This document shows positions 1 through 64,000 of a stretch of 64,000 nucleotides of DNA, piece by piece. The stretch covers positions 1,106,153 to 1,170,152 of the forward strand of contig CP034928.1 in NCBI GenBank assembly GCA_004102645.1. Reading direction: 5' to 3'. Made by a program: the position numbers and the translations under genes. How positions within the stretch are numbered: the stretch's first letter is position 1; each line of letters opens with the position of its first letter. The DNA is from Candidatus Bipolaricaulis sibiricus. GTDB taxonomy: Bacteria; Bipolaricaulota; Bipolaricaulia; Bipolaricaulales; Bipolaricaulaceae. The notes below the pieces were generated by a model that ran no database searches, had not been told where the DNA came from, and was given only the letters and a program-made list of their open reading frames with translations.

Positions 1-362
1 GCGGGGAAGAACCGCAGCCCCCAGAGGTTCAGGAAGCTCACCTTGAGCTTGGCAGGAGCTTTGGGGTCGGGGACCCACGCCCGGCCCCGGGCCTCGATCC
101 GCCGTCCATCCGCGGAGAAACAGACGTTGACGACCTCGATCTGCCCGTTGGGGAGGAGGGTGTAGGTGGCGGTCGTCCCCTGGGCGCAGCTCCGCTCAAA
201 CGGGGTGGGGATGCTCGCCACCGCGTACCACGTCCCCAGGTAGCGGGTGAGGTCGAGTTCGTCGACCACCCGGAGCGGCGGCTTCTCCCCCACGATCCCC
301 GTTACGACAAGCCCCACCGCGAGGGCGGCTACGATCCAGAACACCAGGGTGCCGTGTCCCAT
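1..362 (-). CDS. blc: Lipocalin (Blc-like), 3'-truncated by the window edge; absent from the ORF track
   Basis: Manual translation from ATG 362: MGHGTLVFWIVAALAVGLVVTG...VDELDLTRYLGTWYAVASIPTPFERSC...TATYTLLPNGQIEVVNVC. This has the lipocalin SCR1 motif (D-L-x-R-Y-x-G-x-W-Y) and an N-terminal hydrophobic segment. Confidence 0.88.
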   Translation of the reverse strand, partial: MGHGTLVFWIVAALAVGLVVTGIVGEKPPLRVVDELDLTRYLGTWYAVASIPTPFERSCAQGTTATYTLLPNGQIEVVNVCFSADGRRIEARGRAWVPDPKAPAKLKVSFLNLWGLRFFP

Positions 363-523
363 GGCGCGATCGTACCCAATCCACCGCCCGTTCACCGCCG
401 AGGTCGCGGGGCGGGCAGAGCAAACCTGTACCGGCATTGAACCATGGTTACGGGTTGCTCGGAAGTCCCCGCCCGCATTCCTCGGCGATCTCGGCGTGCT
501 TGGCGGTAGACCGCCGGCCGGCC

Positions 524-1366
524 TCAGGAACCAAGACTTCGTGCGGGGCCGAAGGTTCCGGGGGCGAGTTCAGGCTCGGCCGCGGGCTTGCGGACGCGGA
601 CATGAAGGAAGTAGGGGACGACCTGGGCGTCCTGGACGTGGGGACAGACGCGGACCGTCTCGTCGCTCGGACAGGGCTCGGCAAGCCGCTCGATCGTAAA
701 CCCCGCGTCGAGGAGAGCGTTGAGCCAGGCGCTCACCGGGCGGGTGAACCGCGGGGTCCTGAACTTCGGGAACGGGGCTTTGGCCGCGGCGGGAGCAGTG
801 CTGAAGCTCCACTCCGCTACGTCGCCGGCCAGCCGGCGGAAGTACCCGCCGACCTCGTAGGCGTACGTCCGCCCGTCGGGACCCCGCAGGTTGCGGTGGT
901 GCGGCACGCCGAGGAACGGGTGGGTGATCGAGAACTGGAAGAACCCCCCTGGGACGAGGGCCCGGTGGACCTCCGCCAGCGCGCGCTCTACCTCCGGCAT
1001 GTCCATCAGGCTCATGAACGCGACGGCGAAGTCGAACGACCGGTCGGGGAACGGGAGCGCCAAGGCACTCCCCTCCACGTAGACGATGCCCAACGGATCG
1101 CGCTCCTCCACCTCCCGGGCATGGCGAAGGAAGGTGGGGGCGAGGTCGAGCCCGGTCATCCGCGCCCCGCGCTGCGCCACGAGGCGCGTGTTGTGGCCCT
1201 CTCCACACCCCACGTCGAGCCCACGCCGTCCAGCGACGTCCGGCAGCAGTGCCAGAAACGCGGGCGTGTTCAGGTAGTCGCGGTACACGTCGTACCCGGC
1301 ACGGGACAGGCTCGTCCACGCCTCGGCGTTTCCCTCCCAGAACCTCCCCACCTCCCGATCGTCCAT
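524..1366 (-). CDS. Class I SAM-dependent methyltransferase
   Basis: Real start MDDREVGRFW at ATG 1366, inside track ORF 524..2098. Motifs GLDVGCGEG and DFAVAFMSL. Confidence 0.88.
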   Translation of the reverse strand: MDDREVGRFWEGNAEAWTSLSRAGYDVYRDYLNTPAFLALLPDVAGRRGLDVGCGEGHNTRLVAQRGARMTGLDLAPTFLRHAREVEERDPLGIVYVEGSALALPFPDRSFDFAVAFMSLMDMPEVERALAEVHRALVPGGFFQFSITHPFLGVPHHRNLRGPDGRTYAYEVGGYFRRLAGDVAEWSFSTAPAAAKAPFPKFRTPRFTRPVSAWLNALLDAGFTIERLAEPCPSDETVRVCPHVQDAQVVPYFLHVRVRKPAAEPELAPGTFGPARSLGS

Positions 1367-1373
1367 GGTGGAG

Positions 1374-1399
1374 ATCGTATCCGCTCCCTGGGGTAGGAT
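1374..1399. promoter_or_regulatory. Back-to-back -10 boxes for two divergent, probably leaderless genes
   Basis: TACGAT (minus, 1374-1379) lies 7 nt before ATG 1366. TAGGAT (plus, 1394-1399) lies 6 nt before ATG 1406. No SD sequence is present. Confidence 0.6.
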
Positions 1400-1405
1400 C
1401 CCGCC

Positions 1406-2179
1406 ATGGAGCGGGCTCGGGAGTTGGCGAAGCGGTACGTGGGAAGGCCAGGGGTGGTGGGGATCTACCTCGTCGGGTCGGCGAGCCGGCCGTTCCGGGA
1501 TCGGATCTCGGACTACGACATCGAGGTCGCGCTTGACGATGCTGCGTACGAGACGACCCCGCTCGAGGAGCGCCACGTGTTCGCGATCGATGAAGGGCCC
1601 CCGCGGCGGGTGGACCACGAGTTCTACCTCCGGCCGTGGAGCGAGCTTCGGGCGATGGAGGGCTCGACCCACGACCTCGACCACTACCCGTTTCGGCACG
1701 CGGTGATCCTCTACGATCCTCAGGAGGAGCTCTCCACGCTGTTCCCGCGGTTGGCCCTCCTTCCGCCCGCGGTGCGGGAGACGCGGATCAAGGTTCACTA
1801 CGCGGAGACGGCGTTTTCCCTCGGACGCGCGACGAAGTGCCTCGACCGGGGAAACGCGTTCGCGGCGCGGCTCGTCCTCGGAGACGGGGCGCTGGCCCTG
1901 GTGAAGCTCCTCGCCGTCGTCCGTGGGTCGTGGGCCCCGACCCGCCACTGGGCTGCGGAAGAGCTCGCCATCCTTGGCGTTCCCGAGGACCTCCTTGCCC
2001 AGGCGTCGGGCGTCCTCAGCCGGCCCTCCCCAGAGGGGATCAAGGGGCTGCGGAACACACTCCATGCCTGGCTGGATGTTCAAGGGGTCACGGTTCACCG
2101 TGACGGGATGGCGCTCATCCGCTGGGCGTTCCTCACTCCGGAGGGGAAAGCCGCGTTCCGGACCTGGGGCGCCCGTTGA
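1406..2179 (+). CDS. Nucleotidyltransferase-domain protein (Pol beta-like fold)
   Basis: GIYLVGSASR...SDYDIEV matches the GS-x(n)-DxD signature, followed by a helical C-terminal domain. Confidence 0.7.
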   Translation: MERARELAKRYVGRPGVVGIYLVGSASRPFRDRISDYDIEVALDDAAYETTPLEERHVFAIDEGPPRRVDHEFYLRPWSELRAMEGSTHDLDHYPFRHAVILYDPQEELSTLFPRLALLPPAVRETRIKVHYAETAFSLGRATKCLDRGNAFAARLVLGDGALALVKLLAVVRGSWAPTRHWAAEELAILGVPEDLLAQASGVLSRPSPEGIKGLRNTLHAWLDVQGVTVHRDGMALIRWAFLTPEGKAAFRTWGAR

Positions 2180-2227
2180 GGACGGACAGGTGACGAGGGC
2201 GTGGGGTCTGCCCCGACCGCGTGTCGT

Positions 2228-3229
2228 CTAGAACTGCGACAGGAAGCGGACGTCGTTCCCGTAGAACAGCCGAATGTCGTCGATTCCCCAGCGGAGCATC
2301 GCCATGCGCTCGACCCCAAGACCGAACGCGAACCCGGTGACCTCCTCGGGGTCATAGCCGACCTCGGTGAGCACGGCGGGGTCGACCATCCCCGCGCCCA
2401 TGATCTCCAGCCACTTCCCCGGGGGCTTGCGGATGTGGACCTGGGCCGAGGGCTCGGTGAACGGGAAGAAGTCGGCCGAGATCCGCATCTCGTAGCCCGG
2501 GCCGAAGAACGCCTGGACGAACTCCCCAAGGATCCACTTCAGGTGGGCCATCGTGAGGCCCTTGTCCACCCACAGAAGCTCGATCTGGTGGAACACCGGG
2601 GAGTGGGTCGCGTCAGGGTTGTCGCGTCGGTAGCAGCGGCCCGGGCACACGATGCGCACCGGCGGGCGGCGGGATTTCATGACCCGAATCTGGACAGGTG
2701 AGGTGTGGGTGCGCAGGAGCCGCCCCTCCTCGATGTAGAATGAATCCCAATCATCCCGAGCCGGGTGGTCGGCCCCGATGGCGAGCGCCTCGAAGTTGTA
2801 GTAGTCCGTCTCGACCTCCGGACCGCTCGCCACGTCGAACCCGAGCTTCAAGAAGATGTCCTCGATCTCCCGCCGGACCTGGGTCAAGGGGTGGAGCCGT
2901 CCCACCGGACGCCACTTCCCAGGCAGGGTGAAGTCGTACCGCTCCGCGGCGAGCCGCGCACCCACGGCTTCCCGTTCCACTTCGGCCTGGCGCACCTCGA
3001 GAGCAGCGGCGATCTCCCCCTTGAGCGCGTTCAAGAGCTTCCCGGCCGCGGCCCGAGCATCGGGAGGGAGGGTCCGCAGGGCGTCGAACACCGCGGTGAC
3101 AGAACCCTTGCGGCCAAGGAACCGCACGCGAAGGGCTTCGACCGCCGCTGGATCGTGGGCGGAAGCGCTCGCCTGCGCCCACTCCTTCCGCACCTCCTCG
3201 CACCGCGCCTGAAGCTCGTCCAAGGTCAT
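2228..3229 (-). CDS. pheS: Phenylalanine--tRNA ligase alpha subunit
   Basis: Motifs GRLHPL, HPARDDWDSFY, LLRTHTSPVQIR, DATHSPVFHQIE, FPFTEPS, GFAFGLGVERMAML. Start MTLDEL at 3229; TATAAT on the minus strand at 3240-3245. Confidence 0.98.
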   Translation of the reverse strand: MTLDELQARCEEVRKEWAQASASAHDPAAVEALRVRFLGRKGSVTAVFDALRTLPPDARAAAGKLLNALKGEIAAALEVRQAEVEREAVGARLAAERYDFTLPGKWRPVGRLHPLTQVRREIEDIFLKLGFDVASGPEVETDYYNFEALAIGADHPARDDWDSFYIEEGRLLRTHTSPVQIRVMKSRRPPVRIVCPGRCYRRDNPDATHSPVFHQIELLWVDKGLTMAHLKWILGEFVQAFFGPGYEMRISADFFPFTEPSAQVHIRKPPGKWLEIMGAGMVDPAVLTEVGYDPEEVTGFAFGLGVERMAMLRWGIDDIRLFYGNDVRFLSQF

Positions 3230-3344
3230 CGTGGGCCTGATTATACGTGCCGGAGCGCGCTCTGGACACACGCCAACCCTCCTCTACAATGGCCTGTGTC
3301 GGGTCGCCCCGAGAGGCCATCCCGACGCTCGGGAGGAGGGTGCG

Positions 3345-4433
3345 GTGGACTACGCAGCGCGGCGGGACGAACTGTGGCGGCGGGCCCAGGAGCGCGGGCT
3401 CGATGCGTTCCTGGTGATCAACGTGGAGCATTCCGACGGCGCGAACCTGCGCTATCTCACCGGGTTCAGCGGGTCGGCGGGGAGCCTGATCGTCGGCACG
3501 CAGTCCTTGTTCGTCACGGATTCCCGCTACACCGAGCAGGCGGGCCACGAGGTCGTCGGACTCCCCACTGAGGAGACAGGGCCCCGCTGGCTGGCCTGGC
3601 TCGCCGACAAGCTGGGGTCGCTCGGGGTGAAGCGAGTGGGGATCGGTGCCCACCGCACAAGCGTGTACGTGTTCCAGGAGCTCGCCCGGCTCGCCCCGGG
3701 GATCGAGTTCATCCCCCAGGCGGGGATGGTCGAGGATCTGCGGCGGGTCAAGTCAGGGGAGGAGATTGAGCGGATTGCCGCGGCAGCGAGGCTCACCGAC
3801 GAGGGCCTGCGCTGGGTCGTGGACCGGCTCGCCCCCGGAAGGCGCGAGCGGGACGTGGCGCTCGACCTCGAGGTCTGGTTCCGCCGGAACGGGGCGGAGG
3901 CCGTGGCGTTTGACCTGATCGTGGCGAGCGGCCCGGGAAGCGCGATGCCCCACTACCGACCGGGCGGCCGGAAGATCGCTCAGGGCGACGTCGTCCTGTT
4001 CGACATCGGCGTGCAGGTCGATGGGTACTGCTCGGACTTGACCCGGGTCGTGGCGGTGGGAGCCCCGGCGGCGGAAGTGCGCGAGGTCTACTCCCTCGTG
4101 CTCGACGCAAACAAGGCCGGCCTGGCGGCCGTGCGGGCGGGAAGGCCGGGGAAGGACGTCGATGCTGCCGCCCGTGACCGGATCGCCAGGGCGGGTTACG
4201 GGGATCGGTTCGGCCACGGGCTGGGCCACGGGGTGGGGCTCGAGGTCCACGAGGCGCCGGGCGTGGGTCCGGTCTCGGAGGAGGCGCTCGCCGTGGGGAA
4301 CGTGGTCACGATCGAGCCGGGGGTCTACCTGCCCGGGCGGTTCGGGGTTCGGATCGAAGACCTCGTCGCCGTGACCGAAGACGGGTGCCGGGTCCTGTCC
4401 TCCTTCCCCAAGGACGAGCTCCTCGTCGTGTAG
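3345..4433 (+). CDS. Xaa-Pro aminopeptidase/dipeptidase (M24B)
   Basis: GGAGG RBS then GTG 3345. Motifs NLRYLTGFSGS, DIGVQVDGYCSDLTR, HGLGHGVGLEVHE, TIEPGVY, GVRIED. Confidence 0.93.
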   Translation: MDYAARRDELWRRAQERGLDAFLVINVEHSDGANLRYLTGFSGSAGSLIVGTQSLFVTDSRYTEQAGHEVVGLPTEETGPRWLAWLADKLGSLGVKRVGIGAHRTSVYVFQELARLAPGIEFIPQAGMVEDLRRVKSGEEIERIAAAARLTDEGLRWVVDRLAPGRRERDVALDLEVWFRRNGAEAVAFDLIVASGPGSAMPHYRPGGRKIAQGDVVLFDIGVQVDGYCSDLTRVVAVGAPAAEVREVYSLVLDANKAGLAAVRAGRPGKDVDAAARDRIARAGYGDRFGHGLGHGVGLEVHEAPGVGPVSEEALAVGNVVTIEPGVYLPGRFGVRIEDLVAVTEDGCRVLSSFPKDELLVV

Positions 4434-4447
4434 CGGTGGGGCTGGGG

Positions 4448-5503
4448 ATGGACCTCGCGCATCTCGCGGCGCGTGTAGAGCGGGAGACCCGGATCGCGAT
4501 CTCGCCGCGGGACATCGAGCGGATCTTGGTTGCCCTCCTCTCCACGGAGGACATGTGGCGGATCGCGGAGCTCGCACGGATCCCGCTCCTCGCCCTGTGC
4601 GCGGGCCTCCGGGCGCTCGCCGCCGAGGGATGGGTGAGATGGGACGTGGGCCTCGTCCGCTTGACCGACGCGGGGACCGAGCTCTGTGCGCGACGGGGCC
4701 TCTCTCCGGTCCCCGCCCTCGACTGCCCGCGGTGTGGGGGCCGGGGGATCGAGCCCAGGCCCCTCGCTTCCCTCACCGAGGCGTTTCACCGCGTGGCGGC
4801 TGATCGGCCCGAGGCCGCTCAGGAGTTCGACCAGGGGTACGTGACCGAGGACACAACGATCGCCCGGGTCGCCCAGATGTGGCGCCACGGCGATCTGGCG
4901 GGGAAGGACCTCCTCGTCGTGGGGGACGACGACCTCGTCTCGGTCGCCGCCGCCTTGACGCGCCTCCCGCGGCGGGTGACAGTCCTCGACATCGACCCCC
5001 GAATCACGTCGTTCATCGCCCGGATCGCCAGAGAGGAGTCGCTCGCGATCGATGTCCTGTCCCACGACCTTCGTCGCCCGCTTCCCCCTTCGCTTGCGCG
5101 CGCGTTCGACACGTTCGCCTGTGACCCCACCGAGAGCCTGGACGGGTTCCTCCTGTTTGCGGGCCGCGGGCTGACCGCGCTCCGCGGACGCGGTGGGGCG
5201 GGGTACCTCGGGCTCACCCACGCCGAGGCGTCGCTCGCCAAGTGGAGGGCGATCCAGGGGAGGATCGTGGCATGGGGGGCAGCGATCACCGACCTCCGCG
5301 ATGGCTTCCACGCGTACGTGAACTGGCCGTATGTGGAGACGATGCGCGGTTGGGAACACCTTCCGGTGCGGCGAGTTCCGGGGCGGCTCGAACCGTGGTA
5401 CCGGTCCGCTCTCGTTCGGGTTGAGCTCGTCACGGAGGCGACGGTCGACCTGGGAACGATTGACGGAAACATCTTCCTCGACGACGAGGCGGCAACGACG
5501 TGA
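4448..5503 (+). CDS. bpsA: Branched-chain polyamine synthase A (N4-bis(aminopropyl)spermidine synthase, DUF43 family)
   Basis: Motifs EFDQGYVT and GDLAGKDLLVVGDDDLVS, plus VLDID, FDTFACDP and an N-terminal CPRC. Lies in a polyamine operon. Confidence 0.88.
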   Translation: MDLAHLAARVERETRIAISPRDIERILVALLSTEDMWRIAELARIPLLALCAGLRALAAEGWVRWDVGLVRLTDAGTELCARRGLSPVPALDCPRCGGRGIEPRPLASLTEAFHRVAADRPEAAQEFDQGYVTEDTTIARVAQMWRHGDLAGKDLLVVGDDDLVSVAAALTRLPRRVTVLDIDPRITSFIARIAREESLAIDVLSHDLRRPLPPSLARAFDTFACDPTESLDGFLLFAGRGLTALRGRGGAGYLGLTHAEASLAKWRAIQGRIVAWGAAITDLRDGFHAYVNWPYVETMRGWEHLPVRRVPGRLEPWYRSALVRVELVTEATVDLGTIDGNIFLDDEAATT

Positions 5504-5578
5504 GTGCGCACGGAGACGTTCGCCCCATCCTATCTGGATGCGGCGCGAGGCGCGCCAACCATGCGCCAGGCTTTGCCC

Positions 5579-5584
5579 TATAAT
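5579..5584 (+). promoter_or_regulatory. Perfect -10 box upstream of arginine decarboxylase
   Basis: TATAAT in the bpsA-pdaD spacer. Confidence 0.5.
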
Positions 5585-5651
5585 GCCCCCGAAAATGGCA
5601 CGACAGACAGGACAGACGAGAGGAAGAGCGGAACGCGAGCCGGGAATGGGG

Positions 5652-6200
5652 ATGGTGCCCATCATCCCCCGCCGGGTGTTCTTCACACGGGGGGTGGGCC
5701 GCCACAAGGAGGAGCTCCGCTCGTTCGAGCTCGCCCTCCGCGACGCGGGGATCGAGAAGTTGAACCTGGTACACGTTTCGAGCATCTTGCCGCCGGCGTG
5801 CAAGGTCGTCTCGCGCACCGAGGGCCTGAAGTCCCTCGCGTCGGGTCAGGTGGTGTTCTGTGTGTTTTCGCGCTGTGCCTCGAACGAACCGCATCGGTTG
5901 ATTGCGGCGTCGGTGGGATGCGCGATTCCCGCCGACCGCGAAGCCTACGGCTACCTCTCCGAGTACACCTCGTTTGGGAAGAAGGAGAAGCAGGCCGGGG
6001 ATCATGCCGAGGATCTCGCCGCCTCGATGCTCGCCTCGACGTTGGGAATTGAGTTCGACGACGAGCTTGTGTGGGACGCGAAGAAGGAGATCTGGAAGAT
6101 CTCCGGGAAGATCGTCCGCACGATGAACATCACCCAGTCGGCGGTCGTGGACAGCAAGGGGTACACGACGGTCATCGCCGCGGCTGTGTTCCTTCCGTAA
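5652..6200 (+). CDS. pdaD: Pyruvoyl-dependent arginine decarboxylase
   Basis: VFFTRGVG...SFELALRDAGIEKLNLVHVSSILPP contains the Ser-Ser self-cleavage site. Alternative start at ATG 5646. Confidence 0.92.
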   Translation: MVPIIPRRVFFTRGVGRHKEELRSFELALRDAGIEKLNLVHVSSILPPACKVVSRTEGLKSLASGQVVFCVFSRCASNEPHRLIAASVGCAIPADREAYGYLSEYTSFGKKEKQAGDHAEDLAASMLASTLGIEFDDELVWDAKKEIWKISGKIVRTMNITQSAVVDSKGYTTVIAAAVFLP

Positions 6201-6205
6201 CCGTG

Positions 6206-7249
6206 ATGAACGAACAGGACAAGCGTCGCTACTTGCGGGTGCCGGTTGTGCCCATCGACCCCACGGCGTTCAACACCGTTCCCCTCGTTGAGGCGATGGG
6301 GAAGACCGCGTTCCAGGCTCGAAACCTCGCTCGTGCGGCCGAGATCTACAACGAGATGCTCGCCGATCGAGCGTGCACGATCATCCTCTGCCTCGCGGGG
6401 TCACTGGTCAGCGCAGGGTTGGGTCGGGCCATTGCGGTGCTCCTCGAGCATGGGATGGCCGATGCCGTGGTCGCCACCGGGGCGAACATCGTTGACCAGG
6501 ACTTCTTCGAGGCCCTCGGGTTCCACCACTACGTGGGCAGTCCGGCCGTGGACGACAACGTCCTGCGCGAGCTCCACATCGACCGGATCTACGACACGTT
6601 CATCGACGAGGACGAACTGCGGATCTGCGACCACACGACAGCAGAGATCGCCGATGGGCTTCCCCCGCGGCCGTACTCGTCGCGGGAGTTCATCCGCGAG
6701 ATGGGACGGTGGCTCGTCGAGCGGGGGAAGGGCCACGGATCGATCACCCGTGTCGCCTACGAGAAGGGAATTCCCATCTTCTGCCCTGCGTTCTCCGACT
6801 CCAGCGCCGGGTTCGGCCTCGTCTACCACCAGTGGCAGAGGCCCGACCGGCACGTGGCAATCGACTCGGTGAAGGACTTCCTCGAGCTAACGAAGATCAA
6901 GATCGCCGCCCGGGAGACCGGCCTGGTGATGGTCGGGGGAGGCGTGCCGAAGAACTTCGCCCAGGACGTGGTGGTGGCCGCGGACGTGCTCGGCGTGGAT
7001 GCCCCCATGCACCGGTACGCGATCCAGATCACGGTTGCCGATGAGCGGGACGGCGGTCTGTCGGGCTCGACCCTCAAGGAGGCGAGCTCGTGGGGCAAGG
7101 TGGCCCAGGGCCTCGAACAGATGGTGTTCGCCGAGGCAACGCTCGCCCTTCCCCTCCTCGTGAGCTACGTGTACCACAAGGGCGTGTGGCGAGAACGCGC
7201 CGCGAAGCGGTGGAGCGACGCGCTCGACGCCGCCCCGGTGAGGGCCTAG
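6206..7249 (+). CDS. Deoxyhypusine synthase-like protein (probable homospermidine/aminobutyl-transfer enzyme)
   Basis: Motifs AFQARNL, CPAFSDSSAG, GGGVPKNF and GGLSGSTLKEASSWGK, with the catalytic Lys retained. Confidence 0.92.
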   Translation: MNEQDKRRYLRVPVVPIDPTAFNTVPLVEAMGKTAFQARNLARAAEIYNEMLADRACTIILCLAGSLVSAGLGRAIAVLLEHGMADAVVATGANIVDQDFFEALGFHHYVGSPAVDDNVLRELHIDRIYDTFIDEDELRICDHTTAEIADGLPPRPYSSREFIREMGRWLVERGKGHGSITRVAYEKGIPIFCPAFSDSSAGFGLVYHQWQRPDRHVAIDSVKDFLELTKIKIAARETGLVMVGGGVPKNFAQDVVVAADVLGVDAPMHRYAIQITVADERDGGLSGSTLKEASSWGKVAQGLEQMVFAEATLALPLLVSYVYHKGVWRERAAKRWSDALDAAPVRA

Positions 7250-7287
7250 GGCTCGTCCTCCCCGTTGGAACGGGCGGATCGCCCCAC

Positions 7288-7366
7288 TACAATCCGCCAC
7301 GGAAGCCCGGGCTCCCGCCTCGATCCACACCGGAGGATCGCGGAGCCCCTGTCGGTGAGGTGAGTG
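7288..7366 (+). promoter_or_regulatory. TACAAT -10 box followed by a structured 5' leader of speD
   Basis: TACAAT 7288-7293. Stems GGGCTCC/GGAGCCC (7309-7315/7342-7348) and CGATCC/GGATCG (7321-7326/7335-7340). SD GAGGTGA at 7357-7363. Confidence 0.5.
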
Positions 7367-7714
7367 ATGCGCGAACTGGGGAGGCAGCTCGTCGTCGAGT
7401 TGTGGGAGTGCGAGGGTAGCACAAACGATCCCGACGCCATCCGTCACGCGCTGGTTCGAGCGGTGGAGCAGTCCGGGGCAACGCTGATCGAGGCCCAGGT
7501 CCACCCGTTCAACCCCCATGGCGTGTCAGGGATGGCGCTGCTCGCTGAGTCTCACGTCTCGGTGCACACCTGGCCGGAGGTGGGGTACGTCGCCGTGGAC
7601 GTGTTCACCTGTGGAGACGATGTGGCCCCGGAGAAGGCCGTCGAGGTCCTGTGCGACCTGTTCCGCCCCCGCCACACGAGCGTGGTCGAGATTCGACGAG
7701 GCGTCCGGCCGTGA
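7367..7714 (+). CDS. speD: S-adenosylmethionine decarboxylase proenzyme (SpeH-type)
   Basis: GRQLVVELWEC and FNPHGVSGMALLAESHVSVHTWPE (ES cleavage site). Confidence 0.95.
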   Translation: MRELGRQLVVELWECEGSTNDPDAIRHALVRAVEQSGATLIEAQVHPFNPHGVSGMALLAESHVSVHTWPEVGYVAVDVFTCGDDVAPEKAVEVLCDLFRPRHTSVVEIRRGVRP

Positions 7715-8571
7715 CCGAAGGTTGGATCTGCGAAGAGCAATCCCCGGGAGTCCGATTGTGCCTGGAGGTGGAGGAGCCCCTCCTCCACCTGCGCACGACG
7801 TGCCAAGACCTTGCCCTCACCCGCACACGGGCGTTTGGGCGACTCCTCGCCCTCGACGGGCGGTACATGGTCACCGAACGCGACTGGCCCTTCTACCACG
7901 AGATGCTCGTCCATCCCGCCTTGCTCTCCCACGCGCGGCCGGAGCGGGTACTCGTCGTGGGCGGGGGCGACGGGGGCGCCGCGCGGTTGGCGCTCGAACA
8001 CCCCTCGGTGTCCACGGTGACCCTGGTGGAGATCGACCCCGGGGTCATCTCCGTGGCGCGGGCCCACCTCGCGTCCGTCCACGGTGGCGCCCTTGACGAT
8101 CCCCGCCTCCAGGTCGTGATCGCGCCCGCCGAGGAGTTCGTGCCCGCGCGGACCCGGGAGTTCGATGCGATTCTCGTCGACTCCACGGATCCCGTCGGAC
8201 CGGGGGAAGCGCTGTTTCGGCGCGCGTTCTGGACGGGGTGTGCCGCCGCTCTGCGGCCGGGGGGCATCCTCTCCCTCCAGGCCGGCGACCCGTTCTACCA
8301 TCCCGAGGTCCTCGCCGGAGCGATGGCCGGCCTGCGGGAGGTCTTCCCCGTGGTCATCCCCCACCTCGGGTTCGTCCCCAGCTACCCGTCCGGCCTGTGG
8401 GCGTACGTCTTGGCCGGGGATCGCTCCCTCGATGTGAAGGAATCCGTACTCGAGAAGAGGTTCCACAGCCGGCGGCTCACCACCCGGTACTACACCCCAC
8501 AACTCCACCGGGCGGCGGCGGTCCTTCCCCGGTTCGTGGACGAGATTGTGCGAAGCGAGGAGGCACGATGA
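7711..8571 (+). CDS. speE: Polyamine aminopropyltransferase (spermidine synthase)
   Basis: Motifs LLALDG, FYHEMLVHP, VLVVGGGDGG, LVEIDP, ILVDSTDP. GTGA overlap with the speD stop. Confidence 0.95.
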   Translation: MTEGWICEEQSPGVRLCLEVEEPLLHLRTTCQDLALTRTRAFGRLLALDGRYMVTERDWPFYHEMLVHPALLSHARPERVLVVGGGDGGAARLALEHPSVSTVTLVEIDPGVISVARAHLASVHGGALDDPRLQVVIAPAEEFVPARTREFDAILVDSTDPVGPGEALFRRAFWTGCAAALRPGGILSLQAGDPFYHPEVLAGAMAGLREVFPVVIPHLGFVPSYPSGLWAYVLAGDRSLDVKESVLEKRFHSRRLTTRYYTPQLHRAAAVLPRFVDEIVRSEEAR

Positions 8572-9389
8572 TCGGACCCCTGCGGTTCCTCGGATTGGAC
8601 ACTCCGTTCGCGGAGGCACGGGTGGTGCTCCTGGGCGTTCCCCTCGAGCGCACCGTGTCCTACCGCGGCGGCCCCGCTCAGGCTCCGACCGCCATTCGGG
8701 CGGCGTCGGACTCGATCGAGCTCTACTCCCACTTGTTCCGGTGCGACCTGAGCCGCATCGGGATCTGCGACCTGGGGGATGTCGACCCCCACCTCTCCAT
8801 GGCGGAGATGCTGCGCGCCACGGAACAGGAGGTGCGGCTTGCCCTCGATGCGGGGAAGGGGGTCGTTGTGCTCGGGGGGGAGCACACTGTGGCGCTGCCG
8901 GCCGTCCGGGCCGCAGCTCAGCCGGGCCCCATCCAGGTCGTTGCTCTCGACGCCCACACCGACCTCCGCAGGACGTACGGAGGGGAGCAGGTGGCGCACG
9001 CGACCGTGCTGCGGAGGGTTAGCGAGCTGGCGGAACGCCTTGTCATCGTGGGGGCGCGTTCGTTCGTTGGAGATGAGGTGGACGAGCCGTTCTTCGCCCG
9101 GCCTGAGGACGTCGCGCGCCGCCTCGATCCAGGGGTCCCCGTTTGGCTGACCCTCGACCTCGATGCGGTCGATCCCTCGCTCTGTGCTGGCGTGACCAAC
9201 CCCGAACCGGGCGGGCTCACCTACGCAGAGGTGATCGCGATCTTCCGCGATCTGGCACGGTTCAGGGTCGTGGGCATGGATCTTGTGGAGCTCGCCCCGC
9301 CGTTCGACCCGTCCGGGGTGTCGGCCGTTACCGCGGCCAAACTCGTGCTAGAGGCGATCGCCGCGTTCTGGGGTCCCGCGCCGAGATGA
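8568..9389 (+). CDS. speB: Agmatinase/ureohydrolase
   Basis: Mn-binding motifs GGEHTVA, LDAHTD and DLDAVDPS...PEPGGL. ATGA overlap with speE. Confidence 0.92.
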   Translation: MIGPLRFLGLDTPFAEARVVLLGVPLERTVSYRGGPAQAPTAIRAASDSIELYSHLFRCDLSRIGICDLGDVDPHLSMAEMLRATEQEVRLALDAGKGVVVLGGEHTVALPAVRAAAQPGPIQVVALDAHTDLRRTYGGEQVAHATVLRRVSELAERLVIVGARSFVGDEVDEPFFARPEDVARRLDPGVPVWLTLDLDAVDPSLCAGVTNPEPGGLTYAEVIAIFRDLARFRVVGMDLVELAPPFDPSGVSAVTAAKLVLEAIAAFWGPAPR

Positions 9390-9421
9390 TGGGGCTACCC
9401 GACCCGGAGAGGTGACCGACC

Positions 9422-9601
9422 ATGGATCAGACTCCGGCGAGCCCGGAGTCGCAGCCCCAGCGGGCAAGGCCGCTCCAGCAGCGCCACCGGGGGCAGACCG
9501 TGGTCCGCGAACCGCCCGGACAGAACTCGATCGGCCACCTACGACAATCCGCAGTTCGTGTGGGTTCGGTCGGCTCCCCCAAGACCGGCAGCGCCGCGTG
9601 A
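9422..9601 (+). CDS. Possible 59-aa small protein (MDQTPASPESQPQR...)
   Basis: Strong SD GGAGAGGTGA 6 nt before ATG 9422. No recognisable domain. Confidence 0.25.
   Translation: MDQTPASPESQPQRARPLQQRHRGQTVVREPPGQNSIGHLRQSAVRVGSVGSPKTGSAA
9430..9450. terminator. GC-rich hairpin after the polyamine operon
   Basis: GACTCCGG-cgagc-CCGGAGTC is a perfect 8-bp stem with no U-tract. Confidence 0.35.
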
Positions 9602-9661
9602 CTCCCCCCAGTGGGGGTTCAGCCGTTCCCACCCGCGGCCGGAGGCCCTCGTGGTCCGTCC

Positions 9662-10597
9662 TCACCCCGGCTGCGAGGGTGAGGACGCGCGGGACAGCAG
9701 CGCCTGAACGTCCGCGGAAGCCGGCAGGGAGGCGATCCCTCCCCGTCGCGAGGCGGCCACGGCCGCGGCTGCGGTGGCGTAGCCCAGCGCTTCGTATGGG
9801 CCCCTCCCCGCAGCGAGCTTCACGGCCAACGCTGCGCAGAACGTCTCGGTGGCCCCGGTGGCGTCCACGACGGGAACCGCGCGAGGCGGGAACCGTGTGA
9901 CCCCTGCCTGCTCCACGAGGTAAGCCCCCTCGATGCCGAGGGTGATCACCACGTTCCGCACCCCACGGTCGAGAAACGCCTGGCTCACCCGCGCTGCGTC
10001 CTCCGTCGTCCCACTTGTCCACCCGGCCTGGACCTCCAACTCGTCGCGGCTCCCGACCGCGAAGTCGACCCGCTCCCACGTCAGGGGCGACGGAGGGCGC
10101 GCCGCGATGGGATGGAGAACCACGACCGGTCGCTCCCGCGGCAGGGCGCTCAACACGGCCTGCAACGTCGCCAGGGGAGCAGCGAGGTCGAGGAGGACTG
10201 CGTCTGCATCCCGGATGCGACTGATGTGCCGGGTGACGTACTCCCCGTCGAGCATCGCGTTCGCCCCCGGCGCGTGCGCCGCCAACTGGTGCCGGTTGGG
10301 GCCCACGAACACGAGGGACGCCCCCGTCGGGGCGGCGGCAGAACGCTCCACGGCACTGGGGTTGACCCCCGCCGCGGACAGGGCGGCCACGACCTCGTCG
10401 CCAAATGGATCCGCGCCGACACAGCCGTACATGCTCACCTCGGCTCCCAGGCGCGCCGCTGCAATCGCCTGCAAGGTGCCTGCCCCGCCGGGTTCGCGAA
10501 CGAGACCGCGGCTGGAGACCGTCTCGCCCGGTCGAGGAAGCCGGTCCACCTCGGCACGGAGGTGGACATCGAGGGTCCCCAGCACCGCGACCCTCAT
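9662..10597 (-). CDS. PfkB/ribokinase-family protein with degenerate catalytic motifs
   Basis: Motifs PRPGETV, PGGAGTLQAIAAARLG, VVITLGIEGA and VDATGATETF (canonical DTTGAGDTF). Confidence 0.85.
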   Translation of the reverse strand: MRVAVLGTLDVHLRAEVDRLPRPGETVSSRGLVREPGGAGTLQAIAAARLGAEVSMYGCVGADPFGDEVVAALSAAGVNPSAVERSAAAPTGASLVFVGPNRHQLAAHAPGANAMLDGEYVTRHISRIRDADAVLLDLAAPLATLQAVLSALPRERPVVVLHPIAARPPSPLTWERVDFAVGSRDELEVQAGWTSGTTEDAARVSQAFLDRGVRNVVITLGIEGAYLVEQAGVTRFPPRAVPVVDATGATETFCAALAVKLAAGRGPYEALGYATAAAAVAASRRGGIASLPASADVQALLSRASSPSQPG

Positions 10598-11922
10598 AGC
10601 GTCACGGCCTCGTACCACTCAGCGACATGGGGCCGGAGGCGGTGGGACGCGAGCCGCTGCGCGAGCGACCCAAACGCTGGGGGCTCGCCGTGGACGAGGA
10701 ACACCTCGCTCGGATCGGCGTGAAGCGTCCAGTCTACGAGAATCGGGAGGTCGGCGTGAGCCGAGAGGCCCTCGATCTTGTGAACCGAGGCACGTACTGG
10801 AACGATCGAGCCCAGCACCTCAACCCGCGACGCCCCGTCCTCGATCTCCCGGCCGAGCGTTCCCACGGCCTGGTAGCCGACGAATACCAACGCCGACTCC
10901 GGCCGGGGGAGGTTGTCGCGGAGGTGGTAGAGAATCCGCCCTCCTGTGCACATCCCAGAACCCGCGATGATGATCGCCCCCGAGTTCTCCCCGATCTTCT
11001 TCGAAGCCTGCCGGGTGAGGGTGTACTCCAAGAGCTCGAAATCGAACGGGTCCTCGCGCTTCTGGAACAGACGGCGTGCCGGTGCCGGAAACCGCTCCGT
11101 GTACCGCTCGAAGATCCGCGTCGCCTGAGTCGCGAGCGGGGAGTCGAGGAAGATGCGGCACGCGGGAATGGACCGCTCGCGCCACATCCGGAACAGGAGG
11201 TACAGGACCTCCTGGGTCCGCTCGAGGGCAAACGAGGGGATGACCACGTTGCCACCGGCGTCCAACGTGTCGACGATCACGTTGCGGAGCTGGGTGACGG
11301 ACTCCTCCACCGGAGGGTGCTCGCGGTCCCCGTAGGTGGACTCGAGAACAACCACGTCCGCCTTGGGCGGGTACGACGGATCCTCCACCAGCGGCTTCCC
11401 GCGGTTCCCGAGGTCGCCGGAAAACACGACGGTCTTCCCCTCCGCACGCAGCTCCACGGACGCCGCTCCGAGGATGTGGCCCGCATCGTGGAACCGGACC
11501 CGCACATCCCCGCCCAGCCGCAGCTCCTCCCCGTATTCGAGGGGCGTCTGGAACAGGTCGACGGCGGCCACCGCATCGGCAGCCGTGTACAGAGCGGCCT
11601 CGCCTTCCTCCTCCTGAATCCGCGCCGCATCCATGAGCATCACGTGAGCGATGTCCCGCGTCGGAGGCGTGCATGCCCCTCGCCCGCGGAATCCCTCCCG
11701 CACCAGGCGGGGGATCAGGCCGAGGTGGTCGAGATGGCCGTGGGTGAGCAAGACCCAGTCCACCTCTTTGGGGTCGAACGGAAACGGGGCGCAGTTGCGC
11801 TCCTCGAGCTCCGGCAGGCCCTGGAACATCCCGCAGTCGACGAGGATCTGTTGACCGTCCGTCTCAACGTGGAAGCACGAGCCGGTGACCGTGCCCGCCG
11901 CCCCGGCGAAGGTCAGCTTCAT
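10594..11922 (-). CDS. MBL-fold metallo-hydrolase, beta-CASP RNA-processing family
   Basis: Motifs LTHGHLDH, AGHILG, FSGDLG, ESTYG, SAHAD, VHGE. Start MKLTFAGAAG overlaps the upstream stop. Confidence 0.93.
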   Translation of the reverse strand: MKLTFAGAAGTVTGSCFHVETDGQQILVDCGMFQGLPELEERNCAPFPFDPKEVDWVLLTHGHLDHLGLIPRLVREGFRGRGACTPPTRDIAHVMLMDAARIQEEEGEAALYTAADAVAAVDLFQTPLEYGEELRLGGDVRVRFHDAGHILGAASVELRAEGKTVVFSGDLGNRGKPLVEDPSYPPKADVVVLESTYGDREHPPVEESVTQLRNVIVDTLDAGGNVVIPSFALERTQEVLYLLFRMWRERSIPACRIFLDSPLATQATRIFERYTERFPAPARRLFQKREDPFDFELLEYTLTRQASKKIGENSGAIIIAGSGMCTGGRILYHLRDNLPRPESALVFVGYQAVGTLGREIEDGASRVEVLGSIVPVRASVHKIEGLSAHADLPILVDWTLHADPSEVFLVHGEPPAFGSLAQRLASHRLRPHVAEWYEAVTL

Positions 11923-13553
11923 CGGTCGGTGGTCGCCCGCACCCCGCGGGCGACGGCCGTTGCCTCGCACCGCGCACACGGTGGCCCGCCGAGATGGGCG
12001 GCAAACTCGTCCCGGAACCCGGCAACCGCGGTGCGCACGGGAAGCGCAACCGACTGCCCGAGGGGACACAGCGAGGCAGCGCGCATCGCATCCACGATGG
12101 AGACCATCTGGTTCAGGGTCCGGTCATCGGCCTGTCCGCACTGCAGGGCCGACACGAGCCGCACCAGCACATCCGTTCCGCTTCGGCAGGGAGCGCACTG
12201 CCCGCACGACTCGTGGCGGAAGAAACGCAGCACGCTCGACAGCATGTCCACCACGCACGCCGACTCGTCGAGGACAAGGACCGCGCCGGACCCGAGCGCA
12301 GCCGCACGCTCGGCAAGGGAGTCGAAGTCAAGACGAACGTCGAGCTCGCTCGTTGGAAGAAACGCGCCGGCGGCCCCTCCCACGAGCACGCCCTTCAGGC
12401 TCCGGCCGGGGAGAAGCCCACCCCCCAACTCGTAGATCAGGGCACGCAGCGGGGTTCCCATCTCGACCTCGACAAGCCCGGAGTACCGTACGTTCCCCAG
12501 AATGGTGTACACCTTCGTGCCCGGACAGGTTGCCGTGCCGAGAGCGCGATACCACGCCGGGCCGTGACGGACGATGTCGGGGACGTTGGCGAGCGTCTCA
12601 ACGTTGTTCACGACCGTCGGCTTTCCCCACAGGCCGTGGGTCACGGGGTAGGGTGGCTTCATCCGGGGCCAGCCGCGCTTCCCCTCGAGTGATTCGAGCA
12701 GCGCTGTCTCCTCGCCGCACACGTAGGCCCCGGCGCCAGGACGAACCTCGATCCGAAACGCAAAGTCCGTGTCGAACACGCGATCGCCGAGGATGCCCAA
12801 CGCTTCGGCCTGAGCGATTGCGCGCTGCGTTCGGGCAATCGATAGGCCGTACTCGCCCCGGATGTAGACAATGCCCACGTGGGCACCCACTGCGTACCCG
12901 GCGAGGGCCATCCCTTCGAGGAGTTTGTGCGGATCTCCCTCGAGAATGAGCCGATCCTTGAATGTCCCCGGCTCGCCTTCGTCGGCGTTGCAGACCACGT
13001 AGCGCTCCGGGTCGGCTGCCGTGCGCACGGCCGACCACTTGATCCCCGTCGGGAAGCCCGCCCCACCGCGGCCCCGCAGCCCCGACCGTTTCACGAGGTC
13101 GAGGACAGCCTCGGGAGCCAGCTCCGTGACCGCCGTGCCGAGGGCCTCGTACCCCCCTTGAGCGATGTACTCCTCGATGCTCTCTGGATCAATGATCCCG
13201 CAGTTGGCGAGGACAACCCGCGTCTGGCGACCCAGAACGTCGGCGGGTCGGGCCACGGGAGCCGTCGTGGGAAGGCGCAGCCGGGCCACCGGACGGCCCT
13301 TGAGAAGGTGCTCCTCGACGATCGTTCGCGCGTCGGCCGGTGTGACATGGGCGTAGTACACGCCGTCGGGCTGAACTGCGAGGACGATCCCGTGTCCAGA
13401 GACCCCGAGGGAACCCGTCTCGATGACCTGGACCTCCGACTCGAGGCCAAGCTCCGCGACGGCCGTGCGCAGTGCGGACAACACACCGTCCACGCCTGCC
13501 AACCGGGCTTCATCATCCACCCCGACCAACACGTGCGCCCGCGCCAGCCTCAT
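11919..13553 (-). CDS. NADH-binding flavoprotein subunit NuoF/HoxF-like, copy 2 (short, non-bifurcating-type signature)
   Basis: [53 protein letters not shown] and SLCPLG. The N-terminal ferredoxin domain has no Cys and there is no C-terminal 2x[4Fe-4S] domain. Confidence 0.92.
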   Translation of the reverse strand: MRLARAHVLVGVDDEARLAGVDGVLSALRTAVAELGLESEVQVIETGSLGVSGHGIVLAVQPDGVYYAHVTPADARTIVEEHLLKGRPVARLRLPTTAPVARPADVLGRQTRVVLANCGIIDPESIEEYIAQGGYEALGTAVTELAPEAVLDLVKRSGLRGRGGAGFPTGIKWSAVRTAADPERYVVCNADEGEPGTFKDRLILEGDPHKLLEGMALAGYAVGAHVGIVYIRGEYGLSIARTQRAIAQAEALGILGDRVFDTDFAFRIEVRPGAGAYVCGEETALLESLEGKRGWPRMKPPYPVTHGLWGKPTVVNNVETLANVPDIVRHGPAWYRALGTATCPGTKVYTILGNVRYSGLVEVEMGTPLRALIYELGGGLLPGRSLKGVLVGGAAGAFLPTSELDVRLDFDSLAERAAALGSGAVLVLDESACVVDMLSSVLRFFRHESCGQCAPCRSGTDVLVRLVSALQCGQADDRTLNQMVSIVDAMRAASLCPLGQSVALPVRTAVAGFRDEFAAHLGGPPCARCEATAVARGVRATTDR

Positions 13554-14008
13554 CGTCCCTCCCGATACCGAACGAGCGTCTCCCGAACTCGTTCTGGCGT
13601 GAGATTGCCGACAACCTCGTCGTCCACCATCATCACCGGCGCCACGCCGCACGCCCCCAGACAGCTCGTCAGTTCAAGCGTGAACGCGCCGTCTTCTGTC
13701 GTCTCCCCGATGTCCACTCCGAGAAGCCGGCGCAGCTCGTCGAGCGCTGACCACGCTCCCGCGAGATGGCAGTTCGGGGAATCGCAGAGACGGATGATGT
13801 GCCGACCCCGCGGCCTGAGGCTGAACATCGAGTAGAAGGTTGCCGCGTCGTGAACCGCAGACAGGGGCAGACCGACGTGGGCTGCAGCCAACACAAGGTC
13901 CGCCTCCGTCAGATGGTGTCCCGCGTTCGCCAGCTGAAGGTCATGGAGGAGCGCGAGCAGCGCCTCCGGCGAGCGCGGATGCTGGGCGGCGATCGCTTCC
14001 TTGGTCAT
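13550..14008 (-). CDS. NuoE/HoxE-like [2Fe-2S] subunit, copy 2
   Basis: ATFYSMF, CDSPNC and CLGACGVAPVM. Confidence 0.92.
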   Translation of the reverse strand: MTKEAIAAQHPRSPEALLALLHDLQLANAGHHLTEADLVLAAAHVGLPLSAVHDAATFYSMFSLRPRGRHIIRLCDSPNCHLAGAWSALDELRRLLGVDIGETTEDGAFTLELTSCLGACGVAPVMMVDDEVVGNLTPERVRETLVRYREGR

Positions 14009-14019
14009 CGGTCCTCCCT

Positions 14020-15801
14020 TCACCGCGGCTCCTTCTTCACCGCGTCGAATGGACAGACATCGAAGCACGCTCCGCAGAGGATGCACAGATCGTCAACGAT
14101 CCGGTACGGGGGTTTCCCCGCCTTCCCCTGGGCTGCTCCGGTGGGACAGGCCCGGCGGCAGGCGTCGCACCCCCGACACGCATCGGCAACAACCACGTAC
14201 CGAACGAGATTAGGACAAACACCTGCCGGGCACGATCGATCGCGGATGTGGGCTCGGTACTCGTCGGCGAAGTAGCGGAGGGTGGAGAGCACAGGGTTAG
14301 GCGCGGTCTGGCCAAGCCCGCACAGGGACGCCTTCTTCATCATCTCTCCGATTTCGACAAGGCGCGTGAGGTCCTCCTCCGTGCCCTGGCCCTGCACGAT
14401 TCGGTCGAGAATCCCGAGCATCATCTGGGTTCCCACCCGGCACGGAACGCACTTCCCGCAGGACTCATCAGCGGTGAACTCGAGGAAGAACCGCGCCATG
14501 TTCACCATGCATGCCGCATCGTCGAGGATGATCACCCCGCCCGAGCCCATGATCGCCCCATGCTGGGATAGCGAATCGTAGTCCACCGGGACGTCGAGGA
14601 GCGACGCCGGCAGGCACCCGCCCGAGGGTCCGCCGATCTGCACGGCCTTGAACTCCCGCCCCGCCGGAACCCCACCCCCGATGTCGAACACGAGCTCGCG
14701 GAGGGTGATCCCCATCGGGACCTCGACGAGCCCCGTGTTCCTGATCTTGCCCGCCAGGGCGAACACCTTCGTCCCCTTGCTCTTCTCGGTCCCCACCGCG
14801 GCGAACGCCTCGGGCCCGCGGAGGAGGATGTGGCGAACATTGGCATAGGTCTCGACGTTGTTGATGAGGGTCGGCTTGCCCCACAGCCCGCTGGTGGCGG
14901 GATACGGAGGGCGCGGCCGCGGCTCGCCCCGCCGGCCCTCGATCGAGGCGATGAGCGCCGTCTCCTCTCCACACACGAATGCCCCCGCACCGATGCGAAC
15001 TTCGACGTCGAACGAGAAGTCGGTCTCGAAGATGTTCGCTCCCAGCAACCCCAGCTTCCGCGCCTGCCCCAGCGCGGTCTGGATCCGCTGCACCGCCAAC
15101 GGGTACTCGGCGCGGACGTAGATGTACCCGTGCGTCGCTCCGACGGCATAGGCAGCGATTGCCATTCCCTCGACGATCGCGTGGGGGTCCCCTTCCAAGA
15201 TCGCGCGGTCCATGAACGCCCCCGGGTCACCTTCATCGGCGTTGCAGACCACGTACTTCGGCGTGCCGGCCGCGGCCCGGACGAGCTCCCACTTCGTGCC
15301 GGTGGGGAATCCTGCCCCGCCCCGCCCCCGCAGGCCCGACTCCCGGATCGCCGCAATCACCTCGTGCGGCGCGAGAGACGTGACCGCCTTGCCTAGGGCC
15401 TCATACCCGCCGGCAGCGATGTACTCGTCGACTTTCTCGGGGTCGATCGTTCCGCAGTTGCCAAGCACAAGCTTGACCTGGCGGGCGAAGAACGGGATCT
15501 CGGTGGGTCGGGGAGCGCCCTCGGTCCACAGCAGGCGCCGCACGGGGCGGCCCTTCAGAAAGTGCTCGGTCACGATCTCCGAGGCATCCTCCGGCTTGAC
15601 CCGCACGTAGAACGTGCCCTCAGGGTACACAAGCAGGACCGGACCCAGCTCGCAGGGCCCCATGCAGCCAGTCTCCACGATCTGCACCTCGTCAAGAAGG
15701 TTGTGGAGGCCGAGGGCTTCAAGGAGAGCCCGCCTCACTCCTTCGCTTCCTGAGGACTGACAAGCGGTTCCCGAGCAGAGAAGGACCTGAATGCGCCTCA
15801 C
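14020..15801 (-). CDS. NADH-binding flavoprotein subunit HydB/HndC/HoxF-like, copy 1 (full length)
   Basis: N-terminal CSGTAC...TGCMGPC; [13 protein letters not shown]; IGGPSGGC; [10 protein letters not shown]; CPAGVC; C-terminal [12 protein letters not shown] and [12 protein letters not shown]. Confidence 0.95.
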
Positions 15802-16226
15802 GGGCTCTCCCTCCCTCCCAGATAGGCTCGCAGGCGCCCAACGAGGGCCTCTGCGGCACGCCGCGTCCGCGGCGACAGGCCCTCACCCAGCGACAGGTCG
15901 CGCGCAGGGACAGTCACCAGCCACGCCTCCGGGGCGCGACCGAACAGGTGCTCCGCCCAGGCGAGAAGGCCGCGCGGAGTGAAGGCGTGGGTCAGGGCCG
16001 GTCGTTCTCCAGGCCGAATCTGCTCCCACCGCACGGGCCCGGACCCCACCCGCGAATCCACGAAGATGACGAGGTCAGCGACCGCAACCTGGGGGATCAG
16101 CTCCGGGGTCAGGTCTTGAGCGCCGACCACCTTCAGGTCGCCCGTGTTGGACAGACGGCTCGCGACCCACAACCCAACAGCATCGTCCCGCCGCAAGGGA
16201 TGACCAAGGCCGATGATGAGGATCAT
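15798..16226 (-). CDS. [NiFe]-hydrogenase maturation protease (HoxW/HycI-like)
   Basis: [27 protein letters not shown] and LGEGLS. Lies directly after the large subunit. Confidence 0.88.
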
Positions 16227-17653
16227 GCGCCCCGCACCACCTCGTCGAGCAATTCCCCATCGGGCCCGAACAGAACCACCTTCAGCGGCATCTGCCCCAC
16301 CGCGTGCACCGAGCACGACAGGCAAGGGTCATAGGCACGAATGCCGCCCTCCATGCGGTTCAGAAGACCCTCGGTGATCTTCTGGCCGTCAAGATAGCGG
16401 TGGGCGATCTGGGTCATCGTGCGGTTCATGGCGAGGTTGTTGTGGCCCGTGGAGACAATGAGGTTGACCCGCTCGATCATCCCGTGCTCGTCCACGGTGT
16501 AGTGATGGAAGAGCGTCCCGCGCGGCGCCTCGTGTACCCCAACCCCCTCGCGCTCGTTGATCCCGGCCTCGGCGCGCACGCGCGCGGACAGGATGTCGGG
16601 ATCATCGAAGTAGATCCGAATTCGCTCCAGCGCGGCGACGATCTCGATGAGCCGTGCGTAGTGGTAGTGGAACGAGCTCGTCACCGCCTTCCCACCCGCC
16701 GTGGCCCGGAACCGCGCGAGGGCTTCGTCTGCGAGCGGGGTTCCGATGTGGTCACAGCAGTTGAGACGGGCAAGGGGACCGACCCGGTACACACCGTCGG
16801 GATACCCCTGCTCCCGGTAGAAGGGGAACTTCAGGTACGACCACCCCTCCACGGCCTCCCCGATGTAGTCGAGGTAGCGTGCAGGATCGAGATGGTCGGC
16901 AACGACCGTTCGCTCGGCGTCCACGATCCGGATCCGGCCGTCGTGGTGCTCCCAGGCACCGTTCGCCCCGACCAGCGACAGGAACAACGACGGGAAGTCG
17001 CCGAACGACCGGACCTCATCAGCCCACGCCGGGATGCTCTTCTCGTACAGCGCGAGGGCGTCCGTGGCGATGCGCATTGCCTCGGGCAACTTGGCCGCCA
17101 GTCGGTCCCTGGCCTCTGGGGTCAGCGGAGAGCGCACGCCGCCCGGGACCGCCCACGCCGGGTGGACCCGTTGCTCGCCGAGCGCGGCGATGATCTCCTG
17201 GCCAAACGCCCGCAGACGGATCCCATCCAACGCCAGCTGCGGGTTCACCGCCGCCAGGCCAAACACGTTCCGCGTAGCGGGTTCCGAGTCCCAGCCCAAC
17301 AGGAGGTCGGGGGAGGACAGATGGAAGAACGACAGAGCATGGGATTGGACGAACTGCCCGAGGTTCATCAACCGGCGAAGCTTGTCTGCAGGTCGGGGGG
17401 GGCGTACCGCCAGAATCGCGTCGCCCGCCTTCGCCGAGCACAGAAGGTGCGAAACCGGACAGATTCCGCAGGTTCGCGCCGTGATGGCCGGCATCTCCCA
17501 CAGGGTGCGGCCACGGCAGAACCGCTCGAACCCGCGCCCCTCGGTGACGTGAAACCGGGCTCGGCTCACCTTGCCGGCGCGGTTGAGCTCCACCGTGATC
17601 AGACCGTGACCTTCGATTCGCGTTACGGGTACCTTGATCTCGCGCACGGGCAC
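16223..17653 (-). CDS. hoxH: [NiFe]-hydrogenase large subunit (group 3d-like)
   Basis: VTRIEGHG; L1 motif [10 protein letters not shown]; [11 protein letters not shown]; L2 motif [10 protein letters not shown] followed by a cleavable tail AVGQMPL. Confidence 0.97.
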
Positions 17654-17657
17654 CTCT

Positions 17658-18185
17658 CTAGCCGAACTTCAGGTCCGCGCCGGTAAGCTCAGGGCGCTTG
17701 CCGGCAAGGAGCGCCTGAAGGAATCTCCAGATGCGATCAGCGGACGGCGGGCAGCCCGGGATGAACCGGTCCACCTTGACGAAGGCGTGGATCGGAAGGG
17801 CCTGAGGGAGCATCTTGGGGACATCGCCCTCCTCGAGGCCCGGAATGTCCCCCTCGCCGTACACCTCCCGCAGCAGTTCCTCCCGTGGAATGGGGTTGCG
17901 GAGCGACGGAACATTGCCCGTTACCGCGCAATCGCCGAACGCGACGACGATCTTCGTCTTCCCCCGCATCTCCTCGAGCAGATGACGCTGCTCGCTGTTC
18001 CCGATCGCGCCCTCGACCAGGAGGACGTCGACGTCCTCTGGGTACTCCTTGATGTCCACGATCGGGGAGTAGACGAGGTCGACCTTCGCCGCCAACTCCA
18101 GCAGACGCTCGTCGAGGTCGAGGAACGACATGTGACAGCCCGAACACCCGGAGAACCACACCGAGGCAAGACGGACCTTAGGCAC
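17658..18185 (-). CDS. hoxY: [NiFe]-hydrogenase small subunit
   Basis: [30 protein letters not shown] and IPGCPP. Short form with the proximal cluster only. Confidence 0.95.
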
Positions 18186-18879
18186 GGGGCCTCCTTTCCG
18201 TGATCTCCGCAAGGACCTCGGGGCGCTTCTCCTGCTCAGCGGTCGCCTTCCCCTTCTCGAACAGCGCCCCCGTCGGGCAAGCCTGCACACACTTGCCGCA
18301 CCCAGTGCAGGTCCTCGACGTGCCCCACGGTTCCCCGAGGTCGGCCTCGACCAAGGTATGCACGCCCCGTCCGGCGAATCCCCAGGTGAACGCGCCCTCC
18401 ACATCCGCGCAGGCCCGAACACAGCGACCGCACAGGACGCACCGGTTGTGATCGAGCCCGTACTTGGCATGACTGACATCTACCCGCAGAGCAGGGAACC
18501 GATACGGGAAGCTCACATGGTCCATGCCCAGCTCGGTGGCGAGGTCCTGAAGCTCACAGTGTCCGTTTGACACGCAGAACGCGCAGATGTGGTTCCGCTC
18601 TGCGAACAGAAGCTCGAGCACCGTCCGACGGACCTCGGCCAGCCGGTCGGAGTGCGCGACCACGTCCAGCCCCTCCTGCGCAGGGGTGGCGCAGGCGGGA
18701 ACAAGCCGCCCGTTCCAGTTGCGAATCTCCACCAGGCACAGCCGACATGCGCCCACCGGGCACAATGCCTCCAAGTGGCACAGGGTGGGGATACGGATCC
18801 CCGCCTCGCGCGCGGCATCGAGGATCGTCTGCCCCGGTTGAGCCTGGACCGGGGTGTCATCAATGCGCAGGCTGATCAC
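18178..18879 (-). CDS. hoxU: Bidirectional hydrogenase Fe-S subunit (NuoG N-terminus-like)
   Basis: IPTLCH...GACRLC, HICAFC...C, CVLCGRCVRAC and CTGCGKCVQACP. Confidence 0.94.
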   Translation of the reverse strand: MISLRIDDTPVQAQPGQTILDAAREAGIRIPTLCHLEALCPVGACRLCLVEIRNWNGRLVPACATPAQEGLDVVAHSDRLAEVRRTVLELLFAERNHICAFCVSNGHCELQDLATELGMDHVSFPYRFPALRVDVSHAKYGLDHNRCVLCGRCVRACADVEGAFTWGFAGRGVHTLVEADLGEPWGTSRTCTGCGKCVQACPTGALFEKGKATAEQEKRPEVLAEITERRPRA

Positions 18880-19243
18880 CCTTCACCTCCCGCACTTCTA
18901 CCACACGCTCGGCAACCGGCCGTCCGTTGACAACGTGGTCAGCAACGATCCGCCGTGCGACCACCTCGTCCACCTCGCCGTAGATCGTGACTCGGCCTGG
19001 CTCGTGAACCTCGACGATCGGTTCCTGAGCGGCGAGCCCCTTCTCCCCGGTCTGGGTGACGATCACATCCCGCAGCTCGCGCCGGGCGACCTCATCCAGG
19101 ATCGCCCGCAGGGTCTGCCGGGCCCCGGCCGCGATGCCCGAGGTTCCCATCCCCACAACGACCTTGACCCGAGTGGCTCCACCCCGGAGACGGAGCTCGG
19201 CCTCCGCCCGTTCTCGGATCTTCCTTAGCTCATCGAGCTTCAT
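18860..19243 (-). CDS. Thioredoxin-like [2Fe-2S] ferredoxin homolog (HndB/HydD-like) lacking Cys ligands
   Basis: VVVGMGTSGIAAGA and QTGEKGLAAQEPIVEV occupy the positions of canonical GMGTCGIAAGA and TGCxGxC. Confidence 0.85.
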   Translation of the reverse strand: MKLDELRKIRERAEAELRLRGGATRVKVVVGMGTSGIAAGARQTLRAILDEVARRELRDVIVTQTGEKGLAAQEPIVEVHEPGRVTIYGEVDEVVARRIVADHVVNGRPVAERVVEVREVKGDQPAH

Positions 19244-19791
19244 CGCTCCTCCTTCAGCCCCGCAGCGTCCATACCTTCCCGAAGGCTCTGCTCCAAAAAA
19301 GAAAGCACCTCGGGGTGGGTCAGGGGGATGTCCCCGATGCGCTCACGGATCTCGTGCGTGCACAGCCGCCACGTCGTCTGATCATCGCTGAGCTCAACCG
19401 TAAACTCAACCCCGGGACTCGTGGCGATGAGGGGAACGAGCGTCCCCACGAGGTCCCCCAGCGGAGGGCGATCGGGGTGGTCCCAGCCGAACCGCGCGAC
19501 AACCCTGGTCCCCCGTTCGGGTCGCGGCTCCACGCAGCATGCCCCTCCCGTCCCCTCGGCGGTCTGGACGAGCAGGGGGAGGCCAAGGCCGATCTGAGCG
19601 CGGGGTTTCGTCGTGAAGAACGGGTCCGTGGCGCGGGCTCGCTGCGCCTCCGACATGCCAGACCCGTCATCGGAGACTTCGATCTGAAGAGCATCCCCTT
19701 TTCGGGCGACCGCAACGGTGATGTGGCGCGCCCCCGCCCGGAGGGAGTTCTCCACCAGGTCGGCCACGTGCATCGCCAGGTCCTCGATCAC
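19240..19791 (-). CDS. GHKL/HATPase_c ATP-binding protein
   Basis: DLVENSLRAGA, VSDDGSGM, DPFFTTK and IGLGL, with no HisKA domain. Confidence 0.88.
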   Translation of the reverse strand: MIEDLAMHVADLVENSLRAGARHITVAVARKGDALQIEVSDDGSGMSEAQRARATDPFFTTKPRAQIGLGLPLLVQTAEGTGGACCVEPRPERGTRVVARFGWDHPDRPPLGDLVGTLVPLIATSPGVEFTVELSDDQTTWRLCTHEIRERIGDIPLTHPEVLSFLEQSLREGMDAAGLKEER

Positions 19792-20261
19792 CCGCTGCCC
19801 TCTCGGATCTGGCGCAGGATCCGCTTCGTCTTCTTCGCGTCAAGTTTCCCGTGCACCTCTTCGTCCACCATCATCACCGGCGCAAGACCGCATGCACCCA
19901 GGCACCGCACCCCTTCCACCGTGAACAGGCCATCGGCCGAGGTCTGCCCCAGCCCCACGCCCAGTTCTTCGCGAATCGCCTTGAGGATGTGTTCCACGCC
20001 CCGCACATGGCACGCCGTCCCCAGGCACAGACGAAGGGTATGCCTGCCCACCGGCGAGGTGCGGAAGAAGTGGTAGAACGTGATCACACCCCGAACCTGG
20101 GACAGCGGAACGCCCAGTGCACGCGCCACCGCGGCTTGCGCCTCCGGAGGGATGTACCCCAGTTCACTCTGAACGCGGTGTAGGGCCTGGATGAGCTCCG
20201 ATGGCCTTCCAGCGTAGGGCTCGGTCAGTCTGGCCAGCTGGGCTTCGGTCGCTGCAGTCAA
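19788..20261 (-). CDS. NuoE/HydC/HoxE-like [2Fe-2S] subunit, copy 1
   Basis: GYIP, VITFYHFF, CLGTACHVRG and RCLGACGLAPVM. TTG start overlaps the PHP stop. Confidence 0.93.
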   Translation of the reverse strand: MTAATEAQLARLTEPYAGRPSELIQALHRVQSELGYIPPEAQAAVARALGVPLSQVRGVITFYHFFRTSPVGRHTLRLCLGTACHVRGVEHILKAIREELGVGLGQTSADGLFTVEGVRCLGACGLAPVMMVDEEVHGKLDAKKTKRILRQIREGSG

Positions 20262-21016
20262 CACTCCTCCTTTGTCTCTTGGCTTGGCCGTACCGCTCGG
20301 CCGCCGGCGTTCTGCACGGCCCTCCGCAGCTCGGCAAGCGATGGCTCTGCACACAGCAGCTCCGTCCACGCCCGGCCGATCTCGGTGGGATAGTGGGCGT
20401 CGGAGCCACGCAGGATCGCCCGCCCCTGCAGTTCAGGCCAGGCACGCACAGCGTCCGCGAGCCGGGTCCATGGCGCGATCTCCACGGCTTCTGGCCAGCT
20501 CCCGTCAGGAAGCAGCCCGAGCACGGCCAGGAGTCCCCCCGGGAGCCGATCGACATGAGCGGGGACGGCCATCCCTCCGCGGTCCTCGACCCGTCGCACC
20601 ACCTCCGACAGGGAGAGCGCCACCGGAGTCAGAAGGAGCCGCTCGACCCGCCGCACGATCTCTCCGTCCTCGTCCACCACAACCTGATCGCCAAACAGAT
20701 CCGGATCGCACGGGATGTCGGGGAGGCTCTGCTGCAACTCCTGTTCGAGCTGGAACGCGTGTTCCTCGTCCGCGAACACCGCCAGAACCTCGACTTCCTC
20801 TGCAGTCTGTATTTCCATTCCCAGCAAGACGACGGGTTCCCCCCCGGCAGCACGCCGCACGTACCGGCCGTTCTCGGCGGCATTGTGGTCGCACACTGCA
20901 ATGAGATCAAGTCGAGCCCGTCGCGCCTCGGCAACGATGCGCGCCGGCGACATCTCCAGGCTGGCGCACGGGGACAGCGTGGAGTGAATGTGGAGATCGG
21001 CGCGCCACCACCTCAT
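20258..21016 (-). CDS. PHP-domain protein
   Basis: ADLHIHSTLSPC, AVCDHN, PAHVDR and GSDAH. Confidence 0.92.
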   Translation of the reverse strand: MRWWRADLHIHSTLSPCASLEMSPARIVAEARRARLDLIAVCDHNAAENGRYVRRAAGGEPVVLLGMEIQTAEEVEVLAVFADEEHAFQLEQELQQSLPDIPCDPDLFGDQVVVDEDGEIVRRVERLLLTPVALSLSEVVRRVEDRGGMAVPAHVDRLPGGLLAVLGLLPDGSWPEAVEIAPWTRLADAVRAWPELQGRAILRGSDAHYPTEIGRAWTELLCAEPSLAELRRAVQNAGGRAVRPSQETKEEC

Positions 21017-21345
21017 GGGTAGAGGACGCGGTGCAGTCGTCCCGCGACCTCGAACGCCGCCGCGGGCGTCACAAGGAGGTTGACCCCCTCCGCCTCGGCT
21101 CGGGTGATCACGTCGGAGCTGGGGCGCAGACCGCGGGCGAACACGATTCCCGCTACGCCTCGCAGCTTCCCCACGGCCACCACGTTCAGGTGGCGCTGGT
21201 GCGTGATCCACAGATCGCCAGGTTGGGCATGAGCAAGGACGTCCGACAAGAGGTCGGAGCAGTAGCCACCCCGCACCTCTCGACCCAGATCGGGGGCGGC
21301 CAGTGGCTCCAATCCCAGGATCTCGACAATGGCCTGTAGCTGCAT
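21013..21345 (-). CDS. DRTGG-domain protein
   Basis: GGYCSDLLSDVLA...LWIT...NVVAV. GAGGAGG RBS. Confidence 0.85.
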   Translation of the reverse strand: MQLQAIVEILGLEPLAAPDLGREVRGGYCSDLLSDVLAHAQPGDLWITHQRHLNVVAVGKLRGVAGIVFARGLRPSSDVITRAEAEGVNLLVTPAAAFEVAGRLHRVLYP

Positions 21346-21354
21346 CCTACCTCC

Positions 21355-21804
21355 TCACAAGAACGGAATCCCGCGGAGGATGGTCGCTCGAACGACGGTT
21401 CCCTTGCCCACGCGCGATCGGATCTTGAACAAATCGGAGTTCTGCTCCATGTTGCTGATCCCCAACCCTGCCCCGAACCCCAGCTCGCGGGCCCAGTCGG
21501 GGGCGGTGGAGTAGCCGGGTTGGCTCGCGAGTTCAACATCGGCGATGCCCGGCCCGTCGTCAGAGAACAGGAGTTCGACCCGATCCTCTCGGACAAGGAG
21601 AACGATCCGCCCCCCGTTCGAGTAGAGCACGAGGTTCATCTCGCCCTCAAAGCAGATGATGCTCGCGCGAAGGACAACATCAGGGCTGACCCCCAGTGCG
21701 AGGAGCTCGCGGCGGACCTCGGTAGAGACCGTGCCCGCCCGTTCGAGATCACGGGCCGCCACTGGGTAGATCCGCCTAAGGACGAGGCGCGTCCGGGGAC
21801 CCAT
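21355..21804 (-). CDS. Anti-sigma-factor-like Ser/Thr kinase (RsbT/SpoIIAB-like ATP-binding protein)
   Basis: FEGEMNLVLY, SDDGPGIADV and GFGAGLGISNM. The start could be TTG 21810. Confidence 0.85.
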   Translation of the reverse strand: MGPRTRLVLRRIYPVAARDLERAGTVSTEVRRELLALGVSPDVVLRASIICFEGEMNLVLYSNGGRIVLLVREDRVELLFSDDGPGIADVELASQPGYSTAPDWARELGFGAGLGISNMEQNSDLFKIRSRVGKGTVVRATILRGIPFL

Positions 21805-22171
21805 CGTCAAGGGGCATCCTCTTGCGCTGCGCAGCCTCGACTCCCGCCTGGTAGAGAATGCCGCAGGCCTCGAACATGATCCGGCGGGTGGCGAGGAGGG
21901 GGATGCCGGTTCCAACCGCGTACGCAACCGTCGCCGCCGCCGGCACCTTCCCCCGCACAAACAGCACCGCGCACATGTTCATGACCTCGGCGACCCGGAC
22001 CACCTGGGGGGTGATCATCCCGGTGATCAGGAGAACACCCTCATCCTGCACCATCGCCAGGACGTCCGACAGAAGATCCGCCGCGAAGGCGCTGGTTACC
22101 TCCCGCTCGGCCTGATCCGCTCCCGTTACGAACCGTGCGTCGACGAGCTCAGCGATCTCTCGCAGCTTCAC
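21776..22171 (-). CDS. DRTGG-domain protein
   Basis: MKLREIAELVDA...AFAADLLSDVLA...LLITG...MFEACGILY. Confidence 0.85.
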   Translation of the reverse strand: MKLREIAELVDARFVTGADQAEREVTSAFAADLLSDVLAMVQDEGVLLITGMITPQVVRVAEVMNMCAVLFVRGKVPAAATVAYAVGTGIPLLATRRIMFEACGILYQAGVEAAQRKRMPLDDGSPDAPRP

Positions 22172-22180
22172 GTCTCCCCC

Positions 22181-23413
22181 TCACGATCCGAACTTCGGGC
22201 CGAGGTCGCAGTACCCGAGGAGCTGCGGCACAAGACGCCCCGAGAACCTCCCCAACCCTCCCCGACCCGCGGCCCGCTCGCCGAACTGCCGGCACGGGTC
22301 AGGCGGGACTGCCGGCCCGACGAACAAGACCGGAACCGGATCGGCCGTGTGTTCCTTGACGCGGGGAGGCGTGGTGTGGTCACCGGACACACACAGGTGC
22401 ACCTCGCTCCACGCCAGCGAGTCGGCGAGTAAGGCGAAGAACTCCTGATCCACACGTTCGATGAACGCCCGTTTGGCGGGGGCGTCTCCGTCGTGGGCGG
22501 CATTGTCCGTACCCTTGATGTGCGCGAACACGAAGTCGGCCCTTTCGATCGCGGAGACCACAGCGCGAGCCTTTGCCCCGAGGTCGGTCTTGAGGTCGCC
22601 CGTTGCTCCCGACACATCCAGCACACTCAGTCCGGCGAGCTTCGCCACCCCCTTGTACAAGGCCCCGCCCGCCACGCACGCGCCGCGGATCCCGTACTCC
22701 GCGGTGATCGGGCGGAGGTGAGGCATCACCGCCGCCCCGCGAAGGAGGACCGCGTTCGCCGGCCGCTCCCCCCGGCGGACCCGTTCCAGGTTGAGCGGGT
22801 GGTCGGAGAGCACCTCGTGGGCCCGCTGGGTGAACAGGTTGACCGCGTCCGCCGTCCTCTGGCCTGTCGGGTCGAGAGGCCGACAGCGCTCCACGGGCCG
22901 TCCTTCCTTGCGGGGGTCGGTATCGGACACCGCAGCTGATGCGCCAGGACCCCGCAGGAGGAGCGCCCCTCGGTGCTCGGTTGATGCCCGGAACTGAACC
23001 TCGACACCGAACTCCCGAAGGTCGATCTCGGCGATCGCCCGCTCCAGGGGCTTCCCATCCGCCAGTCGGCCAGCGCGGCGGTCGATGACGACGAGCTCCC
23101 CACTGCGCGGCTCGACCGTTGCGAAGTTGGCCCGGAAACAGACATCGCCGCCCCGAACGTCAAGGCCAATCCCCAGAGCCTCGAACGCTCCCCGGCCCGT
23201 GTACACCCGGAACGGATCGTAGCCGAAGATCGACAGGTGCGAGGTGTCCGAGCCAGGGCGCACACCGGGGGCCACGGGGTCCATCAGCCCGAGCGCCCCA
23301 CGACCGGCAAGATCGTCAAGCACGGGGGTGACCGCACGCTCCAGACAAGTCGCCCCGTCAAGATCGGTGGGTCGCCCCCCTAGCCCATCGAGGATCACCA
23401 GAATGCCCGGCAT
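22181..23413 (-). CDS. apgM: 2,3-bisphosphoglycerate-independent phosphoglycerate mutase (archaeal-type)
   Basis: ILDGLGGRP, PGSDTSHLSIFGYDP, HIKGTDNAAHDG, SGDHTTP and HTADPVP. Confidence 0.92.
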   Translation of the reverse strand: MPGILVILDGLGGRPTDLDGATCLERAVTPVLDDLAGRGALGLMDPVAPGVRPGSDTSHLSIFGYDPFRVYTGRGAFEALGIGLDVRGGDVCFRANFATVEPRSGELVVIDRRAGRLADGKPLERAIAEIDLREFGVEVQFRASTEHRGALLLRGPGASAAVSDTDPRKEGRPVERCRPLDPTGQRTADAVNLFTQRAHEVLSDHPLNLERVRRGERPANAVLLRGAAVMPHLRPITAEYGIRGACVAGGALYKGVAKLAGLSVLDVSGATGDLKTDLGAKARAVVSAIERADFVFAHIKGTDNAAHDGDAPAKRAFIERVDQEFFALLADSLAWSEVHLCVSGDHTTPPRVKEHTADPVPVLFVGPAVPPDPCRQFGERAAGRGGLGRFSGRLVPQLLGYCDLGPKFGS

Positions 23414-23471
23414 GCGGATCTCCTCCTCCCCCTGCCACGGCGCACGATCAGCGTGCTCCTCTTCCCAGGTG

Positions 23472-24314
23472 CTATTTCCCCTCGATCTGACTCATCAGGT
23501 TCAGGGCGAGGATCTTCGCGTACCCGTTCTCCAGCGCGTCAACACCGATCGGGGCATCGATCACGATCTGCAGCTCCCGCCGCGCTTCAGCCCACTTCTC
23601 GGCGGGCATCAGGTAGTACTGCACGTAGAACACGCGGTTCTCCAGGTAGTCCGGATAGGAGGCGACCGCCTCTTCCATCAGAGCTCGCACCTTCTCGGGG
23701 TCCTTGCTGAACGGGTGCTCTGCCCAGTACCCCGCAAGCGCCCGCAGCGGCCCGCCGGAGATGTATCCCCGATCCAACTCGATGCACCGCTCCATCAACG
23801 CCATGAGCTTCTTGTCGTCGCCCCGCAGCGCCGCGGCGAGGAGCCCGACGGCCCCGCCCAACTGGACCTTGCGCGCCCAGTTCGAGTACGTCCAGAACAG
23901 CGCGGCCACGTCCGACGATACCTTGACCGCCTCGACGAACCCCTTCTCCCGTTCGACGCGCACGAACTCCGGGTTTGTCCGCAGGGAGCGCTCGCCGTAC
24001 TCCTGGCCCTTGGTGTGAACCGCGGACTTCTCCTTGTCGGGGAGGAAGACATCGGCGAGGGTGTAGTAGCACCGGGACAGCATGTTGAGGGCGTGAACGT
24101 AGTTCTCGTCCTGGGCAAGCGCTTGCTCGTAGAGAGCAATCGCCCGTTCCAGTTTGGCTTGGAGCTCGGGGGCATCGGTCAGCGTGTACTGCGTGACCCA
24201 AACCTCGTCAAACAACGCGTCTCCCTGAGCCGCAAGCTCGGCGGAGGTCTGACCCAACGCCGGGGTTGCCAACAGCGCGAGCACACACACGATCAACGCT
24301 CTTCGACCGGACAT
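23472..24314 (-). CDS. Secreted TPR protein, TRAP T-component (TatT)-like
   Basis: Signal peptide (RRALIVCVLALLATPALG), TPR-like helices and GGPLRALAGYW...DPEK...YLENRVFY. Confidence 0.55.
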   Translation of the reverse strand: MSGRRALIVCVLALLATPALGQTSAELAAQGDALFDEVWVTQYTLTDAPELQAKLERAIALYEQALAQDENYVHALNMLSRCYYTLADVFLPDKEKSAVHTKGQEYGERSLRTNPEFVRVEREKGFVEAVKVSSDVAALFWTYSNWARKVQLGGAVGLLAAALRGDDKKLMALMERCIELDRGYISGGPLRALAGYWAEHPFSKDPEKVRALMEEAVASYPDYLENRVFYVQYYLMPAEKWAEARRELQIVIDAPIGVDALENGYAKILALNLMSQIEGK

Positions 24315-24446
24315 CACTCCGCACCACCTCCGCAATGGTTTCCGGTACTATACAGACCGGGCACGGATCGAGCAACACGCTTCTGTGGATCGGATCGCGA
24401 GCTGGGGGTATAGTACGCAGCCGAAACGCCCAAAAAGGAGGTGCCA

Positions 24447-24626
24447 ATGGCGGTCAGAGTCGATCAGGATCTTTGTACGGGATGCGGACTGTGTGCGCAG
24501 GTATGCCCTGACGTGTTCGAGGTTGGCGACGACGGGTACGCTCATGTGATCAAGGGGGCCAACACGTCGATCTCCTGCGTGGACGAGGCCGTTGACCAGT
24601 GCCCGGTTGGGGCCATCAGCAAGTAG
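24447..24626 (+). CDS. Single-cluster ferredoxin
   Basis: CTGCGLCAQVCP...CPVGAI. AAGGAGGT RBS with an upstream TATAGT. Confidence 0.93.
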   Translation: MAVRVDQDLCTGCGLCAQVCPDVFEVGDDGYAHVIKGANTSISCVDEAVDQCPVGAISK

Positions 24627-24636
24627 GAACGGGATA

Positions 24637-24663
24637 GGGCAGGCCCGTCAGCGGCGCCTGCCC
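24637..24663 (+). terminator. Hairpin after ferredoxin
   Basis: GGGCAGGC...GCCTGCCC 8-bp stem. Confidence 0.3.
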
Positions 24664-24671
24664 GTTCTCCC

Positions 24672-25451
24672 ATGAAACGTCTCGGGCTGGCGTTGAGCGC
24701 TGGTGGCCCGCGCGGGATCGCCCACCTCGGGGTCCTCCGCCTTCTTTGTGAGGCCCAGATTCCAGTCCACGCCATCGCCGGCGCAAGCGTCGGGTCCTAC
24801 GTGGGCGGGCTGTTTGCCGCCGGCGTCCCGCTGGAGCAGATCGGGCAGTTCTGGGACGAGATGGGATTCCTCAAGACGGCTCGCTTTCTCCTGCCCACGT
24901 TCCCCTGGCGCGGGTGGAGCTCGGGGATTGAGCTGCAGCGGGCTCTCGTTGGTATCGTCGGCGAACGTCGGATCGAAGATCTGTCGGTACCGTTCGCCGC
25001 AGTAGCCACTGATCTCCAGACCGGCCAACCGGTGGCGATCCGCCAAGGAAGGTTGGCCGACGCGATCCGTGCCTCGTTGTCCGTGCCGGGGTTGTTCGTC
25101 CCGGTGGACCTCGGAGGACGCACGCTGATCGACGGGGGCGTGGTCCATCCGTTGCCGGTCGATGTGGTGCGGGAGATGGGCGCGGAGGTCGTCGTTGCGG
25201 TGGACGTGCTGGTCCCCCCGGGGAAGAAGCGGTTGACCCACGTGACGGTGTTCACGGTCCTCTTCCAGATGGCAACGATCTTCCAGAAGCGGGTTGCCGA
25301 GCTCGAGGTAGCCGCCCTTCGCCCCGAGGTCCTCCTCTGCCCCGACTTCGGCGACGGGCCCCCCACGTACGTGTCGGTCGGCACAGGCGCCGAGGCAGGG
25401 TACCGTGCCGCTCAGGCGGCACTTCCGCGGATCCGCGCTCTGTGCACTTGA
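24672..25451 (+). CDS. Patatin-like phospholipase
   Basis: LSAGGPRG, GASVG (GxSxG) and IDGG. Confidence 0.92.
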   Translation: MKRLGLALSAGGPRGIAHLGVLRLLCEAQIPVHAIAGASVGSYVGGLFAAGVPLEQIGQFWDEMGFLKTARFLLPTFPWRGWSSGIELQRALVGIVGERRIEDLSVPFAAVATDLQTGQPVAIRQGRLADAIRASLSVPGLFVPVDLGGRTLIDGGVVHPLPVDVVREMGAEVVVAVDVLVPPGKKRLTHVTVFTVLFQMATIFQKRVAELEVAALRPEVLLCPDFGDGPPTYVSVGTGAEAGYRAAQAALPRIRALCT

Positions 25452-26329
25452 GCCCTCTATCGCCGCCGTTCGTGCGCGGCGGGCTGGTCCTCGCCCTTGG
25501 GGTGGTATCCCTATCGTGGGCGGCAATCCTCATCCGGCTGACCGCCGCCCCCGCTGTCACCGTGGCGGCGTGGCGGATGGCCCTGTCGGCAGCCGTGGTC
25601 CTCACCCTCCTCGGCGCACGGCGAACCCGTCTCCCGCCGCGTGGGATGGGGTTCGCGGTTGTCGCGGGGGCGTTTCTCGCGCTGCACTTCGTCCTCTGGA
25701 TCGAGTCGCTTCGCCACACGACCGTGGCGAGCTCGGTCGCCCTCGTCACAACGAACCCGATCTTCGTGGGACTCCTGTCGGCCGTTGTTCTCGCCGAGCG
25801 CCCATCGCGAGTGCTGTGGCAGGGGATCGGTCTGTCCGTGATGGGGGGGCTGCTCATCGGGTGGGGCGACTTCGCGGTCGGCGGCACCGCGCTCTTGGGC
25901 GATGTGCTCGCCCTGCTCGGGGCGGTGGCGGCTTCGGCGTACCTCCTCATCGGACGGCGGGCGCGAAGCGAAGGCTCGTTTCTCCCCTACGTGGGCGTGG
26001 CTTACGGGACCGCCGCGGTGCTCCTCCTGGCGGGAGCAGCCGCAACCGGGCAGTTCGTCCCGGCCGGAGGCGAATGGCTCTGGATCGCACTGATGGCGCT
26101 CGGCCCTCAGCTCCTCGGTCATACAAGCGTGAACTGGGCCCTGCGGCGGTTCTCCGCATCGGCGGTGGCGGTGGCCATTCTCGGGGAGCCTGTCGGTGCC
26201 ACGCTGTGGGCGTACGCGGTGTTTGGCGAGGTCCCGGGGCCGACCCAGGGGATCGGGATCGCCCTCGTCCTTCTGGGGATCGTTCGCGCCCTGCGCGGCC
26301 CGCGGCCGTACGCTACGATCGACCCATGA
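25442..26329 (+). CDS. DMT/EamA-family transporter
   Basis: About 10 hydrophobic segments; FLALHFVLWIESL, TNPIF and GEPVGA. Confidence 0.9.
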   Translation: MHLSPLSPPFVRGGLVLALGVVSLSWAAILIRLTAAPAVTVAAWRMALSAAVVLTLLGARRTRLPPRGMGFAVVAGAFLALHFVLWIESLRHTTVASSVALVTTNPIFVGLLSAVVLAERPSRVLWQGIGLSVMGGLLIGWGDFAVGGTALLGDVLALLGAVAASAYLLIGRRARSEGSFLPYVGVAYGTAAVLLLAGAAATGQFVPAGGEWLWIALMALGPQLLGHTSVNWALRRFSASAVAVAILGEPVGATLWAYAVFGEVPGPTQGIGIALVLLGIVRALRGPRPYATIDP

Positions 26330-27588
26330 ACACGGCGTCGGCCAACGACGCGGCCGGCCGCGGCCGGGAGAAGATCGCGTGGGTTCGGTCCCACATGCCG
26401 ATCCTCGCCGCGCTGGAGGAGGAGCTCCGGCCCGCGCGGCCGTTCGCTGGGTTCCGGATCGCGTTGTCCATCCACCTCGAGGCGAAGACGGCGCGGCTCG
26501 CGCTCGCCCTAAAGGAGCTCGGGGCCGAGGTCGCGGTGGCGAGCTCAAACCCCCTGTCGGCGAAGGACGACGTCGTGGCGGCGTTGAGCGGTGAGGTCGC
26601 CACCCACGCTCGGTACGGAGCGAGCGAGGCGGAGTACACCGCTTTCCTCGAGAGGGTCCTCGCGATTCGGCCCCACCTCGTGCTCGACGACGGGGGCGAC
26701 CTGTGCGCCCTCCTCCACGGCGCGCGACACGACCTCGGGGCCGACGTGATCGGGGCGTGCGAGGAGACAACGACCGGTCTCGTTCGGCTGAGGCAGCTGG
26801 CCCGCGACGGGCGGCTCTTGTTCCCGGTGGTGGCAGTGAACGACGCACGGATGAAGCACCTCTTCGACAACCGCCATGGCACCGGGCAGTCGGTGTGGGA
26901 CGCGATCATGCGCGCCACGAACCTTCTCGTGGCTGGGAAGCGGGTCCTCGTCGTCGGGTACGGTTCGTGCGGCCGGGGGATCGCCGATCGGGCGCGGGGC
27001 CTGGGGGCCCATGTGACGGTGGCCGAGGTGGACCCGGTGCGGGCCGCGGAGGCTCTCCTCGAGGGGTTCCCCGTTTCTACCGTCCACGCCGCGATCCCCA
27101 GCGCCGAGTTCGTGATCACGGCCACCGGATGCATCGGAGCGGTAACGTTCGATGACCTCTGCGCAGCCCCGGATGGGGCAATCCTCGCCAACGCCGGACA
27201 CTTCGACGTCGAGATCGATGTCCAGTCGCTGCGAGCCCGGGCCGCGGGGCGGCGTGTCCGCGACCACGTCGAGGAGTTCACGTTGCCCAACGGGAACAGG
27301 GTGCACCTGCTCGCGGAGGGACGCCTGGTGAACCTCGTCGCCGGCGACGGCCACCCCGCCGAGATCATGGACCTTTCGTTTGCCGTGCAGCTCCTGTCCC
27401 TGCTGTGGCTCGCGCGGAGCGGGCGGGGGTTCGCCCCCGGGGTGTACCCCGTCCCGGCCGAGGTCGACGAGGAGGTGGCCCGGCGGTTCCTGGGAAGCCG
27501 CGGAGTACGAATCGATACCCTCACCCCCGACCAGCGGGCGTACCTCGGGCTGTGCGGGCGGGGGCCTACCTTTTCCCCCAGTCCGTGA
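26326..27588 (+). CDS. ahcY: Adenosylhomocysteinase
   Basis: HLEAKT, SSNPLS, DDGGD, EETTTG, KHLFDNRHGTGQS, NAGHFDVEID and EGRLVNL...GHP. Confidence 0.97.
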   Translation: MNTASANDAAGRGREKIAWVRSHMPILAALEEELRPARPFAGFRIALSIHLEAKTARLALALKELGAEVAVASSNPLSAKDDVVAALSGEVATHARYGASEAEYTAFLERVLAIRPHLVLDDGGDLCALLHGARHDLGADVIGACEETTTGLVRLRQLARDGRLLFPVVAVNDARMKHLFDNRHGTGQSVWDAIMRATNLLVAGKRVLVVGYGSCGRGIADRARGLGAHVTVAEVDPVRAAEALLEGFPVSTVHAAIPSAEFVITATGCIGAVTFDDLCAAPDGAILANAGHFDVEIDVQSLRARAAGRRVRDHVEEFTLPNGNRVHLLAEGRLVNLVAGDGHPAEIMDLSFAVQLLSLLWLARSGRGFAPGVYPVPAEVDEEVARRFLGSRGVRIDTLTPDQRAYLGLCGRGPTFSPSP

Positions 27589-28267
27589 GCTCAATCCGAT
27601 AGCGCAGGACGACCGAGTGGAGGTGTGTCACTTCGCCTTCGGCGTGTACCCACCCCTGCACCTCACTGCTCCACCAAGCCGTCCCATGGTGCTCCCCCGA
27701 CCAGCCTTCAGCTTCGTAGTCCACCCGGCAGGTTTCCCGGAACTCCCCGGCCGGCGTGGGAATGCCATCACCCCAGTCCACGGCGAGTGCCACCCGCTCT
27801 CGGAGGAGCGCGCCCTCCCCTCCTGGGAGCACCCGCGTCTGTACCGCCGAACCGTCTGGGTCTCGGACAATCCCTACGGTGGCTGCGGCAAGGACGAGAT
27901 GGGGGAGAACCTGGTTCGTCACGAACAGAACGGGGAGGGGCCATCGCGCGATCGAGACTGAGGGCGCGACCTGCCAGAAGGTGAGTGGTTCGGTGCGCCG
28001 CTCCCATGGTGTGTCGAGAACAGCTTCGAGAGACCAGCCTTGGAACAAGCCTTCAGGACAGGTCGGACAGGGGGAACCTTCTACCCTCTGGCCTGTCTGG
28101 ATCGTCAGGGTGAACTCATGCGTAGAGACCGTCCACGGATTGAGGTAGTCTGTCGCTTCAACCCGGTAGGTCCAATACATCCCCTCGGCCAGGTCCTCTG
28201 TCAGCGGGCAGCCGAAGACGGCTCCTCCGAGGGCAACTGCAAGCAGCGTGGGAAGAACGCCTCGCAT
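27566..28267 (-). CDS. Secreted/lipoprotein hypothetical, beta-rich
   Basis: AGGAGG RBS; signal LLAVALGGAVFGC; CPTCP insert; C-terminal TPAGEF...WWSSEVQGWV strand pattern. Confidence 0.75.
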   Translation of the reverse strand: MRGVLPTLLAVALGGAVFGCPLTEDLAEGMYWTYRVEATDYLNPWTVSTHEFTLTIQTGQRVEGSPCPTCPEGLFQGWSLEAVLDTPWERRTEPLTFWQVAPSVSIARWPLPVLFVTNQVLPHLVLAAATVGIVRDPDGSAVQTRVLPGGEGALLRERVALAVDWGDGIPTPAGEFRETCRVDYEAEGWSGEHHGTAWWSSEVQGWVHAEGEVTHLHSVVLRYRIELTDWGKR

Positions 28268-28277
28268 CGCCGGCCTC

Positions 28278-28637
28278 CTAGGTTGGGAAAGGCAATTGGG
28301 CAGCAGCCTCTTCGAACTCAACCGGTGGCTCGATCCGCATCGGCCGATCACCACAGATCCAACACCGATAGGAGAAGCACGTCCACTGTGGGCACGTGCC
28401 GCAGAAGCTGCAATCGCACTCACAGAACATGGGCTGGGGCTGCGTCAAGCACCACGCCACGAAAGCGGCGCAACCGATCCAGCACAGCGAGGCACACGGC
28501 TCGCAGGGCAGATCGTCGTACCCGCAATCCCAGCACGTCCGCCATCCGCACTCTGGTGGTCAGATCTGAGCGAACGCCGGGACCAGTCCCACCATGGCCG
28601 CGAGGGCCACCGCGACCGGCTGCATCCACCTTGACAC
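28278..28637 (-). pseudogene. Cys/Trp-rich secreted peptide gene with an in-frame TGA at codon 26 (pseudogene or recoded gene)
   Basis: MSRWMQPVAVALAAMVGLVPAFAQI*PPECGWRTCWDC...PFPT is one continuous frame. The TGA is at 28560-28562 and there are 16 Cys after it. Confidence 0.6.
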
Positions 28638-28712
28638 TCCGATCACCCCGTGATGAGTATAGCTTAAATTGTACCCCCGGTCAAGTCCTTCGCTCGCGAT
28701 GGTGGGGGTCCG

Positions 28713-29465
28713 TCAGTGATCGCCGGGTCTGATCGGGACGAGAACGTAGCCCATGTCGAGGTCGCCGAAGCGGCGGCAGCCGGCCTCGCCCCAGTACCAG
28801 AGGTGGAGGGCGATGTAGGCGCAGACCAGGGCATCGAGGAGGTCCTCGACCGCCTTGAGGGCCCGACCGCGGAGGCCCTCGGGGTCGAGGGTCGCCAGCA
28901 ATGGTTCGGCGTCGAGGGACGGCTCGGACTCCGCAAGTGTCCCCAGGAGACCGCGTAACCGACGGAGCTCCGCCCACCGGGAGGCCAGGGTTCGTCCGGG
29001 GCGGGCCTTGTACTTGAGCGTCTTCTCGAGCCCAAACAGCTCGACGGTCGCTGGGTGGGGGTAGACCTCGACAACCTGCCGTGCCTCCGTCCTGCGGGGC
29101 ACACTCGGTCCAAGGCCGAACCCGAGCGTACCCAGGCAAGAAGCGAGCGTCTCGCCCCGCACCTCGGGGCCGAGACGGGCGCGGTTGGCCGGGTAGGCGC
29201 CGGCCTCCTGGCGGCGGTAGGCACGGGAGAGGGCCCGGTCGCACGGCCGCGCTCCCCCGTCGTTGGGGACGATGAGCGGGGCATCGATCGCCACCAGAGC
29301 GTTCCCGCGTCCCACCCCCCGCCCGATGAATGAGAGGATCGCCTCGTCGTCTCCGAGCGCGCCTTCCCACACGCGGGGCCGGCCGACCGCACCATCCCCA
29401 TCCAGGACCACGGCCGCGGTGGGATTCCGGCGTGACCAGGCCAGATCGACGCCGACGAACCGCAC
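28713..29465 (-). CDS. DUF429-family RNase H-like predicted nuclease
   Basis: FVGVDLAW, VAIDAP, RPCD, EVYPH and DLLDALVCA. Confidence 0.88.
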   Translation of the reverse strand: MRFVGVDLAWSRRNPTAAVVLDGDGAVGRPRVWEGALGDDEAILSFIGRGVGRGNALVAIDAPLIVPNDGGARPCDRALSRAYRRQEAGAYPANRARLGPEVRGETLASCLGTLGFGLGPSVPRRTEARQVVEVYPHPATVELFGLEKTLKYKARPGRTLASRWAELRRLRGLLGTLAESEPSLDAEPLLATLDPEGLRGRALKAVEDLLDALVCAYIALHLWYWGEAGCRRFGDLDMGYVLVPIRPGDH

Positions 29466-29468
29466 GGA

Positions 29469-30524
29469 CTACGGGATCTCGGGCGACGCCTCGAGAATCG
29501 AAAGCCTGTACTGGCCGCTCCCGCTGCGGAGGGAGATGCGGATGAACAGCCGGCATACCCCGTCCAGGAAGCACTCCTCGGCCAGGGGGGCGCAGTCCAC
29601 ACCGGGGTAGCAGGGGACACGCGTGACCGACGGTCTCGACACGTTCAAGCACTCGGTAAGGACGTCACCGCAGGGATCGTGAATCAGGAACACGTCAACC
29701 ACCAGGTTGCCCGGATCGAGCCACACAAGGAACGCGTCACCGTAGGACGCCTGGATCCTGTACCAGTCCTGGAAGTCACCCTCGCCGAGCGATCCCACGT
29801 AGTGGCCAGGCCGGAGGAGCACCGCATCTTCTCCTGGCCCGAACGACTCCGGTAGGGTCTGCCGGGGGACCGTGGCCAGGTCAAGCCCGGGGATCAAACA
29901 GTCCGCAGGCACGTCCTCCACCCGGCACAGAAAGTCAGGCCCCGCACTGCACGTCGGTTCTGGAGGTTGCGGCGTGGGCAGCGGGGGAGGCGGTGGGGGC
30001 GGGGTGGGCAGAGTCGGTAGCGGAACAGGCGTTACAGCGACCGGCCGCGCGCCGAAGGTCAGGCTACCCCACGAGAAACCAACGTGCGGATCACAGCCCA
30101 GCACCCGCTGCGCGATGATCACGAGCTCAGGCCCAGTGGGGAAGATCCGGGTCTCGCCGCGGACCGGGTACGCGATGAGACACTCGGCTCCGGGAGCCGC
30201 CACATTGCGCAACCAGAGGTCGGCTCGCTGCCAGTACCGATCTCCCGGCGACTGGTAGTAGAGGCGCACGAGCACGTCCCGCCCCACGTAGCAGGTAGCG
30301 CAGATGTCGTTCGCCACTCCCTCCACCACGAGGGGGAGGGCTCCACCCACAGGGACGTTCGAGAACCGCCACGTCGCGGTGTCCGTGAGGCGGGCGTTCG
30401 ACAGCCAACACACGTCCCCGCGATTCTCACCAGAACAGACAAACGAATTGGCCTCCATTCCCCAGCCCGGGGAAGACAGCATGAGGAGAACGACGCTGAA
30501 CGCTGCCCAGGCAACCCGTGTCAC
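29469..30524 (-). CDS. Secreted Cys-rich protein with a Pro-rich linker and PPC-like C-terminal domain
   Basis: Signal peptide (AWAAFSVVLLMLSSPGWG), PLPTLPTPPPPPPPLPTP linker and GHYVGSLGEGDFQDWYRI. Confidence 0.75.
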   Translation of the reverse strand: MTRVAWAAFSVVLLMLSSPGWGMEANSFVCSGENRGDVCWLSNARLTDTATWRFSNVPVGGALPLVVEGVANDICATCYVGRDVLVRLYYQSPGDRYWQRADLWLRNVAAPGAECLIAYPVRGETRIFPTGPELVIIAQRVLGCDPHVGFSWGSLTFGARPVAVTPVPLPTLPTPPPPPPPLPTPQPPEPTCSAGPDFLCRVEDVPADCLIPGLDLATVPRQTLPESFGPGEDAVLLRPGHYVGSLGEGDFQDWYRIQASYGDAFLVWLDPGNLVVDVFLIHDPCGDVLTECLNVSRPSVTRVPCYPGVDCAPLAEECFLDGVCRLFIRISLRSGSGQYRLSILEASPEIP

Positions 30525-30608
30525 ACCCCAACACCCCCTTGTGGACCTCCAGTCATTGTAGGGTGGAACAGGGGCAGACGACAAGTGATCGACGTCACAC
30601 CGGAGTCC

Positions 30609-31631
30609 TCAACGAGGTCTCTGGGCCAGCGCTTGCCACAGCGCCGTGTAGTCGGACCTTGGATTCCAGAAGAGATAGCCGTCTGCCCCGGCGTCCTCCA
30701 CAGCGCGAATCTGGGCAGCGATGTACGCCGGGAGGGTCATCCCACTGGGGAGCGCCATGTCGAAGGCCTGCAGATAGGGGCGAACGGCAATCGACGCTCG
30801 CCCCACCGCGTCGCGCGTCGCCTGAAGAACCGTCCGGTACGGGTCATCCTTGAACGCCTGCTCCACGTAGTGGGATGGGTAGACCATTGGCGACACAGCG
30901 TCCACCCATTGGGCGATACCCTCCAGATGCTGTCCGATGGGGTCGATGCGGCGGGCGTTCCAGGGAAACGTCACCCGCCCGTACACATCCGCCGAGATGG
31001 GGAGGGTCAAGCGCTCTCCCGCTCGCGCCAGAAACGCCTCCACCGCCTGACAGCGCTCGGTGTAGTCGGGGCCGATCGGCCCGTCGTCTGGAAACCGGAT
31101 GTAGTCGAACTGGATCTCGTCGAACCCGGCGCGTTCGACCTCGGCAGCGAGGTCGAGGTTGTACGAGGTCGCCGCTGACACCGTCGGGAGCACCCACGGG
31201 GCGCTCGAGACCCCCAGATACCGAGCGAGGAAGGGATCGTAGAACACCACCAGGCGGGCGATGATGTAGAGCCCGCGCGCGTGCACTGCCCCCACGAGGG
31301 CCGACAGGTCGAGCAACCGCTTGACCGCCCCGATCTCGCGCGCCAGCGGGACGTCGGACGCGTAGCACACCTCGCCGTGGTTGTTCTTCACATCCACCAC
31401 CACGGTGTCCAGCCCGTGTCGGACCAGGTTGTCCAGGACGTCCTCGAACAAGGCGCCTTGGCTTGCGGCGTAGGCAGTGAGGTACACCCCACGTCGGTCA
31501 TGGACCGACAACCGGGGAGCAGGGGAACTGGGCGAGCTGAGGACTGCGGCGGTCGGGGCGTGCCCCAGCCACGCGATGCCCACCAAGCCGGCCACGAGGG
31601 AGAACAACGCGAATCGGTACCTGACGTTCAT
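30609..31631 (-). CDS. Putative glycoside hydrolase (DUF4015-like)
   Basis: RRGVYLT, VVVDVKNNHG, YIIARLVVFYDP, GFDEIQFDYIRFP and SPMVYPSHY. N-terminal signal or anchor. Confidence 0.85.
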   Translation of the reverse strand: MNVRYRFALFSLVAGLVGIAWLGHAPTAAVLSSPSSPAPRLSVHDRRGVYLTAYAASQGALFEDVLDNLVRHGLDTVVVDVKNNHGEVCYASDVPLAREIGAVKRLLDLSALVGAVHARGLYIIARLVVFYDPFLARYLGVSSAPWVLPTVSAATSYNLDLAAEVERAGFDEIQFDYIRFPDDGPIGPDYTERCQAVEAFLARAGERLTLPISADVYGRVTFPWNARRIDPIGQHLEGIAQWVDAVSPMVYPSHYVEQAFKDDPYRTVLQATRDAVGRASIAVRPYLQAFDMALPSGMTLPAYIAAQIRAVEDAGADGYLFWNPRSDYTALWQALAQRPR

Positions 31632-31731
31632 GGGGAAGGCCACAGTAGCGGGCGGGCGACGCTCGCAGAGGGACCTCGGTCCTCTCGACCGAGGGTGTTG
31701 TGTCCGTTGGCTGACGGGCTACCATCCCTCC

Positions 31732-32493
31732 ATGTCCGGGCGGTGGGTGCTTGCGGGTCGTGTGGTCCCCGCCTGGGGATTCCTGTTCGACAAGGATGGC
31801 ACCCTCCTCACCTTCGCCCACTGGCGGGCGGTGATGGAGGAGCGCGCACGCCGACTGGCCGAGGAGCTGAACCTGAGCGAGCCCCAGCGGCAGGCGTTGG
31901 CGCGATGGATGGGGGGAAGTTCGGACCACGGACAGGATGAGAGCTGGGGGCTCATCCCTCTTCCCCGCCCCGATGCCGAGCAGGCGGTGGCCGAACGGCT
32001 TGCCACCGTGCTCGGGCTCGATCGCCCGACCCTCCACGCTCGCGTAGCGCGGGTGTTCCGCGAGGTCGACCGTGACTTCCCCTTCGAGCATCATCTTCAG
32101 CCAACCCCAGGCGCCGAGGCGTGCCTGCGGGCGATCCGCCGTGGTGGGGGCCGGTCCGCGGTTGTCACCCATGACGTTCCGTCCGCGGCCGGCCGCCATC
32201 TGGCCGCACTGGGGTGGGACCACCTCGTGGACGTGGTGATCGGACTGGACGGGACCATGGAGCGCAAGCCAAGCCCTCAACCCCTGCTTGCGGCGTGTCG
32301 TGCGTTGGGCGTGCCTCCGGAGGAGACGGTGATGGTAGGGGACACCGTGACCGATCTCGTTGCCGGACGCGGAGCGGGGTGCGCACTCACGGTGGGCGTG
32401 CTCACCGGACTCGATCCGCGTGAGAAACTGGCTCCTCATGCGGACATCGTGGCTCCCGACCTCGCCACCCTCGGGCTGGCGCGTGCCGACTGA
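31732..32493 (+). CDS. HAD-family hydrolase (phosphoglycolate phosphatase-like)
   Basis: FDKDGTL, VVTH, KPSPQP and MVGDTVTD. Confidence 0.9.
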   Translation: MSGRWVLAGRVVPAWGFLFDKDGTLLTFAHWRAVMEERARRLAEELNLSEPQRQALARWMGGSSDHGQDESWGLIPLPRPDAEQAVAERLATVLGLDRPTLHARVARVFREVDRDFPFEHHLQPTPGAEACLRAIRRGGGRSAVVTHDVPSAAGRHLAALGWDHLVDVVIGLDGTMERKPSPQPLLAACRALGVPPEETVMVGDTVTDLVAGRGAGCALTVGVLTGLDPREKLAPHADIVAPDLATLGLARAD

Positions 32494-32530
32494 ACCGACC
32501 CGGCCGAGGGGGACAGGAGCACCGCTGTCC

Positions 32531-32607
32531 TGGTGGGCCCGCCTGGACTCGAACCAGGGACCTCGCGCTTATCAGGCGCGCGCTCTAACCACCTGAGCTA
32601 CGGACCC
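32531..32607 (-). tRNA. tRNA-Ile (GAT)
   Basis: GGGTCCGTAGCTCAGGTGGTTAGAGC...CTGATAA...GGTTCGAGTCC...ACCA gives a cloverleaf with encoded CCA, 77 nt. Confidence 0.97.
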
Positions 32608-32757
32608 GGAGGGCTGGATCTTAGCCGCACGCATCTAGGCCCTCAACCGGACGCCATCGGCCGCACATCGACGGGGGAGCCGAACGGAGCAACGCTTGTG
32701 GGCACGATGCGGGAATGCTATGATCCTCAACGATCCGAGCGAACAGGAGGGAACCCG

Positions 32758-33180
32758 ATGACCAAGAGCGTAGCCGAGATGTTGAGGGACGTTCCGTTGT
32801 TCTCGTCGTTCACCGACAAGCACCTCCAAGCGGTCGCCAAAACCGCCAAGGAGACGGAATTCGAGGCCGGCAAGCCGATTGTGAAGGAAGGCGATCGAAG
32901 CAAGGTCGGCTTCTTCCTCATCCTTGAGGGGCAGGTCGAGGTGCGCAAGGGCGGCAAGGTTCTGTCTCGTCTCGGGTCCGGCCAGTTCTTCGGCGAAATG
33001 GCCGTGCTCGACGGCCAACCCCGCTCAGCCGATGTGGTCGCGGTTGCCCCCACGAAGTGCCTTGTCCTCGCAAGCTGGGACATCAAGGCCCTGATCACAA
33101 CCTACCCCGACATCGCCCTCGAGATCATCGGGGAACTCACGCGGCGTCTGCGCCAGACGAGCATGGCGCTCTCCGAGTAG
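32758..33180 (+). CDS. Stand-alone cyclic nucleotide-binding domain protein
   Basis: FFLILEGQVEV, GQFFGEMAVLDGQPRSADV. AGGAGG RBS and extended -10 TGcTATGAT. Confidence 0.92.
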   Translation: MTKSVAEMLRDVPLFSSFTDKHLQAVAKTAKETEFEAGKPIVKEGDRSKVGFFLILEGQVEVRKGGKVLSRLGSGQFFGEMAVLDGQPRSADVVAVAPTKCLVLASWDIKALITTYPDIALEIIGELTRRLRQTSMALSE

Positions 33181-33252
33181 GCCCCGGCAACAGGGGGAAC
33201 CGCAGTACGCCCACCGCGTCAGGTCGATGGGCCTGTCGCGGGGTGCCGAGCG

Positions 33253-33960
33253 CTAGATCGGAACTGGGGTCTCCCGTTGGAGATCGGCAGCGAAGCCCTG
33301 TTCGAGGTGCGCGAGCCGGACCAAGAACGCGGCAAGGATCACCGCGAAGTGGCACATCACCGACGGCAGCGCGCCATCAGAGGCTGGCAGGAGCTGCGCC
33401 GTGATCACCGCCGGCCCGAGAAAGGCCAGGGAACCCGTTAGCACCAGCCTCGCCAGGCGCCCGTTGTGGGGATCCCGTGGCCGTGCCGCCCCGTATCCCG
33501 AGAACACGACCAGGCCCAGGAGACCCGTCCAGTAGAATCCAGAGTAGGCCAGGAAACCAGGGGTCGGATGGCTGTACCGGGCGTAGACCGCCTCACAGAC
33601 CGAGAGCCGGGCGAAGCTCGGATCAAACCCAATCCAGAACTGGATCACAACAGCACAGGTGAGCATCGCAGCGGCGAAGCCGCGGGCTACACCTGCCCCG
33701 GCACCGAGCAGAAACGACACCAGAAGAACCCCCAGCGGGGGGAGCCACGTTACAACCATGAACGCGAGCCGGGGAAGAAAGCTGGAACCAGGCGCGATCG
33801 AGCACAGCGTCGCCTCCACGATCTGGTAGGCTGCAAGGAACAGCAGAAGCGCTGTCGTGACGAACAGGACCGGCCTCCGCCCTTGACCCCTCAGCACCCA
33901 CGCCGCAGCACCCAGCTCGAACCCGGCGGTCGCGACCGCCAACGCGGGCGAATACATCAC
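33253..33960 (-). CDS. Multi-pass membrane protein of unknown function
   Basis: About 7 hydrophobic segments; GGAGG RBS; conserved-looking SVMCHFA. Confidence 0.75.
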   Translation of the reverse strand: MMYSPALAVATAGFELGAAAWVLRGQGRRPVLFVTTALLLFLAAYQIVEATLCSIAPGSSFLPRLAFMVVTWLPPLGVLLVSFLLGAGAGVARGFAAAMLTCAVVIQFWIGFDPSFARLSVCEAVYARYSHPTPGFLAYSGFYWTGLLGLVVFSGYGAARPRDPHNGRLARLVLTGSLAFLGPAVITAQLLPASDGALPSVMCHFAVILAAFLVRLAHLEQGFAADLQRETPVPI

Positions 33961-34034
33961 GCGAACCTCCTTTGGACAACGTGCGGTCTTGGCCTTCCGC
34001 GCCCGACCCAGCGTGTTCTTGCCGACATCGCCCC

Positions 34035-35231
34035 TCAGGCCGCGATGCAGCGTAGGGAGGTCTGCGGTCGGCTCAAGAACTCACATCCCCTCGCCGTGAC
34101 CAGCACATCTTCCTCGAGGCCAACCGGCCCGTAGCGGACGGTCGGCACGTGGAGCTCAAGGGTGAACACGTTTGCCTCCTCCACGACGCCGAACGGCGCA
34201 TCGCCGTAGCGCTCCCACGGCGGGCCGAGGAGAGTGCCACCGTCGTGGGCGAACCGCCCGATCTGGTGGCCCAGCGCGTGCGCGAACGGGGGGTACCCGC
34301 GGGCAACAACGTGAGCGCGGGCCACAGCGTCCACGTCCACGCCGCGCACGCCGGGGCGGAGGAAATCCGCGGCAACGGCGATTGCATCCCGAACCGTGGC
34401 AAAGGCGCGAGCAACCTCGTCCGGTACTTCATCGACCTCACCGAAGAAGTACATCCGCTGGAGATCGGCGCTGTATCCCTCCGCTTGGACGCCGAAGTCG
34501 AGGTGGAGAAGATGGCCCCGCTTGGTGCGGTTCTCGGAGGGCGCCCCGTGCCCAAACGCCTTCTCTGGACCCGCGTCCACGGCTGGATTCGACGCCGGCT
34601 GCCACGCAAAGCCCACACCGAGCTCTCCCATCCGCCGGTGCACGAACGCTTGGATCTCCCGTTCGGTCTGGCCCACCGCTAGGAAGCCCTCGAGCTCGGC
34701 GAGGATCCCCTCGGTCAGTCGGACGGCGCGGCGAATCCGCTCCTGCTCGAGCGGGCTCTTGCGGCCCCGGAATCGTGCGATCACGCGCTCGGCGCTCACC
34801 AGGCGGGCCGCGTGTGAGGTTGGAGCAAGGAGATCAAGGAGCAACGCCTTCATCCCCGCGGTCAGGCCGTCGGCGCCCACGTCGCTCTTGCTCTCGTTGA
34901 TGCCGATCGTTCGGGGAGCGATCCGGTCCAGCTCCGCCTGCAGGAGCGCAGCGATCCCCTCGGTGTAGGGGACGACGCGATCGTACAGGTCGGCCGGGAT
35001 CACCGCGGCGTCGAACGACCCGACGATCGCCACCCGCTCCCCGGTCGCCGTGAACAGGAGCGCCGATGGCCACACGAGGTCCGCCCCAAGGACGAGAGGG
35101 AGAACGGGGTCGGGGGTGTGGACCGTCTCCCGAACCCAGACCAGCCAGACGTCCATTCCTGTCTCGGCAAGGATCGCCGGAAGCTGAGCGAGCTTCTCCT
35201 CCTGCAAACGGTTGTCCCCGCAGGTGTCCAT
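34035..35231 (-). CDS. M24-family metallopeptidase
   Basis: HLDFGV...YSADLQR, HALGHQIG...HD, FTLE and GLEED. Start MDTCG. Confidence 0.9.
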   Translation of the reverse strand: MDTCGDNRLQEEKLAQLPAILAETGMDVWLVWVRETVHTPDPVLPLVLGADLVWPSALLFTATGERVAIVGSFDAAVIPADLYDRVVPYTEGIAALLQAELDRIAPRTIGINESKSDVGADGLTAGMKALLLDLLAPTSHAARLVSAERVIARFRGRKSPLEQERIRRAVRLTEGILAELEGFLAVGQTEREIQAFVHRRMGELGVGFAWQPASNPAVDAGPEKAFGHGAPSENRTKRGHLLHLDFGVQAEGYSADLQRMYFFGEVDEVPDEVARAFATVRDAIAVAADFLRPGVRGVDVDAVARAHVVARGYPPFAHALGHQIGRFAHDGGTLLGPPWERYGDAPFGVVEEANVFTLELHVPTVRYGPVGLEEDVLVTARGCEFLSRPQTSLRCIAA

Positions 35232-35271
35232 GGGGCAGAGTGTACGGAGCGGGCGGGCGCGAGGCCCGGCC

Positions 35272-35631
35272 TCAGCCGTCGCCGATCGGGGGAACGGGGT
35301 GGAGGAAGTGCTGGAACTCGATCCGGCGCCCGTCGGGATCGGTCCCGAAGAAGTGGTAGATGCGGTACCGGGGGTTCTCCACCGGTGTGGAGGTGGCGAC
35401 GTCGGCGAGCTGGCGGTACATCCCGTCCACATCCGCCCGGTGCGGGTAGAAGAAGGTGAGGAGCACATCGCGGTCCGGAGTCGGCTGCCGGTGGAACCCC
35501 ACCAGCATGTTCCCATGGCGGAGGATCGTGATCTCCGGCTGCTCCAACCAGACCACCATCCCCACGCGCCGTATGTAGAACTCTCGCACCGCTTCGAACT
35601 GGGCTGTCCTGAGGAAAACGATGCCCGCCAT
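35272..35631 (-). CDS. VOC/glyoxalase-family protein
   Basis: VREFYIRRVG and YHFFGTDPDGRRIEFQ. Confidence 0.88.
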   Translation of the reverse strand: MAGIVFLRTAQFEAVREFYIRRVGMVVWLEQPEITILRHGNMLVGFHRQPTPDRDVLLTFFYPHRADVDGMYRQLADVATSTPVENPRYRIYHFFGTDPDGRRIEFQHFLHPVPPIGDG

Positions 35632-35810
35632 GTTCCCAGTCTAGCCTGTAGCGCGAAGGGCCACCAGGGCCGACCGCGTGGCCACCGCCCCCGGTCGTGG
35701 GAGATGGAGGGGAGCGTCAGCTCCTCACACCGAGGTGCGGCTTTGCCCCCCCCGCGAAGACACGCGCGGTGGGAGAGTTCCCACCGCGCGGATGAGCCTA
35801 CAGGTTCCAG

Positions 35811-36269
35811 CTACCGACAGGAGCACTTGCGCTCCATCACCCTCCCCAACATCCGCCCTGCGACTCCCCGACCCGCGGGCATGGCCCCCCGGACGTCTGT
35901 CCGTCCGCCCATTCGCCCCCGCAGGAGAGCGAGCTGGTCCGGGGTGATCTTGCCATCAGCCATCGCTTCGGCGAACACTTCGCGCAGCGCCTGACGGGCC
36001 TCGATGCGATCCTTCATCAGTTGCGCCTGCTCGGCCGTGATCCGTCCCGCAGCTACGGCCTCATCGATCATTTCCAGTCGGGCCTTGGAGAACGCGGTCA
36101 CGAGGTCGTCCACGCTCACGCCAAGGTTCGCCGCCACCTTCGCGAGGAGACCCTCCCGCGGAGAGGTCGCGCTGTCGGTGTCCGCCTGAGCGAACACCAC
36201 GAATGCCACGGTCGTCGCGGCGACCACGGCCATCACAGCCATCACAATCGCCTTCGTTCGGTTGATCAT
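35811..36269 (-). CDS. Secreted helical protein (DUF2680/YckD-like)
   Basis: AAGGAGGA RBS, signal peptide and IDEAVAAGRITAEQA repeated as MADGKITPDQ. Confidence 0.7.
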   Translation of the reverse strand: MINRTKAIVMAVMAVVAATTVAFVVFAQADTDSATSPREGLLAKVAANLGVSVDDLVTAFSKARLEMIDEAVAAGRITAEQAQLMKDRIEARQALREVFAEAMADGKITPDQLALLRGRMGGRTDVRGAMPAGRGVAGRMLGRVMERKCSCR

Positions 36270-36485
36270 TGCCGTCCTCCTTGTTGACATCTCGAGGTGT
36301 TGGTCCAAAGGGTGCCACCCAACGGTGGAGTACCCCGTGCGGTGTTGTGGCAGGACTGTGGAGGCCGGTGGACCCCGATGTAGAGGCGCTCCCTTCCGCC
36401 GCCCCCGCTTGCGCGGACCCACGTTCGTCCCCTGCAGGGCGCCGGCCGCACCTTCCTCCCCATCGGGCCGTGGTAGGATCGTCCC

Positions 36486-37742
36486 ATGGACCCGGTCACC
36501 CTGTTCTACCGGTTCGGGCTGGCTCTCGTCATCGGCGGCTTGGTCGGCCTACAGCGGGAGTACGCGCAGGGAGAAGGACGGGGAGCGTTCGCCGGGGTCC
36601 GCACGTTCCCGCTGTTCGCCCTGGCCGGCGCAGGGGGGGCCCTGATCGCAGAGGCCCTCTCCCAGCCGTGGGCGTTCCTCGTCCTCCTGGCGGTGGTGGG
36701 ACTGCTGATCGTCGTGTCACACGGGATCAGTGCCTGGCGGGGCGAGGTCGGGCTGACGACAGAGATGGCGGCCATTCTCACCTTCCTTGTCGGCGCACTC
36801 TGCTATTGGGGGATGATCGAGCTCGCCGCTGCGCTTGGGGTTACGGTCACCGTGCTCCTGTCCCTGAAGCTCGAGCTGCGCAGGTTCGCCCAGCAGCTCA
36901 CCCAGGCTGACGTCCTGGCTGTCCTCAAGCTCGCCGTGATCACGGCGATCGTCCTCCCCCTCCTCCCGAACCGCACGTTCGGCGGAGCGCCATGGGATGC
37001 GTTCAACCCCCATCGCGTCTGGCTGATGGTGGTCCTGGTGTCCGGGGTCGGGTTCGCGGGGTACGTGCTCATGAAGCGGCTGGGACCCGGAAGGGGGATC
37101 AGCCTCACGGGGTTCATCGGTGGGCTCGTATCCAGCACCGCCGTCACACTGAGCTTCTCCCAGCGCGGGCGGCGAGAGCCGATGTTGGCTCAAGCCCTCG
37201 CCCTCGGAATCGTCGCCGCCTGGACCGTGATGTTCGCCCGGGTGCTGGTCGTGGTATCTGTGGTCAACCCCCAGCTCCTTCCGCGGATCGCCCCGCCGAT
37301 CGTTACCGCGGGGCTAGTTGGACTGGCCTACTCTCTGGTTCTGTTGAGAGCCGCGCAGCGTGGCCAGGCCCCGGCGTTGAACGTCGGTGCGCCGTTCGAG
37401 CTGGGACCCGCCGTCCGGTTCGGAGTCCTCTACGCGGCGATCCTTCTTGCGGCGCGGGCCGCCCACCTGTACCTGGGAGACCTGGGGATCTACCTCTCGA
37501 GCATCGTGGCATCCGTAGCCAATGTGGATGCGATCACGCTCACCATGGCCGAACTCGGACGCGCCGGGGGGAGCGTGGACCCCGTCACGGCGGGCCGGGC
37601 GATCGTCATCGCCGCGATGACGAACACGCTCGTGAAGGGTGGGATGGTGGCAGCGCTCGGTGGTCACTCGTTGCGCAGGGCAATCGGGCCCGGGTTGGCG
37701 GCGATGCTCCTCGCTGGGGTCGGCCTCGCCTTCATCTTCTGA
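36486..37742 (+). CDS. MgtC/SapB-family membrane protein with DUF4010 domain
   Basis: GGLVGLQRE, AGVRTFPL, GLTTE, GGLVSSTAVT and NVDAITL. Confidence 0.92.
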   Translation: MDPVTLFYRFGLALVIGGLVGLQREYAQGEGRGAFAGVRTFPLFALAGAGGALIAEALSQPWAFLVLLAVVGLLIVVSHGISAWRGEVGLTTEMAAILTFLVGALCYWGMIELAAALGVTVTVLLSLKLELRRFAQQLTQADVLAVLKLAVITAIVLPLLPNRTFGGAPWDAFNPHRVWLMVVLVSGVGFAGYVLMKRLGPGRGISLTGFIGGLVSSTAVTLSFSQRGRREPMLAQALALGIVAAWTVMFARVLVVVSVVNPQLLPRIAPPIVTAGLVGLAYSLVLLRAAQRGQAPALNVGAPFELGPAVRFGVLYAAILLAARAAHLYLGDLGIYLSSIVASVANVDAITLTMAELGRAGGSVDPVTAGRAIVIAAMTNTLVKGGMVAALGGHSLRRAIGPGLAAMLLAGVGLAFIF

Positions 37743-37796
37743 CGCGAACCCCAGTGAGGACCGCTATAATGGTCCAATCCAAGAAGGAGGTCAGCG

Positions 37797-37958
37797 ATGG
37801 AAAAGTGGGAATGCACGGTCTGCGGATGGATCTACGATCCCGCGAAAGGGGACCCTACCCAGGGCATCTCGCCCCGGACGGCGTTTGAGGACCTCCCCGA
37901 GGACTGGTTGTGCCCGGAGTGCGGTGCTCCGAAGGACATGTTTGAGCTTGTAGGCTAA
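37797..37958 (+). CDS. Rubredoxin (53 aa; absent from the ORF track)
   Basis: [15 protein letters not shown]...[26 protein letters not shown] and AAGGAGG upstream. Confidence 0.96.
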
Positions 37959-39145
37959 TGGCGTTCGTTGTCCTCGGCGGAGGACTGGCTGGAGTCACCG
38001 CAGCCAGGACCCTGCGGTCGCTCGATGGCGCGACGGCAATCACCATCGTCGAGGCTGAGCCCACCCCCTACTATCTGCGCCCTGGCCTGATCGAGGTCCT
38101 TGCAGGGCGCAAGACCCTCTCCGAGATCACCCCGTTTCCCCGGGCGTGGTTTGAACACCGGAGGATCGCCTACCGATCGGGGACGCCGGCGGTGGCGCTC
38201 CAGCCGGCCGCGCACCGGGTGCAGCTCGCGTCTGGCGAGGTCCTCACCTACGAACGGCTGTTGCTCGCTTGTGGGGCGGAGGCCGTTCAGCCCGATCTCC
38301 CTGGGGTGAGCGTGGGAGGCGTGTTCACCCTGCGTTCGGCGGCAGACGTCGAGCGGATTCGGACGCGTGCTGAGACCGTATCGGCTGCGGCGGTGATCGG
38401 GGGAGGATGGCTGGGGATCGAGGTCGCCCGCGCCCTCCACGATCTCGGCCTGGCGGTGGTTCTCCTCGAGCGGGGACCGTGGCTCCTCAACCGCCAGCTC
38501 GATGCCGGTGCGGCCCGCGTACTTCAGGAGATCCTCGTCGCTCAAGGGATCGGGGTCCGCGTCGGCGCGGCGTGCCAGACGATCGTGGGCTCCACAGAAG
38601 TCGAGGCGGTCCGCCTTGCCGATGGCGAGGAGATCGCAGCCGGGTTGGTCGTGATCTCCGCCGGGATCCGGCCCCGGGTCGGGCTGGCACTGGCCGCAGG
38701 CCTCCGCACGGGCCAGGGGGTGATCGTGGACGATCACCTCGCGACCTCCGACCCCGAGATCTTCGCCGCGGGCGACGTCGCGGAGTGGCGTGGCCGCATC
38801 TACGGGATCATCCCCGCGGCCCGCGAGCAAGGCGAACTGGCCGCCCGCAACATGGTCGAGCCGGGTCGCGCCACGTACTCCGGCACCTCGCCCACGAACA
38901 AGCTCAAGGTGGCGGGGGTGGACCTGCTCTGCCTGGGAAACACCCAGCCCCGGGGGGGGTCGCTTCGCGAGATGCGCCATGCCGACCCAAGCTCGGGCCG
39001 CTATGTGAAGTTCGTCCTGGGCGGAGATGGCGAGCTGGCCGGTGCGATTCTCCTCGGCGCCCCAGAGCTCGCCGGTCCAATCGAAGAGCTGGCACAGGCC
39101 GGCGTGCCCGCCGAAGACGACCTCCAACGCCTCCTCGCATCCTAG
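37958..39145 (+). CDS. NAD(P)H:rubredoxin oxidoreductase-like FAD-dependent oxidoreductase
   Basis: GGGLAG, VIGGGWLGIE and FAAGDVAE. TAATG overlap with rubredoxin. Confidence 0.88.
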   Translation: MAFVVLGGGLAGVTAARTLRSLDGATAITIVEAEPTPYYLRPGLIEVLAGRKTLSEITPFPRAWFEHRRIAYRSGTPAVALQPAAHRVQLASGEVLTYERLLLACGAEAVQPDLPGVSVGGVFTLRSAADVERIRTRAETVSAAAVIGGGWLGIEVARALHDLGLAVVLLERGPWLLNRQLDAGAARVLQEILVAQGIGVRVGAACQTIVGSTEVEAVRLADGEEIAAGLVVISAGIRPRVGLALAAGLRTGQGVIVDDHLATSDPEIFAAGDVAEWRGRIYGIIPAAREQGELAARNMVEPGRATYSGTSPTNKLKVAGVDLLCLGNTQPRGGSLREMRHADPSSGRYVKFVLGGDGELAGAILLGAPELAGPIEELAQAGVPAEDDLQRLLAS

Positions 39146-39216
39146 CCGGCGATCCGCACAGACCGACCGCTCGCTCCGCAGCGCACCCTGGCCCTCCCCC
39201 TCCCCGCAGACCCGAT

Positions 39217-39744
39217 CTACGCGAGGGAGTGCCCGAGATGGACCATGCGTGTTGCCTCGCCGGCCGTCGCTCCCGTCCCGATCGCCGCGATCAGGCCGTC
39301 GAGGTCAACCACCCCCCGCCCGGCGAGGAACCCCAGGGCGAGGAGGGGGGCCGCCCGGCCGGGATCCCCCGAGGCGCTCATCTCGGCGGTCCGGATGAGG
39401 GGTCGGACCTCCGCCCGCACACCGTCCGGGACGTCGCGGAGCTCGATCTCCCCATCGAGGACGAGGAGCGCCCCCGGCGCGAGCCGCGGGAGGACCTCCG
39501 CCACGGCGGTGCGGTGCAGGACCACGGCCACGTCAGCCGTCTCGAGGTACGGGCAGCGGATCGGGCCCTCCGCGACCACGACCTCGGAGTGGACCGCGGT
39601 CCCCATCACCTCCGCCCCGTAGGCGTGGCGCAGCGCGACGTGCTTTCCCTGGCCAAACCACGCCCGGGCGAGGAGCCGACCGGCGAACACGATCCCCTGG
39701 CCCCCGACCCCGGAGATGAGGACGCCCTTCTCAGCCCCGTTCAT
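39217..39744 (-). CDS. 2-oxoacid:ferredoxin oxidoreductase gamma subunit
   Basis: ISGVGGQGIV...YGAEVMG...SEVV. Confidence 0.9.
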   Translation of the reverse strand: MNGAEKGVLISGVGGQGIVFAGRLLARAWFGQGKHVALRHAYGAEVMGTAVHSEVVVAEGPIRCPYLETADVAVVLHRTAVAEVLPRLAPGALLVLDGEIELRDVPDGVRAEVRPLIRTAEMSASGDPGRAAPLLALGFLAGRGVVDLDGLIAAIGTGATAGEATRMVHLGHSLA

Positions 39745-40549
39745 CCCGTCCCCCCTTCGGGCGAAGCCCGGCCAGGGTCTCCACCAGCCCGGGCCGGTCC
39801 CGGTTCGTGTACTCGCCGACGGTGAACCGGTCCCCGGTCGCGTCTCGGTCGGCCTCCCCGAGGGGGACGCTCCACTCCTTGAGCCAGTTCAGGAACACGG
39901 CGGGCTCCATCTTGAGCCGCCCCCCGACCCGCGCCGGACACTGGGACAGGGCCTCCACGAACCGGAACCCCGTCTTCCCGAGCGCCGTGTGAAGCGCTTC
40001 CTCGAGCCGACGAGGGTGGGCGACCGTCCACCGCGCGGCGTAGTTCGCCCCGGCGGCGGCGACCACGGCAGCGGCGTCCATCGGCGCCTCCGGGTTCCCG
40101 TAGGGAGTGGTCGAGGTGGGGAGGCCGTGGGGCGTGGTCGGGCCGACCTGGCCCCCCGTCATCCCGTAGACAAGGTTGTTGACCATCACGACGACGATGT
40201 CCGCGTTGCGGCGCGCGGCGTGAACGAGGTGGTTCCCCCCGATCCCGGCGATGTCGCCGTCCCCACCGACGACGACCACGTTCAGGTCAGGGCGGCGCAG
40301 CTTGACCCCGATCGCGGTGGGGATCGCCCGTCCGTGGGCCACGTGGAGGCTGTCCGCCCGGAGGTGGGGGCTCGGGATCCACGCCGCGCACCCGATCCCG
40401 CTCACGAACGCGAACTTCCGGAGGTCGGCGTGCCCAGCGCGAGCGATCGCGCGGACGAGCGCGCCGAGGACCAACCCGTTCCCGCACCCCGGGCAGAACG
40501 GACCTGGCAAGACCTCCTCGCGGAGGTAGGCGTGCAGGGGGTGGTTCAC
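39731..40549 (-). CDS. 2-oxoacid:ferredoxin oxidoreductase beta subunit
   Basis: FCPGCG, VSGIGC, HGRA, GGDGD...IGGNH and NNLVYGMTGGQ (TPP-binding). Confidence 0.95.
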   Translation of the reverse strand: MNHPLHAYLREEVLPGPFCPGCGNGLVLGALVRAIARAGHADLRKFAFVSGIGCAAWIPSPHLRADSLHVAHGRAIPTAIGVKLRRPDLNVVVVGGDGDIAGIGGNHLVHAARRNADIVVVMVNNLVYGMTGGQVGPTTPHGLPTSTTPYGNPEAPMDAAAVVAAAGANYAARWTVAHPRRLEEALHTALGKTGFRFVEALSQCPARVGGRLKMEPAVFLNWLKEWSVPLGEADRDATGDRFTVGEYTNRDRPGLVETLAGLRPKGGRDERG

Positions 40550-41676
40550 GGCATCACCTCCCGCACGCGAGCCGCGATCTCCGACGGGAAGAGGGGGATC
40601 CCGCCCCCAACCTTGGACAGCCCGATCACCGGGCACGCGCCGGCCGCGATCCGCTCCACGTCGAGGACGAGCTGGCCCAGCGACAGCTCGGGGACGACGA
40701 TCGCCCGCACCCGCTCCGCCAGCCGGCGGATCGGCTCCTCGGGAAGCGGCCACAGGGTCTTCGGGACGACCACGCCCAGCCGGATCCCCTGCGCAGCGAC
40801 GAGCTCCCGTGCCGCCAGGGCCGCCCGGGCCACCGAGCCGTAGGCCACCACGCCCACCTCGGCATCGTCGGTCCCGTGCTCCTCGATCACGGCAAGCTCG
40901 TCGGCGTTCAGCCGCACCTTGTCCACAAGCCGCGTCGCGAGCGCCCGGTGGACGTCCGGGTCCGCGGTGAACCGCACCCCCCGGCCATCGTGGGTCGACC
41001 CGGTCATCAAGACCCCGTGGCCCTCCCCGAGGGCTGGCATCGGGGGGGTGACCCGGGGGTCCGGGGAGGCGAACGGCAGCCCCTCCCCCGTGTACCGTGG
41101 CCGCTCAACCCGTTCCACCGTCTCCGGCACGGCCACTCCTTCCCAGGTGTGGGCGACGAGCTCGTCCGAGAGGAGGACCACCGGCACCCGCAGCTTCTCC
41201 GCCGTGTTCACCGCCCGCACCGCGAGGTCGAAGCAGTCCTGGGCCGACGTCGGCGCGTACACGACGAGGTGCTGGTCGCCGTGCCGACCCCACCGCGCCT
41301 GCATGAGGTCCCCCTGGCCGGCCTTCGACGCCTGCCCCGTCCCGGGCCCGAGCCGCATCACGTCCACCACGACAAGCGGGGTCTCGGTCATGATCGCGAT
41401 CCCCAACCCCTCCTGCATCAGCGAGAACCCGGGGCCGCTCGTGGCGGTGAGGGGGCGGCCGCCGGCCCACGAGGCGCCGATGAGCATGAACACGCTGGCG
41501 ATTTCGTCTTCGGCCTGGAGGAACGTGCCCCCACGCTTGGGGAGCTCGCGGGCGAGGTGCTCCATGATCGCCGACGACGGGGTGATCGGGTACCCGGCGT
41601 AGAAGTCGACCCCCGCGGCGAGGGCCCCCTCGGCCACGGCGATGTTCCCCGACCACAGCTTGCGCGTTGCGCTCAC
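40546..41676 (-). CDS. 2-oxoacid:ferredoxin oxidoreductase alpha subunit (KorA-like)
   Basis: GNIAVAEG, YAGYPITPSS, QAEDEIA and TATSGPGFSLMQE. Confidence 0.95.
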   Translation of the reverse strand: MSATRKLWSGNIAVAEGALAAGVDFYAGYPITPSSAIMEHLARELPKRGGTFLQAEDEIASVFMLIGASWAGGRPLTATSGPGFSLMQEGLGIAIMTETPLVVVDVMRLGPGTGQASKAGQGDLMQARWGRHGDQHLVVYAPTSAQDCFDLAVRAVNTAEKLRVPVVLLSDELVAHTWEGVAVPETVERVERPRYTGEGLPFASPDPRVTPPMPALGEGHGVLMTGSTHDGRGVRFTADPDVHRALATRLVDKVRLNADELAVIEEHGTDDAEVGVVAYGSVARAALAARELVAAQGIRLGVVVPKTLWPLPEEPIRRLAERVRAIVVPELSLGQLVLDVERIAAGACPVIGLSKVGGGIPLFPSEIAARVREVMP

Positions 41677-41851
41677 GGTGGCCAAGGATAGCCGCTTCCC
41701 GCCGCTGGCGACAGAACGACGGGCCGACCCGCCCGAGGTCCCCCCGACGGAATCACGGGCCACAGATGACGCCTCACGGGCAGCAGTCCACGGACAACGG
41801 ACTCCGGACAACGTAGCAGGATCGCAGCCGCCGCCCCGCGCCCGCGGGCCT

Positions 41852-43360
41852 CTACAGGAGCCCTATGCGGACGGCGACGATCATCCCCACCCCGAGCGCG
41901 AACATCACGAGCCCAGTGATGAAGTGGAACTTCCCCGCCTTCGCCTTCCGCCACCGCTCCGCGCGGGCCGTGGTCGTGAACCCGAAGTGCACCGCGAGCG
42001 CCAGGACGATGAGCGGCACGACGAACACGAAGTTGTAGAGGAGAAGCAACAGCGCCCCCTCCAGCCGCTCCGTGGTCTGGGAGAGAAGAGTGAGGATCGC
42101 CAGGTACGGACCCGACGTGCACGGGGCGAGGAACAGCGACTCCAAGGCCCCGATCACGAACGCCCCGGGGACGCTGGCCACGGACTCCGCGAGCTTCTTC
42201 GCCCGCGGCTTCCACCGCTCGGGGATCTCGATCGAGAACCAGCGACCGTACCACAGGAGGTCCTTCATCTGGAACAGCCCGATCAGGATCGCCAGCGAGG
42301 ACACCGTGTACAGGAACGGAACACGGAACCCCCGCGCCCCCACCGTGACCCCGAGCAGGGTGTACACCGCGAATCCCATCGTGAAGTAGGTCACGTACGT
42401 CCCGGCGATGAACGCGAGCCCCGCCCAGAGCACCTTCATCCGCTTTCCGAGGACGATCAGCGTCCCCATGAGAAGGAGCATGAGGGCGAAGTCGCACGGG
42501 TTGAGCGAATCCAGGAGCGCAGCCCCGATCACGGCCCACAGGGTGAGCTGTTCCCGCAACCGAAGGCGCTCGAGGGGTGAGGCGGCCTCGTCTGCAACCG
42601 CGCGGGCAACGAGAGCATCGACCGTGCGCAGGTCGTCCTCGCCGAACGCGAACGGCCGGGGCGCCTCGCGGCGCACGTAGAGCGTGTCGCCCACCAAGGC
42701 GAGATCACCGACGAACAGGGCCGGCGGGTCCCCAGGAGCGTCCATCATCCGCTGCAGGCGCCCCACGGTGCGCCGGTCGTCGTCACGCGCCGGGTCGAGC
42801 CGGACCAGCCCAAGACCGGGATGCTGCGCCAGGAGGTCCTCCACCAGCCGCTCGTACGACCCGCTGGCGGGATCGGACGGGTCCAGGAACGCCACGAGGT
42901 CCGTCTTCGTCGCGGGCAGGCGGTCGTAGGGAGAGGCCGTGGGGACCTGGACAGCTCGGGCGACAGCCTCATCCAGGGCCAGCTCGAGGGCCAGACCCGT
43001 CAGGCGCACCGGCGACTCGCGCAGGCCGTAGAACGTGCTTCCGATCATCGCCACATCCCCGACGAACACCATCGGCACCGGGCCGAGCTCCGCACCGTAC
43101 GCGGTGAGCAGCCGCTGGACGAGGCGACGTCCCTCCGAGGAGTGGACGTCGTACCGATCGATGCGCAGCGTCGGGTAGAGCGCGGCGAGGTCCTGGAGCA
43201 GGGCGTCGACCCGCGCGCAGTCCGTACAGCCGAGCTCGTAGACGTAGACGAGCTCGACCTGCGGGGGAAGGACTTCCGCCAGCGCCGATGCGCCAGCCGC
43301 GATCGCCAGCAGCCCGAGCGCCAACCCTGCTGCCCGCCCGCGCGTTCGTGTGGTGTTCAT
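41852..43360 (-). CDS. CcdA/DsbD-like membrane protein with two N-terminal thioredoxin-like repeats
   Basis: Signal peptide; GCTDC (CxxC); a second repeat without Cys; TM domain with SLNPC and APCTSGPY. Confidence 0.85.
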   Translation of the reverse strand: MNTTRTRGRAAGLALGLLAIAAGASALAEVLPPQVELVYVYELGCTDCARVDALLQDLAALYPTLRIDRYDVHSSEGRRLVQRLLTAYGAELGPVPMVFVGDVAMIGSTFYGLRESPVRLTGLALELALDEAVARAVQVPTASPYDRLPATKTDLVAFLDPSDPASGSYERLVEDLLAQHPGLGLVRLDPARDDDRRTVGRLQRMMDAPGDPPALFVGDLALVGDTLYVRREAPRPFAFGEDDLRTVDALVARAVADEAASPLERLRLREQLTLWAVIGAALLDSLNPCDFALMLLLMGTLIVLGKRMKVLWAGLAFIAGTYVTYFTMGFAVYTLLGVTVGARGFRVPFLYTVSSLAILIGLFQMKDLLWYGRWFSIEIPERWKPRAKKLAESVASVPGAFVIGALESLFLAPCTSGPYLAILTLLSQTTERLEGALLLLLYNFVFVVPLIVLALAVHFGFTTTARAERWRKAKAGKFHFITGLVMFALGVGMIVAVRIGLL

Positions 43361-43685
43361 GAGCGCACCGCCTTCACCTTAGCCGGGGACTCCGGCTCGC
43401 GCAACGGCGCGAACCACACCGAGCCAGTCTTGGAGAGGATCATCCCACGTGGTCCACGGGCACCGTGCACGCGAAGGCGCGCACCGACCTTGGCCACGGC
43501 ACGTGCGGTGAGGAGCAAAGGACGGGTGACGGGTCAAGGGCCAATCAGGCCGATCCACCCTCGTTGTCCCCTGTCCCCGCGGGGGACGAGACGCCAGGGC
43601 AACGGGCGTTCACTGGCCCTCATCCCCAACAAACCTGCCCTGCACGGATCACGGACCGCAAGGGGCGTACAATGGCGGCCGAGCC

Positions 43686-44852
43686 ATGGAAAAGGGCGGG
43701 AGCCTCCTCATCCGCAACGCGCGGCTCGTGACCCCGGCCGGGGTGCGTGCGGGGGACTGCCTCATCCAAGACGGACGGATCGCAGCCGTGGGAGAGGTGA
43801 AGAACCCCGGGCGCGCCCCGGACCTGGATGCCGAAGGGCGGTACCTCGCGCCGGGGTTCCTCGACCTCCACGTCCACGGCGGGGCAGGGGCCGACTTCAT
43901 GGACGGGGACCCCGACGCCGCGCGGGCGGTCGCACTCTTTCACGCCCAGCACGGGACGACCGGCCTCCTCGCTACGATCGTCCCGGGCCCCTTGGACCGG
44001 ATGCGGAGGGCGATGGCGGCCGCGGCGGGAGTCCCGGGGATTCTGGGGATCCACCTCGAAGGGCCGTTCCTGAACCCCGAGAAAGCCGGCGCGCTTGATC
44101 CAGGGTGGTTCCTCCCGCCAGGCCGGGACGCGTTCCGAGAGCTCGTCGCCGGGTTCGAGCACGAGATCAAGGTCGTCACGTTCGCCCCCGAGCTTCCCGG
44201 CGCGCTCGACCTCGTCGCCGAGATCGAGGCGATCGGCGCCGTCCCCGCGATCGGCCACACCGCGGCCACGCACCAGGGAGCGGAACAGGCCTTCCAGCGC
44301 GGGGCGCGGCACGTAACCCACCTCGGGAACGCGATGACCGGGCTCCACCACCGCGCCCCCGGCTGCGTCGGCGCGGCGCTCCTTTCCGCCGCGTCGGTCG
44401 AACTCGTCTGCGACGGGGCCCACCTGCACCCCGTGTTCGTCCGCCTCGTGGTCGAGTTCCTCCGCGGGCGGGGGGAGCTCCACCGGCTGTGTCTGGTGAC
44501 CGATGCTACCGCCGCGGCGGGGATGCCCGACGGCAACTACCGCCTGGGCGATCGCGAGGTCTGCCTGGAGCGCGGGGCAGTCCGCCTCGCCGACGGTACC
44601 CTCGCCGGCTCCGCCCTGACGCTGGACCAAGCCTTACGGAACGCGACCCGGTCTGCCAACTTGCCCCTGGAAGACGCCCTGGTCCTCGTCACCGCAAGTC
44701 CGGCGCAAGTCTTGGGGCTGGACGGCGTAATCGGGGCTCTCGCTGTGGGCGCTAGGGCTGACCTGGTCTTCCTCGACCCTGACCTCACAGTGTTGACCAC
44801 TTTCCAGAGCGGTGAGATCGCCGCTACTGGCAGACAGATCAAGAGCAGATAG
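43686..44852 (+). CDS. nagA: N-acetylglucosamine-6-phosphate deacetylase
   Basis: PGFLDLHVHG, GIHLEGPF, GHTAA, THLGNAM, LVTDA and LAGS. Confidence 0.95.
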   Translation: MEKGGSLLIRNARLVTPAGVRAGDCLIQDGRIAAVGEVKNPGRAPDLDAEGRYLAPGFLDLHVHGGAGADFMDGDPDAARAVALFHAQHGTTGLLATIVPGPLDRMRRAMAAAAGVPGILGIHLEGPFLNPEKAGALDPGWFLPPGRDAFRELVAGFEHEIKVVTFAPELPGALDLVAEIEAIGAVPAIGHTAATHQGAEQAFQRGARHVTHLGNAMTGLHHRAPGCVGAALLSAASVELVCDGAHLHPVFVRLVVEFLRGRGELHRLCLVTDATAAAGMPDGNYRLGDREVCLERGAVRLADGTLAGSALTLDQALRNATRSANLPLEDALVLVTASPAQVLGLDGVIGALAVGARADLVFLDPDLTVLTTFQSGEIAATGRQIKSR

Positions 44853-45125
44853 GAGCATCGAGCACGGTTGGCTGGCGGACAACGGAACCATGCCAGTTCA
44901 CCTACTATGCTGCAGCCGCCGGGGTCAGATCTTGTTCCGTGCACGCTTGTTCCAAGGCGCAGAGACGCGGTATTCGCCAAGAAGTCTCGTGGCGGGTGAG
45001 CGGTGCGCATCCGTCACCCCAGCGAGAGCCGGGATCCAGAACTCAATCCCAAGACCGGTTACTTCCACGCCTCGTGTGGTACACAGAGTGCAGCGATAGG
45101 CGGATTCCTGAGGAGCAGGCTCTCT

Positions 45126-47840
45126 CTAGATTTCCGCCCAGTCGCGGCCGGTCTTGACCTCGACCGCGAGGGGCACACGAAGGTCAGCCACGCGCTCCAT
45201 GATCGCCTTGACCTCGCGCGCCGCTCGGTCGGCGTCCTGTTCGTCGGCCTCGAACACGAGCTCGTCGTGGATCTGGAGGATCATCTCCGCCGGAAGCTCG
45301 CCCGCCCGCCACGCCGCGTGAAGACGGAGCATGGCGAGCTTGATGAGGTCCGCCGCCGACCCCTGAATCGGGGTGTTGATCGCGTTCCGCTCCTCGTACC
45401 CGCCCGCACCGGCCAGCGGGAGCGGCTCCCCCTTGAGGCTCACCGGCCGCCGCCGGCCGAGGAGGGTCCGCGCGTACCCCGTCTTCCGCGCCTCGGCGAC
45501 GAGCTGCTCGAGAAACGGGCCGACCTTGGGGTAGGCCGCGAAGAACCGGTCGATGTGCCCCTTCGCCTCGGCCTGGGGGATCCCGAGGTCGCGCGCGAGG
45601 CCGTACGGGCTGATCCCGTACAGGATCCCGAAGTTGACCCGTTTGGCGATCGTCCGCATCCTCCCGTCCACCTGCTCCGGCGGGACGTCGAACAGGGTCG
45701 CCGCCGTGCGTCGGTGGAGGTCCTCGCCGCCCGCGAACGCCGCAATCAGGTTCTCGTCCCCAGAGAGGTGGGCGAGGACGCGAAGCTCGATCTGGGAGTA
45801 ATCGGCCCCGAGGAGAACCCGGCCCGGAGGCGCGACAAACGCCCGCCGGATGTCCACCCCCGCCTCGTGGGCGGCGGGGATGTTCTGGAGGTTTGGCTCG
45901 GAGGACGACAGGCGGCCGGTGGCGGTCCCGGTCTGGTTCCACGAGGTGTGGACCCGCCCGGTGCGGGGATGGACGTACGCCGGCAGCTTCTCGATGTACG
46001 TGTTGCGGAGCTTCTCGAGCTCGCGGTACGCGGCGAGCTTGCCCGGGAACTCGTGGCGCCCAGCGAGCTCGCGGAGGACGAACGCGTCGGTGGCAGGCCC
46101 GGTCTTCCGCCTGCCGAGCACGGGAAGTTTCAGTTTCCCGTACAGGATCTCCCGCACCTGGGGGGTGGAGTTGGGGTTGAACGGCCCGCCCGCAAGGGCG
46201 AACAGCTCCTCGCGAAGCTGGGCGATGAGGATCTCGAGCTCCTTCCCTTGTTCGCGGAGGGCGTCCACGTCGAGGAGGACCCCCCGTCGTTCCATCGTCC
46301 GCAGCACCTCGATGAGCGGGAGCTCGACCTCGGTGAACAGCCTCGTCAGCCCTGCCGCGTCGAGCTGGGCGGTGAGGCCCGGGCGAAGCCGGCACACGAC
46401 CGCTGCATCCTCGCCGGCGTAGCGGGCGGCGCGGTCCACCGGCACCTCGGCGATCCCCTTCTCTCCACCGGTCGCGAGGAGCTCCTTGTAGGTCTGGACC
46501 CGGATCCCGAGCTCGGAGCGGGCGATCGCGTCCAGCCCGTGGGCCGGCGCGTCGGGGTAGAGGAGCCAGTGGGCGATCATCGCGTCGAACGCGACCCCGC
46601 GGACCTCGATCCCGTACGAGGCGAGGACCTGGAGGTCGTACTTCAGGTTCTGGCCGAGGACCCGTGGCCGCTCGCCTGCGAGGAGGGGCCGTAGCGCGTC
46701 GAGGACTTGCCCCACCGGGAGCTGGGCCGGGGCACCGGGGTAGGTGTGCCCCACCGGGATGTACCACGCCCGATCGGGTTCCACGGCGAGGGCGATCCCC
46801 ACGATCTCCGCCGTGAGGGGGTCCGTGCTTGTCGTCTCGAGGTCGAGCGCGAACTCCTCCGCCGCGCCCAGGGCGCGGATCACCGCCGCAAGCTCGTCCT
46901 TGGTCGTGACGACCGTGCACGGGCCCTCGGGCTCCCGCGGCCGGTCGAGGACCAGCTCAGCGAGCACCGTGCGGAACTCGAGGCCCTCGAGGACGGACCT
47001 CAATCGATCCGGGTCGAGGTCCCGTGGCGCGCAGTCGGCCACCGAAAGCGGGAGAGGCACCTTGCGCAGGGCCACAAGCTCGCGGGATAGGAGCGCGTCC
47101 TCGCGGTGGGCCGCGAGCGCATTCGCCACGCGCTTGTTCCGGATCCGATCCGTTGCCGCAAGTACGGCGTCGAGGGAGCCGTGCTCAGCGAGGAGCTCGC
47201 GGGCCGTCTTCTCGCCGATCCCCTTCACCCCGGGGACGTTGTCCGAGGCGTCCCCTTCCAGGGCAAGGAGGTCGCCAACCCGTTCGGGTGGCACACCGAA
47301 CTTCTCCTCGACACCGTCACGATCGAGAACGGTGAGCCGGTCCGCCAGCCCGCGGCCGGGGCGGAGGAGCTTGACCCGTTCCGACACAAGCTGGGCCATG
47401 TCCTTGTCCCCGGTGAAGAGGAGGACGGGGATCCCCGCCCGCTCCGCCTCCCGAGCCAGGGTGGCCATCACGTCGTCCGCCTCGTAGCCCGGGATGACGA
47501 GGGACGGGATCCCCAGCGCGTCCAGGACCTCCGGGACCCGGGGGATCTGCGCGACGAGCGGCTCGGGGATCGGCTTCCGCGTCGCCTTGTACCCCGCGTA
47601 CGCCTCGTGACGCACCGTGACCCCGCCAGCGTCGAGGGCCACCGCCACGTAGCGCGAGGGGTACTCGCGCAGGACCATGAGGAGGGTCCGCACGAACCCG
47701 TACAGCGCGCCCACCGGCTCCCCACGGGACGTGGTGAGGTCGGGGACGGCGAAGAACGACCGGTAGAGGGCAGAGTGGCCGTCCACAAGAAGGAGCCGCT
47801 CCGGAACCTCCGAGATCCCCAGCGCTTCGTGGATCGTCAC
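45126..47840 (-). CDS. polA: DNA polymerase I with 5'-3' and 3'-5' exonuclease domains
   Basis: LLVDG, YEADD, GIGEKTA; exo motifs DLETT, NLKYD, YAGED; pol motifs DYSQIELR, KRVNFGILYG, HDE. Confidence 0.98.
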   Translation of the reverse strand: MTIHEALGISEVPERLLLVDGHSALYRSFFAVPDLTTSRGEPVGALYGFVRTLLMVLREYPSRYVAVALDAGGVTVRHEAYAGYKATRKPIPEPLVAQIPRVPEVLDALGIPSLVIPGYEADDVMATLAREAERAGIPVLLFTGDKDMAQLVSERVKLLRPGRGLADRLTVLDRDGVEEKFGVPPERVGDLLALEGDASDNVPGVKGIGEKTARELLAEHGSLDAVLAATDRIRNKRVANALAAHREDALLSRELVALRKVPLPLSVADCAPRDLDPDRLRSVLEGLEFRTVLAELVLDRPREPEGPCTVVTTKDELAAVIRALGAAEEFALDLETTSTDPLTAEIVGIALAVEPDRAWYIPVGHTYPGAPAQLPVGQVLDALRPLLAGERPRVLGQNLKYDLQVLASYGIEVRGVAFDAMIAHWLLYPDAPAHGLDAIARSELGIRVQTYKELLATGGEKGIAEVPVDRAARYAGEDAAVVCRLRPGLTAQLDAAGLTRLFTEVELPLIEVLRTMERRGVLLDVDALREQGKELEILIAQLREELFALAGGPFNPNSTPQVREILYGKLKLPVLGRRKTGPATDAFVLRELAGRHEFPGKLAAYRELEKLRNTYIEKLPAYVHPRTGRVHTSWNQTGTATGRLSSSEPNLQNIPAAHEAGVDIRRAFVAPPGRVLLGADYSQIELRVLAHLSGDENLIAAFAGGEDLHRRTAATLFDVPPEQVDGRMRTIAKRVNFGILYGISPYGLARDLGIPQAEAKGHIDRFFAAYPKVGPFLEQLVAEARKTGYARTLLGRRRPVSLKGEPLPLAGAGGYEERNAINTPIQGSAADLIKLAMLRLHAAWRAGELPAEMILQIHDELVFEADEQDADRAAREVKAIMERVADLRVPLAVEVKTGRDWAEI

Positions 47841-47977
47841 GCTAGACCTGGAACAGGTCAACCCGTCTCACCGCCGAGCAACGCAGAGAACGCGGACGAG
47901 CCGGATCACTCTCCGATCCACGTTCCGGATCGGCCTCGATCCTGCTCCCGTCAACCCCCACGCGTCACCGGTCACGG

Positions 47978-48475
47978 TTACGCGCCGCCCGCGAAGAACG
48001 CGCACAGGGCGATCGCCACCGCGTCGCCAGCGTGGTCGGACCACTTCGCCATCGCCTCGCCATCGCCGGACACGAGGGCCTTCACCATCGCCAGCATCTG
48101 TTCCTTGGGGGCGGAACCGTTCCCGCAGATCCACTTCTTCACCTGGCGCGGGGGGAACGCCCGCAGCTCCCGTCCCCGCGCCAGGAGCTTCACGATCCCG
48201 ATCACCTCTGCCGTCCCCATCGCCGACGGAGCGTTGCGGGCCAGGAACACCTCTTCCACCGCGACCGCATGCGGCTCGTACGTTGCGATCGTCTGGACAA
48301 GGGTGTCGTGGATGTGTCCCAGCCGCTCCGGGAGGACCGTCCCGGGCTGGGTGCGGATCGTCCCGGCGGCGAGCACGGCGAACCGCCGACCGCGCGCCTC
48401 AACGACCGCGTACCCGGTCGAAGAGAGGCCCGGGTCCACACCGAGGACCCTCGTTCTTGTCGGGCCGTGGCTCAT
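47978..48475 (-). CDS. ruvC: Holliday junction resolvase RuvC
   Basis: VLGVDPG, VAVEEVF, VKKWICGNGSAPKEQ and DHAGDAVAIA. Confidence 0.95.
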   Translation of the reverse strand: MSHGPTRTRVLGVDPGLSSTGYAVVEARGRRFAVLAAGTIRTQPGTVLPERLGHIHDTLVQTIATYEPHAVAVEEVFLARNAPSAMGTAEVIGIVKLLARGRELRAFPPRQVKKWICGNGSAPKEQMLAMVKALVSGDGEAMAKWSDHAGDAVAIALCAFFAGGA

Positions 48476-48969
48476 CGCTCGGACGGCGGCTCGTCGAGGA
48501 GCTGGCGCAACACCGCGAGCCGCGGGTCGAGCCGTTTCGTCTGCCCGTGACAGCCCTCGCGGTGCCGCTCGCGGTTCAGGTCGGCCCCGCACTCCGGACA
48601 GATCCCGAGACACCCCGGCGTGCAGAGGGGCTTGGGGGAGAGCCCCAGCCGCAGCCCGGCCTCGATGAACGGGTGCAGCTCGAGAAACCGACCCTCCAAC
48701 TCCGCAGGGTGAACCTCCGGCGTCCCGTCTTCGTGCACGTCCTCCACCAGCTCCACCAGGCATCGAGAGCACGTTCGTCGCACCCGACCGCGCACGGATA
48801 CCCTGAGGATGAACTCGCCCTCTTGGTAGATCGCGCTGGCCTCCACATGCACCGGTCCCAGCACACGCAGGCCCTCCCCTTGCCACTCCAGATCCGGAAG
48901 TTCAACGTCCCGGGTTAGGTTGAACGGGCGGCCCGGCTCCGCTCGCAGCGCTTCGAGATCGAACTTCAT
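48472..48969 (-). CDS. YceD/DUF177 family protein
   Basis: CSRCL, LCTPGCLGICPECG and DPRLAVL. GAGGTG RBS. Confidence 0.93.
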   Translation of the reverse strand: MKFDLEALRAEPGRPFNLTRDVELPDLEWQGEGLRVLGPVHVEASAIYQEGEFILRVSVRGRVRRTCSRCLVELVEDVHEDGTPEVHPAELEGRFLELHPFIEAGLRLGLSPKPLCTPGCLGICPECGADLNRERHREGCHGQTKRLDPRLAVLRQLLDEPPSER

Positions 48970-49062
48970 CGTCACCTCGCTCGGTCCAGCGAAGAGAAGT
49001 ATAGCGCCGTTTGCGCTCCGGACAGGGTGCCTCTACCATTGCCTGGTCAAGGAGGGATACAG

Positions 49063-49509
49063 GTGAAGGTGTTGTTGACCCGTGAGGTGGCCGGATTGGG
49101 GATTCCAGGGGACGTCGTCGAGGTCAAAGACGGCTACGCCCGCAACTACATCCTGCCCCGGAAGCTCGGCGTGGTTCCCACGCCCCACGAACTGGCCCGG
49201 TTCGGGCAGCTCCGTTCCCGCTACGAGGCTGAGCTCGCCGACCGAAACACCCAGGCCCACGCGCTCGCCGAGAAGCTCAACGGGGTGGAGCTCGTGTTCA
49301 CCCGCCGCGTCCACGATCAGGACAAGCTGTACGCCACGGTGCGTCCCCAGGACGTGGCCAAGGAGATCGCCGATCGGTTTGGGGTCAAGATCGATCCGGA
49401 CCGGATTCGCATGTCCACGGTGGAGACCCTGGGCGAGCACCAGGCGGAGATCCTCCTCTACGAGAACATCACCGCGACCGTCAAGCTGACGGTCACGCCG
49501 GCCGCGTAA
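49063..49509 (+). CDS. rplI: 50S ribosomal protein L9
   Basis: MKVLL...GDVVEVKDGYARNYILP and KLYATV. Confidence 0.96.
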   Translation: MKVLLTREVAGLGIPGDVVEVKDGYARNYILPRKLGVVPTPHELARFGQLRSRYEAELADRNTQAHALAEKLNGVELVFTRRVHDQDKLYATVRPQDVAKEIADRFGVKIDPDRIRMSTVETLGEHQAEILLYENITATVKLTVTPAA

Positions 49510-49618
49510 CCCGGCGCTGGGGAACGTTACGAACTCCCCGCGCCCGTCGGACGAACCACCGCCAAGCCCTCCGCCCGGCCCTGCCCTGGCGGCAGGCAGA
49601 GGGTCATTCCTCGGTGAC

Positions 49619-51085
49619 GTGTTCCGGGGGGCGGGCGGGACCGTGCTCTCGCGGGTAGTCGGCCTCCTCCGCGACGCAGCGATTGCCTATGCGTTCGGGG
49701 CATCCGCCGGGTACGACGCGTTCCTTGTGGCATTGTACCTCCCCCAGGCCCTGCGCCAGGTCCTGGGCGAAGGCGGTCTTGCTGCGGCATTCCTGCCCGT
49801 GTACGCCCGAGCACGGGAAGACGGGCAAGGTGACGAGCTGGCCCGCTCGGCGTTCGTCTACCTCCTGTTCGTCCTCCCCCCGATCTGCGCATTGGGTGCC
49901 CTGTTCGCCCCCTTCTACCTGCCCGTGCTGGCTGCCGGGTTCGCCCCGGAGACGATGGCCCAGAGCGTGGCCCTTGCCCGGTGGCTGTTCCCGCTCATCG
50001 GGTTCATCTCCATCGCCGCTCTCGCGGGGGGCATCCTCAACGCCCACGGCCGGTTCTTCCTGCCCGCGCTTGCCCCGGCCGTGCTCAACGTGGGGATGAT
50101 CGTCGGCGCGACCCTATTGGCCCGTCTCGCCCGCCCGCCGATTCTCGGCCTCGCCCTCGGTGCGCTCGTCGGTGGTGCGGGGATGGCGATCCTCCTCCTC
50201 CCCCCGCTCCGCTCCACCCTGCGCGGGCCATGGCGCGTGTGGCCTCCCCACCCCGCGCTCGGCGAGGTGGCGTGGCGGCTCGTCCCGTCCCTCGGTGCGT
50301 TGGTCGTCGCCGAGCTGAACACGCTCGTCGACAACCGGCTCGCTTCCTACCTCGCGCCCGGCTCGATCGCCACCCTTCAGTACGCGATGCGGTTGTTCCA
50401 GCTGCCGTTGGGAATCCTCGCCGTCTCGGTCACCACGGCCGCCCTGCCGCGACTCGCCCAGCTCGTTGCCCAACGTGATGAGATTGGGTTTCGCCGCGCC
50501 CTCAGTCGGGGGTTCCTCACCACCGGGACGCTCATCCTGCCAGCTCTTGCTGGACTCCTCATCCTGGGGACGCCGATCCTCACCGTGCTGTTCGAGCGTG
50601 GGGCGTTCACGGCCACCGACACGGGGCGTGCCTACGCCGCCCTCGCTGGGTACCTGAGCGGGCTGTGGGCGTATGCCCTTGTGTACCTCCTGTCGCGGGC
50701 GTGGTTTGCCCTCGGGCGGCCCCTTCTCCCCGTTCTCGCCGGGGCAGGTGCCCTCGCCGTGAACATCGGCCTCAACCTGTGGTGGGTGCAGATCTGGGGT
50801 ACGTTCGGACTTGCCCTGGCCACGGGTGTGGCAGGCTGGGTGAACGCCGTCCTCCTCGCGGTGCCTCTCTGGCGACGGCACCGGGGCTGGATCTCCGTTC
50901 ACAGCACCGTGCGGCTGTTCGCTGCCGTAGGCGGGATGTGCGGTGGTCTCCTCCTCGTCCGCCCCGCGCTCTCCCCCCTGGGGCCGTGGGTCGAAGTGGC
51001 CGTGGGCGTACCGTTGGGTGTCGTCCTCTACGCAGGTCTTCTGTGGACCCTCGGGATCAGACGGTTCTTGGCGGGCGAACGATGA
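49619..51085 (+). CDS. murJ: Lipid II flippase MurJ (MviN)
   Basis: LSRVVGLLRD, EGGLAAAFLP, RLFQLPLG and LFERGAF. The start is uncertain. Confidence 0.94.
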   Translation: MFRGAGGTVLSRVVGLLRDAAIAYAFGASAGYDAFLVALYLPQALRQVLGEGGLAAAFLPVYARAREDGQGDELARSAFVYLLFVLPPICALGALFAPFYLPVLAAGFAPETMAQSVALARWLFPLIGFISIAALAGGILNAHGRFFLPALAPAVLNVGMIVGATLLARLARPPILGLALGALVGGAGMAILLLPPLRSTLRGPWRVWPPHPALGEVAWRLVPSLGALVVAELNTLVDNRLASYLAPGSIATLQYAMRLFQLPLGILAVSVTTAALPRLAQLVAQRDEIGFRRALSRGFLTTGTLILPALAGLLILGTPILTVLFERGAFTATDTGRAYAALAGYLSGLWAYALVYLLSRAWFALGRPLLPVLAGAGALAVNIGLNLWWVQIWGTFGLALATGVAGWVNAVLLAVPLWRRHRGWISVHSTVRLFAAVGGMCGGLLLVRPALSPLGPWVEVAVGVPLGVVLYAGLLWTLGIRRFLAGER

Positions 51086-51665
51086 GGCCTTCGGGCTGTT
51101 CGGGAGGAGGCGGGAACAGCCCGAGGAGGCCCCGTGCGAACTTGTGGGGATCTGCTTCCGACCGGTACCCTGCCAACCAGGCCGCCAGCGCCTGGGCAGC
51201 CTTTCGCAGCTTCGCTCCGTCCAGCTTTCCCCCGCGCACAAGCTGAACGAGACCGTCCTCGGCCAGCGCACGCCCCAGCGCGGGTGGAGCTGTCGACACG
51301 AGAACCACCGGTGACAACGCCTGATCCAGGTGACGAAGCGCTCCCTCGATCTCGGAATCGACCGCAGGGTCGCGGCGGAGGAGCGTGGCCACTGCTTCGC
51401 CGAGAAGCTCGATGTGGGACCAGATGCTCTCGCCCCCCGCAGCGGCCAGCTCGCGGTACCAGACACCCCATGCCCGTTCGAGCTCCTTCGCCCGTCGTTC
51501 GCGCAGCCGTTCCTCGGCCACGCGGCCGTAGGGGCAATCGGCGGGACAGCGGACGATCTTCCCGCGATGGGATCCGCAACAGGAGCTACACAGCCTGCGG
51601 TCGAGGGCGAGGCAGCGACGGTCTCCCGCTCGCTCCCCGCACACCGCGCACAGCTCGCGCGTCAC
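51057..51665 (-). CDS. Hypothetical protein with an 8-Cys N-terminal metal-binding domain
   Basis: CAVC...RRC...CSSCCGSH...CPADCPY. GTGA-coupled to the upstream gene. Confidence 0.75.
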   Translation of the reverse strand: MTRELCAVCGERAGDRRCLALDRRLCSSCCGSHRGKIVRCPADCPYGRVAEERLRERRAKELERAWGVWYRELAAAGGESIWSHIELLGEAVATLLRRDPAVDSEIEGALRHLDQALSPVVLVSTAPPALGRALAEDGLVQLVRGGKLDGAKLRKAAQALAAWLAGYRSEADPHKFARGLLGLFPPPPEQPEGLIVRPPRTV

Positions 51666-51961
51666 GGGGTGGCGAGCTGACGCCGTGCATCGTCCGACAT
51701 CATCTCCGGGGTCCAGCGAGGTTCCCACACCAGCGTCACGCGCGCCTCGCAACCGACGAACTGCTCCCGCAGAAGACGCTCGACCTGACTGGCCAGGTTG
51801 GACGCGTACGGGCAGGACGGTGCGGTGAGCGTCATCCGGACGTGAATGTGGTTCCCCTCGACCTCGACCCCGTACACCAGCCCGAGGTCCACGACGCTGA
51901 TCCCGAGCTCAGGATCCGTCACCCCCCGGAGAACCGCCTGCACCTCGCCTGCCGTGGGCAC
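51662..51961 (-). CDS. DUF59/SufT/MIP18-like Fe-S assembly protein
   Basis: VTDPELGISVVDLGLVY, MTLTAPSCP and WEPRWTPEMMS. Confidence 0.93.
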   Translation of the reverse strand: MPTAGEVQAVLRGVTDPELGISVVDLGLVYGVEVEGNHIHVRMTLTAPSCPYASNLASQVERLLREQFVGCEARVTLVWEPRWTPEMMSDDARRQLATP

Positions 51962-51965
51962 GGGG

Positions 51966-52442
51966 TTACTTCCGCGTTTTCTTGCGGCCCCGCGTGGGAG
52001 TGGAGCGAGCTGCCGGCGTCCGTTTCTTGGCCGAGGAACGCGATTGGTTTACGACATCGGCAAGCGTGCTGTTGGCTAGAGCCTGGGTGAACTTGGCCTC
52101 GACTCCCTTCCAGAACGGCCCCACAGGGCAATCCTCTCCCGTCACGAACCCGCCGCCGCGCTGCCGGCCGTAGACAAGGTTCGGAGTCTCCGACTCCAGA
52201 GCGTGGATGAGCTGACCGATCTTGATCGCCTTCGGAGCATGGGCAAGTCGGTACCCGCCCGTGCGCCCCTTCTGAGCCGTGACGAGGCCAGCCCGCCGGA
52301 GATCGAGGAGGATTTTGCGCACGAAGGCTTCGGGCACACGATACCCGTCAGCGATGTCCCGCGCCGAGTGGTAGCCGTCCTCGCGGGTCGCAAGCTCGTA
52401 CAGAACACACACTCCGTACCCCAAGCGCTTGCTGGTAATCAT
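51966..52442 (-). CDS. Rrf2-family transcriptional regulator
   Basis: KILLDLRRAGLV...GRTGGYRLA...IGQLIHALE. Confidence 0.93.
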   Translation of the reverse strand: MITSKRLGYGVCVLYELATREDGYHSARDIADGYRVPEAFVRKILLDLRRAGLVTAQKGRTGGYRLAHAPKAIKIGQLIHALESETPNLVYGRQRGGGFVTGEDCPVGPFWKGVEAKFTQALANSTLADVVNQSRSSAKKRTPAARSTPTRGRKKTRK

Positions 52443-52453
52443 AGCGATCTAGT

Positions 52454-53632
52454 TTATACGCTGCGGCCCCGCCGCGCCACAAACTCCTCTGCCCTCACCC
52501 GCGCCCAGTTGTCTGCGGAAAGCACGGTCTGCACGTCGACAGCAGGGTTTGGCGCGTGGGCCGCGACGACCGCTGCGATGCCCTCGGCGATGTCGGTGAA
52601 GGCGATCTTCCCGCTCAGGAACGCCTCCACAAGGACCTCGTCCGCAGCATTGGCTACCGCCGGGGCAGTCCCGCCCCTCTCGCCGGCCTCGACCACGGCC
52701 CGAAACGCTGGGTAGCGCTGGGGAGCGAGTTCCTCGAGAACGAGGTTCATCCCAGCCAGAGGCAGCCGAGGGGCAGGCCGGGGCAGGCGATCGGGATGGG
52801 TGAGCGCAGCCTGGATCGGGATCCGCATGTCCGGATACGCAACCTGGGCGAGAACCGTCCCGTCCACGAGCTCGACCAGCGCGTGCACACAGGCCTGGGG
52901 GTGAATGAGGACCCCTATCTTCGACCATGAAAGCGCGAACAGATGATGGGCCTCGATCACCTCGAATGCCTTGTTGGCGAGCGTTGCCGAGTCGACACTG
53001 ATCCGCCTTCCCATCGACCACACCGGGTGGGCGAGCGCCTCGGCGGGCGTCACCCGACAGAGCTCAGCAGCGGACCGATCTCGAAACGGCCCTCCGGATG
53101 CGGTGATCCAAGCGCGGTCGACGTGGCGCCCGTCCACTCCAGTCAGGAGTTGAAACAGCGCTGCGTGCTCAGAGTCCACCGGAAGGATCTGATCCGGACG
53201 GCGCCGCGCACCCAGGACCAGCTCACCCCCAATGACGAGCGACTCCTTGTTCGCGAGGGCGACCGTCTTGCCGGCCTCCAGCGCCGCCAGGGTAGGCGCC
53301 AGACCCACCGCACCCACCACTGCGTTCAGGACGAGATCCACATCGGGATGCGAAGCGAGGTACGCCAGTCCGTCTGCCCCGTGGACGACCTCCGTCTCCC
53401 GCGGGAGCAGCTTCCGCACGAGGTCGGCCTCGCGCGGCGCCGCCACCGCGACCCGCGGGACCGCGAACTCCCGCGCCACAGCGGCCACGCCGTCCACGTT
53501 CCGACCCGCCGCGAGGGCAGCCACCTCCACCGCACGCCCCGCACGGCGAAGGTCGCGAATCACTGCGAGGGCTTGGGTTCCGATTGAGCCCGTCGCCCCG
53601 AGGATCGCCACCCGGGTCGCGGCCGCCGTCAT
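52454..53632 (-). CDS. dxr: 1-deoxy-D-xylulose-5-phosphate reductoisomerase
   Basis: ILGATGSIG, LANKESLV, PVDSEH, HPVWSMG...DSATLANK and NAADEV. Confidence 0.97.
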   Translation of the reverse strand: MTAAATRVAILGATGSIGTQALAVIRDLRRAGRAVEVAALAAGRNVDGVAAVAREFAVPRVAVAAPREADLVRKLLPRETEVVHGADGLAYLASHPDVDLVLNAVVGAVGLAPTLAALEAGKTVALANKESLVIGGELVLGARRRPDQILPVDSEHAALFQLLTGVDGRHVDRAWITASGGPFRDRSAAELCRVTPAEALAHPVWSMGRRISVDSATLANKAFEVIEAHHLFALSWSKIGVLIHPQACVHALVELVDGTVLAQVAYPDMRIPIQAALTHPDRLPRPAPRLPLAGMNLVLEELAPQRYPAFRAVVEAGERGGTAPAVANAADEVLVEAFLSGKIAFTDIAEGIAAVVAAHAPNPAVDVQTVLSADNWARVRAEEFVARRGRSV

Positions 53633-55473
53633 CCCGTCGGTTGAAGAGCGAGATCGGAGAGGAGCGCGTCGATCTCCTCCCCATCCAGCGACTCGCGGCG
53701 CAGGAGCTCCTGGGCGATCCGGTCGAGCGCAGCCCGGTTGCGGGCAAGGAGGTCCTTCGCCCGGGCGTAGGCCTGGGACAGAATCGCCCGGACTTCCCGA
53801 TCCACCGTTGACGCCAGCTCCTCGGAGTGGTCCTCGCCCCGCACGATCTCCTCGCCGAGGAAGACGTTGACCCGATCGCCCGCCACGTTGACCGGCCCCA
53901 GAGCCTCGGACATCCCCCACTCGACGACCATTCGCTTCGCGATCTCGGTGGCTCGCTTCAGGTCGTCCGAGGCCCCCGTCGTTTGCTCGCCGAACACGAT
54001 CTCGTCGGCCGCCCTTCCGCCGAGGATCATCGCAAGATGATCGAGCAGAAGCTGACGAGACCATAGCCGTCGGTCTTCGGGAAGGGGCTGGGCCAACCCG
54101 AGCGCCCCCGTCCCTCGCGGGACGATCGTGACCTTGTGAATCGGACCCGTTTCGGGGAGGAGCTTCATCATCAGCGCGTGCCCCGCTTCGTGATGGGCGA
54201 TTCGGAGCCGCTCATCATCGCGAATGTACATCCCCTTGCGGGCAAGACCGGTGAGAACGCGGTCCAGCGCTTCCTCGAAGTCCTCGAGCTCAACGCGGTC
54301 CTTGTTCCGCCGCGCGGCGAGGAGCGCCGCCTCGTTGCAGAGGTTCTCGAGATCGGCCCCCACGAACCCCGGAGTTCGCCTCGCGAGGAGCGCGAGATCC
54401 ACGTCGGTCGCCAGCTTCTTCTCGCGGATGTGAATCCTGAGAATCGCCTCTCTTCCGTGCAGGTCAGGAGACGGAACGGCGATCTTCCGATCGAACCGGC
54501 CGGGGCGAAGGAGTGCCAAATCCAGCACGTCGGGTCGGTTCGTGGCTGCAAGCACGATCACGCCGGCGTTCCCTTCGAACCCGTCCATCTCGGAGAGAAG
54601 CTGGTTCAGTGTCTGCTCTCGCTCGTCGTGGCCTCCACCCAGCCCGGCGCCGCGCTTTCGCCCTACCGCGTCGATCTCGTCGATGAACACGATGCAGGGG
54701 GAGCTGGCCTTCGCCTTCTGGAACATGTCTCTCACCCGCGCCGCGCCGACCCCGACGAACATCTCCACGAAGTCGGACCCTGAAATGGAGAAGAACGGCA
54801 CCCCGGCCTCACCGGCGATCGCCCGCGCCAGGAGCGTCTTGCCCGTTCCGGGTGGGCCCACGAGAAGGATCCCCTTCGGGATCTTGGCTCCCAGTCGCAC
54901 GAACCGCCCCGGGTCCCGCAGGTAGTCCACGATCTCCCGGACCTCGTCCAGGACCTCATCGATCCCAGCCACGTCCTTGAACGTGACCTTGGTGAACTCC
55001 TTGGTCACGAGCTTGGCCCGCGACTGACCGAACGTGAACGCGTTCCCGCCCTGCATCCGGCGCATCATGTACATGAGAAGAAGCGGGAACAGGATGAGCA
55101 AGAGCGCGAACGGCAGCAGTGAGACGAGGAACTGGGTGACCCCGCTTGGCGACTGAAACCGGTACACCACACCTCGAGCATCCATCTCTTTCGCCAGCTC
55201 CGCGTAGAGGGGAGACCCCTCGGGAGGGCCCTGAACGACGAAGTTGCGGATCTCCCCTGCCCGCAGCACGCCCTCGATCCGGGAACCCTGGATTACGACC
55301 TCATCCACGTTCCCTGTTTGAAGCTGGACGAGCAGATCCGAGTACGTCAGCTCGACGGTGCGTCGCTGCCCCGGCCAGAACGCCTGCATGACCAACAACC
55401 CGAGCATCACCAGGATGACCAGGAACGTGATGCTGCGCAGCGTGCGGGGCGGCTGAATCGGACGACGGTCCAT
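53629..55473 (-). CDS. ftsH: ATP-dependent zinc metalloprotease FtsH
   Basis: Two TM segments, [14 protein letters not shown], second region of homology RPGRFDR and HEAGH. Confidence 0.98.
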
Positions 55474-55552
55474 ACCCATGCATTGTAGCCCCCCCATCCT
55501 GTGGATCAACGATCCTGGCTCGATCGAGACTCGGTGGCTACAATGAGTCGCT

Positions 55553-57709
55553 GTGGCCGGGCTTCTGCGATTTCTCGTCGTTGTACTCTGTCTGTTCTCC
55601 GCCGCCGCTGTGGCTGCGCCAGAGAAACTCGACCCATTTCTGCGTCTGCTGCTCGCGGCGCACGACGGGGAAGGCCCCGTCTCCCTTTTCACCCCGGAGG
55701 CCCTGCCGAATCTGATCGCGTTGGGGGAAGCTCCTCACGCTCCGCTCGACGCGTGGCGGGCAGGCGTTCCCATCCAGGTATTCGTCCTGACGGCAGACCC
55801 CGGCGCCGCACGGGCACTTCCCCTGTTCCGGCCCCACCAGGTACTGGGCCGGCTCGCAACTGGTGAAGTGGCTCTCGCAGATCTCACGGCGCTCGCTGCC
55901 GACCCGCAGGTAGTGTACGTCGAGGCCAGTCGACCGGTGTACCCGACGCTCGATCGCTCCGTGCCCGAGACGGGGGCGCCCGCTCTGTGGTACGCAACAC
56001 CCGGTGCGACCGGTCGGGGGGTGCTCGTCGGCATCGTGGACTCGGGCATCGACATTCTCCACCGCGACTTCCGTGTGGACCGAGACGGCGATGGGATCGA
56101 AGAGGGGACGCGGATCTTCTACCTGTGGGATCAGACAGGGGTCGGAGCCACGGGGTTCCCGTACTGGTGGGGGGACGTGCTCGCCGAGACCTACTATGGA
56201 CGAGCATTCTCCCGCGATGAACTCGAGCGGGCGATCGCTAGCGGGTTCGCCCCCACCCTCGACACCCACGGCCACGGCACCCACGTCGCTGGCATCGCGG
56301 CGGGCGATGGCTCGGCTTCGCCCTTAGGGCTGCGAGGAGTTGCACCCGAGGCTGAGCTCGTGGTGGTGAAGACCACGTTCTATCAGAACACGGTGGTGGA
56401 TGGGGTGAGGTTTGTGTTCGAAGCCGCGCAGGCCCGTGGAATGCCCGCCGTGGTGAACCTGTCGCTCGGCAGCCACAGCGGCCCGCACGACGGCACCTCG
56501 TTGTTCGAGCAGATGCTCGACGCCATGCTCGATCGGCCTGGCAGGGCAATCGTAGTTGCCGCTGGGAACGAAGGGGACCGACGGATCCACGTTGCCGGAG
56601 ACGTGCGAGCTCCCACCACGTGGCACCTCGAAGTAGAGAAGAGCACTGTGTCTGTTCAGCTTTGGCACATGGGAACAGCTAGCTTCTCCCTGGAAGTCCG
56701 GACCCCAGGCGGTGAGTCCGTGAGCGTCCTTCCGTCGAGCCAGCGTTGGACATCCACCGCCTCCGGCGGAGTGTGGCTCGACAACACGTCCCTCCCCGAC
56801 CCTCGCAACTTGGGCCGCTACATCTACATCGCTCTGAGTGAGGTCACTCCGGGGACAACGTGGGCCCTCACGCTCACCCCGGTCATCGGCGGGGGCCGCG
56901 TGGACGGGTGGGTGGAGAACCCCTCGGCGGGTCAGTTCAGAGAAGGCGACTCGGACTACACGATCAGCGAGCCGGGGAACGCCCAACGCGTGATCACGGT
57001 CGGTGCCTACGTCACGAAGAACCGCTGGACCGCGGTCACGGGGGAGCAGACGGGGGATGGAATCGTAGGAGCGCTCGCGTCGTTCTCCTCGCGCGGGCCA
57101 ACGCGAGACGGTCGTCTCAAACCCGATCTTGCGGCACCAGGAGCGTGGATCGCGTCGGCCCGCTCTGTCAGCGCTTCACCTGGGGGGTGGCTCACCCTCC
57201 CCGGGGGTGAGTACTCGATGCTGCTTGGGACGAGCATGGCCGCGCCCCACGTGGCGGGAGCCGTGGCCCTGCTGTTCTCTCGTCGGCCCAACCTCACCTG
57301 GTCCGAGGTCAAGGATGCCCTTGTTGCTGGAGCAAGGGCTGACTCCCACGTTGGGATGGCACCAAACCGCTCCTGGGGCGCAGGGAAGCTCGATATCGCC
57401 CGCAGCGCGGCAGCCATCGGGGGCACTGCGCCAGCGGGAAGACCCTCCCTCCAGATCACAGCCAACCCCGTGTCCCGTGAGGCGGTGTTCGCTTACCGAT
57501 GCCCTCCGGAGACCCTGTGGGCAAGCCTCCACGTCTACGACCTTGCCGGACGATTGCTCTTCACCCAGCTGCTGGCCCTCCCCTCGGGCGAGGCGCGGTG
57601 GCCTCTGTCCACCGCCTCGGGGGAGCGAGTTGCGAGCGGGCTCTACCTCGCCGTGGTCGTAACAGATCGAGCGCGTTCTGAGACTGTCCGGGTGGTGGTC
57701 CAGCGATGA
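55553..57709 (+). CDS. Secreted S8 subtilase with a T9SS type-A-like C-terminal domain
   Basis: Signal peptide; catalytic triad VDSGID, HGTHVAGIA, GTSMAAPHVAG; C-terminus NPVS...VYDLAGR...ASGLY...RVVVQR. Confidence 0.92.
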   Translation: MAGLLRFLVVVLCLFSAAAVAAPEKLDPFLRLLLAAHDGEGPVSLFTPEALPNLIALGEAPHAPLDAWRAGVPIQVFVLTADPGAARALPLFRPHQVLGRLATGEVALADLTALAADPQVVYVEASRPVYPTLDRSVPETGAPALWYATPGATGRGVLVGIVDSGIDILHRDFRVDRDGDGIEEGTRIFYLWDQTGVGATGFPYWWGDVLAETYYGRAFSRDELERAIASGFAPTLDTHGHGTHVAGIAAGDGSASPLGLRGVAPEAELVVVKTTFYQNTVVDGVRFVFEAAQARGMPAVVNLSLGSHSGPHDGTSLFEQMLDAMLDRPGRAIVVAAGNEGDRRIHVAGDVRAPTTWHLEVEKSTVSVQLWHMGTASFSLEVRTPGGESVSVLPSSQRWTSTASGGVWLDNTSLPDPRNLGRYIYIALSEVTPGTTWALTLTPVIGGGRVDGWVENPSAGQFREGDSDYTISEPGNAQRVITVGAYVTKNRWTAVTGEQTGDGIVGALASFSSRGPTRDGRLKPDLAAPGAWIASARSVSASPGGWLTLPGGEYSMLLGTSMAAPHVAGAVALLFSRRPNLTWSEVKDALVAGARADSHVGMAPNRSWGAGKLDIARSAAAIGGTAPAGRPSLQITANPVSREAVFAYRCPPETLWASLHVYDLAGRLLFTQLLALPSGEARWPLSTASGERVASGLYLAVVVTDRARSETVRVVVQR

Positions 57710-58512
57710 AGACCTGCGCGACAGCACTCTGCATCCTCGCGGCAGCCCTGACCAGCGCCGCTGCGGGGTTCATCGGCGGGGACATCCTGTTCGACCTCGG
57801 GGCAGGAGCGCGCAGCGCCGGAATGGGGGGAGCCGGGATCGCTCTCCCCGCGAGCGACGCCTTGTTCGTCAACCCGGCGGGTCTCCCGTGGGTCGAGGGC
57901 ATCCAGGTTGTCTCCACCTATGGGAACGTGTTCGACGTCGCCGACTTCGGCGCGCTGTCCGTTGGGATGCCGGGGCTTGCGGCGGCCGGGCTCGTGCTAG
58001 ACGCAGGGACGATTGGGCCTGCCCTCGCCTATCGAACCACCGGTGCCGTGGTGGGAGCCGGCGTGCGCCTGGGACCGCTGGGGGCTGGCGTGCGGGCACG
58101 CCTGGTGCGCCCAGTGGCTCCTGTTCCCGGCGCGGGCGGAGCCCTCGACTTCGCCCTCCTCTGGCGCGGCCCCGTGCAGGTGGGAGCGGTGTGGCGTGCT
58201 ATCCTTTCCCAAGCCCCTGTTGCAGCTGAGTCCTGGCCTGCCGAACTTGAAGTTGGCCTCGCGCTGCCGGTTCGGGGTTTCGGCCTTAGCGCGTCGCTCG
58301 CCCTCGATGTGACCGGCGTGGGTACCGACCCCTCATTCGCCCTTGGCGGCGAGGTGGGTGCCGATTGGCTCTTCATCCGTGCCGGGTACGGCCCCGCCGG
58401 TGTCGCCATCGGCGGCACGGTGCGGTGGAGGCCGTTCGCCCTTGACTGGGCGGTTCTCCTGCACCCGGTTCTACCGGCCACGTATCGCGTATCCTTTGCA
58501 GTGAGACTATGA
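57706..58512 (+). CDS. PorV/PorQ-like outer-membrane beta-barrel protein (copy 1)
   Basis: Signal peptide, GARSAGMGGAGIA...NPAGL, alternating beta-strand pattern and C-terminal YRVSFAVRL. Confidence 0.7.
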   Translation: MKTCATALCILAAALTSAAAGFIGGDILFDLGAGARSAGMGGAGIALPASDALFVNPAGLPWVEGIQVVSTYGNVFDVADFGALSVGMPGLAAAGLVLDAGTIGPALAYRTTGAVVGAGVRLGPLGAGVRARLVRPVAPVPGAGGALDFALLWRGPVQVGAVWRAILSQAPVAAESWPAELEVGLALPVRGFGLSASLALDVTGVGTDPSFALGGEVGADWLFIRAGYGPAGVAIGGTVRWRPFALDWAVLLHPVLPATYRVSFAVRL

Positions 58513-61500
58513 TGAGAAGATACCTACTCGTTCTCCTCGTCGGCGGCGGCATCGCGTTGGCCCAGCAGACCCCCAGCTTCAACCTAACAGTGAGTGGGGA
58601 GAAGACGTGGACCATCTGGCTCGGGTTGGGGTCGGCGAGCCTGCTTGCGGACCAGGACCTGACCCCGGGCCAACCCGCCCTCACCCAGACCCTGCGCGCG
58701 ATGATCGAGGGCAAGGCCCTCGGGTTCATCACCCTCCGGGCGAGCTTCAACGATCAGCTCGACGTCGGGTTCCAGGACTTCTTGCTCACCGTGGATCGCA
58801 CTCCGTGGACGGGAGAACTCGGCCGGTTCGTCGTCGGGGCGGAGGGAGAGGGCCTCGGGGTGTACAACAAGCGCGTCCTAGGCGCCCGGGTCGGCTACGC
58901 CAGCGATGGTGTGGCGCTGAACGCCGTCGTGACGCGGCTCGAGGGCATCTCCGAGTCGCGCACGTTCCGCGGGGAGGAAGGCCGCGGGGAGGCCCTATTC
59001 ACGGTCAACGATCCCGACGAGCCGTGGCGCGAGGCGGCCTACCTCCGCTCCGTGGAGGGCCTCGCCTACTGGCCGCTCCGGATTCAGTTCGTGGAAGGAC
59101 TGACGAACGTCCAGCTTCGCCTGAGCGGAACCTCCGCCCTGTGGACGTTCCTCGCCGAGTGGGGCCTCGACTTCATCCGGGACGACCTGGCCGCCGAGCT
59201 GGTGACCCCGCTGACAGCGGCAGAGTACGTCGTGCTGCGCAACGAGCGCGACGATCTTGCCCTGCGCGTCGCGCCGTCCACCCTGGCGCGGCGGCGAGTC
59301 CAGCAGGCGATCGACGCCTACAACGCACGTCTTGGGCTTACGGGCAAAGATCGCAAGACCTACCCGTTCGTCGAAGCTAGCGAGCTCGAAAACCGCTTCC
59401 TGGCGGGGTTCACCGGGTTTCTCGCCGTCCTCGTCGACGACGACGCCCACCCGTTCTCCGACCTCGCGCGCCGCCGCTACCTGTTCCTCGGCGAGCGCGA
59501 CGTGATCGAGGGGTCGGTCGAGGTGTGGATCCGCCGGCCGGGAGAGACCGACTACCGTCCGTCGACGGATCCCGAGCTTGGAGAGTACACCTGGACGCTG
59601 CTGCCTGCCGACGGGACACTGCGCATTTCGTTCCCCTCAGCGTTCTTCACAGGGGGCGCAGTGCGCGTCGCCTTTGCCTACCGTCGGGAGGGGACGGCTT
59701 TCTCCCTGGGCCCCTCGCTTGTCCCAGGCTCAGAGCGGGTGACGCTCAACGGGCGCCGGCTCGCCCGGGGCACCGACTACAGCCTGGACTACGCGTCTGG
59801 CGTCCTGCTCCTGTTCACCCCCCTCGGGCCCGACGACGAGCTACGGGTCGACTTCGAACGCCAGCGCGGCGGGCTGGGCGCCGTCACCGACTACGAGCGG
59901 AACCTGTTCGGGCTTACCCTCAGCGTGCCCGGCTGGGACGGGTTCAAGCTCGCCCTGTACCGGGCGATGGACTCCGGCTCGCCCCGACCCACCACGCACA
60001 CGATGCCCAACACCCACAGCGTGGCCGCCGTGTCCGCGTCGGGCAAGGTCGCGGGGTGGACCTACAGCCTGAGCCTCGCTGGATCGGAGAACATCTTTCC
60101 CTTCGACGACAACGCCCGCGTACCCTCTGCGAATCGAGTTCGCGCAATCGTCAGTGCTCAGGCTCCTGATGGGGAGTACGTGATCCTCGGGCACCACAAC
60201 GGTCTCACCGTGTACAAGGACGGGACGTTCGCCGCCTACGGGCCCGCCCACGGCCTGGGGGGTCGGTCGGTTCATGCCCTGCTCGCTCTCCCCGGGCAAC
60301 TGCTCGTCGGCACAGATGCGGGGCTGACCGTGGTCCGCCTGGCCGAGGCGACGCCGTTCGATCGCGTGAGGAGTTGGGTCAGGGTCACCGGGACAGACCA
60401 ACTCCCGGGAACCGAAGTTCTGGCCCTGACCCGCGCCGACGGCCGGGTGTACCTCGCCACTGACACCGCCCTCGTCTCGTTCCGGGCCGCCGATAGCGAG
60501 GACCCCAGCAAGTGGGATCGAGCGGACCTGCCCACCAACGGCGGCCGACCGACAGCCCTGCTGGGGACGGACGGGCGGCTGTACCTCGGCACGACCAGCG
60601 GGCTCTACCTGCGCACCGACGGGGAGTGGATGCTCGTCGTCGACGCCGCGGGGATGATCCACGACCTCCTCGCCCGCGGCCAGGACGTGTACGTGGCGTC
60701 CGAGCACGGCATTCGGATCCTCCGCGGCGCGAGCGGTGTGGGGTGGGCAGCGTTCGGGACGGCCGTGTACGGTCTGGCGCTGCGGGACGGCATCCTGTGG
60801 TACGCGGCCGAGGACGGCCTGTGGCAAGAGAACCAGATCGGCCCTGTCGTCAGCGGGCCCGTGACCGCGGTCGGGGCCGGGCAAGGGGCGGTGTGGGCGG
60901 CCGCCAAGGCCAGCGCGGACTTCCGGCTCGACCTGTGGCGGGTGATCGACAGCGCGGAGAGGCTCCCCCCGACCCGGACCAAGCTCGACGGCCGCGACCT
61001 CGGGCGGTTCCAGGACATCCCAGCGGCAGACCACACCCGGTACGGGACCTCGGCCAGCCTCGCCCTGACCCAGACCTTCGGCGACTGGCAGTGGGAGCTG
61101 CGCGCGGCGAGCCGGCTGCCGGGGTACGAGGAGATCGGGCGCCCTGGGCGCTCCGACAGCCACGGGCTGAGCCTTGCCGCCCGCTACACCGGCGGCGGCC
61201 CGACGAGCGTCGACGTCCGGGCGAGGTGGGATCTGACCAACCTCGCGACCAAGCCCCGCGGCCGACTCGCCGGCAGCGTGGACTGGCGCTGGTCCGACGG
61301 CCCCACCGCCACTGTGTCCATCACCCCGACCCTCACCGGTGACGGGCTGGTGTCGTTCCACCAGCTGGAGCTGGGGTGGCAGGCCGGTCTGTCGAACAAG
61401 ACCCAGGCGTGGTCGTGGGGGGTGACCACCAGCGGTACGTTCCGCTCCCCCGCCCTCGTCGCCTCCGGTCAGCTCGGGGCGACCTTGTCCATCGTTCCGG

Positions 61501-62375
61501 TGCCGGGGTGGACGATGGACCTGAGCTGGACCCGGCCGTTCCGTACAACGGGCGCCCCGGGCAGCGAGACGTTCCGCGCCGTCCTACGGTGGGCTGCCGA
61601 GACCGACCGCGCGTCGCTCAATGCAAGCTGGCAGGAGGACTGGCGACACCATCTCACCGCCGGCACGTGGCGGGACGAGCGCACCCTCCAGGGCGATGCG
61701 CGATGGAAGGCATGGTCGATCCCCGATGGCGGCACTCTCACAACGCGCCTGTCGACGTCAGTCCGACTCAGTCCCACTGAGCAGCGCTGGACCTCCCGTG
61801 TGGAGGCCGACATCGCTCGTTCGCCGAACGTGATCCGGCTTCGGGTCACCCTCGGGCAGGGTCTTCTGCCGCTCACCGAGCGGTCCGATCGAACCCTCGG
61901 TCTCTCTGTGTATTGGGAGACCACGGCCTGGGAGGGGGTGCGGGCCTCCCTGCAATGGGACAGGTCGTGGCTCACCCTCTCCCATCCTCGCTACCCAACG
62001 CAGACCACGGACAAGGAAGAGGTTACAGCCCGCGCAACGTGGGAACCGAAGGGTGCCACCTGGCGAGACGCCCTCACCCTGACCTGGAAACCCCGTGCCA
62101 AGGAGGCAGCCCTCTCCAATCGGCTGACATGGGCCCTCGGAGCAGCCTCCCTGTCGGTAGACACGTCCGCCACCCTCAAGGGTGAGGCGCTTGATGTGAA
62201 GACCACGGCCCAGCTCGGTCTACCTCTGGACACCATCCTCACCGCCCTCGGAGCGAGGCCGATCGGCGACACATGGGGGATCAGCGCCGAGATGGGTCAC
62301 ATCGTGTCCCTCAAGGGGAGAGCCGAGCCCAGACATGCCCTGTTCATGGGCGTGACTCTCGCTGTCCGGTTCTGA
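58509..62375 (+). CDS. Large secreted beta-rich protein with a SprA-like motif and internal beta-propeller
   Basis: Signal peptide; LVPGSERVTLNGRRLARGTDYSLDYASG; propeller repeats (LLVGTDAGL, LYLGTTSGLY, LWYAAEDGLW); C-terminal strands ending in F. Confidence 0.7.
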   Translation: MMRRYLLVLLVGGGIALAQQTPSFNLTVSGEKTWTIWLGLGSASLLADQDLTPGQPALTQTLRAMIEGKALGFITLRASFNDQLDVGFQDFLLTVDRTPWTGELGRFVVGAEGEGLGVYNKRVLGARVGYASDGVALNAVVTRLEGISESRTFRGEEGRGEALFTVNDPDEPWREAAYLRSVEGLAYWPLRIQFVEGLTNVQLRLSGTSALWTFLAEWGLDFIRDDLAAELVTPLTAAEYVVLRNERDDLALRVAPSTLARRRVQQAIDAYNARLGLTGKDRKTYPFVEASELENRFLAGFTGFLAVLVDDDAHPFSDLARRRYLFLGERDVIEGSVEVWIRRPGETDYRPSTDPELGEYTWTLLPADGTLRISFPSAFFTGGAVRVAFAYRREGTAFSLGPSLVPGSERVTLNGRRLARGTDYSLDYASGVLLLFTPLGPDDELRVDFERQRGGLGAVTDYERNLFGLTLSVPGWDGFKLALYRAMDSGSPRPTTHTMPNTHSVAAVSASGKVAGWTYSLSLAGSENIFPFDDNARVPSANRVRAIVSAQAPDGEYVILGHHNGLTVYKDGTFAAYGPAHGLGGRSVHALLALPGQLLVGTDAGLTVVRLAEATPFDRVRSWVRVTGTDQLPGTEVLALTRADGRVYLATDTALVSFRAADSEDPSKWDRADLPTNGGRPTALLGTDGRLYLGTTSGLYLRTDGEWMLVVDAAGMIHDLLARGQDVYVASEHGIRILRGASGVGWAAFGTAVYGLALRDGILWYAAEDGLWQENQIGPVVSGPVTAVGAGQGAVWAAAKASADFRLDLWRVIDSAERLPPTRTKLDGRDLGRFQDIPAADHTRYGTSASLALTQTFGDWQWELRAASRLPGYEEIGRPGRSDSHGLSLAARYTGGGPTSVDVRARWDLTNLATKPRGRLAGSVDWRWSDGPTATVSITPTLTGDGLVSFHQLELGWQAGLSNKTQAWSWGVTTSGTFRSPALVASGQLGATLSIVPVPGWTMDLSWTRPFRTTGAPGSETFRAVLRWAAETDRASLNASWQEDWRHHLTAGTWRDERTLQGDARWKAWSIPDGGTLTTRLSTSVRLSPTEQRWTSRVEADIARSPNVIRLRVTLGQGLLPLTERSDRTLGLSVYWETTAWEGVRASLQWDRSWLTLSHPRYPTQTTDKEEVTARATWEPKGATWRDALTLTWKPRAKEAALSNRLTWALGAASLSVDTSATLKGEALDVKTTAQLGLPLDTILTALGARPIGDTWGISAEMGHIVSLKGRAEPRHALFMGVTLAVRF

Positions 62376-62429
62376 GAGGGAGACGTCTCAGAACAACACG
62401 CGGGGCTGACCTGCCGACGGTCAGCCCCG
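62369..62429. terminator. Tandem hairpins between convergent operons (bidirectional terminator candidate)
   Basis: GTTCTGAGA/TCTCAGAAC (62369-62377/62386-62394) and CGGGGCTGACC/GGTCAGCCCCG (62401-62411/62419-62429). Confidence 0.65.
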
Positions 62430-62436
62430 TGCGTCT

Positions 62437-63288
62437 CTAGAACCGAGCGCCGAACCCGAACCGGTGCGAGGCTGACAGGACCGGATGCGTGAGCAGCGCG
62501 TAGTCGAGCACGAACATTCCCCATCGCGCCCCAAGACCGAGCGCCCACTGCAGGCCCGCCTGGAAGCGCAGACCAGCGCGAATCTCGAACGCCCCGAACG
62601 CAGACCATCCGACCCCGATTGCCGTGTACTCCGCGGTGAGGTCCATCGCGAGGGTCAACCCAAGGGGATTCACCAGCGCCACACCCGCCGCGAGATCCGT
62701 TGTCCAACCATCGCTCGTCTCCCCAACCGTGGGTCCGAACCCAAACTCTCGCAGTGCCAGGCCTACTCGGAGCGGCCCCACCGGGGTGCCCAACCGCCCG
62801 AGGAGCCCCACGTCGAGCGCAAACCCGCTCCCCGACGCGTCAGCGATGCGCACGTTGTGGTACTTGATCGCCACCCCACCCGCTGCCGGGAAGGGAAACA
62901 CGCGTAGCATCGTCAGATCGAACGCGGCACCCAGCACAGCCGCCAGGTGCGAGAAGGCGAGCGGATCGCCCTCTGGATCCGTGATCCCGCCGACCCCGAG
63001 GTACCCCACCCCCGCACCGAAGTTCGGGACCGCACCCCCGATCCACGTCACCGAGTACAGCCCGAGCACGCTCGACAGGCTCGAGTCGGCGCGCGTCCCG
63101 GTTGACCACGCCAGCCCGGCCGGGTTGGTGAGGAGGGCCTCCGTGCCCTCGGCGATGGCGATGTACGCCCCGCCGAACCCCATCGCCCGAACCCCCAGAC
63201 CCACGTCGAACGGGTTCGGCAAGCCCTGGCCCAGGGCCAGCGTCCCGGCCAAGACCACGCCCAACAGCGTGAACGCTCGTCGCATCAT
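62437..63288 (-). CDS. PorV/PorQ-like outer-membrane beta-barrel protein (copy 2)
   Basis: GAGGAGG RBS; signal peptide; GVRAMGFGGAYIA...NPAGL; GFALDVG; C-terminal HRFGFGARF. Confidence 0.72.
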   Translation of the reverse strand: MMRRAFTLLGVVLAGTLALGQGLPNPFDVGLGVRAMGFGGAYIAIAEGTEALLTNPAGLAWSTGTRADSSLSSVLGLYSVTWIGGAVPNFGAGVGYLGVGGITDPEGDPLAFSHLAAVLGAAFDLTMLRVFPFPAAGGVAIKYHNVRIADASGSGFALDVGLLGRLGTPVGPLRVGLALREFGFGPTVGETSDGWTTDLAAGVALVNPLGLTLAMDLTAEYTAIGVGWSAFGAFEIRAGLRFQAGLQWALGLGARWGMFVLDYALLTHPVLSASHRFGFGARF

Positions 63289-63295
63289 CCCCTCC

Positions 63296-64000
63296 TCAGC
63301 GCACCACAAGGATCTTCCCGACTTCTGAAGAGATGGTCCCACCGTCCACGCGGGCTGTGACAAGGAAGAAGTACAGCCCGTCGGCGATCGCGCGACCATT
63401 CCCATCCCTGAGATCCCACGTGAACTGCGTGCCCGTCACATCGCTCCGCCGCACCTCGCGGCCCAGCATATCGAAGATCTGGATCTGGGCCTGAGCTGCG
63501 CCGGCGGGCAGGACGAGCTGAATCCGGCACTGGGTCCGCGCAGGGTTGTCCAGCAGCCGGGTACCAATGCCGCCGCCAACCGGCAACACCGTGACGTCTC
63601 GGGCGAACCACTCTCCCCACCCCCCGGCGTCGCGGGCCCGTGCCTGAACCCGGAACACACCGCTCGCGGCGAAGGTATGGGTCTTGACGTTCGTCTCGCT
63701 CGGCACAACCGTGTCATCGCCCAACTTCCACTCATAGCCCGTGATGGGGTCTCCGTCCGGATCGGCGGCCGTGGCCGTGAACGTGATCGCCTGCCCCACC
63801 TGAGGATCGGCGGGGTTCGGCGTGATCGCGCTCACCACCGGCCGTCGGTTCACAGGAGTGGCGGTCACCGTGACCACCTTCTCCTTCGTGCCGACCTCAC
63901 CCCGGCTGTTCGTGACCGAAAGGACCACGGTGTACGTGCCCGCCGCAGCGTAGGTGTGCGTCGGATTCTGCACCGTCGACGTCCCGCCGTCCCCAAACGC
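63296..64000 (-). CDS. PKD-domain protein with a T9SS type-A-like C-terminal domain, 5'-truncated by the window edge
   Basis: The frame stays open to the edge (FGDGGTSTVQNPTHTY, PKD). A second PKD-like repeat has YEWKLGD. C-terminus NPAR...IFDMLGR...WDLRDGNG...DGLY...KILVVR. Confidence 0.9.
   Translation of the reverse strand, partial: AFGDGGTSTVQNPTHTYAAAGTYTVVLSVTNSRGEVGTKEKVVTVTATPVNRRPVVSAITPNPADPQVGQAITFTATAADPDGDPITGYEWKLGDDTVVPSETNVKTHTFAASGVFRVQARARDAGGWGEWFARDVTVLPVGGGIGTRLLDNPARTQCRIQLVLPAGAAQAQIQIFDMLGREVRRSDVTGTQFTWDLRDGNGRAIADGLYFFLVTARVDGGTISSEVGKILVVR

Follow-up and report, generated by a model that had tools for sequence, protein, structure and literature searches.

The hydrogenase operon described here, from a member of the Bipolaricaulota (Acetothermia), combines one [NiFe] core with two differing NADH-flavoprotein pairs, which raises the question of whether both pairs serve the same core. 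It is located in the window, i.e. the whole 64-kb stretch of DNA that was analyzed, where 17 genes on the minus strand, from position 23413 to 9662, are joined by overlaps or by gaps of at most 11 nt (Table 1). The sequence-only reading had described ten of these genes as one translationally coupled operon with two NuoE/NuoF pairs. Gene order and motifs confirmed this, but the string is longer, with five additional genes upstream and two downstream. The genes for NuoE1 and HisK, HisK and HydD, HoxH and HoxW, HoxW and NuoF1, and NuoE2 and NuoF2 overlap by ATGA or GTGA, and ATGA overlaps also join the PHP gene to a DRTGG gene and the beta-CASP nuclease gene to NuoF2. Longer overlaps are found between HydD and HoxU (20 nt) and between HoxU and HoxY (8 nt), and there are gaps of 4 nt between HoxY and HoxH, 9 nt after the iPGM-like gene, and 11 nt between NuoF1 and NuoE2.

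Table 1. Genes of the tightly spaced string in the window, listed in the direction of transcription.
Feature	Position	Strand	Basis or remark
iPGM-like metalloenzyme	22181..23413	-	Pfam PhosphMutase and Metalloenzyme; opens the string
DRTGG-domain protein (regulatory set)	21776..22171	-	Pfam DRTGG, weak
HATPase_c/anti-sigma-like kinase (regulatory set)	21355..21804	-	Pfam HATPase_c
Second DRTGG-domain protein	21013..21345	-	Pfam DRTGG
PHP-domain protein	20258..21016	-	Pfam PHP and PHP_C
NuoE1/HydC-type [2Fe-2S] subunit, module 1	19788..20264	-	Pfam 2Fe-2S_thioredx, 4e-51; four Cys
HisK-like HATPase	19240..19791	-	Pfam HATPase_c
HydD/HndB-like protein	18860..19243	-	Weak 2Fe-2S ferredoxin match; zero Cys
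HoxU-type Fe-S subunit (short BfuA/HydA equivalent)	18178..18879	-	NCBIfam HoxU equivalog
HoxY/HydS [NiFe] small subunit	17658..18185	-	Pfam Oxidored_q6
HoxH/HydL [NiFe] large subunit	16223..17653	-	Closest solved relative A. mobile HydL (7t2r_D)
Hydrogenase maturation protease (HoxW/HydP)	15798..16226	-	NCBIfam TIGR00072, 61.5 bits (cut-off 47.45)
NuoF1/HydB1, bifurcating-type flavoprotein, clusters B1-B5	14020..15801	-	Motifs, domains, Bfu clade
NuoE2/HydC2, [2Fe-2S] subunit, module 2	13550..14008	-	Pfam 2Fe-2S_thioredx, 1e-41; four Cys
NuoF2/HydB2, predicted NADH-only-type flavoprotein	11919..13553	-	Motifs, clade
beta-CASP metallo-beta-lactamase nuclease	10594..11922	-	Pfam Lactamase_B, Beta-Casp, RMMBL
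PfkB-family kinase	9662..10597	-	Pfam PfkB; ATGA overlap; closes the string

The best or near-best structurally solved relative of five of the window proteins is NiFe-HydABCSL (NiFe-Bfu) of Acetomicrobium mobile (PDB 7T2R, 7T30; Feng et al. 2022, PMC8880783), with scores of 529 bits for HoxH, 849 for NuoF1 (7t2r_B; 851 to 7q4v_B), 207 for HoxU, 119 for NuoE2 (closest to 7t2r_C) and 570 for NuoF2 (to HydB). HoxH contains the motifs [10 protein letters not shown] and DPCLSCSVH and has a C-terminal extension. The two operons have the accessory genes HisK, HydD and protease in common; HisK of A. mobile is assumed to have a role in maturation or regulation, and the purified enzyme does not contain it (PMC8880783). 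The HydD/HndB-like protein, which the sequence-only reading had called HndB-like, lacks cysteines and gave no match in the Pfam search. However, A. mobile has a single BC pair and its purified enzyme consists of five subunits (PMC8880783), whereas the window adds NuoE2 and NuoF2. Furthermore, HydA of A. mobile spans 692 amino acids and includes clusters A4 and A5 in addition to an H-cluster-like remnant, while the A subunit in the window is of the HoxU type, with 233 amino acids that match residues 4-208 of HydA. NiFe-Bfu enzymes have been reported only from Synergistetes and Halorhabdus, whereas the host of this operon belongs to the Bipolaricaulota.

The name "Hox" suits the A subunit, which scores 345.6 bits against the NCBIfam HoxU equivalog (cut-off 333), but NuoF1, HisK and HydD are of the HydABC or NiFe-HydABCSL (Bfu) type. 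The operon shares with the group 3d Hox enzymes, such as Synechocystis HoxEFUYH and SH of Hydrogenophilus thermoluteolus (5XF9), the combination of a diaphorase and a [NiFe] dimer, and HoxH scores 421 bits to 5xf9_D. However, the HoxF clade in the phylogeny excludes both NuoF1 and NuoF2, and Hox operons contain one EF pair and no genes for HisK or HydD.

In bifurcating β-subunits, Losey et al. 2020 (PMC7311640) found A/E and M in the motif PG-x-F-x-D, a Phe close to the FMN, the motif GGPSG and additional Fe-S domains, as opposed to T/S, K/S/A and Tyr, and no GGPSG, in those that use NADH only. A 2026 preprint likewise lists AFM, a single Phe and GGPSG as signature motifs of bifurcating hydrogenases, so that the rule stated in the sequence-only reading agrees with both sources. 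NuoF1 contains [18 protein letters not shown] and GGPSG, with AFM and the single Phe. It has four cysteines at the N-terminus (CSGTAC...GCMGPC), the H-x5-CPAGVC stretch, the B2 ligands and two CxxCxxCxxxCP motifs, and the Pfam domains 2Fe-2S_thioredx, Complex1_51K, NADH_4Fe-4S and two Fer4, confirming the domain structure first proposed for it. Like HydB of A. mobile it thus retains all ligands of clusters B1-B5, and in the phylogeny it groups with four structurally solved Bfu subunits. Judged by its sequence, NuoF1 has all the marks that have been published for bifurcating HydB/BfuB subunits.

NuoF2 is placed in a different clade, with a core of nine sequences (bootstrap 74); its lineage is old and separate, and it is no recent copy of NuoF1. 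It contains GEPGTFKD and GGAAG, as noted earlier, and GAGAYVCGEE; TFK, the Tyr and GGAAG are marks of non-bifurcating subunits, and the published marks divide the two flavoproteins cleanly. NuoF2 had been said to lack both accessory Fe-S domains. This holds for the C-terminal 2x[4Fe-4S] domain, as the Pfam search gave no Fer4 domain, but the N-terminal domain is present: residues 1-95 align with the thioredoxin-like domain of A. mobile HydB and adopt this fold in the predicted structure, with all four cysteines replaced. The absence of the C-terminal clusters alone proves little, since the 2026 preprint, which deals with Synechocystis Hox, reports that bifurcation can occur in their absence. 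NuoF2 also retains a His+3Cys site (C433, H520, C526, C529), which non-bifurcating homologs lack according to Schut et al. In A. mobile these ligands were modelled with a B2 [2Fe-2S] cluster, in T. maritima with Zn. The label "NADH-only" is a prediction.

The missing N-terminal cluster and C-terminal domain, and the presence of several regulatory genes in the operon, could also indicate that NuoE2 and NuoF2 are a decayed, non-catalytic duplicate or a sensor of the NADH/NAD+ ratio for the regulatory proteins. We consider this very improbable, given the age of the clade and the finding that the F2 type is the sole flavoprotein in some hydrogenase operons. Moreover, the residues of the FMN, NADH and N3-cluster sites (T197, K199, Y277, A394 and the four N3 cysteines) do not vary among the 44 F2-family proteins compared, so that the catalytic path from NADH via FMN to the [4Fe-4S] cluster is conserved. 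The dN/dS ratios (0.12 for NuoE2, 0.11 for NuoF2 and 0.10 for NuoE1 and NuoF1) show that the second pair is under purifying selection, at a value of about 0.11.

The non-bifurcating, NADH-dependent [FeFe] hydrogenases Hyd1ABC of Syntrophomonas wolfei and HydAB of Syntrophus aciditrophicus (Losey et al. 2020, PMC7311640) share with NuoF2 the Thr and Lys of the NADH loop and the Tyr close to the FMN, as well as the absence of GGPSG and the extra clusters. NuoF2 differs from them in its Cys-less N-terminal domain and the His+3Cys site, and the operon differs in its [NiFe] catalytic partner and the additional bifurcating pair. The short subunits of the Syntrophomonadaceae type form a clade apart from NuoF2 in a tree that represented them by the loci L017-L019 rather than by the characterized sequences themselves. 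BfuB of the sub-type II BfuABC in Hydrogenedentota is predicted to lack B5 and the B3/B4 domains, like NuoF2, and was interpreted as non-bifurcating (Zheng and Huang 2024, PMC11406978), but it belongs to a separate [FeFe] cluster with its own BfuA and is not a second pair in a bifurcating operon.

Dual-module operons homologous to this one are widespread. In at least 11 loci among the matches listed, a small and non-random sample that covers at least six phylum-level lineages, a block of six genes, E1-HisK-HydD-F1-E2-F2, is located beside a single catalytic subunit; no description of this block was found in the searchable literature. Six of the loci are of the [NiFe] type, in three gene orders (the window, L001, L007, L015, L088 and L091), and five are of the [FeFe] type (L005, L008, L009, L011 and L012). 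The pairwise identity matrices of F1 and F2 are correlated across 10 dual loci (r=0.96), as are those of F2 and HydD (r=0.93), and identities among HydD proteins of dual loci range from 39 to 89%. The two flavoproteins are thus co-inherited. The identity of the A-subunit Fe-S domain between [NiFe] and [FeFe] loci is only 30-45%, and the catalytic module has been exchanged while the two-pair block was retained.

The conservation of the block beside both [NiFe] and [FeFe] subunits, the correlated matrices and the single-copy state of every gene in the coupled string would all suit an enzyme in which both pairs are required as components of a single, fixed hetero-oligomer. This could be a dimer of one E1F1 and one E2F2 protomer, or an E1F1-HoxU unit with E2F2 placed on it, where the NADH-only flavin is wired electronically or allosterically to the bifurcating flavin and there are no independent isoenzymes. 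Solved Bfu hydrogenases are indeed dimers or tetramers of protomers (PMC8880783, PMC9499530), and F1 in the [FeFe] dual loci L005, L009 and L011 lacks the C-terminal 2x[4Fe-4S] domain, so that these enzymes cannot simply replicate HydABC. We nevertheless regard a fixed complex as rather unlikely. Cofactors of different protomers are more than 40 Å apart in A. mobile (PMC8880783), where the F1-type pair occurs alone, and the F2-type pair is alone in the order HisK-HydD-E2-F2-[FeFe]HydA in the HydCBA-like operons of L003, L089 and L092. In addition, L090 has the same [NiFe] operon with an F1::F2 chimera, built on an F2 core, as the sole flavoprotein; the F1 core and E2 are lost but the reading frames are intact. 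Each pair thus seems able to do without its counterpart.

The second pair might instead be merely co-transcribed. It would then be a free NADH dehydrogenase module, or would belong to an enzyme whose genes lie elsewhere, for instance a formate dehydrogenase or a system that detoxifies oxygen. In a Dictyoglomus-like genome (L087), a stand-alone pair of the E2F2 type is located beside a desulfoferrodoxin and a flavodiiron-like gene, far from any hydrogenase gene, which shows that such pairs can be encoded apart from them. The string also contains unrelated genes (beta-CASP, PfkB, iPGM), so that co-transcription alone is no proof of a shared function, and in many genomes formate dehydrogenases work with relatives of NuoF. 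However, those relatives belong to other clades, and the 64-kb window contains neither a formate dehydrogenase gene, the partner that had been considered, nor a second hydrogenase, so that any such partner would have to be encoded in another part of the genome. The F2-type gene is part of a hydrogenase operon in 16 of 18 F2-type loci examined (a count that takes in the window and the chimeric L090 but no duplicate contigs), and directly adjoins HydA in the [FeFe] loci. A separate role is accordingly quite unlikely in our view.

We lean, at slightly better than an even chance, towards the reading that two complete NADH-flavoprotein modules both serve one [NiFe] core of HoxU, HoxY and HoxH with its protease. 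Module 1 (NuoE1 and NuoF1) would be of the bifurcating Bfu type, dependent on NAD+ and ferredoxin like the A. mobile enzyme. Module 2 (NuoE2 and NuoF2) would be an NADH-only pair in which the FMN/NADH pocket and the N3-type [4Fe-4S] cluster are intact and a [2Fe-2S] partner is present, but the ferredoxin-side clusters are missing, and we infer that it docks on HoxU. The core may be shared in the form of two isoenzymes or of mixed oligomers. In favor of a shared core we count, besides the motifs, the invariant F2 residues, the conserved block, the purifying selection, the RNA contigs and the lack of another hydrogenase or formate dehydrogenase gene in the window, that each pair type suffices alone elsewhere, that the chimera is the only flavoprotein in L090, and that dual loci have one catalytic subunit whereas L003, L089 and L092 encode two adjacent hydrogenases, each with a HydA of its own. 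Against it we count the stand-alone pair in L087, the retained His+3Cys site, the bifurcation reported for Synechocystis Hox, the small sample of loci, and the possible DNA carry-over and lower apparent depth described below. If the core is shared, the cell would have two routes, a coupled one that links H2 to both NAD and ferredoxin and an uncoupled one that links H2 to NAD alone, and could adjust the proportions of NADH and reduced ferredoxin that are gained from, or disposed of as, H2.

The second pair had been thought open to dismissal if silent, but its RNA was detected: contigs assembled from groundwater metatranscriptomes cover NuoF2 with at least 99% identity in three runs, and contigs bridge the junctions between NuoF1 and NuoE2 and between NuoF2 and the beta-CASP gene, although carry-over of DNA is possible in such assemblies. 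The apparent depth of these contigs is lower for NuoF1, NuoE2 and NuoF2 (0-13) than for hoxUYH (about 5-37). Both modules would be produced from a common transcript. The earlier suggestion that the core swaps modules depending on the H2 pressure is upheld in part: a core sharing two modules is plausible, but control by H2 pressure is unsupported, and switching between the pairs at the level of expression is unlikely because both are encoded in one translationally coupled string and co-transcribed with their neighbors.

The surroundings of the operon are also partly conserved. No sensory HydS-like gene is located between the second DRTGG gene and the anti-sigma-like kinase gene in the window, in contrast to the [FeFe] loci L008, L089 and L092. 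The first DRTGG gene is kept 5' of the hydrogenase operons in L001, L005 and L007-L012, and the kinase gene is syntenic across related loci. The iPGM-like gene has an equivalent position in L088, L090 and L091. The beta-CASP gene is missing from L088 and the [FeFe] loci but follows NuoF2 in L001, L007, L090 and L091, and the PfkB kinase gene is found in L007 and L091 too.

The best match of HoxH is the large subunit of the structurally solved NiFe-HydABCSL enzyme from A. mobile (529 bits), followed by H. thermoluteolus group 3d (421 bits) and Mvh (357 bits). NuoF1 scores 851 bits to HydB of A. woodii (7q4v_B) and 849 bits to HydB of A. mobile (7t2r_B), and contains the BfuB domain set of Schut et al. 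2022, namely the FMN/NADH 51K, SLBB and NADH_4Fe-4S domains and a C-terminal 2x[4Fe-4S] ferredoxin domain (Pfam), with two CxxCxxCxxxCP motifs. The four cysteines of the N-terminal [2Fe-2S] site (B5), CSGTAC...GCMGPC, are in register with 7t2r_B, and the B2/Zn ligands, located in AACMVNM and [13 protein letters not shown], align to C438, H525, C531 and C536. The position of C476 is occupied by a glutamine in NuoF1 and by a threonine in about two-thirds of the BfuB sequences (Schut et al. 2022). The flavin signatures are AFM, the phenylalanine of GAGAF and GGPSG, seen as [18 protein letters not shown] and IGGPSGG, and the phenylalanine near the flavin lies within [10 protein letters not shown]. 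The sequence-only reading took AFM and GGPSG together with the extra clusters as proposed marks of bifurcating HydB subunits, and these are the features used for that purpose by Losey et al. 2020 (PMC7311640), Schut et al. 2022 and a 2026 preprint on the Synechocystis Hox enzyme.

NuoE1 corresponds to a BfuC with a [2Fe-2S] cluster, and HoxU with HoxY/HoxH to a BfuA-type Fe-S subunit that feeds the [NiFe] SL dimer. HoxU has 233 amino acids, as compared to 692 in HydA of A. mobile, to which it aligns only at residues 4-208, and it is of the short type that lacks the A5-bearing region. The A. mobile operon likewise contains genes for HisK, HydD and a protease, all three of which are outside the purified enzyme. 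While the group 3d Hox enzymes (HoxEFUYH) have a single EF pair, the window operon has two. The HoxF clade, with sequences from L033 (Cyanobium) and L027, excludes both NuoF1 and NuoF2, and HoxU alone passes the HoxU equivalog model. Module 1 and the core are predicted to be a member of the NiFe-Bfu hydrogenases with a short A subunit, which would extend this known group to the Bipolaricaulota; in published reconstructions of this phylum, the enzyme is named “Hox” or is absent from the text.

NuoF2 has 544 amino acids, and its start codon overlaps the stop codon of NuoE2. It contains the motifs GEPGTFKD, GAGAYVCGEE and GGAAG and ends without a ferredoxin-like C-terminus. The sequence-only reading, that NuoF2 lacks both accessory Fe-S domains, holds for the C-terminal domain but only in part for the N-terminal one: the best solved relative, HydB of A. 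mobile, aligns to residues 2 to 528, which shows that the N-terminal thioredoxin-like domain is present, with all four cysteines replaced. Of the five BfuB clusters, only the ligands of B1 and B2/Zn are left, and AFM, Phe and GGPSG are replaced by TFK, Tyr and GGAAG. NuoF2 also displays the features by which Losey et al. 2020 recognized non-bifurcating subunits, that is T/S and K/S/A in the NADH loop, a tyrosine near the FMN, no GGPSG and fewer Fe-S domains. T197, K199, Y277, A394 and the four cysteines of the N3/B1 cluster are invariant in 44 members of the NuoF2 family. The site formed by C433, H520, C526 and C529, the counterpart of which has been modelled as the [2Fe-2S] cluster B2 (A. mobile) or as Zn (T. 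maritima), is complete in 30 of these members and jointly lost in the other 14. The histidine of this site was regarded as typical of bifurcating subunits and is missing in non-bifurcating HydB homologs (Schut et al. 2022), but it is present in NuoF2 as H520.

An AlphaFold model of NuoF2 (pLDDT 83.7) matches HydB-type chains over approximately 530 columns and the core of 7t2r_B at 1.9 Å (Foldseek). The model confirms a predicted HydB/Nqo1 fold with an N-terminal domain and is silent on assembly. NuoE2 retains its four cysteines and is most similar to HydC of A. mobile among solved proteins. Judged by its flavin pocket, module 2 is predicted to be of the non-bifurcating type, and its residues would make up a complete NADH-FMN-[4Fe-4S]/[2Fe-2S] unit. 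The CGEETAL motif may be linked with NAD specificity. An Nfn-like role of the pair based on NADP specificity was considered, but both NuoF1 and NuoF2 keep this motif.

To place the two NuoF copies, we compared 60 NuoF-type sequences, each labelled with its genomic surroundings, over 402 core columns in a neighbor-joining tree, the deeper nodes of which were weak. NuoF1 clustered with four structurally solved Bfu subunits and all F1 proteins from the dual loci, i.e. loci with one catalytic subunit and two pairs, to the exclusion of HoxF (bootstrap 65). The bipartition that separates Bfu and cyanobacterial-type HoxF from the rest had a bootstrap value of 86. NuoF2 belonged to a distinct core clade of nine sequences (bootstrap 74), composed of the F2 proteins of the Bipolaricaulota loci, L088 and two dual loci of the [FeFe] kind, one stand-alone protein, and two F2-type subunits from [FeFe] operons that encode no other flavoprotein; a wider F2 clade of 15 sequences was recovered in only 3-9 of 100 replicates. 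The NuoF subunits of formate dehydrogenase and complex I were placed outside both clades. For the comparison with the characterized subunits of S. wolfei and S. aciditrophicus, the tree contained homologs from Syntrophomonadaceae MAGs, which formed a separate clade neighboring that of NuoF2, with weakly supported deep nodes. The core identity of NuoF1 and NuoF2 is 54.7%, and this value along with their placement in different old clades rules out a recent tandem duplication of NuoEF.

The genes for both modules are part of a minus-strand string of 17 genes in a window with a G+C content of 66-73%, in which neighbors overlap or are at most 11 nt apart (ORF calling, inspection of start codons and ribosome-binding sites, Pfam/NCBIfam). 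The string starts with genes for an iPGM-like protein, a DRTGG protein, an anti-sigma-like HATPase, a second DRTGG protein and a PHP protein, continues with NuoE1, a HisK-like HATPase, a Cys-less HydD/HndB-like protein, HoxU, HoxY, HoxH, a maturation protease, NuoF1, NuoE2 and NuoF2, and ends with a β-CASP metallo-β-lactamase nuclease and a PfkB kinase. At 10 junctions the neighbors share ATGA, GTGA or a slightly longer overlap. The previously reported gene list and motifs of the operon are correct, but the packed string continues past both ends of the reported interval. Scans for promoters and terminators gave 0 promoters and six terminator-like sites versus 6.3 expected. The shared position of the phosphoglycerate-mutase-like gene in the window, L088, L090 and L091 suggests a member of the unit rather than a glycolytic neighbor. 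In L008, L046, L089 and L092, the kinase gene is followed by a HydS-like gene and then by the second DRTGG gene; at this place the window has a gap of 9 nt. The top NCBIfam models for the β-CASP nuclease, Cas14 type VII and aCPSF1, are both far under their cut-offs; the gene is also found 3' of NuoF2 in L001, L007, L090 and L091, and is absent from this position in L088 and the [FeFe] loci.

Features of the window operon and of related loci (E, F, U, Y, H and W as in the gene orders)
Feature	Source	Coordinates	Strand	Remarks
17-gene string	window	23413 to 9662	-	
Archaeal-type cofactor-independent phosphoglycerate-mutase-like gene	window	22181-23413	-	9 nt 5' of regulatory genes
DRTGG-kinase-DRTGG-PHP regulatory set	window	21013-22171	-	without HydS-like sensory [FeFe] hydrogenase gene
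NuoF2 start codon	window	13553	-	ATG
β-CASP metallo-β-lactamase nuclease	window	10594-11922	-	ATGA overlap with NuoF2 stop
PfkB kinase	window	9662-10597	-	overlaps β-CASP nuclease gene
Window-like [NiFe] dual operon	L001 (Bipolaricaulota J31), L007, L091			L001 without protease
[NiFe] dual, E1-HisK-HydD-F1-U-Y-H-W-E2-F2	L088			
[NiFe] dual, E2-F2-E1-HisK-HydD-F1-A-Y-H-W	L015 (Anaerolineaceae)			
[FeFe] dual, E1-HisK-HydD-F1-E2-F2-HydA	L005, L008 (Cloacimonetes), L009 (Elusimicrobia), L011 (Caldisericota), L012 (Verrucomicrobiota)			
Sole F2-type pair 5' of [FeFe] HydA, HisK-HydD-E2-F2-HydA	L003, L089, L092			
Sole NuoF (F2-type) 5' of [FeFe] HydA, HydD-NuoE-NuoF-HydA	L010 (Bacillota)			
F2-type NuoF without adjacent NuoE2	L013 (Candidatus Moduliflexus)			divergent Bfu-type [FeFe] HydCBA operon at a distance of about 2.4 kb
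Stand-alone E2F2-type pair	L087 (Dictyoglomus-like)	8543-10635		
F1::F2 chimera (P0061), single NuoF of a [NiFe] operon	L090	8241-9848		
F1 without C-terminal 2x[4Fe-4S] domain	L005	7875-9473		
F1 without C-terminal 2x[4Fe-4S] domain	L009	7949-9538		
F1 without C-terminal 2x[4Fe-4S] domain	L011	7940-9535		
NuoF-GltD fusion	L003	13900-16959		
NuoF-GltD fusion	L012	6444-8078 onward		
NuoF-GltD fusion	L089	12929-16006		
NuoF-GltD fusion	L092	12955-16014		

Related loci were collected by homolog look-ups and by a profile scan of genome contigs with the F2 alignment, which was swamped by NuoF of complex I; about a dozen of the 80 scanned loci were informative, and the locus counts refer to the matches listed rather than to frequencies. 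Proteins with 78-85% identity to NuoF2 of the window came from sources named Candidatus Acetothermia or Bipolaricaulota. The window operon and at least ten related operons, together from six or more phylum-level lineages, contain bifurcating-type and NADH-only-type flavoproteins beside one catalytic core. The identity matrices of F1 and F2 are correlated with r=0.96 across ten dual loci, and those of F2 and HydD with r=0.93. The [FeFe] locus L005 shows 67-70% identity in F1, 58-62% in F2 and 63-66% in HydD to the four [NiFe] loci of the window clade (window, L001, L007 and L088), and the Fe-S domain of the A-subunit only 30-45% between [NiFe] and [FeFe] loci. The two-pair block E1-HisK-HydD-F1-E2-F2 has been passed on as a unit and has recombined with catalytic modules of both kinds. 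Hydrogenases of the NiFe-Bfu type and HydB variants of the NADH-only type were already known; we found neither the conserved two-pair block nor a dual HydB/NuoF arrangement described in the searchable literature.

The F1 proteins of L005, L009 and L011 have 554-561 amino acids and lack the C-terminal clusters, which means that neither flavoprotein in these loci has the clusters that are commonly regarded as the ferredoxin site. They contain AFM or AYM, the phenylalanine and four N-terminal cysteines, and GGPSG where the motif scan matched (L009 and L011). In L090, an otherwise identical [NiFe] operon of the Bipolaricaulota type, the F1 core and NuoE2 are missing, and the only NuoF has an F1-like N-terminus of approximately 120 residues with the four cysteines of the [2Fe-2S] domain, and an F2-like core and tail from about residue 185. 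This chimera is known from a single contig of 11 kb; the longest exact word common to the F1 and F2 genes of the window is 20 nt, so that assembly collapse is not its obvious cause.

All dual loci have one catalytic subunit, whereas independent hydrogenases encoded side by side each have their own, and each type of pair is found elsewhere as the sole flavoprotein module of hydrogenase operons. Most simply, these observations would mean that the one HoxUYH core works with both modules, which we consider somewhat probable; module 1 would couple the H2 reaction to NAD and ferredoxin, and module 2 to NAD only. The strict co-inheritance of F1 and F2, together with the F1 proteins that have no C-terminal clusters, would also be consistent with one mixed complex carrying both pairs instead of two isoenzymes, which seems rather unlikely. 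Similarly, we find it doubtful that the two-pair block encodes an obligate two-flavin diaphorase instead of two alternative modules, in which the bifurcating and NADH-only flavoproteins share one Fe-S wire and a single catalytic subunit. If it does, it would represent a distinct and phylogenetically widespread class of hydrogenases of either the [FeFe] or [NiFe] kind, in which the coupling of NADH, ferredoxin and H2 could be tuned or gated inside one complex.

The stand-alone pair in L087 would agree with a partner of E2F2 that is encoded elsewhere, which we consider improbable. Searches of the 64-kb window with FdhA, [FeFe] HydA and HoxH (tblastn) recovered only the already-known genes, which rules out a formate dehydrogenase partner inside the window, an alternative raised in the sequence-only reading. 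The dN/dS ratios between the window and L007 are 0.12 for E2, 0.11 for F2 and 0.10 for both E1 and F1, and a decayed or purely sensory E2F2 is very improbable. Three groundwater metatranscriptome runs (X7, X9 and X10) contain 38-53% of the operon words. RNA contigs with at least 99% identity have a depth of about 5-37 over hoxUYH and 0-13 over F1/E2/F2, a rough measure as it is taken from assembled contigs (window 14020-19163); one contig spans F1/E2 and two span F2/β-CASP. A lack of expression of NuoE2F2 is not supported by these contigs, which cover NuoF2, NuoE2 and the junctions and may include carry-over of DNA. The drop in depth could be due to polarity, processing or assembly noise, and the β-CASP nuclease, whose gene lies at the string's end, could conceivably act as a processing enzyme. 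There is no support for the suggestion that the modules are swapped by H2 pressure: the pairs are translationally coupled on one transcript, and the HydS-like sensor known from the [FeFe] loci is missing from the regulatory set.

With both modules on one core, slow-growing subsurface acetogens or fermenters would be able to tune how much reduced ferredoxin versus NADH is gained from or spent on H2. It is still debated how electrons are split at a single FMN in Bfu-type enzymes, the candidates being the C-terminal clusters, the B2-or-Zn site and residues in the flavin pocket. The dual loci and the natural intermediates, that is NuoF2 with its His+3Cys site and three lost clusters, the [FeFe] F1 proteins without C-terminal clusters and the F1::F2 chimera, provide a ready comparison set for the features that confer bifurcation.

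The E2F2-type pair in L087 is far from any hydrogenase gene and adjoins genes for desulfoferrodoxin and a flavodiiron-like protein (Lactamase_B/ODP), a context that hints at an NADH-linked role in oxygen detoxification in some lineages. Finally, the NuoF-GltD fusions of approximately 1,013-1,025 amino acids adjoin [FeFe] HydA, and in L012 the fusion stands in for F1 within the dual block.

Follow-up and report, generated by a model that had tools for sequence, protein, structure and literature searches.

The window analyzed, a stretch of 64,000 nucleotides, comes from the closed 1.70-Mb genome of Candidatus Bipolaricaulis sibiricus, an uncultured member of the Bipolaricaulota. Its last part contains genes for two secreted proteins of different architecture, each next to a gene for an outer membrane barrel, and, between these two pairs, a gene for a large outer membrane protein. 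The features are as follows:

55553..57709, forward strand: S8 (subtilisin-family) serine protease, 718 aa, with a signal peptide and a putative C-terminal sorting domain (Peptidase_S8, E = 1.2e-44)
57446..57706, forward strand: C-terminal domain of the S8 protease, approximately residues 632-718, a seven-strand Ig-like sandwich with the last residues VRVVVQR
57706..58512, forward strand: PorV/PorQ-like 14-strand outer membrane barrel no. 1, 268 aa, assigned to PorV by profile and fold
58509..62375, forward strand: SprA-like large outer membrane protein, 1288 aa, presumed conduit (weak match to TIGR04189)
62437..63288, reverse strand: PorV/PorQ-like barrel no. 2 of 283 aa, counted from the ATG at 63288 (PorV_fam, E = 9e-11)
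63296..64000, reverse strand: 3' part of a PKD-repeat surface protein that runs beyond the end of the window (PKD_4, E = 2e-40)
63299..63556, reverse strand: C-terminal domain of the PKD protein, residues 917-1002, with the last residues GKILVVR (matches to FlgD_ig and TIGR04183)

The start of barrel no. 1 and the stop of the S8 gene overlap (ATGA), as do the start of the SprA-like gene and the stop of this barrel gene. Barrel no. 2 begins 7 nt past the stop of the PKD protein and is preceded by a GGAGG ribosome-binding site. The full open reading frame (ORF) of the PKD protein, taken from the genome, encodes 1002 aa and includes a signal peptide. The translated S8 protease has intact catalytic Asp/His/Ser motifs (DSG, HGTH, and GTSMAAP). 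Its orthologs are annotated publicly as S8 peptidases or hypothetical proteins only, and their tail domain is unrecorded.

An earlier note, made from this DNA alone, had claimed that the S8 and PKD proteins, otherwise unrelated, end in the same domain of the type found in type IX secretion systems (T9SS), and that this domain is a shared export signal. The two tails lie where the note had placed them, and both run exactly to the stop codons. An alignment recovered the proposed motifs in both, namely, NP, [VI][YF]D-x-x-G-R, W...G...G-L-Y, and a terminal basic/hydrophobic strand, and the N-terminal parts of the proteins do differ (Peptidase_S8 versus PKD repeats). When searched with phmmer against the 7,948 ORFs of the genome, each tail was the best match of the other, with weak E values of 0.06 to 0.1. 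Because the direct comparison gave only these values, homology was argued from a profile of orthologous tails. A hidden Markov model whose four S8 tails all came from other genomes, with no sequence of this genome included, matched the PKD tail from end to end (E = 4e-13, 48 bits), which confirms that the two tails are homologous. Within the window, the tail profile matched just these two ORFs, and the remaining ORFs with signal-peptide-like or membrane-like N termini have different C termini, in agreement with the claim that the other secreted proteins of the window lack the domain.

The cargo set, for which the note had proposed a scan of the genome, comprises four proteins and not just two: the S8 protease, the PKD protein, and proteins of 856 and 981 aa. 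Their bodies include, apart from the protease and the PKD protein, a DUF7507/CARDB repeat protein, and the domain is located at the exact C terminus in all four. Signal peptides, called by a simple heuristic, were present in 4/4 carriers as compared to 178 of the 1427 genes (12.5%; hypergeometric p = 2.3e-4). Two proteins of this genome that are small and Cys-rich also gave weak internal matches to the tail profile. The PorV-like paralogs number three, and each is encoded directly downstream of a tail-bearing gene; the 856-aa carrier is the only one of the four cargoes that has no adjoining barrel gene.

This arrangement recurs in related genomes. All 30 loci compared there had a tail ending 0 to 1 aa before the stop, followed by a PorV-like ORF. 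An ending of the form K/R-[LV]-V-[VI]-x-R was found at the exact C terminus in all 30 loci and in approximately 33 of the 38 domain hits of four cargo-rich genomes. The order S8/PorV-like/SprA-like is kept in L001-L003 and, across the phylum, in at least 45 genomes, and many other cargo-barrel pairs of relatives are located far from the SprA-like gene. Overall, the tail was detected in 119 of 121 phylum genomes, including 63/63 high-quality ones, and its copy number ranged from 1 to 87; in at least eight genomes, small or incomplete ones, the S8 protein is the sole carrier detected. Since both tail and pore are nearly universal in the phylum, we relied on gene adjacency instead of their co-occurrence.

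The tails of this genome were scored against curated models, and the results differed among models. (i) TIGR04183, for type-A sorting domains (cut-off 23), gave 25.4 bits for the PKD tail, 27.1 bits for the 856-aa protein, and 21.5 to 21.9 bits for the S8 tail; a first whole-genome scan with this model recovered three of the four carriers, one of them above the cut-off. (ii) PF18962 (cut-off 27), the first of the two Pfam models suggested in the earlier note, gave scores below its cut-off: three of the four carriers scored 18 to 20 bits (20.2 bits for the PKD tail), and the S8 tail gave no match. (iii) The second, PF13860 (FlgD_ig, cut-off 27), gave 35 to 39 bits for the PKD tail and 13 bits for the S8 tail; the 856-aa and 981-aa proteins scored 18.1 and 18.5 bits, respectively. 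FlgD_ig is the single Pfam model passed by any window tail, and it is passed by the PKD tail alone; the isolated S8 tail had no Pfam match at E <= 0.01. (iv) For CHU_C (PF13585/TIGR04131), which represents type-B domains, both window tails were below the cut-off (PKD tail, 18 to 23 bits versus 27).

Among 50 Bipolaricaulota tails, TIGR04183 matched 46 at E <= 0.01, and the PorZ tail, the PorU tail, and FlgD matched 39, 33, and 19, respectively. PF13860 was matched by 30 of the 50, and CHU_C weakly by 32. With TIGR04183 matching 46/50 tails and PorU and PorZ as the best matches in the Protein Data Bank (PDB), the link to type IX secretion claimed in the earlier note is clear at the family level.

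The domain comprises approximately 85 residues, and an AlphaFold2 (AF2) model of the S8 tail has seven strands and a pLDDT of 95.4. Foldseek matches at E < 1e-3 were limited to PorU (6ZA2; TMq 0.78, E = 6e-6) and PorZ (5M11; TMq 0.66, E = 5e-4), at 24% identity, and FlgD was not among the best 50 matches. The same order was obtained when the tail profile was compared with PDB sequences: the PorU tail (E = 1.1e-10) was followed by the PorZ tail (7e-7), FlgD (5e-5), and, at lower ranks, the Flavobacterium johnsoniae sorting domains (5e-4) and RgpB (0.02). The tail is hence nearer to the PorU and PorZ tails, which remain uncleaved, than to FlgD, in sequence as well as in fold, and belongs to a superfamily that includes the T9SS type-A sorting domains and the FlgD Ig-like domains. 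Type-A sorting domains have been defined as seven-strand 3+4 Ig-like beta-sandwiches with L-beta3-beta4 and C-t. motifs, and in RgpB of Porphyromonas gingivalis, Gly699 in the FDMNGRR beta3-beta4 loop is required for secretion (PMC11285876). The corresponding loop of the Bipolaricaulota tails keeps this glycine, which is invariant (50/50 tails) within the motif [VI][YF]D-x-x-G-[RK]. A basic residue of strand beta7 (K/R at position -6) is present in 42 of the 50 tails, and 40 end in arginine.

The FlgD_ig score of the PKD tail, the one Pfam cut-off passed in the window, could also be taken to mean that the tail is a generic Ig module of the FlgD type that serves a structural or adhesive purpose and whose C-terminal place is unrelated to secretion. 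The size of the superfamily is in line with this reading. A search of 1.84 billion proteins retrieved 162,249 cluster representatives at E <= 1e-3, and the best scorers contained 8 to 24 internal tandem copies of the domain; a few internal copies are also found in relatives. In a superfamily that is this large and has tandem internal copies, the fold alone is therefore no proof of sorting. The same search was dropped as a definition of cargoes, its leading ranks being occupied by many-repeat proteins. We nevertheless consider a generic module highly improbable. The position at the exact C terminus, the conserved ending, and the tight linkage to PorV-like and SprA-like genes all argue against it, as do the closer similarity to the PorU and PorZ tails in sequence and fold, the restriction of the tail to signal-peptide proteins in this genome, and the absence of flagellar genes from a published Bipolaricaulis genome (PMC6092417). 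The tails are thus more than FlgD-Ig matches and their carriers are enriched in signal peptides, which supports the idea of a shared signal that would direct export.

The neighboring barrels are 14-strand FadL-like proteins homologous to PorV. Compared with the PDB, the barrel family profile, whose alignment includes barrel no. 2, had a single significant match, F. johnsoniae PorV (6H3I_F), which covered the full length (E = 2.8e-14). The AF2 model of barrel no. 1 (pLDDT 93.6) has 14 strands, and its best Foldseek match was PorV (8GL6_F, E = 1.8e-8), followed by FadL. NF033709, the PorV/PorQ model, was matched at E <= 0.01 by 28 of 37 partner barrels; the two window barrels scored 26.5 and 41.9 bits, under the cut-off of 90 bits. 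Models for PorP/SprF matched none of the 37 barrels, for which only PorV/PorQ-family models and one stray FilD match were obtained. In a tree of the barrels, those linked to S8 genes and those linked to other cargoes separate on one branch with a support of 91/98, and none of 500 label shuffles was as clustered as the real labels. This split on one branch indicates that the pairing of cargo and barrel is old and stable.

Models for PorU, GldK, GldL, and GldM, together with those for MotA/ExbB, LpxC, and BamA, were used to search 21 Bipolaricaulota genomes. The PorU catalytic domain was found in none of them, the PorU model matching through its tail alone, and neither the PorZ body nor GldL was detected. 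GldM was also absent from the 21 genomes, and this absence, from a search that had no positive control, is weaker than those of MotA/ExbB or LpxC. The MotA/ExbB stator was found in none of the 21 genomes (nine positive controls), and LpxC was absent from 20 of the 21 (four positive controls), in line with the absence of LPS genes reported for a Bipolaricaulis genome by Hao et al. (PMC6092417). Candidates for GldK/PorK in 7/21 genomes were rejected as generic FGE-sulfatase domains (86 bits versus a cut-off of 350). BamA was present in all 21. As judged from these searches, the full T9SS gene set (SprA/Sov, PorV, PorK/L/M/N, and the PorU sortase) appears to be lacking in the genome. As there is neither a PorU-type sortase nor a lipid A pathway, the step known from the Bacteroidota, cutting of the tail and joining of the cargo to anionic LPS, would not be possible.

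The SprA-like gene is single copy and occurs in 114 of the 121 genomes of the phylum. TIGR04189 (SprA/Sov) was matched by 18/18 family members, which matched no other model, and even the best match (E = 4.7e-8) scored far below the cut-off. The family profile retrieved no SprA among PDB sequences and just a weak propeller match. These data weakly suggest that the 1288-aa protein is a homolog of SprA. When the genomes of all species were scanned with an alignment of the SprA-like family, Bipolaricaulota/Acetothermia contigs alone were returned; the patterns used were narrow and uninformative on other phyla.

The weak SprA homology, the lack of a detectable motor, the many cargo-barrel pairs of relatives that are distant from the SprA-like gene, and the universal presence of BamA would all fit a scheme in which the tail merely docks on the PorV-like barrel. 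Cargoes would then cross the membrane by another route, for example, by BAM and a barrel as in two-partner or autotransporter secretion, and the SprA-like protein would be otherwise employed. We regard this as quite improbable. The SprA model is the only match of all 18 family members, and the gene is single copy, near-universal in the phylum, and has a start that overlaps with the stop of the barrel gene linked to S8. In addition, a folded protease is too large for a 14-strand FadL-like barrel that has an N-terminal plug, which counts against docking alone.

Beyond what the earlier note described, the genome has four cargoes and a heavily reduced machinery, and its tails most resemble the type that is left uncleaved and bound to a barrel. 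Taking as a basis the homology, fold, and C-terminal position of the tails, the signal peptides of their carriers, the gene linkage, the phylum-wide conservation, and the absence of the components named above, we consider it likely that the tail acts as a signal for export and anchoring in a minimal type-IX-like system that would be free of motor and sortase and in which cargoes are paired with cognate barrels. Three steps can be envisaged. (i) Cargoes, all of which have N-terminal signal peptides, would be taken across the inner membrane by Sec. (ii) The tail, folded in the periplasm, would serve as the address for passage through the outer membrane via the single SprA-like protein. (iii) A PorV/PorQ-like 14-strand barrel, usually the product of the next gene in this genome, would receive the tail. 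In the model that we favor, the tail would be retained and would hold the cargo noncovalently at the cell surface, on the barrel that is its cognate partner; release, if any, would occur by proteolysis. Export through the SprA-like protein, barrel binding, and tail retention are what we infer from the genomic evidence. Precedents for such anchoring are PorU on PorV and PorZ on PorQ (PMC5562754), and type-B cargoes, whose uncleaved tails are anchored on PorP-like barrels (PMC9143113, PMC12618676).

The fate of the tail could be a different one, in that it would be removed after export by the S8 protease, acting as a PorU-like processing peptidase (protease only), and cargoes would be released to the medium. 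The S8 gene forms a conserved phylum core with the PorV-like and SprA-like genes, the tail of the protease itself resembles that of PorU, its catalytic motifs are intact, and it is the only carrier detected in the small or incomplete genomes mentioned above. Furthermore, the closed Bipolaricaulis genome described by Hao et al. encodes a single extracellular protease and no adhesins (PMC6092417). A conserved neighbor could equally well be the original cargo, however, and the Bipolaricaulota tails are most similar to the two that remain uncleaved in P. gingivalis. Dedicated barrel genes beside cargo genes also suggest lasting partnerships, so that we judge tail removal to be rather unlikely. Returning to tail retention, a more far-reaching version of it is a tentative possibility: the locus could represent a proto-type-IX system of a diderm phylum, free of proton-driven motor, ring, and sortase, that consists of a protease cargo, a PorV-like carrier, and a half-size SprA-like pore. 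The tail would be a permanent tether, and PorU:PorV and PorZ:PorQ of the Bacteroidota attachment complex would be relics of an older cargo-barrel logic. The S8 protease may, in this version, be the functional counterpart of PorU.

In the reviews and papers that we found, type IX secretion is viewed as confined to the Bacteroidota or the FCB group and as requiring a proton-driven motor and an LPS-joining sortase, and we found no paper in the open literature that connects the Bipolaricaulota to it. Here, genes for T9SS-type sorting tails and for barrels of the PorV family belong to the core of a phylum that is distant, uncultured, and LPS-free, which points to a stripped-down type IX export system outside its known bacterial group. 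Several implications would follow if the tail directs export. (i) The surface proteome of the Bipolaricaulota would be defined, with four proteins here and up to 87 in relatives. (ii) A three-gene system would become available for asking what such outer membrane transport minimally needs. (iii) Of the two ways in which cargo is held, binding of the tail to a cognate barrel may be older than processing by a sortase.

A comparison with known systems places the Bipolaricaulota tails as follows. (i) The FlgD Ig-like domain (PF13860; 7EH9, 3OSV) is of the same superfamily, but FlgD is a flagellar hook-cap protein in which the domain is no C-terminal signal, whereas the Bipolaricaulota carriers adjoin PorV-like and SprA-like genes. 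(ii) Type-A sorting domains (TIGR04183/PF18962; RgpB 5HFS, F. johnsoniae 8GLJ_D and 8GLK_D) have the same fold and are likewise C-terminal on Sec-exported proteins. The Bacteroidota use a single general PorV for all type-A cargo, which PorU frees of its tail and joins to anionic LPS; the Bipolaricaulota, which are outside the Bacteroidota/FCB group, have several cognate PorV-like barrels and appear to lack a sortase, a lipid A pathway, and PorKLMN. (iii) As in the type-B pairs SprB-SprF and PG1035-PorP, the cargo gene adjoins its own outer membrane barrel gene, but the barrels belong to the PorV/PorQ family (FadL-like, 14 strands) and not to PorP/SprF. (iv) The tails of PorU and PorZ from the P. 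gingivalis attachment complex (6ZA2, 5M11) are seven-strand 3+4 sandwiches, as are those of the Bipolaricaulota, and share with them the glycine of the beta3-beta4 loop, the pattern W-x-L-x4-G-x5-G-x-Y between beta5 and beta6, and a basic residue in the last strand. They also have a PorV-family barrel as partner (PorU:PorV, PorZ:PorQ; PMC5562754). Unlike PorU and PorZ, which are parts of the machinery, the proteins that carry the domain in the Bipolaricaulota are ordinary cargoes, namely, a protease and repeat-rich surface proteins, and the gene that follows codes for their partner barrel.

The genome is closed, 1.70 Mb in size, and has a G+C content of 67%. In public records, homologs of the genes in the window carry the names Candidatus Bipolaricaulota or Acetothermia. 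In the window, an S8 protease and a PKD-repeat protein end in a domain of about 85 residues, referred to here as the tail, and three genes lie between them.

55553-57709, plus strand: S8 serine protease, 718 amino acids (aa), of which the last ~85 codons encode the tail
57706-58512, plus strand: PorV-like gene, 268 aa, whose ATG overlaps the S8 stop codon (ATGA)
58509-62375, plus strand: gene encoding a 1288-aa protein, overlapping the stop codon of the 268-aa gene
62437-63288, minus strand: PorV-like gene, 283 aa, beginning 7 nt past the PKD stop codon and preceded by a GGAGG site
ending at 63296 and extending past the window edge, minus strand: PKD-repeat protein, 1002 aa at full length, of which the last ~85 codons encode the tail

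Compared directly, the two tails were weak reciprocal best matches (E values of 0.06 to 0.1 among 7,948 genome ORFs), and the two proteins are unrelated outside them. Orthologs of the S8 protease in three other assemblies retain the tail, and an HMM built exclusively from four S8 tails of these assemblies matched the PKD tail from end to end (E = 4e-13). The tails are thus homologous, which confirms the proposal of the earlier note that two unrelated secreted proteins share a common tail. The motifs quoted there were all found in the alignment, in the S8 and PKD tails alike, and no further ORF of the window matched the profile, as had been claimed for its other secreted proteins.

The genome scan that had been suggested for defining the cargo set retrieved two additional carriers outside the window, bringing the total to four. 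These are an 856-aa DUF7507/DUF11/CARDB repeat protein and a 981-aa protein in which no known domains were found; their tails make up a somewhat divergent subtype, with the ending F-K-G-[FY]-V-Y-I-[QK]-R. In all four carriers the tail reaches the stop codon exactly, and all four have signal-peptide-like N termini, compared to 12.5% in a roughly defined set of genes (p = 2.3e-4). Two Cys-rich proteins showed weak tail-profile matches (E = 2e-5 and 5e-3, respectively) that were internal and not C-terminal.

C1:874660-875241 (L008:161-742), plus strand: 193-aa Cys-rich protein with a signal-peptide-like start and a Cys-Pro-rich, hydrophobic end
C1:403305-403904 (L009:106-705), minus strand: 199-aa Cys-rich protein

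The earlier note had also proposed scoring both tails against curated models, and the outcome was divided. The PKD tail passed FlgD_ig (39 bits) and TIGR04183 (25.4) and failed PF18962 (20.2), whereas the S8 tail remained just under the cut-off of TIGR04183 (21.5-21.9) and scored 13 bits with FlgD_ig. An alignment of 50 Bipolaricaulota tails gave a clearer result for the family as a whole. Among NCBIfam models, TIGR04183 matched 46 of the 50, followed by the PorZ (39), PorU (33, confined to the tail part of the model), and FlgD (19) models; the Pfam families CHU_C, FlgD_ig, and Por_Secre_tail matched 32, 30, and 26, respectively. When the profile of this alignment was searched against all PDB sequences, the best match was the PorU tail (6ZA2, residues 1059-1154; E = 1.1e-10), followed by PorZ (5M11; 7e-7) and FlgD (5e-5). 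Sorting domains of Flavobacterium johnsoniae in SprA complexes (8GLJ_D, 5e-4; 8GLK_D, 9e-3) and RgpB (5HFS, 0.02) scored lower. The AlphaFold2 model of the S8 tail has seven strands (pLDDT 95.4), and its only Foldseek matches with E < 1e-3 were PorU (TM-score 0.78, rmsd 2.4 Å, 24% identity) and PorZ (TM-score 0.66); all remaining matches were generic Ig or Fn3 domains, and FlgD was not among the top 50.

Two motifs are functionally required in type IX tails: the beta3-beta4 loop (FDMNGRR in RgpB), in which a Gly-to-Arg exchange blocks secretion, and the strand at the C terminus, in which a Lys is conserved (Mizgalska et al., PMC11285876). In the Bipolaricaulota alignment the loop has the consensus [VI][YF]D-x-x-G-[RK], and all 50 tails have its Gly (FDMLGRE in the PKD tail). 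The consensus of the last strand is [KR]-[LV]-V-[VI]-x-R; 42 sequences have its K/R and 40 its terminal R. PorU and PorZ have uncleaved tails with an additional hairpin after beta5 (PMC11285876), and the W-x-L-x4-G-x5-G-x-Y segment of our alignment aligns best with these two proteins, at the site of that hairpin. The homologous tails are thus C-terminal domains of Ig-like type that belong to the type-IX/FlgD superfamily. That the tail is a generic FlgD-type module with no sorting role appears highly improbable. Caution is nevertheless warranted, as the superfamily is vast (at E <= 1e-3 it comprises 162,249 cluster representatives) and 8 to 24 internal repeats occur in the top-scoring members; single-copy matches in the same list, however, end at the C terminus. 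The first reading of the tail as a type IX-like C-terminal domain, with a fold related to FlgD-Ig, and as a shared export signal is supported, its sorting and export function being predicted.

A third copy of the family of the 268- and 283-aa genes adjoins the 981-aa cargo gene, so that three of the four cargo genes are each directly followed by a PorV-family barrel gene of their own. The profile of 37 barrels matched F. johnsoniae PorV over its full length (E = 2.8e-14) and no other PDB sequence significantly. Models of the PorV/PorQ family, PorQ, and PorV recognized 28, 12, and 8 of the 37 barrels, respectively, and PorP/SprF models none. The AlphaFold2 barrel model has 14 strands and an N-terminal helical plug (pLDDT 93.6), and the closest fold is that of SprA-complexed PorV (8GL6_F, E = 1.8e-8), followed by FadL. 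The only model matched by the 1288-aa protein and 17 relatives was SprA/Sov, weakly and over one short stretch (best E = 4.7e-8), and a search of PDB sequences with the family profile did not recover SprA; we consider the protein a candidate SprA-like pore. In this genome the tail occurs on signal-peptide proteins only and is encoded beside PorV-family barrels and this candidate pore. The 856-aa cargo gene has no adjoining barrel gene; 10 nt upstream of it lies a gene whose product may belong with this cargo.

C1:425946-427610 (L005:3547-5211), minus strand: 554-aa protein lacking the tail and any Pfam match, with an N terminus resembling a signal peptide

The arrangement is conserved across the phylum. 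The tail profile matched 119 of 121 sampled genomes (63/63 of high quality; 42/42 genera), with 1 to 44 copies per genome; a fuller scan of four cargo-rich genomes gave 20, 22, 33, and 87 copies. The SprA-like gene was found in 114 of the 121, almost always as a single copy. In at least 45 genomes, representing several families, the match coordinates of both scans put the best tail match on the strand of the SprA-like gene and 0.8 to 1.2 kb upstream of it. In all 30 loci fetched, the tail ended 0 to 1 residues from the stop codon and a PorV-like ORF followed directly. At least eight genomes, all small or incomplete, had an S8-sized protein as the sole carrier detected, and its gene adjoins the pore gene wherever contigs permit checking. 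In cargo-rich genomes, ~33 of 38 domain matches were at the extreme C terminus and a PorV-like gene was adjacent in 13 of 30 loci. In a maximum likelihood tree, a single branch separated all nine barrels of other cargoes, from this genome and three genomes of other families, from the S8-linked barrels of the same genomes (support 91/98; 92% of bootstrap trees; none of 500 label shuffles as clustered), indicating that the pairing of cargo and barrel is old and stable.

Some relatives deviate. In a distant one (SprA-like protein 30% identical; L003:3771-10004), the pair of tailed S8 and PorV-like genes is tandemly duplicated upstream of the pore gene, and its two S8 tails end in VVSL and VVAP, without the Arg that is usual at this position. 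A genome of the same family (G103, 83% complete) has 24 tail copies and 7 SprA-like matches, the latter spread over four contigs, compared to 1 pore and 2 to 6 tails in close relatives; this excess could reflect real amplification, mixed strains, or a fragmented assembly. Close homologs of the Bipolaricaulota SprA-like gene (40-72% identity) on several public MAG contigs titled Thermotoga sp. or uncultured Thermotogaceae (L074, L079, L094, L095, and L098) are probably from mislabelled bins.

Machinery was searched in this genome and 20 relatives. Among these 21 genomes, the catalytic part of PorU was never matched (the model aligned only at positions ~940-1095 of 1095), GldM gave no match in a search run without a positive control, and GldL none except one weak match in one relative. 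The GldK model, for PorK, retrieved generic FGE-sulfatase domains far below cut-off in 7 of the 21; the sole match here is not a PorK ortholog, being below cut-off and patchy in relatives.

C1:1296517-1297287, plus strand: FGE-sulfatase (SUMF1-type) protein, 86 bits against a cut-off of 350

The MotA/ExbB/TolQ family was absent from all 21 genomes (nine control genomes positive) and LpxC from 20 (four positive controls), and BamA/Omp85 was above cut-off in all 21. These genomes look like those of diderms that have neither LPS nor a known stator-type motor. The results agree with those on a closed Bipolaricaulis genome, which was reported to lack LPS genes and recognised adhesins and to encode a BamA-type surface antigen and only one extracellular protease, the envelope being probably a simple, Thermotoga-like diderm one (Hao et al. 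2018, PMC6092417). The bacterium studied here is a diderm that lacks LPS, a sortase, a MotA/ExbB-type stator, and those ring and motor parts that were searched.

In public records the S8 orthologs appear only under the names S8 peptidase or hypothetical protein, and the tail domain is unrecorded. We found no paper in the open literature that connects type IX secretion with Bipolaricaulota or Acetothermia; reviews and papers treat it as a system of Bacteroidota or the FCB group alone. Both the PorV family and this type of domain were known before. New are the phylum, the reduced gene set, type-A-like tails paired one-to-one with PorV-family barrels, and the likeness to the uncleaved PorU/PorZ tails.

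We propose that, after Sec export, the folded tail would direct the protein to the SprA-like pore, and that the cognate PorV-like barrel would then take over the tail. It is very unlikely that the tail merely docks cargo on the barrel and that the outer membrane is crossed by another route. Because sortase and LPS are lacking, the tail would probably be kept, tethering the cargo to its barrel. Alternatively, the S8 protease, whose gene always adjoins the pore gene, could be the tail-removing counterpart of PorU and free cargo into the medium, which we regard as unlikely. Tethering has known parallels: PorU is held on PorV and PorZ on PorQ (PMC5562754), and type-B cargoes on PorP/SprF-like barrels whose genes adjoin those of the cargoes (PMC9143113, PMC12618676). 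The Bipolaricaulota tails are type-A-like and their barrels belong to the PorV family, yet the one-to-one pairing of cargo with barrel genes is that of type-B systems, which amounts to a hybrid logic.

Follow-up and report, generated by a model that had tools for sequence, protein, structure and literature searches.

A half-length SprA-type outer-membrane barrel with an inserted propeller in Candidatus Bipolaricaulis sibiricus, probably the translocon of a compact type IX-like secretion module

Results

Gene content of the locus and layout of the SprA-like protein

In the window—the whole stretch of DNA that was analysed, 64,000 nucleotides of the Candidatus Bipolaricaulis sibiricus genome—the gene of an S8 subtilase of 718 aa with a signal peptide (55553..57709, forward strand; Pfam Peptidase_S8, E = 1.2e-44) is followed on the same strand by that of a small outer-membrane barrel of the PorV/PorQ family, here called PorVa (57706..58512, 268 aa; NF033709 PorV_fam, 4.3e-6), and then by that of a SprA-like giant outer-membrane barrel protein (58509..62375). 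The start and stop of PorVa overlap both neighbouring genes in ATGA, and the SprA-like gene is translationally coupled to this PorV/PorQ-family barrel gene. On the reverse strand lie a second barrel of the same family, PorVb (62437..63405, a 322-aa ORF; NF033709, 9.1e-11 over aa 70-243), and the C-terminal part of a PKD-repeat surface protein (63299..64000), which bears a C-terminal sorting domain (CTD), gave PKD and FlgD_ig/Por_Secre_tail matches, and has a frame that stays open to the window edge.

The SprA-like ORF starts with ATG and encodes 1288 aa, the length given by the initial annotation, with no Cys among them. Its first 18 residues (58509..58562) read as a Sec signal peptide, MMRRYLLVLLVGGGIALA, followed by QQ, and inspection of that peptide revealed no lipobox. 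Nine long beta-strands come next (aa 25-165, 58581..59003; DSSP of the second model, hhalign), in which the motifs G-x-KT, ASFNDQ, YNK-x-LGAR and RLEGISES are common to SprA-type proteins. An inserted alpha/beta domain then occupies aa 187-452 (59067..59864; TIGR04189, hhalign, profile search); this probable cap domain is homologous to the region of SprA at about positions 585-794 of TIGR04189. Four further long strands (aa 463-529, 59895..60095; DSSP) separate that insert from another one and include a TMPN loop whose M499, P500 and N501 are invariant in the family alignment. The other insert, within a loop of the barrel, is a seven-bladed Reg_prop-type beta-propeller (aa 538-819, 60120..60965; DSSP, profiles, Foldseek), from which a conserved linker (IDGRDLGRF..HTR, 60966..61034; conservation, DSSP), consisting of a short strand and a helix with near-invariant G828, D830, F834 and D836, leads to the C-terminal strands. 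These number about 25, are long and antiparallel (aa 843-1288, 61035..62372; DSSP, pLDDT mostly >90), and agree with the Trp/Thr-rich C-terminal strands that had been noticed in the sequence, the last 450 aa containing 12.4% Thr and 5.8% Trp. The chain ends in GVTLAVRF, an outer-membrane beta-signal whose final Phe, of the BAM type, is invariant in the family alignment (F1288).

Sequence homology to SprA

[quoted passage not shown] The segment in which a SprA-like pattern had been recognized, nt 59718-59860, is in frame and translates to LVPGSERVTLNGRRLARGTDYSLDYASGVLLLFTPLGPDDELRVDFE (aa 404-451). TIGR04189 matched aa 404-452 over its positions 604-654 (E 5.5e-5), a local match of 20.5 bits that does not reach the curated equivalog cutoff of 200 bits. 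The similarity is nevertheless not a chance one: the match is significant and family-wide, TIGR04189 being the top NCBIfam family in 18/18 family members tested (best E 3.3e-8).

A word-indexed homologue search returned 70 close Bipolaricaulota relatives only, and the wider family was reached only through an exhaustive profile search, in which the N-terminal profile (aa 19-540) retrieved 1515 proteins at E<=1e-3 among 1.84 billion. This profile matched P0238 (2169 aa) and P0226 (1929 aa) with E-values of about 1e-17 to 1e-18, which proteins score 198 and 145 bits, respectively, with TIGR04189 (cutoff 200). When the family was aligned by hhalign with 15 P0238-type proteins, the probability was 97.6% and the E-value 4.6e-12 over 442 columns, family aa 24-504 corresponding to positions 416-948 of the near-SprA proteins; the homology thus covers the N-terminal barrel strands together with the inserted domain that follows them and stops before the propeller, which was not seen in these aligned proteins. 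The profile search and the hhalign comparison therefore establish superfamily-level homology to SprA-type proteins beyond the short motif. For its part, a whole-length profile matched no SprA among PDB sequences, finding only a sensor-kinase propeller, and the whole protein had no Pfam match. The 1288-aa protein is accordingly a true relative of SprA/Sov, though a highly divergent one with about half as many residues (SprA has about 2300-2500 aa), so that the half-size relationship proposed at the outset has stood.

The barrel and its topology

AlphaFold2 (AF2) yielded two overlapping 1200-aa fragment models, neither of which is the whole chain, with pLDDT values of 86.7 and 85.8 and pTM values of 0.47-0.48. 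Both depict a large beta-barrel outer-membrane protein rather than a soluble one, and in Foldseek comparisons with the PDB the SprA chains 8GL6_A, 8GL8_A and 6H3I_A ranked first for both (E 1.6e-15 to 3.4e-13 in the first search, 2.3e-17 to 3.4e-15 in the second), the top non-SprA match of each search being weaker by 3 to 7 orders of magnitude. The TM-scores were 0.28-0.33 on the query with an RMSD >20 A, so that the support for the fold comes from the ranking and not from superposition. Identities of the LptD, usher, TonB-dependent or SlpA-like kinds were considered and discarded: their Foldseek E-values were at least 7 orders worse than those of SprA and their defining domains were absent.

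DSSP assigned 9 + 4 + 25 = 38 long strands over the two overlapping models; the barrel of SprA has 36 (PMC10994853). If these strands close into one barrel, the protein would be, like SprA, a giant single-chain barrel of about the same size class, and the barrel is probably not smaller than that of SprA, contrary to what the half-length chain had suggested in the initial annotation. The chain is instead short because of short loops, its cap, and the lack of a SprA-type N-terminal periplasmic extension, in all of which it can be set against SprA itself. In SprA that extension binds SkpA/SprE and links the translocon to the energy chain (PMC10994853). In the protein described here the first long strand by DSSP begins at aa 25, six residues past the end of the signal peptide, and family aa 24 aligns by hhalign to near-SprA position 416, which leaves no room for an extended periplasmic region. 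On both faces the loops are short in the Bipolaricaulota protein: by DSSP those opposite the N-terminus have 19, 8 and 11 residues, and the N-terminal side has turns of 2-4. Given this loop-length pattern and the strand parity, both inserts, the SprA-homologous domain as well as the propeller, would lie on the extracellular side, most likely as a cap. Cargo recognition or sensing, as proposed in the initial annotation, would be a candidate role of the propeller.

The propeller

The claim of a two-component-regulator type of propeller was confirmed. The 28 short strands that DSSP assigned to aa 538-819 make seven blades of four, and the three blade strings singled out before fall at aa 590-606, 683-700 and 755-772 (nt 60276-60824). 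A propeller-only profile matched in the PDB the propellers of hybrid two-component sensors (3OTT, 7e-13; 4A2L, 1.6e-11; 3V9F, 3.6e-8), Foldseek retrieved 3OTT_B (4.5e-10), and the propeller scanned alone scored 20.8 bits with Pfam Reg_prop, above the cutoff of 20.4. Among 12 family propellers Reg_prop matched four (best 9e-8). The repeated blades of some 40 aa in a seven-bladed propeller are those expected of Reg_prop (PF07494), and seven blades and a G-T-x-x-G-L motif are shared with the periplasmic propellers of the Bacteroides hybrid two-component sensors (PF07494; 3OTT, 4A2L, 3V9F). Unlike the propellers of those sensors and of PorZ (PF21544, 5M11), which occur as tandem pairs in soluble sensors or surface proteins, the present one is single and interrupts a loop of a barrel in the membrane. 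A specific PorZ identity was not retained and is left as a minority possibility, since the likeness stems from one of the 12 sequences, which the Pfam PorZ_N_b_propeller model matched at 2.9e-6.

The sorting-domain proteins

The subtilase has intact Asp/His/Ser triad motifs in its translation (VDSGID, HGTHVAG, GTSMAAPHVAG) and ends in a T9SS type-A-like CTD (nt 57422-57706, forward strand; TIGR04183). Scanned alone, this CTD scored 21.5 bits with TIGR04183 (1.7e-4), just below the cutoff of 23; across the family TIGR04183 was found in 24/26 S8 C-termini (best 1.8e-9), the PorZ model in 15/26, and the PorU C-terminus model in 11/26 (1.8e-12). In the PDB the best match of the CTD profile was PorU (6ZA2_A, residues 1058-1152, E 4.7e-9), followed by the CTDs of PorZ (5M11, 3.7e-4) and of a T9SS substrate (8GLJ_D, 0.011). 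As in T9SS type A CTDs (TIGR04183/PF18962; FlgD_ig PF13860), the domain takes up roughly the last 90 residues of the chain, with the motifs NP, (V/I)YD-x-x-G(R/K) and G(L/I)Y and a final (V/I)V(V/I)-x-R strand; unlike those CTDs elsewhere, it occurs in a phylum without LPS, for which reason A-LPS anchoring of the CTD proteins is excluded. From its sequence, the subtilase is likely to be either a cargo or a PorU-like processing peptidase.

The PKD-repeat protein carries the other CTD (HMM E 3.6e-24), and its full-length homologues have 1004-1370 aa, with 3-6 PKD domains and the CTD. These are the only two CTD-bearing ORFs in the 64-kb window and they flank the SprA-like gene on either side, so that putative Sec-dependent cargo with a conserved CTD, as a T9SS would require, is encoded by both flanking genes.

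The PorV-like barrels

Both small barrels carry the N-terminal signature of the PorV/PorQ family (NF033709, NF033710, NF033711, NF052325), AR-x-x-GMGGAG...NPAGL, and they share 34% identity (E 2e-22). They are shorter than PorV/PorQ (268-322 aa vs about 400) and remain below the curated family cutoffs (best 41.9 bits vs 90). Within the PorVa family, PorV_fam (NF033709) was found in 15/17 members (best 8e-11), PorVQ2 in 4/17 (1e-10) and PorQ in 2/17 (2e-6), all below the curated cutoffs; in the PDB the top match of the family profile was PorV (6H3I_F, E 0.053). By these family profiles, with scores under the curated cutoffs, a PorV-family carrier of the T9SS kind is present, and PorVa is likely to act as such a carrier. 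A PDB search with the single PorVb sequence gave no useful match. The N-terminal extension of the PorVb ORF is missing from the homologues, and the true start is probably near 63288, at the MMRRAF methionines, and not at the start of the 322-aa ORF. Each of the two barrels is paired with one cargo gene, in which respect they differ from the general carrier PorV; one carrier per cargo is the arrangement of type B cargo with PorP/SprF-like carriers (PMC12635249).

Conservation of the gene order

The homologue neighbourhoods, whose collection had been suggested together with the original description, showed the order S8 subtilase, PorV-like, SprA-like in 52 of the 58 related loci with enough upstream DNA, and it is kept at 32-43% identity even where the flanks are unrelated. 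A low-GC subclade has the SprA-like gene unlinked to S8 or PorV genes. All the named homologues come from MAGs of Candidatus Bipolaricaulota/Acetothermia, outside the Bacteroidota/FCB occurrence characteristic of a T9SS, and one full-length homologue, also with the cassette order, comes from a MAG labelled Firmicutes; the comparative evidence is thus drawn entirely from MAGs. Neither the 64-kb window nor the 6-10 kb flanks of the homologues contained a visible GldLM/PorLM, GldKN/PorKN, PorW/SprE or PorG. The genes of a T9SS are normally scattered.

Discussion

A compact T9SS-like module as the preferred explanation

The T9SS has been described as restricted to the Bacteroidota or to the FCB superphylum, with a requirement for about twenty components, a proton-driven motor among them (PMC10994853, PMC11205867, PMC12635249); in the literature collection searched, no paper linked it to Bipolaricaulota, Acetothermia or other non-Bacteroidota phyla. 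The SprA-like gene reported here is phylum-wide and operon-encoded in a deep-branching diderm lineage without LPS that lies outside the FCB group to which the SprA hosts belong. Since it shares a conserved cassette with the genes of a PorV-like carrier and of a protease that has a type IX sorting tail, and stands beside a PorV-family gene and genes of CTD-bearing secreted proteins as does SprA, a stripped-down T9SS probably exists outside the bacterial group thought to confine that system. The reading that we favour, and to which we would give somewhat better than an even chance, is a compact T9SS-like module that exports CTD cargo in Bipolaricaulota, with the product of this gene as its translocon in the outer membrane.

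In such a module, the CTD proteins would reach the periplasm through Sec and, having folded there, would pass from that side into the wide barrel. The CTD would then be captured by the loops of a PorV-like carrier docked to the barrel, as in SprA-PorV, after which cargo and carrier might leave laterally to the cell surface. Once there, the cargo would probably be kept bound to its carrier, after the logic of type B substrates, or else be freed by proteolysis; retention on the carrier is suggested because each cargo has its own adjacent carrier gene and there is no LPS anchor. Because the N-terminal periplasmic extension that links to SkpA/SprE is missing, energization would be either absent or different from that of the canonical T9SS, in whose mechanism energy is needed for the ejection of the carrier (PMC10994853, PMC12635249).

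Other explanations of the cassette

An alternative that keeps the export function is that of a translocon fused to an attachment complex, in which the subtilase would be the functional analogue of the PorU sortase, acting as a CTD-removing peptidase that PorV holds at the surface, the propeller would stand in for PorZ, and the PKD protein and CTD proteins encoded elsewhere in the genome would be the cargo. The CTD profile of the S8 proteins speaks in favour, having the CTDs of PorU (6ZA2_A, 4.7e-9) and then PorZ (5M11, 3.7e-4) as its top PDB matches, with the PorU and PorZ models found in 11/26 and 15/26 of the C-termini, as do the one propeller in 12 with a PorZ_N_b_propeller match (2.9e-6), a linkage among S8, PorV and SprA genes far stricter than an ordinary cargo gene would show, and the presence of two PorV/PorQ paralogues, which echoes the PorV/PorQ pair of the attachment complex. 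PorZ has two propellers of a Reg_prop-like kind. Nevertheless, 11 of the 12 propellers lack the PorZ match, PorZ (5M11) is outside the top 50 Foldseek matches of both models, and PorU is a C25-type cysteine peptidase and not a subtilase, so that the equivalence could be one of analogy only. Moreover, the absence of LPS from Bipolaricaulota makes the A-LPS transfer served by PorU/PorZ impossible, and the single extracellular protease reported for Ran1, together with the dependence of this organism on external amino acids, fits a nutritional cargo (PMC6092417). We therefore regard this alternative as unlikely, if still worth serious attention.

The same nutritional need can be turned toward an opposite direction of transport, namely a very large inward uptake channel for peptides or polymers that the co-encoded protease releases; the propeller would be an extracellular ligand-binding lid, and the PorV-like proteins, as members of the FadL-like barrels, accessory channels. 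Such a role would suit a phylum that needs external amino acids and for whose outer membrane a role as nutrient-transporter scaffold has been suggested (PMC6092417), the Reg_prop propellers of the hybrid two-component sensors matched here (3OTT, 4A2L) bind glycans, and LptD, TonB-dependent transporters and ushers do appear among the weaker Foldseek matches; but all the specific similarities are to parts of T9SS export (SprA, PorV/PorQ and the type A CTD), the CTD of both flanking proteins is a secretion signal without a role in uptake, and the Pfam and NCBIfam scans found no TonB box, plug domain or SusD-like partner, which makes the proposal quite improbable. Least probable of all would be a structural outer-membrane or sheath protein that shares only its ancestry with SprA, for instance as a tether or scaffold of a detached, toga-like outer membrane. 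The Bipolaricaulota outer membrane is indeed atypical, being detached at the poles (PMC10665443), giant barrels of the Deinococcus SlpA type figure in the Foldseek list (7ZGX_A, 9.9e-8; 8AE1_A, 2e-7), and no motor is known; against this, the SlpA matches are some ten orders of magnitude weaker than those of SprA, the Pfam and NCBIfam scans detected no SLH domain, coiled coil or peptidoglycan-binding domain, and a structural role would leave unexplained why the gene is coupled in an operon with those of a PorV-like protein and a CTD protein.

Implications of a translocon outside the FCB group

If the compact T9SS-like export module is what the cassette encodes, the principle of translocon, carrier and CTD ranges well beyond the FCB group, and a far smaller natural translocon becomes available for structural and mechanistic study, including that of the purpose of the energy input. 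The route across the outer membrane would then also be explained for the single extracellular protease of Bipolaricaulota, whose closed genome Ran1 lacks LPS genes and contains an outer-membrane assembly marker (PMC6092417), and several families currently annotated as "hypothetical protein" would receive names.

A bolder version, which we put forward tentatively and consider doubtful, is that a self-contained, motor-less "mini-T9SS" of 3-5 adjacent genes operates in Bipolaricaulota and in one or more further lineages outside the FCB group, composed of a SprA-type pore of 36-38 strands with a propeller cap in cis, of dedicated PorV-like carriers, and of a subtilase that would be both the first cargo and the CTD-processing enzyme. 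Were that so, the core of SprA, PorV and CTD would be older or more mobile than the FCB superphylum, and the motor, the ring and the parts for attachment to LPS would represent later additions to the canonical T9SS.

Finally, contigs of three groundwater metatranscriptome runs covered the cassette at 100% identity, a weak sign that these genes may be expressed.

Sequence Relationships of the SprA-Like Protein

The open reading frame (ORF) at 58509..62375 of the plus strand encodes a 1288-aa protein, hereafter the SprA-like protein, whose coding signal is clear—the third-position G+C being 0.86—in a window of 65–73% G+C. Its N-terminus, MMRRYLLVLLVGGGIALA|QQ, reads as a Sec signal peptide lacking a lipobox; cysteine is absent from the protein, which finishes in ...GVTLAVRF, the terminal Phe, as expected of a BAM substrate, being invariant among 44 homologues. 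A word-indexed search recovered 70 relatives (1257–1404 aa), all annotated as 'hypothetical protein' and, wherever named, all from Candidatus Bipolaricaulota/Acetothermia. A one-genome-per-species scan gave 191, the best 80 of which came nearly all from Bipolaricaulota MAGs and in a few instances from MAGs under other labels, with the taxonomy being accepted at face value as deposited.

A Pfam scan of the whole protein gave no match, and NCBIfam a single local one, to TIGR04189 (SprA/Sov), at aa 404–452 (profile positions 604–654; E 5.5e-5), with a score of 20.5 bits, below the cutoff of 200. Since TIGR04189 was the top family for 18 of 18 diverse members (best E 3.3e-8), this match is not a fluke. 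The segment is the one in which the initial annotation had recognized a SprA pattern: nucleotides 59718–59860 translate in frame to LVPGSERVTLNGRRLARGTDYSLDYASGVLLLFTPLGPDDELRVDFE (aa 404–451), and the propeller-blade strings reported there fall at aa 590–606, 683–700, and 755–772.

We searched a profile of aa 19–540 exhaustively against 1.84 billion representatives and obtained 1515 proteins at E<=1e-3, with 375 at E<=1e-10. Beyond the family of 1260–1490 aa, the profile matched proteins of 1500–2170 aa through profile positions ~300–520, and some of the remoter matches bear the SprA Pfam domain PF14349. P0238 (2169 aa) and P0226 (1929 aa), two proteins from this search, scored 198 and 145 bits on TIGR04189 and can be regarded as SprA-type proteins, the first falling just two bits short of the cutoff; relatives of P0238 come from 'candidate division FCPU426'. 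When the SprA-like family was compared with 15 P0238-type proteins by hhalign, aa 24–504 aligned with positions 416–948 over 442 columns (probability 97.6%, E 4.6e-12); the homology therefore spans the whole N-terminal third—the first strands and the domain after them—beyond the 32-aa motif, and the SprA likeness initially claimed for the segment is upheld. Both groups have in common, within this third, the motifs YNK-x-LGA(R/K) and (L/T)EG(I/T)SE(S/T). For the C-terminal strands, the profile comparison yielded no sequence signal of SprA homology.

The proteins P0148–P0238 of the same search form a graded SprA-related series of 1300–2170 aa from unnamed metagenomic lineages, some of them containing fibronectin type III inserts. 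Several SprA-related proteins also matched the phage distal-tail/tail-tube models TIGR02217 and NF052337 weakly across the SprA-motif domain, whose fold may be common to phage tail proteins.

Predicted Structure and Topology

The SprA-like protein was modelled as two fragments, each with 43 homologues: aa 89–1288 (model 1; pLDDT 86.7, pTM 0.47) and aa 19–1218 (model 2; pLDDT 85.8, pTM 0.48). In the Foldseek comparison with the PDB, SprA chains took the first three ranks for both models—8GL6_A (1.6e-15), 8GL8_A (1.6e-14), and 6H3I_A (3.4e-13) for model 1; 2.3e-17, 1.1e-15, and 3.4e-15 for model 2—followed by WD40 and sensor propellers at ~1e-10 and by LptD at 1e-8 or worse. The TM-scores against SprA were low (0.28–0.33) and the RMSDs high, as is expected because the target is twice as long and the models are truncated; the support of the predicted structures for SprA likeness is thus that of the Foldseek ranking, the superposition being poor.

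By DSSP, aa 25–165 form nine long strands, aa ~187–452 an alpha/beta domain with the SprA motif (of lower confidence, pLDDT 46–80), aa 463–529 four long strands, and aa 538–819 a 7-bladed propeller of 28 short strands, which a conserved linker (IDGRDLGRF..HTR) separates from about 25 long strands that begin at aa 843 and run to the terminal Phe (pLDDT mostly above 90). Because the long strands of the two models sum to about 38, in the size class of the 36 of the SprA barrel (PMC10994853), the barrel of this 'half-size' protein is most likely full-size. The initial annotation had coupled the half length, which stands (1288 aa, the Foldseek target being twice as long), to a smaller barrel, which the strand count does not support. 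Most likely, length is saved by loops that are short on either face, by a smaller cap, and by the absence of a periplasmic extension at the N-terminus; hhalign pairs aa 24 with position 416 of the near-SprA proteins.

The inserted regulator-type propeller was likewise recovered as first described, a propeller-only profile matching 3OTT (7e-13), 4A2L (1.6e-11), and 3V9F (3.6e-8), all sensor domains of Bacteroides hybrid two-component systems. Pfam Reg_prop was matched by 4 of 12 members, the window's own propeller lying just above the threshold, and the Pfam PorZ N-terminal propeller model by one of the 12 (E 2.9e-6). The propeller is kept in the remotest family members and in a Firmicutes-labelled homologue.

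If the N- and C-termini are assumed to be periplasmic, as is usual, nine strands come ahead of the first insert, thirteen ahead of the propeller, and twenty-five after it; the counts before the inserts being odd and the total even, both inserts should be extracellular. The loop lengths agree with that placement: in model 2 the N-terminal loops on the insert side have 19, 8, and 11 residues and the opposite turns 2–4; among the four middle strands, the loop that joins strands two and three and holds an invariant TMPN has 12 residues, its neighbour loops having 5 and 2. The SprA-homologous domain and the propeller would then form an extracellular cap, on a side that a one-strand miscount would flip.

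Partner Genes and Sorting Domains

Upstream on the plus strand lie the genes for an S8 subtilase (55553–57709) and for PorVa, a 268-aa barrel (57706–58512), ATGA overlaps connecting these two and the SprA-like gene; downstream, on the minus strand, is the PorVa paralogue PorVb (62437–63405; 34% identical, E 2e-22). NF033709 was matched by 15 of 17 members of this small-barrel family (best 8e-11), PorVQ2 by four (1e-10), and PorQ by two; the top PDB sequence match was PorV from the SprA complex (6H3I_F), at a marginal E of 0.053. On these matches we assign PorVa and PorVb to the PorV/PorQ family. The 322-aa ORF of PorVb has an N-terminal extension of ~40 aa missing from all homologues, and translation probably begins at either of the two Met codons of MMRRAF near 63288.

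The subtilase ends in a C-terminal domain (CTD) of ~90 aa with NP, YD-x-x-GR, and GLY motifs and a final VVV-x-R strand. Among 26 S8-family C-termini, 24 matched TIGR04183 (T9SS type A sorting domain) and 11 the PorU C-terminus (best 1.8e-12); against the PDB, the CTD profile found the PorU CTD best (E 4.7e-9), then that of PorZ. The ORF at 63299–64000 (minus strand), listed as 225 aa, is only the C-terminal end, with CTD, of a longer PKD-repeat gene that leaves the window, its frame being open to base 64000; homologues have 1004–1370 aa, 3–6 PKD domains, and the same CTD. Over the 64 kb, the CTD HMM found no CTD-bearing ORF besides these two.

Conservation and Occurrence of the Cassette

The collection of homologues and their gene neighbourhoods, suggested at the outset, revealed that the order S8 subtilase, PorV-like gene, SprA-like gene is kept in 52 of the 58 related loci with sufficient upstream sequence, surviving at only 32–43% identity of the homologues and amid unrelated flanks. 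Of the six exceptions, one (L036) is a paralogue, and the other five (L063, L066, L072, L079, L080) belong to a lower-GC (51–54%) subclade whose homologue, of 1332–1368 aa, is not adjacent to S8 or PorV-like genes; it follows apparent rpoC-/priA-type genes, so named from their sequence ends alone, and precedes a gene resembling a nucleotidyl transferase. The three-gene cassette is also present in a MAG labelled Firmicutes (L084, GCA_014896355.1), with a much larger cargo of 3445 aa or more comprising S8, many PKD domains, and the same CTD, a PorV-like protein of 305 aa (hhalign E 6e-18), and a full-length SprA-like homologue of 1548 aa including the propeller (hhalign E 6e-89).

The window sequence was found again in metagenomes of subsurface, groundwater, digester, and bioreactor origin. 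In three groundwater metatranscriptome runs, contigs at 100% identity span the cassette and the whole stretch 52000–64000, which hints at expression of the cassette, DNA carry-over being possible. A short unmatched terminus, which is CTTTGTGTTTGA or the complement of it, recurs on many of these contigs and resembles a library adapter.

A Putative Compact Export Module

Translocon, carrier, and sorting signal belong independently to the outer-membrane core of the T9SS, and since all three are present, adjacent, and co-conserved, the most economical reading is that of a compact T9SS-like export module. That the barrel could instead be an uptake channel, or a structural sheath protein, would leave both the CTDs and the PorV-like partners unexplained. 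Another possibility is a PorU-like processing role for the subtilase, with the propeller being PorZ-like; this is favoured by the best matches of the CTD, to PorU and then PorZ, but opposed by the different peptidase class and by the absence of LPS.

In the canonical T9SS, cargo goes into SprA from the periplasm, its CTD is bound by PorV loops entering the pore via the lateral opening with the assistance of the SprA cap, and the energy of the GldLM motor ejects the carrier–cargo complex (PMC10994853, PMC12635249). By the same route, CTD cargo of the proposed export module would enter the SprA-like barrel from the periplasm, have its CTD bound by PorV-like loops that project into the pore from a lateral opening with the aid of the cap, and be ejected together with its carrier. 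Unlike in the T9SS, however, the SprA-like protein has neither the N-terminal extension for coupling to SkpA/SprE nor cysteines for the disulfide links of the energy chain, and the host lacks LPS for cargo attachment. Each cargo gene in the window has, moreover, its own carrier gene, as with the type B substrate carriers, which are dedicated, remain attached to their cargo, and anchor it (PMC12635249).

Reviews and primary papers place the T9SS in no group beyond Bacteroidota or the FCB superphylum (PMC10994853, PMC11205867), and our literature search found no paper tying it to Bipolaricaulota, Acetothermia, or other non-Bacteroidota phyla. Bipolaricaulota are treated as atypical Terrabacteria diderms with a detached outer membrane at the poles (PMC10665443); the closed Ran1 genome is without LPS genes, has an outer-membrane assembly marker, and encodes a single extracellular protease in an organism requiring external amino acids (PMC6092417). 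The S8 subtilase of the window is probably the counterpart of that protease (PMC6092417), in which case the export module would have a nutritional role.

Other Genes in the Window

The ftsH–dxr pair upstream of the cassette is kept in many relatives. The longest ORF of dxr (DXP reductoisomerase; 52454–54064, minus strand) has 536 aa, of which the Arg/Gly-rich N-terminal ~145 overlap the 3' end of ftsH (53629–55692); homologues have 390 aa, and the true start is probably an internal Met. A minus-strand cluster at 10594–17653 comprises a beta-CASP/metallo-beta-lactamase RNase (10594–12069), two NuoF-like flavoprotein subunits (11919–13652 and 14020–15801; Complex1_51K with 4Fe-4S domains), and a [NiFe]-hydrogenase large subunit (16223–17653). 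The region 34035–51085 holds ordinary housekeeping genes: an M24 peptidase (34035–35516), MgtC/DUF4010 (36486–37742), a pyruvate:ferredoxin oxidoreductase subunit (40546–41811), a DsbD-like membrane protein (41852–43360), DNA polymerase I (45126–47861), and MurJ (49619–51085).
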